The notes under the pieces were generated by a model. It ran no database searches and was not told the DNA's origin. It saw only the letters and a list, made by a program, of their open reading frames with translations. 46,124 nt of DNA from the IMG/VR virus record IMGVR_UViG_2547132255_000002; one strand, given 5' to 3'. Shown here one piece after another: positions 1-46,124 of this stretch. Within the stretch, counting starts at the first letter, position 1, and every line of letters starts with the position of its first letter. A program made the translations under genes and the position numbers. The DNA is from a virus. Its lineage: Duplodnaviria; Heunggongvirae; Uroviricota; Caudoviricetes.

Positions 1-1284
1 CTACTTCTTCGCCTCTGCAACCACTTTGCTACCCACGCCGCGGTTATTGTATTCCCACATGCGGTTGTAGTTAGTGTCATTCAGATTGCGCTGTACTTCG
101 TCGTTATCATCAACGCTGCCGGTGTTACCCGCAAATGGACGATTAGAGATCACCGCATCAGCCCACGGTTTGGCTGTGTTAAAACCTTCGTTGATGGCGC
201 TATCACGGATCACTACCTGACCGTTGGTATTGGCATCAACATCCAGCGAGCGGCCCAGTTGCGCCACGCCATCACCGGAAGCATTGAAACGGCTGTTTAC
301 GGCGAGGAAACCGTAGTAAATGTTGGACAGCGTAGCCGGTGCAAACACATACGCTTCTTGCTGGGTACGGGAGTTCACCACGCGGAATTCGGTGTTATCG
401 AACACCACTGCGCCGCGACCAGAAACGATATCCACATCCCCTTCAATATAGCTGTTGGTCACCAGCGTACGCGGCTGACGATTCGTTTCCAGACGGTTCT
501 GCACACCGCTGTTGGTGACAAAGAAGGTGTTCTGACGACCGAGAATGTTGACGTTATTGATCTGCACTTTGTCGCCATCAGTACGCAGTGCCACCGCCGG
601 ATGGTTACCCGCATCTACGCTATCGCCCAGCGTGTTTTCGATGGTCAGGTTTTGCAGTTGCAGGCCATTGTTTTGTGACCAGAAGACCGCAGAGCAGAGA
701 ACACCGATACTGTCGCTGCGTTTACTCTGGCAGCTATCGTACATATACCACGCCGGTTTACCTGGCATATATTTGCCGCGCGGGTTGACGTCGTGACGCC
801 AGTCGGCAGGGCTCATGCCACCATCAAGGGAAAGCCCAATCTTCACATCAATCGGTTTTTCACCCGTACCGTACAGAGTAATTCCACCCGGAGCGGCAGG
901 GACATACACCGTTCCCTGATACTCACCAGGCATCACGGCAATATACTGGCGCTTGTTGGTACGCTTGATAATTGCCGCATCTACCGCCGCCTGAATCGTG
1001 GTATGCGTTACACCTTGAGTACCCGCCGGGCCGACAACAAAGTCAGGTTGCGCAGGCAGGGTAATCGGGGAAGGATTCCACGCTGCCGCACCTGGTGTCA
1101 GGGATGCAAAATAGTGTTGAGCATCGAAATTCTGCGCTTCTTTTGCCGACAGAATCGGGCGCGAAGAGGTACCAGGCGCGGTTTGATCAGAAGGACGTTG
1201 ATCGGGCGGTGTTGAGCTACAGGCGGTCAGCGTCACGCCAAAAGCCAATGCCAGCGCCAGACGGGAAACTGAAAATGTGTTCAC
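1..1284 (-). CDS. ybhC: Host outer-membrane lipoprotein YbhC (pectinesterase-family), flanking lambda attB
   Basis: 427-aa ORF with lipoprotein signal (LTACSS); lies immediately outside the attL core; name rests on recalled ybhC-attB-ybhB neighbourhood. Confidence 0.7.
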   Translation of the reverse strand: MNTFSVSRLALALAFGVTLTACSSTPPDQRPSDQTAPGTSSRPILSAKEAQNFDAQHYFASLTPGAAAWNPSPITLPAQPDFVVGPAGTQGVTHTTIQAAVDAAIIKRTNKRQYIAVMPGEYQGTVYVPAAPGGITLYGTGEKPIDVKIGLSLDGGMSPADWRHDVNPRGKYMPGKPAWYMYDSCQSKRSDSIGVLCSAVFWSQNNGLQLQNLTIENTLGDSVDAGNHPAVALRTDGDKVQINNVNILGRQNTFFVTNSGVQNRLETNRQPRTLVTNSYIEGDVDIVSGRGAVVFDNTEFRVVNSRTQQEAYVFAPATLSNIYYGFLAVNSRFNASGDGVAQLGRSLDVDANTNGQVVIRDSAINEGFNTAKPWADAVISNRPFAGNTGSVDDNDEVQRNLNDTNYNRMWEYNNRGVGSKVVAEAKK

Positions 1285-1330
1285 AGGTTGCTCCGGGCTA
1301 TGAAATAGAAAAATGAATCCGTTGAAGCCT

Positions 1331-1345
1331 GCTTTTTTATACTAA
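1331..1345. other. attL common core (B-O-P' junction)
   Basis: GCTTTTTTATACTAA preceded by host sequence gaagcctg and followed by the lambda P' arm (gttggcattataaaaaagcattgcttatcaatttgttgcaacgaacaggtcactat). Confidence 0.9.
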
Positions 1346-1418
1346 GTTGGCATTATAAAAAAGCATTGCTTATCAATTTGTTGCAACGAACAGGTCACTA
1401 TCAGTCAAAATAAAATCA
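1346..1418. promoter_or_regulatory. attP P' arm (Int arm-type and IHF binding region)
   Basis: Matches recalled lambda P' arm sequence up to the int stop codon. Confidence 0.75.
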
Positions 1419-2489
1419 TTATTTGATTTCAATTTTGTCCCACTCCCTGCCTCTGTCATCACGATACTGTGATGCCATGGTGTCCGACTTATGCCCGAGA
1501 AGATGTTGAGCAAACTTATCGCTTATCTGCTTCTCATAGAGTCTTGCAGACAAACTGCGCAACTCGTGAAAGGTTGGCGGATCCCCTTCGAAGGAAAGAC
1601 CTGATGCTTTTCGTGCGCGCATAAAATACCTTGATACTGTGCCGGATGAAAGCGGTTCACGACGAGTAGATGCAATTATGGTTTCTCCGCCAAGAATCTC
1701 TTTGCATTTATCAAGTGTTTCCTTCATTGATATCCCGAGAGCATCAACATGCAATGCTGTTGGGATGGCAATTTTTACGCCTGTTTTGCTTTGCTCGACA
1801 TAAAGATATCCATCTACGATATCAGACCACTTCATTTCGCATAAATCACCAACTCGTTGCCCGGTAACAACAGCCAGTTCCATTGCAAGTCTTAGCCAAT
1901 ATGGTGATGATTCTGCTGCTTGATAAATTTTCAGGTATTCGTCAGCCGTAAGTCTTGATCTCCTTACCTCTGATTTTGCTGCGCGAGTGGCAGCGACCGG
2001 GTTTGTTGTTATATGGCCTTCAGCTATTGCCTCTCGGAATGCATCGCTCAGTGTTGATCTGATTAACTTGGCTGACGCAGCCTTGCCCTCGTCTATGTAT
2101 CCATTGAGCATTGCCGCAATTTCTTTTGTGGTGATGTCTTCAAGTGGAGCATCAGGCAGACCCCTCCTTATTGCTTTAATTTTGCTCATGTAATTTATGA
2201 GAGTCTTCTGCTTGATTCCTCTGCTGGCGAGGATTTTTTCGTAGCGATCAAGCCATGAATGTAACGTAACAGAATTATCACTGTTGATTCTCGCTGTCAG
2301 AGGCTTGTGTTTGTGTCCTGAAAATAACTCAATGTTGGCCTGTATAGCTTCAGTGATTGCGATTCGCCTGTCTCGGCCTAATCCAAACTCTTTACCCGTC
2401 CTTGGGTCCCTGTAGCAGTAATATCCATTGTTTCTTATATAAAGGTTAGGGGGTAAATCCCGGCGCTCATGACTTCGCCTTCTTCCCAT
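1419..2489 (-). CDS. int: Tyrosine integrase, lambda Int
   Basis: 356-aa product MGRRRSHERRDLPPNLYIRNNGYYCYRDPRTGKEF... matches recalled lambda Int over its full length. Confidence 0.97.
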   Translation of the reverse strand: MGRRRSHERRDLPPNLYIRNNGYYCYRDPRTGKEFGLGRDRRIAITEAIQANIELFSGHKHKPLTARINSDNSVTLHSWLDRYEKILASRGIKQKTLINYMSKIKAIRRGLPDAPLEDITTKEIAAMLNGYIDEGKAASAKLIRSTLSDAFREAIAEGHITTNPVAATRAAKSEVRRSRLTADEYLKIYQAAESSPYWLRLAMELAVVTGQRVGDLCEMKWSDIVDGYLYVEQSKTGVKIAIPTALHVDALGISMKETLDKCKEILGGETIIASTRREPLSSGTVSRYFMRARKASGLSFEGDPPTFHELRSLSARLYEKQISDKFAQHLLGHKSDTMASQYRDDRGREWDKIEIK

Positions 2490-2685
2490 TTCTGATCCTC
2501 TTCAAAAGGCTACCTGTTACTGGTCGATTTAAGTCAACCTTTACCGCTGATTCGTGGAACAGATACTCTCTTCCATCCTTAACCGGAGGAGGGAATATCC
2601 TGCACTCGCGTACCCATCGACGAACTGTTTCAAGGCTTCTTGGGCGTCGCTGGCGTGCGTTCCACTCCTGAAGTGTCAAGTACAT
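2467..2685 (-). CDS. xis: Excisionase, lambda Xis
   Basis: 72-aa product MYLTLQEWNARQRRPRSLETVRRWVRECRIFPPP... matches lambda Xis; overlaps int start as in lambda. Confidence 0.95.
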   Translation of the reverse strand: MYLTLQEWNARQRRPRSLETVRRWVRECRIFPPPVKDGREYLFHESAVKVDLNRPVTGSLLKRIRNGKKAKS

Positions 2686-2903
2686 CGCAAAGTCTCCGCA
2701 ATTACACGCAAGAAAAAACCGCCATCAGGCGGCTTGGTGTTCTTTCAGTTCTTCAATTCGAATATTGGTTACGTCTGCATGTGCTATCTGCGCCCACAGC
2801 ATCCAGTGGTCATAGCAGTCATTGATGTTCTCTGCTTCGATAACTCTGTTGAATGGTTCTCCATTCCATTCACCTGTGACTCGGAAGTGCATTTATCATC
2901 TCC

Positions 2904-2930
2904 ATAAAACAAAACTCGCCGTAGCGAGTT
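2904..2930 (-). terminator. Putative intrinsic terminator on the leftward (pL) transcript upstream of xis
   Basis: Hairpin AACTCGC-cgta-GCGAGTT followed on the minus strand by a U-run (TTTTGTTTTAT). Confidence 0.45.
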
Positions 2931-2964
2931 CAGATAAAAGAAATCCCCGCGAGTGCGAGGATTG

Positions 2965-3249
2965 TTATTCATTGCCGATATTCACCTTTATCGCGAACAC
3001 CTTTACCGGTTTATCACCGAAGTGGGGATGTGTGATTGTCTTGATTTCATATCCGTCATACGGGACGTCAATTCTGCGGCTGGAATCGTCGCGCTTCGGA
3101 TATCCCTTTGTGATAATCAGGCGGTCATACTCGCGGAACATAATTCGCTTATTCCAGTAGTCATTACACAGGCGATACTCTTCCGTTTTCTCTCCGCGAA
3201 TCATGGCATCGAAGTATTCACCTTTAACGGCAAGTTGCAGGTTAGCCAC
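2965..3249 (-). CDS. Hypothetical protein, possible ASCH/PUA-like fold
   Basis: 94-aa ORF; N-terminus LAVKGEYFDAMIRGEKTEEYR resembles the ASCH beta-barrel start motif; recalled similarity only. Confidence 0.45.
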   Translation of the reverse strand: MANLQLAVKGEYFDAMIRGEKTEEYRLCNDYWNKRIMFREYDRLIITKGYPKRDDSSRRIDVPYDGYEIKTITHPHFGDKPVKVFAIKVNIGNE

Positions 3250-3303
3250 GACCTTCCTCCTTTGGCTTGTGAATTTGTATCGTCATGCCGCTTTGAGTGG
3301 TGA

Positions 3304-3528
3304 CTACAACGACAGAACCAGGCTGAAGACTGTTAAGATTGAATGCTTCGTAAAACGAATCCAAGGCCAGCGCTTTTTATTCTTTCGGTTCCACCAACGC
3401 CATCCCTTGCTACAGGCTACACTGACAATCCACTGTCCACTCCTGTAAGCCATATAAAACCAGATGAGCAAAACCTGAAGGAAGGCTATCCAGTCAATAA
3501 TCGTATATTTCGCGAAGGAGTCCATCAC
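3304..3528 (-). CDS. Small hydrophobic (membrane) protein
   Basis: 74-aa ORF whose ATG overlaps the stop of the upstream gene (ATGA coupling); hydrophobic stretch IIDWIAFLQVLLIWFYMAY. Confidence 0.4.
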   Translation of the reverse strand: MMDSFAKYTIIDWIAFLQVLLIWFYMAYRSGQWIVSVACSKGWRWWNRKNKKRWPWIRFTKHSILTVFSLVLSL

Positions 3529-4421
3529 TTCACCTCCTGCTGCGGTGCTGCTGGCATTTCACGCCAGTGCGTAACTGAGTGCGGATCCGGATATTCGGTG
3601 CCATCATCCCAGCGATTGCCATTCCACATTGCAGACCACATCTCACCGTCTTCATACATGACCATTACCGGAATTAACTTATCCGGCATTCGCTCACTAC
3701 AGCTTATCCAACCATCCGGAGTTACCGGATAGTTGCCAGCCAGTCTACGCAAAACAGCCTTAACCGCCTCAATACGGTCATCATCGCAATTTTCCAGCGT
3801 ATCTATGCGGTCGAGCATGATGATGGCGTTATCAATATCAGGATTGCCGGTCCACTCATTACTGCGATTGGATTCGGCAGCCTGGTTGCCAGATGCTGGT
3901 TGATTGTCGGCTTGGCTATAGCTAACAGCACGGCAGGCATCCTCTACGCCTTTAACTGCATCTGCGCAGTAGTTATAGCGATTGCATTCCACTAACTTCT
4001 GCTTGAGATTTTCAATTGCTTGCGCGACATCAGCCTGTATTACCGGCGCTGGCGGAGTGGTATATAGTTTTCGGCATTTGTTTATCCAACCGGCATGGTC
4101 AGGCGTGTCTGTAAAGCGCAAATCGTCTTCGTAGCCCTCACGACTACGTTCTTTCCATTCCGTCCACGGAACACCGCTATTCCAGGTGGGGCGAGTGCAG
4201 GACTGATACAGAACAGGCTCTGATTCCAGCGATGCCAGCACAATTCGTGCCAGCTCACGCACAACTTCAGGGGGCGCGTGACGGTCATTCAGGTCATCCC
4301 ACAGCCGTAGCATGTTATCGCTATCAGGGTTAACATCCTCGTTAGTTCCGGCCAGCGCACTAATAACCTCATCGGCTGCTTCAATAATTTTCTGTGCCTG
4401 TTCTCTGGTAATAGTGGTCAT
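3525..4421 (-). CDS. Hypothetical phage protein with DUF551-like C-terminal domain
   Basis: 298-aa ORF; C-terminal segment (DGWISCSERMPD...VTHWREMP) resembles the DUF551 domain common in lambdoid early-left regions. Confidence 0.55.
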   Translation of the reverse strand: MTTITREQAQKIIEAADEVISALAGTNEDVNPDSDNMLRLWDDLNDRHAPPEVVRELARIVLASLESEPVLYQSCTRPTWNSGVPWTEWKERSREGYEDDLRFTDTPDHAGWINKCRKLYTTPPAPVIQADVAQAIENLKQKLVECNRYNYCADAVKGVEDACRAVSYSQADNQPASGNQAAESNRSNEWTGNPDIDNAIIMLDRIDTLENCDDDRIEAVKAVLRRLAGNYPVTPDGWISCSERMPDKLIPVMVMYEDGEMWSAMWNGNRWDDGTEYPDPHSVTHWREMPAAPQQEVK

Positions 4422-4422
4422 A

Positions 4423-5139
4423 TCACTCTCCTTTCCCCTGAAGCATGGCGTTGCTCCGCTCTATACCATCCAGCGCGATTCGCAGTGCCTGAATTGTGGT
4501 AATGCTATCGTTTGGGGCTATTCCATATCGCTCGAATACAGCGATATGACCGCGCATAATCTCAGGCGTAAGCTCTTTGTAAGCATAAGCAAGAGACTCT
4601 GATGCATTATCCGGCACTACTGGCGATGGCTGTTTAGCTTCTAAATCAGCAATTCTGTCAACCACGGCATCGACAGCATCTGAAAAGCCGAACCAGTTGC
4701 TCCACTCAGGCCTATCCCCGGTTGCTGCAAAATACATATCAGCTAAAGCAGACTCAGCATGGTCACGCTCGTTGATGAGTTGCTCTTCGCTTTTCTCCAG
4801 TTCAGCAATACGCTTACTTCCATCCGCGATTACTCCCTCGTAATACTCGCGTTGCTCGTTGAGTTTTGATTTTGCTTCCTCAAGCTCAACACGCAGCTTC
4901 CCTACCGTTAGCGCAATATCCTCGTTCTCCTGGTCACGGCGTTTGATGTATTGCTGGTTTCTTTCCCGTTCATCCAGAAGCGCCAGCACAATGTGTGGCG
5001 TTATTAAGGACTCAAATTCGGCAACAGCTTGCTCACCTCGCTTGTAATTCTTAATCCCACCTAAATCTTTCGCGTTCTGTGCCGCCTCACGCAGTGCCTG
5101 GTAATTAATTTCGCTCACTGGTTGCCTCCTTTGCGCCAC
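4423..5139 (-). CDS. Hypothetical coiled-coil protein (Ea22-like position)
   Basis: 238-aa ORF, charged coiled-coil-like middle; placement between xis and recombination genes. Confidence 0.5.
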
Positions 5140-5300
5140 ATCGCATTCAGATATTTGTTTTGATTCACGGACGGAAAAGAATTTCTCTTAAGCAATTCCT
5201 CTCTCGATGGCATTGGCTTTACGCGTTGGCGAATAATCATTTCTGCCGGAAGAATGCCGGGATTGTATGCAAGTCCTCTCATGGTAAATTCCTCAGTCAT
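5115..5300 (-). CDS. Hypothetical small protein
   Basis: Internal ATG ([10 protein letters not shown]...) of the 5115-5435 ORF placed right at the stop of the upstream gene; weak. Confidence 0.3.
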
Positions 5301-5589
5301 TACTGATAGCGCCATAGCGTGAGCGGTAATTACGCAGGCGCGGGTCGATATATTCAGGGAAGTGGGTATATGTGGCTTTGCGGAATGGTCGGATTGATGT
5401 CTGGTAAATTCGCTCGCGTTCTTCTTTCTCTGCAAGCCATATACAGTGGCGAGATTCCTTTTCCTCTTTCGTTTCCTGCGGTAGAGACATTATTCGATCG
5501 TAGTTTTTTCTGAATTTATCCAGCACCTCCGATACGGAATTGCCGGAACAGCGGCGCGCGTCATCCGCACCATACAGAGGCGCTGGCAT
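5293..5589 (-). CDS. Hypothetical protein
   Basis: 98-aa ORF in the leftward operon, 16 nt downstream of the exonuclease gene. Confidence 0.45.
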
Positions 5590-5605
5590 GGTTTTCTCCT
5601 GTTGA

Positions 5606-6154
5606 TTATTTAGCTAACTTTTTCCAGATCGCTGAAACGTATTTGGCTTGGTGAATGGCATCATCAAGCGCGTTGTGGCGAGTTCCTTTGAATGGCATAT
5701 CTCGCTTAGGGTCGAATCCTATTACCTTCCCAAGTTCGACGATTGTTCTTACGTCTCGGTCATTCCACCACTGCCACGGAACTGGCTGCCCTGTCAGCGA
5801 ATAACTGTTGCGGAGAATAACGCAGTCAAATGATGCTCCATTCCCCCAAACCTGAACGAATTTGTGGTTAGCGTTCTTTATGATGAATTCAGATAACCAT
5901 GAAAGAGCCGTTGAAAGCTCCTGAGTGTTGCTGGTTAGCGATTTTCTGGCTTCTTCACTCTGTTCCAGCCACCATAAAATCGTTGAAGCGTCAGGACGCG
6001 CCCGATATCGCATTGATGACTCAAGCGAGATATTTACCGAGAACTCTTCTCCTGTTTCTCCGGTATTCGGGTCAAAGAATACTGCCCCAATAGAAATAAC
6101 TGGCGCGTATGGCCCGTTGCCCATTGTTTCAAGGTCAACCATCAAGTGATTCAT
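5606..6154 (-). CDS. DEDDh-type 3'-5' exonuclease (DnaQ-like)
   Basis: 182 aa; Exo I motif MVDLETMG near the N-terminus and Exo III motif HNALDDA near the C-terminus; RBS aagga upstream. Confidence 0.7.
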   Translation of the reverse strand: MNHLMVDLETMGNGPYAPVISIGAVFFDPNTGETGEEFSVNISLESSMRYRARPDASTILWWLEQSEEARKSLTSNTQELSTALSWLSEFIIKNANHKFVQVWGNGASFDCVILRNSYSLTGQPVPWQWWNDRDVRTIVELGKVIGFDPKRDMPFKGTRHNALDDAIHQAKYVSAIWKKLAK

Positions 6155-6162
6155 GTAAGTCC

Positions 6163-6669
6163 TTAAATTGCGTGAATAGCGTGACGAGGGAAGGGGAGAG
6201 TTACTGGTGCAAAGGGTATATCGTCGTCAAAATCCATCGGAGGTTCGTTGTGTTGTGCTGGTGATGATTGCTGCTGTGGCTTCTGTGATTGCCTGCTGGC
6301 TGCTTGTTGTTTGCTGTCGCCAATGCCGCCAAGCATTTGCATCACGCCATTAATTCCGACATGAACCTCGGTTGTGTAACGGTCTTGTCCTGACTGGTCT
6401 TTCCACTTTCTGGTTCTCAGCATTCCCTCGAAATAAATCTGATCACCTTTTTTCACATACTGCCCCACGACCTCAGCCAGTTTCCCGGATACAGCAACAC
6501 GATGCCATTCAGTCAATTCCTTTTGCTCGCCAGTATTTTTATCTCGCCATTGTTCTGACGTGGCTATTGTCAGGTTAGCGAACGCTGTTCCTGATGGTGA
6601 GTATCGAACTTCCGGGTCTTGTCCTACCCGACCAAGGATAATCACCTTATTTACGCCTCTGCTTGCCAT
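6163..6669 (-). CDS. ssb: Single-stranded DNA-binding protein with C-terminal extension after DDDIPF
   Basis: [23 protein letters not shown]... OB-fold core closely matches E. coli SSB; acidic tip DFDDDIPF present but followed by 15 more codons. Confidence 0.9.
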
Positions 6670-7377
6670 TTATGCCGCCTGTTTTAGTTCGTTAACTCTG
6701 ATGTTCATTACCTGAACGCATTTAGCCTGCGCATCCTCATTGCCAGCCATTAATTGCCAGTCATGCTGATAACGTTCTATGAGTTTTTTCTTGTCAGTTT
6801 CTGTCGAAGCATAATCACTGAAGTCTTTCAGGATTTGTTCGCAGTCAACCGATGGAGATTTCTGGTTGGTATTTTCTGGTGATGGTTGATTGCCAGATGC
6901 TGGCATTGCCCATCCCGGCAGCGATGGAGGGGACCAGTAAAATCCTGTTCCATCTTTCAGTTTTGCCCTGTGCCATCCCTGCTTTTTATCGAGAGATGTT
7001 TGTGCGAAACCTTCCTCAAGGTTATACAGATACCGACCGATTCCCCACTGAACGGCAGCACGCTTCATTGCACCGGAACGACCACCTTTGACGGCTTCTA
7101 CCTGCGTGTTTTCAGCAGCATCCCATTTGGTTACCCATTCGGAATCAATCTTGATTGATATGCCGCATTCAACTCCGCCGTTGTTGGGAATATCGCGGTA
7201 TTCATTGCGCCATCCTGCTTTGCCGCAAACATCGTCCAGGCGTTTCATGATTGCCCTGTTCGTGACATAAGCCAGCACCATAGCCCACACCTTGCCATCG
7301 CGTGTTTTACCGCTTTGCTGTATTCGCCATTCGATATCTTCAGGGCTGAATGGCTCATCGAATTTGTTCAAATCCAT
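6670..7377 (-). CDS. Rad52-like single-strand annealing protein (Sak-type recombinase)
   Basis: 235-aa ORF directly upstream of ssb and exonuclease; strong RBS (gaggtg); family assignment from recalled Rad52/22-type prophage proteins. Confidence 0.6.
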   Translation of the reverse strand: MDLNKFDEPFSPEDIEWRIQQSGKTRDGKVWAMVLAYVTNRAIMKRLDDVCGKAGWRNEYRDIPNNGGVECGISIKIDSEWVTKWDAAENTQVEAVKGGRSGAMKRAAVQWGIGRYLYNLEEGFAQTSLDKKQGWHRAKLKDGTGFYWSPPSLPGWAMPASGNQPSPENTNQKSPSVDCEQILKDFSDYASTETDKKKLIERYQHDWQLMAGNEDAQAKCVQVMNIRVNELKQAA

Positions 7378-7476
7378 AATTCACCTCAGAATGGACACGG
7401 CCCAAGGAAATAACGCTGATTTAATACTTCGACTCGGGACAAATTAAGGCATACCCGCATTCCTTCGCGGTCGCCA

Positions 7477-7635
7477 TTATGGCGATACCAGAGAGCTTTC
7501 TGCGTGTACATGCGCCTCTGTAACTTGCTCTCCTTCACTGTGGTTGCAAGTGACATGAATATCTCCTTCGTTGCCGATTAATTCTTTCATCTGACGAATG
7601 AATTCTTCGTCTGACCAGTTATCTGTAAAACTCAT
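7477..7635 (-). CDS. Small protein translationally coupled to cIII (Kil-equivalent position)
   Basis: 52-aa ORF MSFTDNWSDEEFIRQMKEL...; its ATG overlaps the cIII stop (ATGA). Confidence 0.4.
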   Translation of the reverse strand: MSFTDNWSDEEFIRQMKELIGNEGDIHVTCNHSEGEQVTEAHVHAESSLVSP

Positions 7636-7802
7636 GGACGGCCTTGTTGTTTCAAAATATCCCAAAGCTTTTCGAGCAAGCTTTTCATTCTTGGTTGTTT
7701 AAAGTCTGCTCCGGTTAAAATATTTTTTCGTGAATGCTGTACCGATAAAATCGGGTTGAAAGGGCGAACCGATGCCACCCCTGCAATAGCGAACTGTTGC
7801 AT
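7632..7802 (-). CDS. cIII: cIII-like inhibitor of FtsH
   Basis: 56-aa MQQFAIAGVAS...MKSLLEKLWDILKQQGRP resembles lambda cIII (MQYAIAG...SLLERITRKLRDGWKRLIDILNQPG); GGAG RBS. Confidence 0.65.
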   Translation of the reverse strand: MQQFAIAGVASVRPFNPILSVQHSRKNILTGADFKQPRMKSLLEKLWDILKQQGRP

Positions 7803-7860
7803 AGGATGCTCCTTCTGTTTGATTGCATAACGAAAACGCCTCGAGTGAAGCGTTATTGGT

Positions 7861-7890
7861 ATGCATATAAAAAGGCCCTCACACTGGAGG
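7861..7890 (-). terminator. Putative intrinsic terminator in the pL operon (tL1-like)
   Basis: On minus strand: GCCCTC-cagtgt-GAGGGC followed by CTTTTTAT. Confidence 0.5.
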
Positions 7891-8026
7891 GCAAAGAAGA
7901 TTTCCAATAATCAGAACAAGTCGGCTCCTGTTTGGTTACGAGCGACATTGCTCCGTGTATTCACTCGTTGGAATGAATACACAGTGCAGTGTTTATTCTG
8001 TTGTTTATGCCAAAAATAAAGGACGA

Positions 8027-8650
8027 TTATGCGACCTCGGAAGGAAGTCCAATCATCTTATTCAAATCTTCTACCCGTAAAGCAGGAAGTGCTGTACTTG
8101 CTTTATCTGCTTCTTTTGGTAGCAACTCTTTGCTTTCAGGCCAAACTTCAATAAGTCGCTTAACTGTTGTGACTGAGTTCAAAGCAGCCCATACATTTGA
8201 TTCGATATCCTTTTTCTTGGCTTCAAGTTTTTGTTGCAATGCGCAGATTTCATCAAACCTTTTTGTTATTTCGTGTTCTGCGCTAAACATGCATTTATCT
8301 TTGGTCGGAGTAGGGAGCAATATATCTTCGCCGTTGCCGTCTTTCCCATATGAATACCAGCCAACCCTTCTGCCAGATACAGTCAGATAAATTGAAGTTG
8401 AACGGGCATCGCATGAGTAAAATGAACATCCCAGCTTTTCAAGTTCTTCGCTTATAGCCATTAACTTGGATGATAACTGATCCACTTCCTCAGTTTTCTT
8501 TTTACCGCCAAACGCAACAACTCTGGCGTCAAGTGCAAGCTGGTTCTTTAACTTTGTTACTTCTTCAAGCTCAGTGAAAACCCCAGATTTAATTAAAGCG
8601 TTACGAGCGATTTTCTCTTTCATTCTCGTAGTTAAGCGGATTGATGACAT
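8027..8650 (-). CDS. Hypothetical protein in the N-cIII moron slot
   Basis: 207 aa from ATG at 8650 (MSSIRLTTRMKEK...) with RBS GAGAGGA; no family recognised. Confidence 0.6.
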   Translation of the reverse strand: MSSIRLTTRMKEKIARNALIKSGVFTELEEVTKLKNQLALDARVVAFGGKKKTEEVDQLSSKLMAISEELEKLGCSFYSCDARSTSIYLTVSGRRVGWYSYGKDGNGEDILLPTPTKDKCMFSAEHEITKRFDEICALQQKLEAKKKDIESNVWAALNSVTTVKRLIEVWPESKELLPKEADKASTALPALRVEDLNKMIGLPSEVA

Positions 8651-8661
8651 ATTAATTCCTC

Positions 8662-8988
8662 TCAAATAAGTGGTTTGCTGCCTAATTTCATTTTCTGGCG
8701 ACCAACACAAGTCACACCCATTTCACTGCGTGGCTTGCTGTACCATGTGCGCTGATTCTTGCGCTCAATACGTTGCAGGTTGCTTTCAATCTGTTCGTGG
8801 TATTCAGCCAGCACCGTAAGGTCTATCGGATTCAGTGCGCTTTCTACTCGTGATTTCGGTTTGCGATTCAGCGAGAGAATAGGGCGGTTAACTGGTTTTG
8901 CGCTTACCCCAACCAACAGGGGATTTGCTGCTTTCCATTGAGCCTGTTTCTCTGCGCGACGTTCGCGGCGGCGTGTTTGTGCATCCAT
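8662..8988 (-). CDS. N: Antitermination protein N (lambda type)
   Basis: MDAQTRRRERRAEKQAQWKAANPLLVGVSAKPVNRPILSLNRKPKSRVESALNPIDLTVLAEYH... matches lambda N including the ARM. Confidence 0.95.
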   Translation of the reverse strand: MDAQTRRRERRAEKQAQWKAANPLLVGVSAKPVNRPILSLNRKPKSRVESALNPIDLTVLAEYHEQIESNLQRIERKNQRTWYSKPRSEMGVTCVGRQKMKLGSKPLI

Positions 8989-9145
8989 CTGGATTCTCCT
9001 GTCAGTTAGCTTTGGTTGTGTGTGGGAGTCGTAGTCCTGAACGAAAACACCCCGCAATGGCACATTGGCAGCTAATCCGGATTCGCACTTCCGGCCAATG
9101 CTTCGTTTCGTATCACACACACCAAAGCCTTCTGCTTTGAATGCT

Positions 9146-9176
9146 GCCCTTCTTCAGGGCTTAATTTTTAAGAGCC
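9146..9176 (-). promoter_or_regulatory. nutL (boxB hairpin plus boxA)
   Basis: Minus strand reads boxA GGCTCTTA (lambda CGCTCTTA), AAAATTAA spacer, boxB GCCCTGAAGAAGGGC, identical to recalled lambda nutL. Confidence 0.85.
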
Positions 9177-9208
9177 TCACCTTCATGGTGGTCAGTGCGT
9201 CCTGCTGA

Positions 9209-9244
9209 TGGCTAAATAGTACGATTTGTACTTTATCGAGTCAA
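9209..9244 (-). promoter_or_regulatory. pL promoter (-35 TTGACT, 17-bp spacer, -10 TACTAT)
   Basis: Minus strand TTGACT-N17-TACTAT-ttagcc-ATCAGCAGGACGCACTGACC; the transcribed leader matches lambda pL. Confidence 0.75.
9218..9232. promoter_or_regulatory. Operator-like 15-bp palindrome in oL
   Basis: AGTACGATTTGTACT; 13 of 15 bp shared with a site in oR (10097-10111, reverse complement AATACGATATGTACT). Confidence 0.55.
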
Positions 9245-9369
9245 TACAAAATGTTCTAAATATAACTACTTTTTTATAACGCTTTGTATTTAATGGGTTT
9301 ATATTTTGGAAAAAGAAAACCCGACGCTAAGGTCGGGTTATTGTTGTGTGTTTTAGAGTGGTGAGGCTG

Positions 9370-10029
9370 TTAACTAAATGTCTCTTCAGGCCACTGGCTG
9401 GCGATAACTTTCCCTACTACGGAACAGCTATCATTGCATGGAATCATTGGATATTGCGGGTTTAGTGGCTGTAGGAACACCTGACCGCTATCCCTGATCA
9501 GTTTCTTGAAGGTAAACTCGTCACCACCAAGTCTGGCTATGCAGAAATCACCTGGCTCAACAGCCTGCTCGGGGTCAACGAGAATTAACATCCCGTCAGG
9601 AAAGCTTGGCTTCGATCCTGTTGGCGCGGTCATGGAATTACCTTCAACTTCAAGCCAAAACGCACAATCACTGGCTTTTTTGGTTGTGCTGACCCATCTC
9701 TCCGCATCACCTTTGGTAAAGGTTCTAAGCTCAGGCGAGAACATCCCTGCCTGAACATGAGAAAAAACAGGGTACTCATATTGTTTTTTAACGGGGGCAG
9801 ATGAGTATTCGCCAACAGGTGAAAATGTACCGTCGTGGTTGAATGAGACGTTATCAATACCAAGGTATTTAAACACCACACCAATCTCGTCAAGAGATGG
9901 ATGACGAGATCCGCGCAACCAGTGACCAATTCCACCCTGCGTCATACCAAGCTCTTCAGCTAACTTCTCTTGAGTTATGCCGAGCTCTTTCATTCTGGAT
10001 CTAGCCAGTTCATACCATTTCATTTTCAT
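9370..10029 (-). CDS. cI: CI repressor, chimeric: foreign HTH N-terminal domain plus lambda-type S24 C-terminal domain
   Basis: From [39 protein letters not shown] to the end matches lambda cI; N-terminal ~95 aa ([33 protein letters not shown]...) does not. Confidence 0.9.
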
Positions 10030-10084
10030 ACCCTTATTATTACGCTCTGTACTAAAACCATCCATGCACAAGATGTATTTTTAT

Positions 10085-10113
10085 TTGCATTCTAAAAGTA
10101 CATATCGTATTAT
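10085..10113 (+). promoter_or_regulatory. pR promoter (-35 TTGCAT, 17-bp spacer, -10 TATTAT)
   Basis: Consensus-like hexamers 27-55 bp upstream of the cro start; the spacer contains the oR palindrome. Confidence 0.6.
10097..10111. promoter_or_regulatory. Operator-like palindrome in oR
   Basis: AGTACATATCGTATT, reverse complement near-identical to the oL site. Confidence 0.55.
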
Positions 10114-10139
10114 TGCTTCATGGTTACTATGGAGGGCAT

Positions 10140-10355
10140 ATGAGCAACCTACGAAAATATCGAGAGTCACTGAATATCTCTCAAACAACACTTGCTAAGG
10201 CAGTTGGATGCACACAGGGAGCTATCGGACATTGGGAATCTGGTCGTCGCTTCCCAGACCTTAAAACATGCCGTGCTCTTGTTGAGTGCCTAAACAAGTT
10301 AGGCGCAAAAGTCAGTCTTGATGACGTGTTCCCGCCGGAACACAAAGCCGCTTAA
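10140..10355 (+). CDS. cro: Cro-like HTH repressor (XRE family, non-lambda)
   Basis: 71 aa MSNLRKYRESLNISQTTLAKAVGCTQGAIGHWESG...; RBS GGAGGG; divergent from cI. Confidence 0.8.
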   Translation: MSNLRKYRESLNISQTTLAKAVGCTQGAIGHWESGRRFPDLKTCRALVECLNKLGAKVSLDDVFPPEHKAA

Positions 10356-10364
10356 GACATTCCA

Positions 10365-10395
10365 GCTCTTACACATCACAGCCCTGAAAAAGGGC
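10365..10395 (+). promoter_or_regulatory. nutR (boxA GCTCTTACA, boxB GCCCTGAAAAAGGGC)
   Basis: Matches recalled lambda nutR; followed by lambda-like tR1 region and cII leader. Confidence 0.85.
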
Positions 10396-10473
10396 ATCAA
10401 TTAAACCACACCTATGGTGTATGCATTTATTTGCATACATTCAATCAATTGTTATCTAAGGAAATACTTACAT

Positions 10474-10767
10474 ATGGTTCGTGCAAACAAACGCAACGAG
10501 GCTCTACGAATCGAGAGTGCGTTGCTTAACAAAATCGCAATGCTTGGAACTGAGAAGACAGCGGAAGCTGTGGGAGTTGATAAGTCGCAGATCAGCAGGT
10601 GGAAGAGGGACTGGATTCCAAAGTTCTCAATGCTGCTTGCTGTTCTTGAATGGGGTGTCGTTGACGACGACATGGCCCGATTGGCACGACAAGTTGCTTC
10701 GATTCTCACCAATAAAAAACGCCCGGCGGCAACCGAGCGTTCTGATCAAATACAAATGGAATTTTAA
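10474..10767 (+). CDS. cII: Transcriptional activator CII (lambda type)
   Basis: MVRANKRNEALRIESALLNKIAMLGTEKTAEAVGVDKSQISRWKRDWIPKFSMLLAVLEWGVVDDDMARLARQVA... matches lambda CII. Confidence 0.95.
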   Translation: MVRANKRNEALRIESALLNKIAMLGTEKTAEAVGVDKSQISRWKRDWIPKFSMLLAVLEWGVVDDDMARLARQVASILTNKKRPAATERSDQIQMEF

Positions 10768-10789
10768 CAACATCCAGCGAGGTAATTAT

Positions 10790-11062
10790 ATGCGAAACAA
10801 AGGCTTTAATCCACCTGATACACACAAAGAAGTTAAGCGTTTGCGCTTCCTTCGTTCCATTGATGAAAGAACTCAAATCTCTTTTGTGAAAGTTGCCAGA
10901 ACTGAGCTTCTGAAGGCTGAGGCGAGGGCGTTGCTCCCGTCTCTACCAAAAGAGGAGGGATATACGTTCATTCCAAACGCATTTCTGGAAAAGCTGCTCA
11001 AAGAAGACATATCCGTAAGTCAGTTTAACGATGTTCTTAAGGTCTTTCGTCAAGGCAGGTAG
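10790..11062 (+). CDS. Hypothetical protein between cII and the replication initiator
   Basis: 90 aa from ATG 10790 (MRNKGFNPPDTHKEVKRLRFL...) with RBS GAGGT; stop 2 nt before the initiator start. Confidence 0.5.
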   Translation: MRNKGFNPPDTHKEVKRLRFLRSIDERTQISFVKVARTELLKAEARALLPSLPKEEGYTFIPNAFLEKLLKEDISVSQFNDVLKVFRQGR

Positions 11063-11064
11063 TT

Positions 11065-12011
11065 ATGAGCAATACAGCAAAAATCTACGATTTCAGCGCC
11101 GCACACGAGCGCAGGAGCAACAGGATGGAGAACCAGAAAACTGGTTACATTCCGTTGTACCGGAGCATTCTGAAACAGTCATGGGCGAAAGATGTTTATC
11201 TTCGCACCCTGTGGGAAAACCTTCTCCTGAATGCCGCCAGAAAGCCATACAAAGCGAATTTCAAAGGTCATGAATGGCATCTGCAACCCGGTCAACTGGT
11301 TGTGACAGCAGCTGATTTAGGTCTTCAGTTATGCGACAGGCATGGCAAGCCGGCAAGCCGTGATCAGGTTGAGCGGATGCTTCAGGTTTTTGTGAAAGAG
11401 GGGATGATCTCCATTGATGGAGAGAAGCAAAAAGGTCGTGTGATCACCATCACAAATTACCATGAATATGCTCAAAAAATGGACGATTCACCCGCACATG
11501 AAGCCGCACAAACAACCGCACATGATGCCGCACATGATGAAGCCAGTAATGGCGCGGCATTCAGCGTACATGCCGCACATGAAAGCGCACATGAAGCCGC
11601 ACAAACAACCGCACATCATGAACAAGAAGGTATTAACAAGAATATAAATAATACCCCCTACCCCCCAATGGGGGAGGCGATGGGCAGGTTAAACCTGAAC
11701 GTCGCAAGGCAGAACGCATCGACTACGAATCCTTCCTGAACGCCTACAACACCGAAGTCGGTGACAGACTTCCACACGCTGTTGCGGTCAACGAGAAACG
11801 CAAACGCCGCCTGAAGAAAATCATCCCGCAACTGAAAACGCCAAACGTGGACGGTTTCAGAGCGTATGTCAGGGCGTTTGTGCATCAGGCCAAGCCGTTT
11901 TACTTCGGAGACAACGACACGGGCTGGACGGCAGATTTTGATTACCTGCTGAGGGAAGATTCGTTAACGGGAGTTCGGGAAGGGAAGTTTGCAGACAGGG
12001 GGATTGCATGA
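11065..12011 (+). pseudogene. Replication initiator (lambda O / P22 gp18-like), frame interrupted by an apparent 1-nt deletion near 11654-11674
   Basis: Frame-1 ORF 11065-11739 carries the N-terminal domain and the iterons; a start-less frame-3 ORF 11652-12011 carries a C-terminal domain ending in ATGA overlap with the helicase start. Confidence 0.6.
11491..11620. repeat. Origin iterons (about six copies of CCGCACATGA) inside the initiator gene, followed by an AT-rich tract
   Basis: Direct repeats at about 11492, 11516, 11528, 11571, 11586, 11609; AT-rich 11621-11653; lambda-ori-like architecture. Confidence 0.75.
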
Positions 12012-13384
12012 AACAGGATATCGAAGCGAGCGTTATCGGTGGCCTGCTGATTGGTGGATTAACACCGACTGCCAGTGACGTTCTGGCAACGCTTGAGCCG
12101 GAAGCGTTTTCAATTCCGCTCTACCGGAAAGCCTTCGAGGTTATCCGCAAGCAGGCGAGAAACAGAAACCTAATCGACGCGCTGATGGTTGCCGAGGCGT
12201 GCGGAGAGGAGCATTTCACGTCAATCCTGATGACCAGCAAAAACTGCCCGAGCGCCGCAAACCTGAAGGGATATGCCGGAATGGTCGCGGATAACTATCA
12301 CCGCCGTCTGGTGCTGGAAATCATGGATGAAATGCGTGAACCAATTCAGAGCGGAACCATCGACACATCGAGTCAGGCGATGGATGAGCTTGTAAAGCGT
12401 CTCTCAGCCATCAGAAAGCCCCGTGACGAGGTTAAACCGGTACGGTTAGGGGAAATCATCACTGACTACACCGACACGCTTGACAGGCGTCTGAGGAACG
12501 GAGAAGAGTCAGATACCCTGAAGACCGGAATCGAAGAACTTGATGCCATCACCGGAGGGATGAACGCAGAAGACCTTGTGATAATCGCTGCTCGTCCTGG
12601 TATGGGGAAAACCGAACTGGCGCTGAAGATTGCCGAAGGTGTTGCAAGCCGCGTTATTCCTGGTTCTGACGTCCGGAGCGGAGTATTGATTTTCTCAATG
12701 GAAATGAGCGCATTGCAGATTGCAGAGCGAAGCATTGCCAACGCCGGGAGGATGTCAGTTAGCGTGCTGCGAAATCCTGCATCGATGGATGACGAAGGCT
12801 GGGCGCGTGTTGCTAACGGCATGAGTCAGCTTGCAGATTTGGATGTGTGGGTAGTCGATGCCTCGCGGTTATCGGTCGAAGAAATTCGCTCAATCGCAGA
12901 ACGGCACAAACAGGAAAATCCAAACCTGTCACTCATCATGGTGGATTATCTTGGCCTGATTGAGAAGCCGAAAGCAGACCGCAACGACCTCGCAATTGCT
13001 CACATCTCCGGAAGCCTGAAGGCGATGGCGAAAGACCTGAAAACGCCTGTTATCTCCCTAAGTCAACTTTCGCGCGATGTTGAGAAGCGACCAAACAAAC
13101 GCCCGACAAACGCAGATTTGCGTGATTCAGGAAGCATTGAACAGGACGCAGACTCAATCATCATGCTCTATCGGGAAGCGGTATATGACGAGAACAGTAG
13201 CGCCGCGCCATTTGCTGAAATCATCGTGACGAAAAACCGTTTTGGCTCGCTTGGTACGGTTTACCAGCGGTTCTGCAACGGACACTTTGTTGCATGTGAC
13301 CAGGATGAAGCCAGACAGATTTGCACAGCATCAAATGCACCTGCTGCACGTGGCAGACGATATGCACAAGGGGCTGACGTATGA
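12008..13384 (+). CDS. Replicative DNA helicase, DnaB-like (P22 gp12-type)
   Basis: 458 aa; Walker A GMGKTE in [13 protein letters not shown] and DnaB-like C-terminal motifs. Confidence 0.9.
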
Positions 13385-13457
13385 CCATCTACATCACTGA
13401 GCTAATAACAGGCCTGCTGGTAATCGCAGGCCTTTTTATTTGGGGGAGAGGGAAGTC

Positions 13458-13898
13458 ATGAAAAAACTAACCTTTGAAATTCGATCTCCAGCACATCAGC
13501 AAAACGCTATTCACGCAGTACAGCAAATCCTTCCAGACCCAACCAAACCAATCGTAGTAACCATTCAGGAACGCAACCGCAGCTTAGACCAAAACAGGAA
13601 GCTATGGGCCTGCTTAGGTGACGTCTCTCGTCAGGTTGAATGGCATGGTCGCTGGCTGGATGCAGAAAGCTGGAAGTGTGTGTTTACCGCAGCATTAAAG
13701 CAGCAGGATGTTGTTCCTAACCTTGCCGGGAATGGCTTTGTGGTAATAGGCCAGTCAACCAGCAGGATGCGTGTAGGCGAATTTGCGGAGCTATTAGAGC
13801 TTATACAGGCATTCGGTACAGAGCGTGGCGTTAAGTGGTCAGACGAAGCGAGACTGGCTCTGGAGTGGAAAGCAAGATGGGGAGACAGGGCGGCATGA
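13458..13898 (+). CDS. ninB: Recombination protein NinB
   Basis: [56 protein letters not shown]... matches lambda NinB. Confidence 0.9.
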
Positions 13899-14071
13899 GG
13901 CGACAGCGACGAAGTATCACCGACATCATCTGCGAAAACTGCAAATACCTTCCAACGAAACGCTCCAGAAATAAACGCAAGCCAATCCCAAAAGAATCTG
14001 ACGTAAAAACCTTCAACTACACGGCTCACCTGTGGGATATCCGGTGGCTAAGACATCGTGCGAGGAAATGA
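13896..14071 (+). CDS. Small nin-region protein (NinD-like?)
   Basis: 58-aa [30 protein letters not shown]...; start overlaps ninB stop and stop overlaps methylase start. Confidence 0.5.
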
Positions 14072-15018
14072 CGATGACTGCGTATTACAACGAAATAGAT
14101 CCGTATGCAGCGCAATGGCTGCGTAACTTAATTGACGCTGGAGAAATTGCCCCCGGTTATGTAGATGAAAGGAGTATTGAAGATGTCACTCCAGGTGATT
14201 TGCGAGGATTTACCCAGCACCACTTTTTTGCAGGAATCGGAGTTTGGAGCTATGCACTTAGAAAAGCAGGATGGCCAGACAACAAGAGTATCTGGACAGG
14301 AAGTTGCCCATGCCAACCTTTCAGCTCGGCAGGCAAAGGAAAAGGGGTTGATGACGAGCGGCACTTATGGCCGGCATTCTTCTGGCTTATTGAAAAATGC
14401 AATCCTGGCATCGTTATTGGCGAACAGGTTGCAAGCGCAGACGGCCTCGCTTGGCTCGACCTTGTACAAACTGACTTGGAAGGTGCGAACTACACCTCTG
14501 CAGGTACCGATATTTGCGCTGCGGGCTTCGGTTCTCCGCACATTAGGCAGCGATTGTATTGGGTGGCCTACTCCAACGACAAATATCAACTTTCAGCCAG
14601 AGACGCGCAGGGGAATTCAGAACCTATCTGGATGCGTGAGACTAGCGGGATGGCAAACTCCTTTAGCGAACGATGCAACAGGTTCAACGCATTGCTACAG
14701 CGGAAAAGACAAGAGCGGAACCCCAAGAATCTGCTTGAAACTTCCCGGGACGGTGAAGCTATGTACCCATTACCGGTTAACGGCTTCTGGAGAGATGCAG
14801 ACTGGCTTTACTGTAGAGATGAAAAATATCGTCCAGTTAGACCCGGCTCATTCCCGATGGTTAATGGCATTGCCAAAAGCTTGGGACGAGGCAAGTCCAC
14901 ACTGGGAAGAATGGCAAAGCGCAATCAAGATCAGCGAATTATTGGATATGGAAACGCAATCAATGCAGAAGTAGCAACGGCATTCGTGAAAGTTTGTATG
15001 GAGGTTGTTAATGCTTAG
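14068..15018 (+). CDS. DNA (cytosine-5)-methyltransferase, orphan
   Basis: Motif [10 protein letters not shown], catalytic PCQ in [16 protein letters not shown], motif VI-like [13 protein letters not shown]; no adjacent restriction endonuclease. Confidence 0.85.
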
Positions 15019-15187
15019 CCCATCCCAATCCATTCAATACCAGAAAGAAAGCGTCGAGCGGGCTTTAACGTGCGCTAACTGCGGTCAGAAGCTGCATGTG
15101 CTGGAAGTTCACGTGTGTGAGCACTGCTGCGCAGAACTGATGAGCGATCCGAATAGCTCAATGTACGAGGAAGAAGACGATGAGTGA
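15005..15187 (+). CDS. Small Cys-rich nin-region protein (NinE-like?)
   Basis: 60 aa with CxxC...CxxCC (CANCGQKLHVLEVHVCEHCC), acidic tail. Confidence 0.5.
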   Translation: MLMLSPSQSIQYQKESVERALTCANCGQKLHVLEVHVCEHCCAELMSDPNSSMYEEEDDE

Positions 15188-15449
15188 TTTCTCTGAGCTT
15201 ATTTCCTTCAAAAAAGACAGAGAAGAAATGCAGACTGAATCTGTCTATTACGTTCAACACCGGAATAAACGCTCGGTGCTTGATCAGGAGCTGGTTATTA
15301 CCGGAGACCTGGCATTCAGAACATATAAGGCCAGAATGGAAATGAAGGATTTCCCTAAATGTGGTTCTGAAAGAGAAGCCGCGTTAAAGCTGGCAGAGTG
15401 GATGCAGAGAATGGCTGCTGCAATTGAGAATTACTGGAGCGAACCATAA
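15180..15449 (+). CDS. Hypothetical nin-region protein
   Basis: 89-aa ORF, start overlaps preceding stop; stop overlaps ninG start. Confidence 0.5.
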
Positions 15450-16060
15450 TGGCTAAACCAGCGCGAAGACGATGTAAAAACGATGAATGTCGGGAATGGT
15501 TTCACCCTGCATTCGCTAATCAGTGGTGGTGCTCTCCAGAGTGTGGAACAAAGATAGCACTCGAACGACGAAGCAAACAGCGCAAAAAAGCGGAAAAAGC
15601 AGCAGAGAAGAAACGACGACGAGAGGAGCAGAAACAGAAAGATAAACTGAAGATTCGAAAACTCGCCTTAAAGCCCCGCAGTTACTGGATTAAACAAGCC
15701 CAACAAGCCGTAAACGCCTTCATCAGAGAAAGAGACCGCGACTTACCATGTATCTCGTGCGGAACGCTCACGTCTGCTCAGTGGGATGCCGGACATTACC
15801 GGACAACTGCTGCGGCACCTCAACTCCGATTTGATGAACGCAATATTCACAAGCAATGCGTGGTGTGCAACCAGCACAAAAGCGGAAATCTCGTTCCGTA
15901 TCGCGTCGAACTGATTAGCCGCATCGGGCAGGAAGCAGTAGACGAAATCGAATCAAACCATAACCGCCATCGCTGGACTGTCGAAGAGTGCAAGGCGATC
16001 AAGGAAGAGTACCAACAGAAACTTAAAAAACTGCGAAATAGCAGAAGTGAGGCTGCATGA
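15449..16060 (+). CDS. ninG: NinG (Rap-like recombination protein)
   Basis: 203 aa, N-terminal Cys cluster ([24 protein letters not shown]) and basic linker as in lambda NinG. Confidence 0.85.
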
Positions 16061-16911
16061 CGTTCTCAGTAAAAACCATTCCAGACATGCTCGTTGAAGC
16101 ATATGGAAACCAGACAGAAGTAGCACGCAGACTGAAATGTAGTCGCGTTACGGTCAGAAAATACGTTGATGATAAAGACGGGAAAATGCACGCCATCGTC
16201 AACGACGTTCTCATGGTTCATCGCGGATGGAGTGAAAGAGATGGCTATTACGAAAAAATTGATGGCAGCAAATACCGAAATATTTGGGTAGTTGGCGATC
16301 TGCACGGATGCTACACGAACCTGATGAAAAAACTGGAGACGATAGGATTCGACACCAAAAAAGACCTGCTTATCTCGGTTGGCGATTTGGTTGATCGTGG
16401 TGCAGAGAACGTTGAATGCCTGGAATTAATCACATTCCCCTGGTTCAGAGCTGTACGTGGAAACCATGAGCACATGATGATTGATGGCTTATCAGAGCGT
16501 GGAAACGTCAATCACTGGCTGCTTAATGGCGGTGGCTGGTTCTTTAATCTCGATTACGACAAAGAAATTCTGGCTAAAGCTCTTGCCCATAAAGCAGATG
16601 AACTTCCGTTAATCATCGAGCTGGTGAGCAAAGATAAAAAATATGTCATTTGCCACGCCGATTATCCTTGTAACGAATACGAGTTTGGAAAGCCAGTTGA
16701 TCATCAGCAGGTAATCTGGAACCGCGAACGACTCAGCAACTCACAAGACGGGATCGTGAAAGAAATCAAAGGCGCGGACACGTTCATCTTTGGTCATACG
16801 CCAGCAGTGAAACCACTCAAATTTGCCAACCAGATGTATATCGATACCGGCGCAGTGTTCTGCGGAAACCTCACATTGATTCAGGTACAGGGAGAAGGCG
16901 CGTGGGCATAA
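16057..16911 (+). CDS. ninI: NinH-NinI in-frame fusion ORF (NinI = Ser/Thr protein phosphatase)
   Basis: First ~63 aa match lambda NinH; the remainder ([23 protein letters not shown]...GNHE...) matches the lambda phosphatase; the separate ninI start frame terminates after 17 codons. Confidence 0.8.
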
Positions 16912-17420
16912 GAGAACTAAACCTCACCAAAGAACAGCATGAGTGGCTGAATGGCTGGCTTGAACTGTGGGGCGCATGGGTTTATTCAGGTCGTCTGGAA
17001 AAGCGCATGAGCAGCGTAATAGCGAAGTTCATGGAGAGCGTAGAGCCGGGAAGAGTTATGACAAGGCCAATGTGTAATGATGATGATGGAATGTTGATTT
17101 CTCAGGTCGTCGATTCCGTCATGTACATTGACAAGAAAGCCTTTGGCATCCTCCTCAGCTACTACGCTCATGGTTCATCTAAGCGAGCAATTGCATCCTA
17201 CTATCACGCGACTGCAAAGCCACGCAAGATGTGTGGACGTGGTGGCGAGGGATGGAGAAAACCTTCACTGGCAACCTGTAGAAACGAAATTGACGACATC
17301 CTGAAAGCGTCGTTATTTGTTTTGTACCAGCCAATGCAAAATGCTTTCAAAATGCGTAAACGTGTTGAGAAAGTTAAGCATGTTGCTGTTAAAAGCCTTG
17401 ACATGCAATTATCCATTTAG
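16902..17420 (+). CDS. Q: Late antiterminator Q (QuuD / phage 82-type, not lambda Q)
   Basis: 172 aa from GTG with RBS GGAGAAGG; [11 protein letters not shown] and [11 protein letters not shown] resemble the QuuD family; position before pR' and the lysis genes. Confidence 0.7.
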
Positions 17421-17428
17421 CCATAATT
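17399..17428 (+). promoter_or_regulatory. Late promoter pR' (-35 TTGACA, -10 CATAAT)
   Basis: Consensus -35 with 18-bp spacer overlapping the end of Q. Confidence 0.6.
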
Positions 17429-17440
17429 AGAAGGTAAGCT

Positions 17441-17480
17441 GCCGTTAGTGACTCTTAAGTTGCAACGGTGGCTTTTTTTG
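17441..17480 (+). terminator. tR'-like intrinsic terminator
   Basis: Hairpin (GCCGTT...AACGGTGGC) followed by TTTTTTTGTTTG; sequence then rejoins the lambda late leader (GCACAACAGGTAAGAGCATTGA...). Confidence 0.6.
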
Positions 17481-17919
17481 TTTGCACAACAGGTAAGAGC
17501 ATTGAACCCTCAGACCTCGCGGAATTGGTGAAAGGTGCCGCGCAGTGCTCTTATCGTTGTGGTGAATGCACAGGCTGATGTGTAAGGGCAAGAATCTTTC
17601 GCTGGATTCGGTGTGGCCACGTAGCCCGCTGTAGGCAGTTGCAGCAAACCGGAGATCAGCACCGGTCGCCACAATCCAAACTGAGCCGTAGCCACTGGCT
17701 ATCCTGAACTCATCAGTGATAGTTATGCTGCGGCCTTCTACATATGACCTTCGTGAAAGCGGGTGGCAAGAGGCTGCGCTAACAACCTCATGCCGTTTTG
17801 CCCGTGCATATCGGTCACGAACAAATCTGATTACTAAACACAGTAGCCTGGATTTGTTCTATCAGTAATCGACCTTATTCCTAATTAAATAGAGCAAATC
17901 CCCTTATTGGGGGTAAGAC

Positions 17920-18243
17920 ATGAAGATGCCAGAAAAACATGACCTGTTAGCCGCCATTCTCGCGGCAAAGGAACAAGGCATCGGGGCAATCCTTGCGTTT
18001 GCAATGGCGTACCTTCGCGGCAGATATAATGGCGGTGCGTTTACAAAAACAGTAATCGACGCAACGATGTGCGCCATTATCGCCTGGTTCATTCGTGACC
18101 TTCTCGACTTCGCCGGACTAAGTAGCAATCTCGCTTATATAACGAGCGTGTTCATCGGCTACATCGGCACTGACTCGATTGGTTCGCTTATCAAACGCTT
18201 CGCTGCTAAAAAAGCCGGAGTAGAAGATGGTGGAAATCAATAA
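17920..18243 (+). CDS. S: Holin S (lambda type, dual-start MKM)
   Basis: 107 aa [43 protein letters not shown]... matches lambda S. Confidence 0.95.
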
Positions 18244-18703
18244 TCAACGTAAGGCGTTCCTCGATATGCTGGCGTGGTCAGAGGGAACTGATAACGGACG
18301 TCAGAAAACCAGAAATCATGGTTATGACGTCATTGTTGGCGGAGAGCTATTCACTGATTACTCAGATCACCCTCGCAAACTTGTCACGCTAAACCCCAAA
18401 CTCAAATCAACAGCAGCCGGACGTTACCAGCTTCTTTCCCGTTGGTGGGATGCCTATCGTAAGCAGCTTGGCCTGAAAGACTTCTCTCCCAAAAGCCAGG
18501 ACGCTGTTGCGCTGCAGCAGATTAAGGAGCGTGGCGCTTTGCCGATGATTGATCGCGGTGATATCCGTCAGGCTATCGACCGTTGCAGCAATATCTGGGC
18601 TTCACTGCCGGGCGCTGGTTATGGTCAGTTCGAGCATAAGGCTGACAGCCTGATTGCAAAATTCAAAGAAGCAGGCGGAACGGTCAGAGAGATTGAGGTA
18701 TGA
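18227..18703 (+). CDS. R: Endolysin R (lytic transglycosylase)
   Basis: 158 aa [42 protein letters not shown]... matches lambda R. Confidence 0.95.
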
Positions 18704-28071: not shown

Positions 28072-29490
28072 ATGCCTATTCAGCAACTTCCGCTTATGAA
28101 AGGTGTCGGCAAAGACTTTCGAAACGCCGACTATATCGACTATCTGCCAGTGAATATGTTGGCCACCCCCAAAGAAATCCTCAACAGCAGCGGATATCTT
28201 CGCTCATTCCCGGGCATTGCCAAACGATCTGATGTGAACGGTGTATCTCGCGGCGTCGAGTACAACATGGCGCAGAGTGCTGTTTATCGCGTGTGTGGTG
28301 GCAAACTGTACAAAGGAGAAAGTGAGGTCGGTGATGTTGCCGGAAGTGGTCGCGTATCAATGGCGCATGGTCGGACATCACAGGCGGTAGGCGTTAATGG
28401 TCAACTTATCGAGTATCGCTATGATGGCACGGTTAAAACCGTCTCAAACTGGCCTACAGACAGTGGATTCACGCAGTATGAGTTAGGCTCAGTCCGCGAC
28501 ATTACGCGCTTGCGTGGGCGTTATGCGTGGTCAAAAGACGGCACTGATTCATGGTTTATCACTGACCTTGAAGACGAATCACATCCTGACCGATACAGCG
28601 CACAATATCGTGCCGAGTCTCAGCCTGACGGCATCATCGGTATCGGAACATGGCGAGACTTCATCGTCTGCTTTGGTTCATCGACGATTGAATATTTCTC
28701 CCTGACGGGGGCAACCACCGTTGGTGCCGCTTTGTATGTCGCCCAGCCATCGCTGATGGTGCAGAAAGGCATTGCCGGGACTTACTGCAAAACGCCATTC
28801 TCTGATTCATATGCGTTCATCAGCAATCCGGCAACAGGTGCGCCGTCTGTGTACATCATCGGCTCCGGTCAGGCATCACCAATCGCCAGCGCGAGCATTG
28901 AGAAAATACTACGCTCCTACACTGCTGATGAACTGGCTGATGGCGTGATGGAGTCTCTGCGATTTGATGCGCATGAGTTGCTGATTATTCACCTGCCGCG
29001 CCATGTACTCGTGTACGACGCATCTTCAAGCGCCAATGGTCCGCAATGGTGTGTGTTGAAAACTGGCTTGTATGACGATGTGTACCGCGCTATCGACTTC
29101 ATTTACGAAGGCAATCAGATAACGTGCGGCGATAAGCTGGAATCGGTTACCGGTAAATTGCAGTTCGATATCAGCAGCCAGTATGGTCTTCAACAGGAAC
29201 ATATTTTATATTCTCCTTTAATAAAGGCAGATAACGCTTTAATAAATGACCTTGAATTAGAAACATCGGGCGGCGTGTGTGATAGAATAGATAAAATATT
29301 TATATCAGCCACTACAGATGGAATTAGTTACGGTCGTGAGCAAATGGTCGTATTACAAAAACCATTTGTATATGACAATCGCGTTTTATGGCGAAAAGTT
29401 GGTCGAGTTAGACGCCTCATTGGATTTAAATTCAGAGTTATTGCAAAAGGTCCTGTTACATTATCAGGCCTTTCTATTCGTGTAACATAA
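28072..29490 (+). CDS. Head completion protein (P22 gp10-like)
   Basis: 472 aa, same length as P22 gp10; synteny. Confidence 0.65.
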   Translation: MPIQQLPLMKGVGKDFRNADYIDYLPVNMLATPKEILNSSGYLRSFPGIAKRSDVNGVSRGVEYNMAQSAVYRVCGGKLYKGESEVGDVAGSGRVSMAHGRTSQAVGVNGQLIEYRYDGTVKTVSNWPTDSGFTQYELGSVRDITRLRGRYAWSKDGTDSWFITDLEDESHPDRYSAQYRAESQPDGIIGIGTWRDFIVCFGSSTIEYFSLTGATTVGAALYVAQPSLMVQKGIAGTYCKTPFSDSYAFISNPATGAPSVYIIGSGQASPIASASIEKILRSYTADELADGVMESLRFDAHELLIIHLPRHVLVYDASSSANGPQWCVLKTGLYDDVYRAIDFIYEGNQITCGDKLESVTGKLQFDISSQYGLQQEHILYSPLIKADNALINDLELETSGGVCDRIDKIFISATTDGISYGREQMVVLQKPFVYDNRVLWRKVGRVRRLIGFKFRVIAKGPVTLSGLSIRVT

Positions 29491-29511
29491 ATCGAAACTA
29501 AAGGAGTAGAT

Positions 29512-30056
29512 ATGTTGAGTGAAAACGCAAAAGATATTCCTGGATATGAAGGTTTATATGCCGTAACAGAGGATGGGCGAGTATATTCTCACTCACGTGT
29601 TGTTAAGGCTGCGCATGGCAGCACGCAACTCAGAAAGGGGCGGTGGCTAAAACAACACGAGAATAATAAAGGTTATCTATATTTGCCACTTAGTGTTGAT
29701 GGAGTTAAAGTAAAATGGCTTGTGCATAGGCTTGTCGCTCTTGCTTTCGTCCCCAATCCAGAAGGCAAGCCGTTCATAAATCACATAGATAACAACCGAA
29801 AAATAATAATGCTTCTAATTTAGAGTGGTGTACTCAAAAGGAGAATATGAAGCATTGCTCATCTCAAGGCAGGGTGAAGTTTCCGGCTTTAAAAGGAGAA
29901 AATAATCCAATTTCAAAGCTCTCATATGAGCAAGTAATAGAAATAAAGAAATCAAAGGGAGTTAATCAAAGAGAGCTTGCTAAAAAATACTGTGTCAGTC
30001 AGACGGTGATTCACAATATCCAGTCTGGTAAATCGTGGAGGCATGTTAATGGCTGA
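29512..30056 (+). pseudogene. HNH homing endonuclease (NUMOD4 plus HNH_3), frame broken at an A5 run (29799-29803)
   Basis: Frame 1 gives IPGYEGLYAVTEDGRVYS...FINHIDNNRK then stops; frame 3 continues NNASNLEWCTQKENMKHC...; one extra A would restore HIDNNRKNNNASNLEW. Confidence 0.65.
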
Positions 30057-30897
30057 TTCGAATCTCAACACCCCTGTTATTGTTCAGGCGACGCAGCTCG
30101 ATACATCAATCCTTCCACGCAATATCTTCTCGCAGTCGTATCTGCTTTACGTTATCGCACAGGGTACTGATGTTGGTAACGTGGCGAACAAGGCCAACGA
30201 GGCCGGACAGGGCGCTTATGACGCACAAGTCAGGAACGATGAGCAGGATGTGATTCTCGCTGACCATGAGCAGCGAATTTCTGCTGCGGAAGCAACGCTT
30301 GTTAATCATGAGGAGCGAATCAGCCAGGCAGAATCAACTCTTCAGGAACATGAAACACGAATAGCGCAGAATGAAAGCGATATTGCGTCGCTTGATACCA
30401 GAGTTCAGTCGCTGGAGTCGCAGGTTTCAGACCATGAAACGCGCATTGATGCTCTGGAGTATGCAACCACGCGCAAGAAGTCAGAGGTTGTTTACTCTGG
30501 CGTATCAGTAACCATTCCGACAGCGCCGACCAACCTTGTTAGCCTGCTGAAAACGCTCACGCCGTCATCAGGCTCGTTGGCACCATTCTTCGACACCGTT
30601 AACAACAAGATGGTTGTGTTCAACGAGAACAAAACCCTGCTCTTCAAGTTGTCGATTGTCGGCACGTGGCCCAGCGGAACCTCCAACAGGTCAATGCAGC
30701 TAACCTTTTCCGGCTCTGTTCCTGACACACTGGTAAGCAGTCGCAACTCGGCGACAACAACCGATAACATTCTGTTAGCTACGTTCTTCAGCGTGGATAA
30801 AGACGGCTTTCTTGCCACAAATGGCAGTACGTTAACCATTCAGTCAAATGGTGCGGCGTTTACTGCCACAACCATCAAAATCATTGCGGAGCAGTGA
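30049..30897 (+). CDS. Tail needle (P22 gp26-like) with C-terminal knob
   Basis: [43 protein letters not shown]... matches the P22 gp26 N-terminus; heptad coiled coil; extra ~100-aa C-terminal domain. Confidence 0.85.
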
Positions 30898-31376
30898 TGG
30901 AAATAAAGCTCATCGATAATCCGGTGAAGCTTGCAGAATTCCTCAACAACCCGGCAAACACGGGAAATATCGTAGACAGTGGAGATAAATACTACATCAA
31001 GCCTGATGCGGTATATCTCGGCATCTACGAAGGATTAGTGCTGGCTGGAGTTCATGAAGTGCGCAACTTCTGGCATAGCGTTGTTGAATGCCATGCGGTG
31101 TACGACCCCGGATTCCGTGGTGAATATGCACTGCAAGGGCATCGATTATTCTGCAAATGGCTTCTCGAAAACTCACCATTCCTTAACAGCATCACCATGG
31201 TTCCTGACACAACGAAATACGGACGGGCAATTATCCGTTTGCTTGGCGCTACCCGTGTTGGTCACCTTGATGATGCTTATACCAGCAATGGAAAGCCTGT
31301 AGGCATCACGATTTATCAGTTACCGCGCTCAAAATACGAGGAGCTAAAGAATGTTAATTTTCCAGATTGCCAATAA
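30894..31376 (+). CDS. P22 gp14-like protein
   Basis: 160 aa; synteny between needle and gp7-like gene. Confidence 0.55.
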
Positions 31377-31609
31377 GCACCTCAGCAAAGCTGTGTACTG
31401 CAAAGGTGGCAGTGATAGCGGTTCAAAGGCACAGGCACGCGCAACTGAAAAGGGCATCGAATTGCAGCGTGAAATGTGGCAGACGAACATGCAAAACCTT
31501 GCACCGTTCACGCCACTCGCTCAGCAGTACGTATCACAGTTGCAAAATCTTTCCTCTCTTCAGGGGCAAGGTCAGGCGCTTAACCAGTATTACAACTCCC
31601 AGCAGTACA

Positions 31610-33563
<1,954 letters not shown>

Positions 33564-33978
33564 GTACAAAGACCTTGCAGGTCAGGCGCGTTACCAGAGT
33601 CTGGCAGCAGCAGAGGCAACGGGTGGATTAGGCTCTACAGCAACAGGAAACCAGTTAGCAGCAATCGCACCTACACTCGGTCAAAACTGGCTGTCAGGTC
33701 AGATGAACAACTACAACAATCTGGCAAACATTGGCCTTGGTGCTCTTACAGGTCAGGCAAATGCCGGACAGACCTATGCAAACAATGCCAGTCAGTTGTA
33801 TCAACAGCAGGCAGCAGCAGTCGCAGCAAATGCCAACCGACCATCTACAGGTCAGAAATTGATTGGTGGAATAGGTTCTGGTGCTGCTATTGGTGGCAGT
33901 GTTGGTGGTCCATGGGGAGCAGCAATTGGTGCAGGTGTAGGTGCTCTCGGCTCTCTTCTTTACTGATGGAGGTGAACA

Positions 33979-35361
33979 GTGGCAACTTGGCAACAGAGCA
34001 TCAACTCCGGTGGTTTTCTGGCTGGAATTGGTGCGCAAAATGAGAATGCGCCAAAGGCGAGTGATGTAAATGAGACACTGGCTTACATTCGTCAGAATAA
34101 TGAGGATGCCAGGCTTGGTCGCAACAATATCGGTCTGCAGGCTCTGCAGGGAATAACAAGCACAATGCAAGGATTGCAGCAATATGATCAGCAGAAGCAA
34201 GAGGCAGCATTCAGAAAGGATTATGCTTCTGCTATTCAATCAGGTGATCGACAGCAGGTTCGAGATCTGATGACCAAATATCCTGGTCAATTAGAGAAGA
34301 TTCAGTCTGGTATGAAGTGGGCAGACGAAGACCAGCGCAATTCTATCGGCACCTTAGCGGCTGGCGCACGACTTGCAGCCTCGTCTCCAGAAGCAATGCA
34401 ATCATGGCTGCAAAACAACGCCAAGGAACTGACTCGCGTCGGTGTTGACCCTAATAACGTTGCTCAGATGTATCAGCAGAATCCTTCAGGATTTGGTGAG
34501 TTTGTTGATCACCTTGGAATGTCAGCGCTTGGTCCTAATGATTATTTCAATGTTCAGGACAAGATGGCTGGTCGTGAGATTGACCGAGGCAGGCTGGCAG
34601 AGACAATCCGCAGCAATCAGGCTGGCGAGGCACTTCAGGCGAGAGGGCAAAACCTTTCCTATCAGTCAGCAATGACTGGACACGGACTTGCAGCAGAAAG
34701 ACTGGCACTTGATAAGCAGAAATTCGGTTTTGAAGTACAACAGGCACAAAAGAAGGCCGATGAACTTATTAATGCTGCGCCAAAACTATCCGTGAACATG
34801 GAAAAGGCTATAGAAAAATCAGCAGGTGATGCGGCAGCTAGTCGTAATGCTGCCGATTCAATGACAACGCTTGCTGACACGCTGGAGAAGGAGAAGCCAA
34901 CTCCTGGTTTGTTCGGTAACGCTGAAAATATGTTCACTAAGCTTACGGGGCAAGATAACTACCTCCGAGATATGCGGATTAGATTCAACCAACTAGCCAA
35001 TGCGCAGGCAACCAAGCTTCTCCCTCCCGGCCCTGCATCAGATAAGGATATTGAGTTTGCAAGGAAAGGCATTCCAAGCGAAACGGATAATCCAATGGTC
35101 ATGGCTCGATGGTTAAGGGGTATGGCAAAAATGGAAAGTAATAACGCGAAGTTCAACGAGTTTAGGTCAGAGTGGATGAGTGCAAATGGCAGCCCAGGAC
35201 AATCTGATCGCAACCGAAACATCATGGGGATGGATGTTAAGAAGGGTGAATCATTGAACTCTGCGGCAAAACGTTTTCTTTCCTCAAGTTATGGCGATAG
35301 CCAACCTCAACAGCAATTGTCCGATGACGAATTAATTAGCAAATATCTCGGAGGGCAGTAA
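33979..35361 (+). CDS. Ejection protein (P22 gp20-like)
   Basis: 460 aa from GTG with RBS GGAGGT; synteny and size. Confidence 0.65.
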
Positions 35362-37481
35362 TGGCCTATAGTCGTGAACAGTTGATGACGGCGTTAAGGA
35401 ATGCTGATGCTGCCGGCGATACTGAGGGAGCACGTCGCATTGCTCAGATGCTGTCTTCTGGTGATCAATCCACTCAAAACCAATCGCAGCCAGAAGAACA
35501 ATCTCTGGTGGGAAAAGCTACTAACTGGCTCACTGGTGGTCAAAGTGCAGGGCAAATTGCAGAACAGGCTGGTCGTGGTCTGGTAAACATACCATTTGAC
35601 GTATTGCAGGGTGGCGCAAGTCTGATTAATGCAATCAGTCAGGGGCTTGGTGGCCCCAAGGTTTTGGATGATGTTTATCGCCCAGTAGACAGACCTACAG
35701 ACCCCTACGCGCAAGCCGGTGAAACTATTGGTGGGTATCTCCTGCCAATTGGCACAGCGGCAAAAGCTGCTGGAGCGCCAGCAAAGCTCGCTGAAGATAT
35801 CGGTTCCGCAGGAAACATGATTGCAGGTTCTCTTGCTGATGCTGCAAATCAGGAGGGCGACTTTGCACAAAATGCTGCCATTAACGGTGGTATCAATATT
35901 GGTGCTCAGGGGATACTTTCTGGGGCTGGAAGGATCTTAACCTCTAAATCACCTCAAGCTCTTGGTGGCGGGGCAATAAATTCCGCTGCTGATGTTTCGA
36001 AAATGGCAAAGTCTGGTACAGGAAGAGAGATTATTGCCAGACAGTCAGCTAACGTGTCAGACGAAATAGCAAAAGCAGCAGATACTGCTGGAATAGATAT
36101 CAACGCATTAACTCCTGGCATGAGATCAGGTAGTCGTGGTCTTGCTCAGGCAGAGGGGATTCTGGCGTCAAAGCCCGGAATTACACAGGATGCACATACC
36201 AAAGCATTCAGTGAAATAGAGTCGAAATTTAACTCAGCATTGGATGAGTTTGGGGCTGAAGCAGGAACTGCATCAGAAAAAAGTGCAGCCATAAAACAAA
36301 GGGTTTTGGCAAGTATTGATAAAATGAAAAATTCAGAAAAGGCCGCATGGGATAGCGTCCGCTCCACGATGCCTGACGCAAAGGCCAGAATGTCAAATCT
36401 GAACGCTACAATTCAGGGTGATATTTTGGCTGGCATGCCGCTAACTCCTGAGATGAAACAATTCGCATCTGCTTATGCTAAAACTGGTAAAAAAGGAATC
36501 ACGTTTGATGCCATGAAGGCATGGCGAAGTAAACTTGCTGACGCAGAGCAGAAGTATATAAGGTCTGGTGAGGCAAATACGGCAAGGCGAATGGCTGAGC
36601 TTCGTGATGCAGCAACGGAAGATATGCGCATAATGGCTCAAAATGGCGGTTTTCTTGATGACTGGCAAAAAGCTAATGATCTGTCAAAGGCAAGATTTAC
36701 AGCACAAGAACAGGCTGAAGCAGCGTTTGGTAGAGACCTTGCAACTGATCAGTTGGTAACTAATGGCTCTAAGGCGTTACAGGGTTCAGCAAAAAGTGGA
36801 ACAGGTCAGTTCCATAAAATAATAAGCGCCCTACCTGAGTCGGAACGCGCGCCAGCAATTGCGTCAATATTACAAGATGCAATGTCGCAAGGGGTACGCG
36901 GAGGTAAGTCTGAAGAGGCTGGAATTAAGCATATCGCGACTATTCTTACCCCACAAAACGTGAAGGCAATTAGTCGATATTCTCCAGAACTTGGCAGGAT
37001 TACAAGTTCATACGGAGAACTTGCACGAGCAGCAACAAAGCCACTTCGATATGTTGAACAGACAGGGCGATCTATGCCAGCCATTAGCACTCTTGAGAAT
37101 GGCCTTCATCCAGTTTTAGAGAGCGCATTGTCTGGCGCTTTTAGAACTACTGGCACTATCGCAGGGTTCTCTGGAGGAGGCGTTATTGGAGCAATAGCGG
37201 GTGGCGCTGCAGGTGGAGCAATTGATGCAATGGCAAAAGGAGCGATAGCGAAATTATCCGCAACTAGAAGCGGTCGTTACGCTATTGAAAAGGCTGTTCA
37301 AGAGGCAACAAAGGCCGTTAAGGTTGGGGCAAGTGATGGTGCATTAGCGGCGGCGGAACGCAGATTTATGGCAAATAAGGCCGCCGTAAAAGCAATACGT
37401 GATGCAGTCGGAAACGAAGAGTTTCAGCGCTTAGCGAGGGCTGGTATTGTGGCATCGCTAAGCGGAATGGCACAGGAGTAA
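35361..37481 (+). CDS. Ejection protein (P22 gp16-like)
   Basis: 706 aa, Gly/Ala-rich; start overlaps gp20 stop (TAATG); synteny. Confidence 0.6.
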
Positions 37482-37810
37482 TCAATCATCCATGGATGGA
37501 TTGAGCTTATCTCGTGTTGATGTGGCAATTTTCCCAACATTTTTCAACCAAGATTTTAAGAAGGATATGTCGTCCTTAATATCATGAATATCCTCATTCT
37601 TTATACGATCAACCTTATCCTCTAGGCTCTCTATAGAACGCTCAATGCTAGACAGAGAGATTTTTAAGTCTCCTTGCTCACGTTCCAGTGAGGATTTGAG
37701 AGCACAATATTCGTTTTCTAGAATTCCTATTTTTTTGTTAGAGAGTGCATTCGATACTCATACACCAAACCAGAAACGACTAATGCAGCCAACAGAAACC
37801 ATTCAAGCAC
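37482..37810 (-). pseudogene. Small membrane-anchored coiled-coil protein, frame broken at an A7 run
   Basis: Minus strand: RBS AAGGAGG, GTG, TM helix VLEWFLLAALVVSGLVYEY, then stop at the A-run; the next frame continues IGILENEYCALKSSLEREQGDLK... to 37482 with no start of its own. Confidence 0.45.
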
Positions 37811-37870
37811 ACCAACCTCCTTAGTTTTGAGCAGGATACCAGATGATAATGTGTAGTTGGAGTAGCGCGG

Positions 37871-37965
37871 TTGTAATGCAAGCATTTTGTTTTGGTTTTA
37901 TGCTTGCTTGTATGTGTGTACAGTGTATATAATGCAAGCATATATCGCAACAAGGTGCTTGCATT
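37871..37965 (+). promoter_or_regulatory. Repeat-structured leader/promoter with four alternating TGCAAGCA / TGCTTGCA elements
   Basis: ATGCAAGCAT (37876), ATGCTTGCTT (37900), ATGCAAGCAT (37932), GTGCTTGCAT (37956, overlapping the start codon); TATATAAT at 37925-37932. Confidence 0.5.
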
Positions 37966-38952
37966 ATGACAGAAAAGAAAAGTAGTGAAGGGAAAGCTAA
38001 GGGCGGGATCGCTCGCGCAAAGTCGCTGACTAAAGAGCAGCGTTCTGAAATAGCAAAGAAAGCAGCGGCAAAACGATGGGAAGGTAAGCCACTAAGAGCG
38101 ATTAGAAAGGGTAACTTCATTGATGATTTCGGCATTGATGCAGAATGTTACGTACTTGATGATAATGATAAAACGGTTGTAGTTAGTAAAACTGGTCTGG
38201 CTAAATTACTAGGAATCGGTGAGCATGGTAGGGATGTAGACCGTTTTCTAAATACGAATTATATGGCTGATTTTGTCGATCCATTTTTGCTAGAAAAATT
38301 CAAAAAACCTCTTATTTTTCAATGGAGAAGTCCGGTCCCAAACTCAGCCCCAAATCCACTCGCTGATGAGGCTCACGGTTACGATATTGCCCTTATCGGT
38401 GATATAGCCACAGCAATGATTAATGCCGATCGAGCTGGCGCTCTACCGCCTTCAAGATCAAAATCTGCCAGCCTTGCCCAAAGACTTGTTACCGCATCAA
38501 TGAAAGCAGGGCTTAAAGGACTTGGTTATGCTATTGCAGGATATCGACCTGAAGTACAGGAGGTTATTGATTCCTTCAAGGCCTTTGTTCGTGAAGAGGC
38601 GAGGCAGTATGAAAAAGAATTTCCAGATGAGCTATATGAGGAGTGGTATCGACTGTACGGCCTGAACAGGCCAGAGAAGGGACGTCCAATTCGTTTTGGG
38701 CAGCTAACCAACATGCAGATATACACTCCGCTAGCAAAGAGTAAAGGTAAAATCCTTGAACAGATTCGAGCCAGCCGAGACGAGAACGGAAAACAATCTG
38801 ATAAGTTGCACCTGTTCCTTTCTGAAATTGGTGTCAAGGCTTTGCGTCAGCATATCGGTAAGCTTCTTGGTGTCGCAGCGATGAGCGAGACAAGAGAAGA
38901 ATACGAAAAAGGAATAGAAAAGGTTTTTGGAAGAATAAAACCAGAAATCTAA
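37966..38952 (+). CDS. Hypothetical protein (possibly P63C-like) in the sieA-equivalent slot
   Basis: 328 aa; basic N-terminus KGGIARAKSLTKEQRSEIAKKAAAKRW; family assignment is a weak recollection. Confidence 0.55.
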   Translation: MTEKKSSEGKAKGGIARAKSLTKEQRSEIAKKAAAKRWEGKPLRAIRKGNFIDDFGIDAECYVLDDNDKTVVVSKTGLAKLLGIGEHGRDVDRFLNTNYMADFVDPFLLEKFKKPLIFQWRSPVPNSAPNPLADEAHGYDIALIGDIATAMINADRAGALPPSRSKSASLAQRLVTASMKAGLKGLGYAIAGYRPEVQEVIDSFKAFVREEARQYEKEFPDELYEEWYRLYGLNRPEKGRPIRFGQLTNMQIYTPLAKSKGKILEQIRASRDENGKQSDKLHLFLSEIGVKALRQHIGKLLGVAAMSETREEYEKGIEKVFGRIKPEI

Positions 38953-38967
38953 TTAAAAAACCCACCT

Positions 38968-39222
38968 TCAGGTGGGTTTTTTATCTTCTCCGTACATGCT
39001 GCTGAGAGTCTTTAGAAGAGCCTCCCTAAATTTTTCAGATTCTTGTTGAGCAAAACCTTCTATTGTTCTTGGTGATTTTTCTTCATCAATAGCAGCTTGC
39101 AAGATCATAACTATTTCTGAATTTAATGAGCGTCCGTTTTTCGATGCTCTTATGGTCAGGTCGCGCTTGAGGCTATCTGGCATTCTTACGCTATATGGGG
39201 CTATGTCTCTAACCTTCGTCAT
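38968..39222 (-). CDS. mnt: Mnt-like ribbon-helix-helix repressor
   Basis: 84 aa; RMPDSLKRDLTIRASKNGRSLNSEIVMILQ resembles P22 Mnt (RMPMEVREKLKFRAEANGRSMNSELLQIV). Confidence 0.8.
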   Translation of the reverse strand: MTKVRDIAPYSVRMPDSLKRDLTIRASKNGRSLNSEIVMILQAAIDEEKSPRTIEGFAQQESEKFREALLKTLSSMYGEDKKPT

Positions 39223-39331
39223 ACTTACACCGTGATAATCACATTGATATCACAGTGTATTCAAAAAAATTTTGACTTGATATACTCACGGTGATATGTT
39301 TGTGATTCACAATAACTCACGTGGTGGCAAT
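39223..39331. promoter_or_regulatory. Divergent mnt/arc promoter-operator region
   Basis: Palindromic elements GTGATAATCAC, TGATATCA, GGTGATATG, GTGATTCAC; TTGACT -35-like hexamer. Confidence 0.55.
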
Positions 39332-39484
39332 ATGGAAAAAGAAGTTAGCAGAATTTTGGTGAGAATGCCTCAGTCGCTAAAAGATGCGATTACTGGAAAG
39401 GCCAAAGAAGAATGCCGGTCGTTTAACTCGGAAGTGATTAAGCGATTGCTGGACAGCCTGAAGAGAGAGGGGGTAGTGGTATGA
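39332..39484 (+). CDS. arc: Arc-like ribbon-helix-helix repressor
   Basis: 50 aa MEKEVSRILVRMPQSLKDAITGKAKEECRSFNSEVIKRLL, RHH beta-strand motif as in P22 Arc. Confidence 0.75.
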   Translation: MEKEVSRILVRMPQSLKDAITGKAKEECRSFNSEVIKRLLDSLKREGVVV

Positions 39485-39672
39485 AAAACCGCAGATGTTG
39501 TTTTTGTGGGTGTAGTAAAGAAACGACTGGCAGGGGCTTTGTTGTGTCAAAAAATACCGAAGAAGCAATTTGTGACTCATGCGTTACAGATATTGTTATT
39601 TTCATGCATGGCGAGAAGGGGTTAGATGAAAAGCTAGAGAGTATTCCAGTTGAAGGCGCTGATAAAAGTTGA
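39481..39672 (+). CDS. Small Cys-rich protein (putative zinc ribbon)
   Basis: 63 aa with CCFCGC...CDSC; start overlaps arc stop (ATGA). Confidence 0.5.
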   Translation: MKNRRCCFCGCSKETTGRGFVVSKNTEEAICDSCVTDIVIFMHGEKGLDEKLESIPVEGADKS

Positions 39673-39734
39673 AGCCCCAACTGCTGTAACAGTCAGGGCT
39701 TCGGTTGTCGGTAAATCCTTGGAGAAAAACCAAC

Positions 39735-40637
39735 ATGAATAGTATAGCAATTTTAGAAGCAGTGAACACCTCTTACGTGCCTTTCAATGGTCAGCAGATT
39801 TTAACCGCTGTGGCTGCCGGAGTGACTTATGTAGCGATGCGTCAAATTGTGGAAAACATTGGTATAGACTGGACTGGTCAATCTGTTAAGTTGCGTAAAA
39901 TGAAGGACAAATTCAACTGTAGAGATATCTCTATGGTTGCCGCTGATGGCAAGTTACGTAAGCTTTTATGCATACCGCTGAAGAAACTCAATGGATGGCT
40001 GTTCAGCATCAACCCTGAGAAAGTTCGTGCTGACATCCGTGATAAACTGATTCAGTACCAGGAGGAATGCTTTAGCGTGCTGCATGACTACTGGACGAAG
40101 GGAAAGGCAGAAAATGCACGTAAGAAAACATCTGTTGATGACAGGACTCCGCTTCGTGATGCTGTAAATATGCTAGTCAGCAAAAAGCATCTAATGTACC
40201 CAGAAGCTTATGCAATGATTCATCAGCGTTTCAACGTGGAAAGTATTGAAGAGCTTGATGCATCTCAGATACCGCAAGCCGTAGAGTACATCCACAGGGT
40301 AGTGCTTGAAGGTGAATTCATCGGCAAACAAGAGAAGAAAGCAAACGAGCTTTCTGCAAAAGAAGCAAACAGTCTTGTATGGTTATGGGATTATGCCAAC
40401 CGCTCACAGGCATTATTCCGCGAACTGTATCCGGCGCTAAAACAAATTCAATCGAACTATTCCGGCAGATGCTACGACTACGGTCATGAGTTCTCGTATG
40501 TTATCGGAATGGCGAGAGATGTTTTAATTAATCACACACGAGATGTTGATATCAATGAGCCAGACGGACCAACGAATCTTTCCGCATGGATGAGACTTAA
40601 GAATAAAGAATTACCTCCTTCAGTACATAACTACTGA
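39735..40637 (+). CDS. ant: Antirepressor Ant-like protein
   Basis: ~300 aa after arc, as in P22 immI; ATG 39735 has a GGAG RBS (ORF opens at TTG 39705). Confidence 0.7.
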
Positions 40638-40656
40638 CAGATAACCAACGCAACGA

Positions 40657-40679
40657 CCCAGCTTCGGCTGGGTTTTTTT
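40657..40679 (+). terminator. Intrinsic terminator after ant
   Basis: CCCAGC-ttcg-GCTGGG hairpin followed by TTTTTTTA. Confidence 0.8.
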
Positions 40680-40737
40680 ATGCCCAAAATTCACCGTAGC
40701 CATGCTGCGGCGATTCCTTGCATCTGGAGCAAATTAA

Positions 40738-43683
40738 ATGACAGACATTACAGCCAATGTTGTGGTAAGCATGCCTTCGCAACTCTTCACTATGGCGCGT
40801 TCTTTTAAAGCCGTAGCCAATGGCAAAATTTATATCGGTAAAATTGACACTGACCCGGTAAATCCTGAAAACCAGATTCAGGTTTATGTGGAGAACGAAG
40901 ACGGTTCTCACATTCCTGTTTCGCAACCAATAATGATTAACGCTGCTGGATATCCGGTATATAACGGACAGATTGCCAAATTCGTAACCGTGCAAGGCCA
41001 TTCTATGGCTGTTTATGATGCGTATGGTACACAGCAGTTCTATTTTCCTAATGTGCTGAAGTATGATCCTGATCAGTTACGGCAGCAATTAGAAGACCCA
41101 GATGGAGCGAATAAATACCCAAAACTTCAGATAGCAAGATGGAGAGACAGTTATGATGTAAGAGGTTGGGGGGCTATTGGTGATGGTGTTCATGATGATA
41201 CATCAGCTCTATCAGAATTACTTTCTGTTGCAACAGGTGGTGAAAAGATAGATGGGCGAGGGCTTACTTTTAAAGTATCAACTCTTCCAGATGTCAGTCG
41301 ATTTAAAAATGCTCGTTTTTTATTTGAGAGAATACCGGGTCAGCCTCTTTTTTATGCTTCTGAAGATTTTATCCAGGGAGAGTTATTTAAAATTACAGAT
41401 ACACCGTGGTACAACGCCTGGACGCAGGATAAAACGTTTGTATATGACAATGTCATCTATGCGCCTTTTATGGCTGGAGACCGCCATGGTGTAAATAACC
41501 TCCATGTTGCATGGGTTCGCTCAGGAGATGACGGGAAGACCTGGACAACGCCGGAATGGCTTACAGATTTACATGAAAACTATCCCACAGTTAACTATCA
41601 CTGCATGAGTATGGGGGTTGTCAGAAATCGCCTTTTTGCTGTAATTGAGACGCGGACCGTGAGCGGAAATAAACTGCAGGTTGCAGAGTTGTGGGATCGC
41701 CCAATGAGTCGCAGCCTTCGCGTTTATGGTGGTATAACGAAAGCAGCAAATCAGCAAGTCGCTTATATTCGCATTACTGATCACGGATTATTTGCTGGTG
41801 ATTTTGTCAACTTCTCAAACTCTGGTGTTACAGGTGTTACCGGGAATATGACGGTGACTACTGTTATTGATAAAAATACTTTTACAGTTACGACGCAAAA
41901 TACCCAGGATGTGGATCAGAATAACGAGGGTAGATACTGGAGTTTTGGTACATCATTTCACTCGTCACCATGGAGAAAAACCAGTCTTGGAACTATTCCT
42001 TCTTTTGTTGACGGAAGCACTCCTGTTACTGAGATTCATAGTTTTGCGACGATTAGCGATAACAGTTTTGCTGTTGGCTACCATAATGGTGATATTGATC
42101 CACGTGAGCTTGGGATACTCTATTTCTCTGATGCTTTCGGTTCTCCTGGTAGCTTTGTTCGCAGACGCATACCTGCAGAATATGAGGCGAATGCATCTGA
42201 GCCATGTGTAAAATATTATGATGGCATTCTGTATCTGACGACCAGGGGGACATTAAGTACTCAACCCGGTAGTTCATTGCACAGAAGCTCTGATTTAGGT
42301 ACATCATGGAATTCTCTTCGCTTCCCAAATAATGTTCATCACTCAAACCTTCCTTTTGCCAAAGTTGGCGATGAGCTGATTATTTTTGGCAGTGAGCGCG
42401 CATTTGGTGAGTGGGAAGGAGGAGAACCTGATAACCGTTATGCAGGAAATTATCCAAGAACATTTATGACCAGAGTTAACGTCAATGAGTGGAGTCTGGA
42501 TAATGTAGAGTGGGTTAATGTTACTGATCAGATTTATCAGGGCGGAATAGTTAACTCTGCGGTTGGTGTTGGTTCAGTTTGTATCAAAGACAACTGGCTG
42601 TACTACATTTTCGGTGGGGAAGACTTTCTAAACCCATGGAGCATAGGGGATAACAACAGAAAATATCCTTATGTTCACGATGGTCACCCGGCTGATTTGT
42701 ATTGTTTCAGGGTGAAAATTAAACAGGAAGAATTTGTTTCAAGGGATTTTGTCTACGGAGCCACTCCTAACAGAACGCTTCCTACTTTTATGTCGACGTC
42801 AGGCGTGAGGACGGTTCCTGTACCCGTTGATTTCACAGATGATGTTGCCGTCCAGTCACTGACTGTCCATGCAGGTACATCAGGACAAGTTCGCGCGGAA
42901 GTCAAACTTGAGGGTAATTACGCCATTATTGCGAAGAAAGTACCGTCTGATGATGTTACCGCTCAGAGATTAATCGTTAGCGGAGGTGAAACAACGTCTT
43001 CAGCAGATGGTGCAATGATAACGTTGCATGGTTCCGGAAGCAGTACTCCACGTCGCGCGGTATATAACGCACTCGAACATCTTTTTGAGAACGGAGATGT
43101 TAAACCTTATCTTGATAATGTAAATGCTCTTGGTGGTCCGGGAAACAGGTTCTCGACAGTTTATCTTGGCTCCAATCCTGTGGTTACCAGTGACGGAACA
43201 TTAAAGACAGAGCCGGTCTCTCCTGACGAAGCATTGCTGGATGCCTGGGGTGACGTCAGGTATATCGCTTATAAATGGCTGAACGCTGTCGCTATAAAGG
43301 GGGAAGAAGGGGCGAGGATACATCATGGTGTAATCGCGCAGCAACTTCGTGATGTTCTTATTTCTCACGGACTCATGGAAGAAGAAAGCACAACATGCCG
43401 CTATGCCTTTCTTTGCTATGACGATTATCCCGCAGTATATGATGACGTCATTACTGGCCAAAGGGAAATGCCGCTGACTGATAATGACGGGAGCATCATT
43501 GTTGATGAGGATGATAATCCAGTGATGGTAATGGAAGACATCATTGAGCGCGTTGAAATAACGCCAGCAGGATCTAGATGGGGGGTCAGACCTGATCTCT
43601 TATTCTATATCGAGGCAGCATGGCAGCGCAGAGAAATAGAAAGAATAAAAGCTAGGTTAGACTTAATAGAAGGGAAGCACTAA
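40738..43683 (+). CDS. Tailspike: P22 gp9-like head-binding domain, endosialidase-like receptor domain, C-terminal intramolecular chaperone
   Basis: N-terminal ~115 aa ([43 protein letters not shown]...) match P22 gp9; two Asp-boxes SGDDGKTW and SSDLGTSW; ~160-aa C-terminal tail after a TSD site. Confidence 0.8.
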
Positions 43684-43829
43684 ATGTTTCGTTGGCGTCA
43701 AAAATATGAACTGCTCACATAAAGAAGTAAGCACATTGGCAAAAAACATTGACGTCAACGAAATTAAATATAAAACATCATGCAGACATATTACCAATAT
43801 TAATATAAGGTAATAAAAATATAATTTAC

Positions 43830-43855
43830 AAAAAAGCCCGTTGGAAGCGACGGGC
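43830..43855 (-). terminator. Putative intrinsic terminator for leftward transcription (tI-like)
   Basis: GCCCGTCGCTTCCAACGGGC hairpin followed on the minus strand by TTTTTTGT. Confidence 0.5.
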
Positions 43856-44122
43856 ATTAACCGCGGTAATGGATAAATTATTAATGTTTTTAGATTGTGA
43901 ACGATATCATATTGTGCGGAAGTAGTGAAGTAACCATGTAAAATGATTGTTTCATAGCCTATGAGACACACAAGGCTTTGTGCTCTTCGATAGTTGTTAA
44001 GGCGGATCACTCCACCTTTTCATCAAGCCAGTCAGCCCACCACTGCATCATTTCTCTGCGCTTATCGAGATACTGAGCATGGTTGTAAATTCAGCAAACG
44101 ACGTAATGTGTTTGACAAAAAA

Positions 44123-44157
44123 TTAGCGCAAGAAGACAAAAAATCACCTTGCGCTAA
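44123..44157. promoter_or_regulatory. sib-like inverted repeat next to the P arm
   Basis: TTAGCGCAAG-N15-CTTGCGCTAA, 10-bp perfect stem, located where lambda sib sits relative to attP. Confidence 0.4.
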
Positions 44158-44303
44158 TGCTCTGTTACAGGTCACTAATACCATCTAAGTGGTTGATTCA
44201 TAGTGACTGGATATGTTGTGTTTTGTAGCATTGTGCAGTATATTTTTTAGACTAAAAATATTGTAATGCATTGATATTAATGGTTTTTAATGTTTCACGT
44301 TCA
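44158..44303. promoter_or_regulatory. attP P arm
   Basis: gctctgttacaggtcactaataccatctaagt...gttcag matches recalled lambda P arm with scattered substitutions. Confidence 0.75.
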
Positions 44304-44318
44304 GCTTTTTTATACTAA
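44304..44318. other. attR common core (P-O-B' junction)
   Basis: GCTTTTTTATACTAA followed by host B' sequence cttgagcgaaacgggaaggtaaaaag. Confidence 0.9.
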
Positions 44319-44408
44319 CTTGAGCGAAACGGGAAGGTAAAAAGACAAAAAGTTGTTTTTAATACCTTTAAGTGATACCAGATGGCATTGCGCCATCTGG
44401 CAGAGTGA

Positions 44409-44885
44409 TTAACTAAACATCGCAGTAATCGAGGCACTCGCCAGAGAGTGAAAATGAACGTTAAACCCGACCATCGCGCCGCTGGCACCTTCATCGACAT
44501 CAATACGTTCTACATCCAGCGCGTGAACGGTAAAAATGTAGCGATGGGTTTCGCCTTTCGGCGGCGCTGCGCCATCGTACCCGGTTTTACCAAAGTCGGT
44601 ACGCGTCTGCAAAACGCCGTCTGGCATAGCTACCAGACCAGAGCCAAACCCTTGCGGTAATACGCGGGTATCAGCGGGTAAATTAACAACTACCCAGTGC
44701 CACCAGCCGGAGCCGGTTGGCGCATCCGGGTCATAGCAGGTGACAACAAAACTTTTCGTTCCCGCAGGAACATCATCCCACGCCAGATGCGGTGAAATAT
44801 TATCGCCATCGTAACCCATGCCGTTAAAGACATGACGATGCGGCAGCTTATCGCCATCGCGCAGATCGTTACTGATGAGTTTCAT
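44409..44885 (-). CDS. ybhB: Host PEBP-family protein YbhB
   Basis: 158-aa ORF adjacent to attR on the bio side of lambda attB; PEBP-like motifs (DPDAP, HRY). Confidence 0.75.
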   Translation of the reverse strand: MKLISNDLRDGDKLPHRHVFNGMGYDGDNISPHLAWDDVPAGTKSFVVTCYDPDAPTGSGWWHWVVVNLPADTRVLPQGFGSGLVAMPDGVLQTRTDFGKTGYDGAAPPKGETHRYIFTVHALDVERIDVDEGASGAMVGFNVHFHSLASASITAMFS

Positions 44886-44993
44886 TAGAATGCCTCCGGG
44901 AAACCTCGGCCTTCAGACCGGGGAGGAAAGGAGGCGGTTTTCCGACTAACTGTACTTTGCATAATCACATTTTCCTCTTTAGTATGTGAACAC

Positions 44994-46124
44994 ATGAAAC
45001 GCGCATATAAATACCGGTTTTACCCGACAACTGAGCAGGCTGAGCTTTTAGCTCAGACGTTTGGCTGTGTGCGCTTCGTCTACAATTCCATCCTTCGTTG
45101 GCGTACCGATGCGTACTACGAGCGAAAAGAAAAGATCGGTTATCTACAGGCCAACGCTCGCCTTACGGCGCTCAAAAAAGAGCCTGAATACATATGGCTG
45201 AATGATGTTTCCTGCGTTCCCCTCCAGCAGTCGTTGCGCCACCAACAAGCCGCCTTTGCTAACTTCTTTGCCGGACGAGCTGCATATCCGGCTTTCAAAA
45301 GCAAACGGCACAAACAGGTGGCTGAGTTCACTGCCAGCGCGTTTAAACACCGTGACGGCGAGTTGTATATAGCAAAGAGCAAGTCGCCGCTGGATGTTCG
45401 CTGGAGTCGAGAATTACCATCTGCGCCGTCAACCGTTACCATTTCCAGAGATAGCGCTGGCAGGTACTTTGTTTCCTGCCTGTGTGAGTTTGAACCTGTA
45501 TCAATGCCTGTTACCGCTAAAACGGTCGGCATTGATGTGGGCTTAAAAGATTTATTCGTCACCGATACCGGATTCAAAACCGACAATCCCCGCCACACCG
45601 CTAAATATGCGAAGCGATTAACGCTGCTACAGCGACGTTTAAGCAGGAAGCAAAAAGGCTCAAGAAACCGAATTAAAGCCCGCTTAAAGGTCGCCCGACT
45701 CCACGCGAAAATCGCCGATTGCCGGATGGACAATCTGCACAAGTTGTCCCGCAAACTGATTAACGAAAACCAAGTTGTTTGCGTCGAATCCCTCAAGGTG
45801 AAAAACATGATCCGCAACCCGAAGCTGTCTAAAGCAATAGCTGACGCAGGCTGGAGCGAACTTGTTCGCCAGCTCCAGTACAAAGGCAAATGGGCCGGGC
45901 GGTCAGTGGTCGCCATTGACCAGTATTTACCGTCCTCAAAATGCTGTAGTTGCTGCGGTTTCACCATGCAAAAAATGCCTCTTAATGTTCGTAAATGGCA
46001 CTGCCCTGAATGCGGCGCAGACCATGATCGCGACATTAACGCGGCACGTAATATTAAAGCTGCCGGGCTGGCAGTGTTAGCCCACGGAGAGCCTGTAAAC
46101 CCTGAATCGCAGCACGCGGCTTAG
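44994..46124 (+). CDS. tnpB: IS200/IS605-family TnpB (OrfB) RuvC-like nuclease, no adjacent TnpA
   Basis: 376 aa; N-terminus MKRAYKYRFYPTTEQAELL typical of OrfB/TnpB; C-terminal zinc finger CCGFTMQKMPLNVRKWHCPECGADHDRDINAARNI. Confidence 0.8.
   Translation: MKRAYKYRFYPTTEQAELLAQTFGCVRFVYNSILRWRTDAYYERKEKIGYLQANARLTALKKEPEYIWLNDVSCVPLQQSLRHQQAAFANFFAGRAAYPAFKSKRHKQVAEFTASAFKHRDGELYIAKSKSPLDVRWSRELPSAPSTVTISRDSAGRYFVSCLCEFEPVSMPVTAKTVGIDVGLKDLFVTDTGFKTDNPRHTAKYAKRLTLLQRRLSRKQKGSRNRIKARLKVARLHAKIADCRMDNLHKLSRKLINENQVVCVESLKVKNMIRNPKLSKAIADAGWSELVRQLQYKGKWAGRSVVAIDQYLPSSKCCSCCGFTMQKMPLNVRKWHCPECGADHDRDINAARNIKAAGLAVLAHGEPVNPESQHAA

Follow-up and report, generated by a model that had tools for sequence, protein, structure and literature searches.

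The window, that is, the whole stretch of 46,124 nt analysed here, ends at the stop codon of a gene of the OrfB/TnpB type that lies next to ybhB and has no tnpA at its side. The locus raises the question of what such a solitary gene represents and what follows it past the window end. An earlier note on the sequence had described a 376-aa ORF 108 bp from ybhB, with no tnpA in the gap, and had suggested that the unseen 3′ end of the element could carry a guide-like RNA. According to the analysis presented below, the gene is highly likely to belong to a complete IS200/IS605-family element of the IS1341 group (very probably ISEc42), a non-autonomous insertion sequence that carries only TnpB and an overlapping ωRNA. 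Two points go beyond the earlier note: the element is catalogued, has a name from PGAP and has been covered by a survey of E. coli, and it sits on the start codon of ybhB. Relatives were taken from 79 loci of species-representative genomes and 79 loci of metagenomes, and many of them were found in Endozoicomonas.

The tnpB gene and its product

The ORF and the gap that separates it from ybhB were recovered as first described. The ORF starts with ATG, encodes 376 amino acid residues, and its TAG stop is the final triplet of the window. Its product matched the Pfam families HTH_OrfB_IS605 (PF12323), OrfB_IS605 (PF01385) and Cas12f1-like_TNB (PF07282) at 76.8, 91.3 and 82.4 bits, all above the cut-off and in the domain order HTH/WED-REC, RuvC and zinc-ribbon. 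It also scored 369.5 bits with the NCBIfam model guided_TnpB (NF040570; cut-off, 100), and 400 bits with IS200_TnpB (NF038281), slightly below the cut-off of 425. The alignment with the TnpB protein of ISDra2 from Deinococcus radiodurans (PDB 8exa/8h1j; E = 9e-75) covered residues 3–369. In this alignment D181, E265 and D347 line up with D191, E278 and D361 of ISDra2, which form the catalytic centre according to the structure paper (PMC10097598), so that the RuvC residues, whose absence would have spoken against the earlier note, are present as an intact triad. The CCCC zinc finger is kept as well, with C318, C321, C337 and C340 aligned to the zinc-finger cysteines of ISDra2. Across genera, the TnpB proteins are 62–90% identical and retain every catalytic residue. 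Judged by its sequence, the tnpB product is an RNA-guided endonuclease of the TnpB type, and the gene is labelled “RNA-guided endonuclease InsQ/TnpB family protein” by PGAP in strain PAR. The likeness to ISDra2, comprising full-length TnpB homology, the RuvC triad, the CCCC zinc finger and a 5-nt TAM, goes together with two differences: ISDra2 is autonomous, with a tnpA gene of its own, and its TAM is TTGAT.

Three other assignments were rejected. Type V CRISPR-Cas effectors of the Cas12f/C2c8 kind scored far lower than required (Cas12f2, 49.5 bits against a cut-off of 450; C2c8, 89.9 against 350), and with only 108 bp to ybhB and 110 bp to bioA there is no room for a CRISPR array beside tnpB. 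A TldR, namely a nuclease-dead TnpB-like repressor, does not fit the intact RuvC triad and the intact left (LE) and right (RE) ends. The antisense ORF at 45140–46036 (298 aa) was dismissed as a gene given that it is broken to 78–209 aa in several relatives.

Table 1. Positions of the element's features and of the adjoining host gene in the window
Feature	Position	Strand	Basis
ybhB, kinase-inhibitor/PEBP family, host gene whose ATG abuts the element	44409..44885	-	NCBIfam PRK10257, 343.8 bits (cut-off 226); Pfam PBP; RefSeq name ybhB
TAM, TTCAT	44881..44885	+	Filled versus empty site; T-[C/T]-A-[T/C] precedes the LE at independent sites in relatives
CAT of the TAM, ybhB start codon on the opposite strand	44883-44885	-	Empty-site comparison
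Left end (LE), 108 nt	44886..44993	+	Similarity lost sharply left of 44886 in 20+ relatives; empty sites
LE nested imperfect hairpin	44892..44935	+	DNA fold; alignment of 22 LEs including IS609
LE hairpin, outer stem	GCCTCC 44892-44897 / GGAGGC 44930-44935	+	DNA fold
LE hairpin, inner stem	CCTCGG 44904-44909 / CCGGGG 44918-44923	+	DNA fold
LE Shine-Dalgarno-like GGAGG	44893..44897	-	Sequence; empty-site comparison; family-wide count
tnpB, predicted RNA-guided endonuclease	44994..46124	+	Domain matches; ISDra2 alignment
RuvC residues of tnpB	D181 45534-45536; E265 45786-45788; D347 46032-46034	+	ISDra2 alignment
Predicted ωRNA scaffold, 5′ part	46059..46124	+	Extension via identical genomes; sharp RE boundary in 35 relatives; covariation

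Boundaries, affiliation and the missing transposase

The stretch beyond the window was read from E. coli genomes, positions 44400–46124 being 100% identical in many complete chromosomes. Through these identical genomes, both the right end and an RNA structure were found downstream, where the earlier note had proposed to look for them. The 3′ end of the element, hidden in a window that stops with tnpB, lies 52 nt further on. The element is 1291 bp long (44886 to 46176 in window numbering) and is made up of the 108-nt LE, tnpB and those final 52 nt. At the empty sites of K-12 and the B2 strain IHE3034, TTTCAT is joined straight to GAACCCTCC, which in full form reads GAGTTTCAT followed directly by GAACCCTCCTTTCTTG. 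The filled sites of carriers read GAGTTTCAT, then the element from TAGAATGCCTCC to GGGGAGCCGTCAA, and then GAGCCCTCCTTTCTTG; that is, TTTCAT, 1291 bp and GAGCCCTCC. It follows from this comparison that the insertion caused no target duplication, and that TTCAT stands before the element of 1291 bp and TCAA at its end. At dozens of unrelated sites, similarity breaks off sharply at both boundaries, with unique DNA after the terminal GTCAA at every locus, and the motif T[C/T]A[T/C] was found at 67 mapped insertion sites.

Subterminal imperfect hairpins are present at both ends, and there are no terminal inverted repeats. In the alignment of 22 LEs (IS609 included), 12 pairs were found for the left hairpin, seven of them compensatory, and at the right end the pairing of CCCCGTC with GGGCGGGG folds into a hairpin that covaries in relatives. 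A rule of base-pairing between TAM and LE, as in IS608, was considered and rejected: the TAM type co-varies with the bases flanking the inner hairpin, and no single register suits all clades. The promoter scan called no sigma-70-like promoter on the tnpB strand. A weak outward promoter call, facing ybhB, was obtained in the LE and the 5′ region of tnpB (two sites versus 1.2 expected), and it was given no weight, as it is not conserved in relatives.

A tnpA gene immediately downstream, which would have contradicted the earlier note, is not there. The gene order in strain PAR is ybhC, ybhB, tnpB, bioA and bioB, with 110 bp between the tnpB stop and the end of bioA. No tblastn match to a Y1 transposase was found anywhere in the window at E <= 10, which extends the earlier statement beyond the ybhB–tnpB gap; the probe was an IS200 TnpA sequence confirmed as PF01797 (131 bits) before use. 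The element was accordingly not placed in the IS605 group of autonomous elements with tnpA and tnpB, since no Y1 HUH transposase gene adjoins tnpB and its neighbours are ybhB and bioA. Nor was a Y1 gene present within 3 kb at any enterobacterial, Zobellella or Pseudomonas relative.

The features of the element agree with those of ISEc42. In a published survey of TnpB in E. coli (Supplementary Table S1), ISEc42 is listed in the IS1341 group with a TnpB of 376 aa, a length of 1294–1295 bp, the left cleavage site TCAT and the right cleavage site TCAA; of the 2467 E. coli genomes covered, 164 carry it, with 165 copies in all. The two share the 376-aa TnpB, the length of about 1.29 kb, the lack of tnpA, TCAT and TCAA, and a single copy in a minority of strains, and no difference was detected; the name very probably applies, on the strength of these matching features and not of sequence identity. 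Mobile-element finders have moreover identified ISEc42 in isolates of B2-ST1193 and, as the nearest match, in Endozoicomonas. The element is thus very probably a known and ordinary one, correctly named by PGAP and already counted in the survey.

Among known elements, IS609 of E. coli K-12 (insQ/yncK) has ends of like architecture that align with the LE family, with TTTAT before a left end that contains AAAACCCCATCCTTCAGGGCGGGGATATAAGG and a right end that finishes in GGAGGATGTCAA. It differs in its TnpB (33% identical), its TAM (TTTAT), an LE without the Shine-Dalgarno (SD)-like motif and a degraded tnpA, the yncK pseudogene, beside tnpB. The last of these could suggest that the present element is likewise a decayed IS605-type element from which tnpA was deleted, instead of coming from a lineage solo by design. 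This is very unlikely, given that the LE measures just 108 nt with its boundary and hairpins intact, that the window holds no Y1 match and that all enterobacterial, Zobellella and Pseudomonas relatives examined are solo tnpB elements with LEs of 102–132 nt. Moreover, the survey left out elements with Y1 remnants of more than 20 bp and still placed ISEc42 in the IS1341 group. A non-autonomous element of solo design is thus the preferred reading. Solo genes are in fact the majority, with tnpA near only about 25% of tnpB genes (Meers et al. 2023), and the element in itself carries little weight.

The guide-like RNA and the state of the element in E. coli

The suggestion of a guide-like RNA at the 3′ end was borne out as a prediction. 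The putative ωRNA scaffold of ~118 nt (46059–46176 in window numbering) overlaps the 3′ end of tnpB and finishes in the RE hairpin at GGGGAGCCGTCAA, so that 52 nt of it and the 16-nt guide, GAGCCCTCCTTTCTTG, lie past the window end. This guide is the flank on the bioA side. From 22 elements (Enterobacterales, Zobellella, Pseudomonas and one MAG), the terminal 200 nt were aligned and analyzed with RNAalifold, and the consensus contained 35 pairs, of which 19 showed compensatory changes. With the structure fixed, 96.2% of the cells were paired, compared with 37–46% when the partners were slid by 1–3 columns, and the observed covariation was reached by none of 500 shuffles. It is this covariation that supports the predicted ωRNA. 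The single-sequence DNA and RNA folds are sensible, with energies not better than those of shuffles (z = -0.2 to -1.2), and the Rfam search of the element at E <= 1 returned no matching family, its sole match being a chance snoRNA. In ISDra2, too, the ωRNA is built from the 3′ end of tnpB together with the right end, with a scaffold of 116 nt and a flank-derived guide of 16 nt (PMC10097598), and the bases for an ISDra2-type pseudoknot are invariant among the aligned relatives.

From the biology of the IS200/IS605 family (Karvelis 2021; Meers 2023), including IS608, ISDra2 and the Geobacillus stearothermophilus elements, the following cycle may be proposed. With a Y1 TnpA at work in trans, the top strand would be cut out and TTCAT sealed to the flank again; the TnpB–ωRNA complex would recognise TTCAT and the 16-nt flank at the resealed joint and cut there; and recombination with the sister copy would then put the element back. 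Without a cognate TnpA in action, the E. coli copy would be static. Since the ends of IS609 are of the same architecture, an IS609-type TnpA is a plausible trans-mobiliser, which we infer from this likeness only. The tnpB and iscB elements of G. stearothermophilus (Meers et al. 2023) offer a parallel, in that most lack tnpA and are mobilised in trans, their TAMs are TTCAT or TTTAT, and their TnpB cuts the donor joint so that the element is retained. However, they are multicopy, whereas the present element is single-copy and static in E. coli, and a preference for start codons was not reported there.

The ybhB–tnpB arrangement was present, identical or nearly so, in 342 of 5426 complete E. coli genomes, among them CFT073, ABU 83972, E2348/69 and F11. 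The junction of the right end with its flank occurred in exactly 342 genomes. Each carrier holds one copy, and all copies examined lie between ybhB and bioA, so that there is no evidence of movement within E. coli. The flank reads GAG in carriers, whereas their close relatives with an empty site, like almost all remaining E. coli, have GAA. At TAM-proximal position 3, the guide (G) therefore does not match the empty allele that is common in the species (A). An allele left by precise excision was sought in the exact TTCAT–GAG joint, which occurred in one of the 5426 genomes, and was rejected: the flanks there are ~97.5% identical to those of carriers, pointing to an independent SNP. The insertion site is situated ~580 bp from the core of the λ attachment site, where this window carries a prophage.

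Single copies at a single site, at least 99% identical in 333 genomes, say little about conservation within the species. Together with the one frameshifted copy and the lack of a called promoter on the + strand, they would also suit an inert relic, in which the ORF and ends are intact through recent insertion, while TnpB and ωRNA are neither made nor active in E. coli. Such a relic is improbable in view of the catalytic residues kept throughout the cross-genus range of identity and the ωRNA pairs kept by compensatory changes, and near-identical copies at different Serratia and Pseudomonas sites (in genomes or samples) indicate that the family still moves.

The chromosomal position, fixed in several E. 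coli lineages and adjacent to the λ attachment site, and a guide antisense to the native SD region of ybhB could also be taken as signs of domestication. The host would then use TnpB for RNA-guided regulation in the manner of TldR, or to keep out incoming DNA with the empty ybhB–bioA allele (e.g., λbio-type transducing DNA). This reading has very little probability, as the RuvC triad is intact, unlike that of TldR, and the full transposon ends are kept; furthermore, the guide merely equals the flank, as it does for any copy of an IS605-family element, and it carries the mismatch to the common empty allele described above.

Start codons at the insertion sites

Inserted exactly between the 5′UTR and the ATG, as are most relatives with a TCAT TAM at their divergent host genes, the element has parted ybhB from its native upstream sequence, AAGGAGGG, which has come to lie past the right end at a distance of 1.3 kb. 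On the ybhB strand, the LE ends in CCCGGAGGCATTCTA directly before the ATG, which places GGAGG 7 nt before the start codon in place of the native Shine-Dalgarno sequence. Such a replacement, supplied by the LE in the enterobacterial clade, probably sustains translation of the host gene, so that the insertion can be tolerated.

Insertion sites in relatives were compared with that of ybhB. The boundaries were called by automatic comparison with a library of curated ends, and repeat occurrences of a site were merged according to flank, not phylogeny. Among 33 distinct sites of the TCAT type, 28 had enough flank, and in 24 of the 28 the CAT is the ATG of an opposite-strand ORF of at least 100 codons, a count in which the host ORFs are mostly predicted rather than annotated and two trbC sites may represent one old event. 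The exceptions are L028, L061, L106 and L158. When the empty sites were reconstructed, the ATG was usually the first start of its ORF, preceded by a stop at a distance of 0–28 codons and by an SD-like motif at about -5 to -15. At the sites covered by annotation or curated models, the starts are true ones. These sites comprise ybhB and the NTP-pyrophosphohydrolase of a P1-like plasmid, where the PGAP start is the base adjoining the left end, as well as NAD kinase (nadK, L126; matched over 1–292 of 292), LPS heptosyltransferase III, F-type TrbC (two sites) and an MFS transporter.

The background in the same flanks is much lower: among 924 ATGA sites, 23.7% open a frame of at least 100 codons (p = 7e-12) and 3.8% are first starts (p = 1e-17). 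Under a null of selection only, restricted to non-disruptive sites, start sites make up 18 of 115, or 16% (p about 5e-16); these nulls are rough. An SD-like motif 6–8 nt from the junction was found in 27 of the 33 TCAT-type LEs versus none of the 34 LEs of the TTAT/TTAC type, and 26 of the 27 motifs are 5-mers such as GGAGG, GGGGG and GAGGG. The LE-encoded SD is a feature of clades, so these counts correspond to few independent origins. The six TCAT-type LEs without it belong to a Zobellella/Pseudomonas/Ferrimonas clade and to L136.

On this basis, it is tentatively proposed, at slightly less than an even chance, that TCAT-motif elements of the ISEc42 family are start-codon-seeking, in that they land, or are almost exclusively kept, where a divergently transcribed host gene has its ATG in the CAT of the TAM, and that the enterobacterial LE is a portable Shine-Dalgarno sequence (GGAGG, GGGGG or GAGGG at 6–8 nt) that takes over initiation. 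It is possible, though rather unlikely, that the association is an artefact of retention only, with insertion at random TCAT sites and with copies needed for host translation being harder to lose. Most sampled copies are indeed single and old, and an LE-encoded SD would make loss of the element harmful to the neighbouring gene, e.g., nadK. However, near-identical copies (98.6–99.8%) at different places in one genome or sample were at start codons in seven of eight cases, which argues for an insertion preference and not for slow retention alone. In the same flanks, the ratio of neutral intergenic TCAT sites to start sites is ~5:1, yet insertions at the former are rare, and the Zobellella/Pseudomonas clade lies at start codons although its LEs encode no SD.

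If the insertions are start-codon-seeking, as proposed, several consequences would follow. As a result of the start-codon placement, every predicted ωRNA guide in the enterobacterial clade would be antisense to the native ribosome-binding region of its host gene, and the guides would thus form a class of natural ωRNA guides aimed at translation-initiation regions. Ordinary genes, and even essential ones, would have their translation signals rewired, nadK being an example. The shared anti-SD-like content of the guides could bias the next insertion site; R-loop-assisted targeting is pure speculation. A lineage that targets start codons, or survives only there, with a ribosome-binding site of its own would provide a concrete explanation, open to testing, for the low-cost persistence of elements that have no transposase of their own, and the pattern of insertion sites is the aspect of this element that deserves follow-up. 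A conceptual likeness exists with IStrons (IS605- or IS607-type elements combined with a group I intron), which represent another way to cut the cost of landing in host genes; these splice themselves out of the host mRNA, whereas the present element does not lie in the coding sequence and exchanges the ribosome-binding site. In the literature searched, coverage of which is incomplete, no description of the start-codon pattern or of the LE-encoded SD was found.

A corresponding placement of the TTAT/TTAC-type relatives on stop codons (the RE read backwards gives NNT-TGA) was considered and set aside as too weak, as it fits 8 of ~29 sites. At several of the TCAT-type sites, the N-termini of the ORFs resemble signal peptides.

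Target motif, left end and guide of the probable ISEc42

When 22 left ends of ISEc42 and its relatives were aligned (alignment A3), the bases flanking the inner hairpin were found to co-vary with the type of transposon-adjacent motif (TAM). A TCAT TAM occurred together with GGGAAA/GAGAAA...AGGAAAG around this hairpin, and a TTAT/TTAC TAM with GTAAGA/GTAAAG...ATATAAG. Such co-variation would be expected if TnpA read the target through base pairing with the left end in the manner of IS608; among these 22 left ends, no single TAM-to-left-end pairing register fitted all clades. The left end of ISEc42 also contains a sigma-70-like site (TTCACA, an 18-nt spacer and TG-GATTAT) directed outward, toward ybhB, which is a consensus match only (2 sites found against 1.2 expected) and was poorly conserved among the relatives.

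The flank used as the ωRNA guide starts with GAG in the carriers, whereas empty strains closely related to them, like nearly every other E. coli, have GAA, so that a TAM-proximal mismatch exists between the guide and the common empty allele. The exact TTCAT|GAG joint was found in a single genome, with unrelated flanks there (∼97.5% identity).

A 298-aa ORF lying antisense to tnpB was rejected as a gene because the same frame was shortened to 78-209 aa in several relatives; it is a by-product of codon usage.

Relatives of the element

The IS609 element of K-12 and ISEc42 share one end architecture (a nested hairpin and ...GTCAA), although their TnpB proteins are only 33% identical. Given this common end architecture, ISEc42-like elements might be mobilised in trans by an IS609-type TnpA.

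A solo copy of 81% identity was present in ∼43 P1-like phage-plasmids, including the 97-kb E. coli plasmid pMB9880_2, and one plasmid (L005) carries a truncated copy. The phage-plasmid copy adjoins genes for lysozyme and ssb and a 6.7-kb N6-methylase gene, and, like the copy at ybhB, it abuts the start codon of its neighbour, an NTP pyrophosphohydrolase gene.

At least 15 copies of relatives with 62-68% identity were found in one Endozoicomonas chromosome (loci L035-L079; MAG OZ246962.1 and relatives). Their TAM is TTTAC/TTTAT, and their ωRNA region contains an additional, inserted stem-loop. At loci L059 and L080, a Y1 tnpA adjoins other TnpB elements.

At the TTAT/TTAC-type sites (for example, loci L019, L049, L050, L054, L079 and L131), an opposite-strand TAA located 1 nt off the junction terminated an ORF that enters from the right flank and is 100 codons or longer at 8 of ∼29 sites, a placement that is suggestive, not significant. 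The right end read in reverse (TTGAC) would yield NNT-TGA, which would keep the right-flank ORF of these relatives.

The prophage at the λ attachment site

The att core of phage λ, GCTTTTTTATACTAA, occurs twice without mismatch, ∼43 kb apart (chance expectation 0.01). In the window, ybhC is therefore followed by a prophage inserted at attB-λ, after which come ybhB and the element, very probably ISEc42. The prophage carries P22/HK620/Sf6-like morphogenesis genes, with 96-97% identity over parts, and its tailspike joins a P22-type head-binding domain to a complete endosialidase (a depolymerase of the K1 capsule) and to an S74 chaperone domain.

Coordinates of the features in the window and in the comparison loci
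Feature	Sequence	Position	Strand
λ att core, first copy	window	1331-1345	
λ-type integrase with arm-binding domain	window	1422-2489	-
Morphogenesis genes	window	24000-43683	
P22 antirepressor-like gene	window	39705-40634	
Tailspike, 981 aa	window	40738-43683	
λ att core, second copy	window	44304-44318	
Sigma-70-like site	window (L001, E. coli strain PAR locus)	44961-44990 (4562-4591)	-
Antisense ORF	window	45140-46036	-
ωRNA guide flank	L001	5778-5793 (equivalent to window 46177-46192, just beyond its end)	
IS609	L087 (K-12)	4162-5909	
Solo copy, 81% identity	L003 (pMB9880_2)	2891-4185
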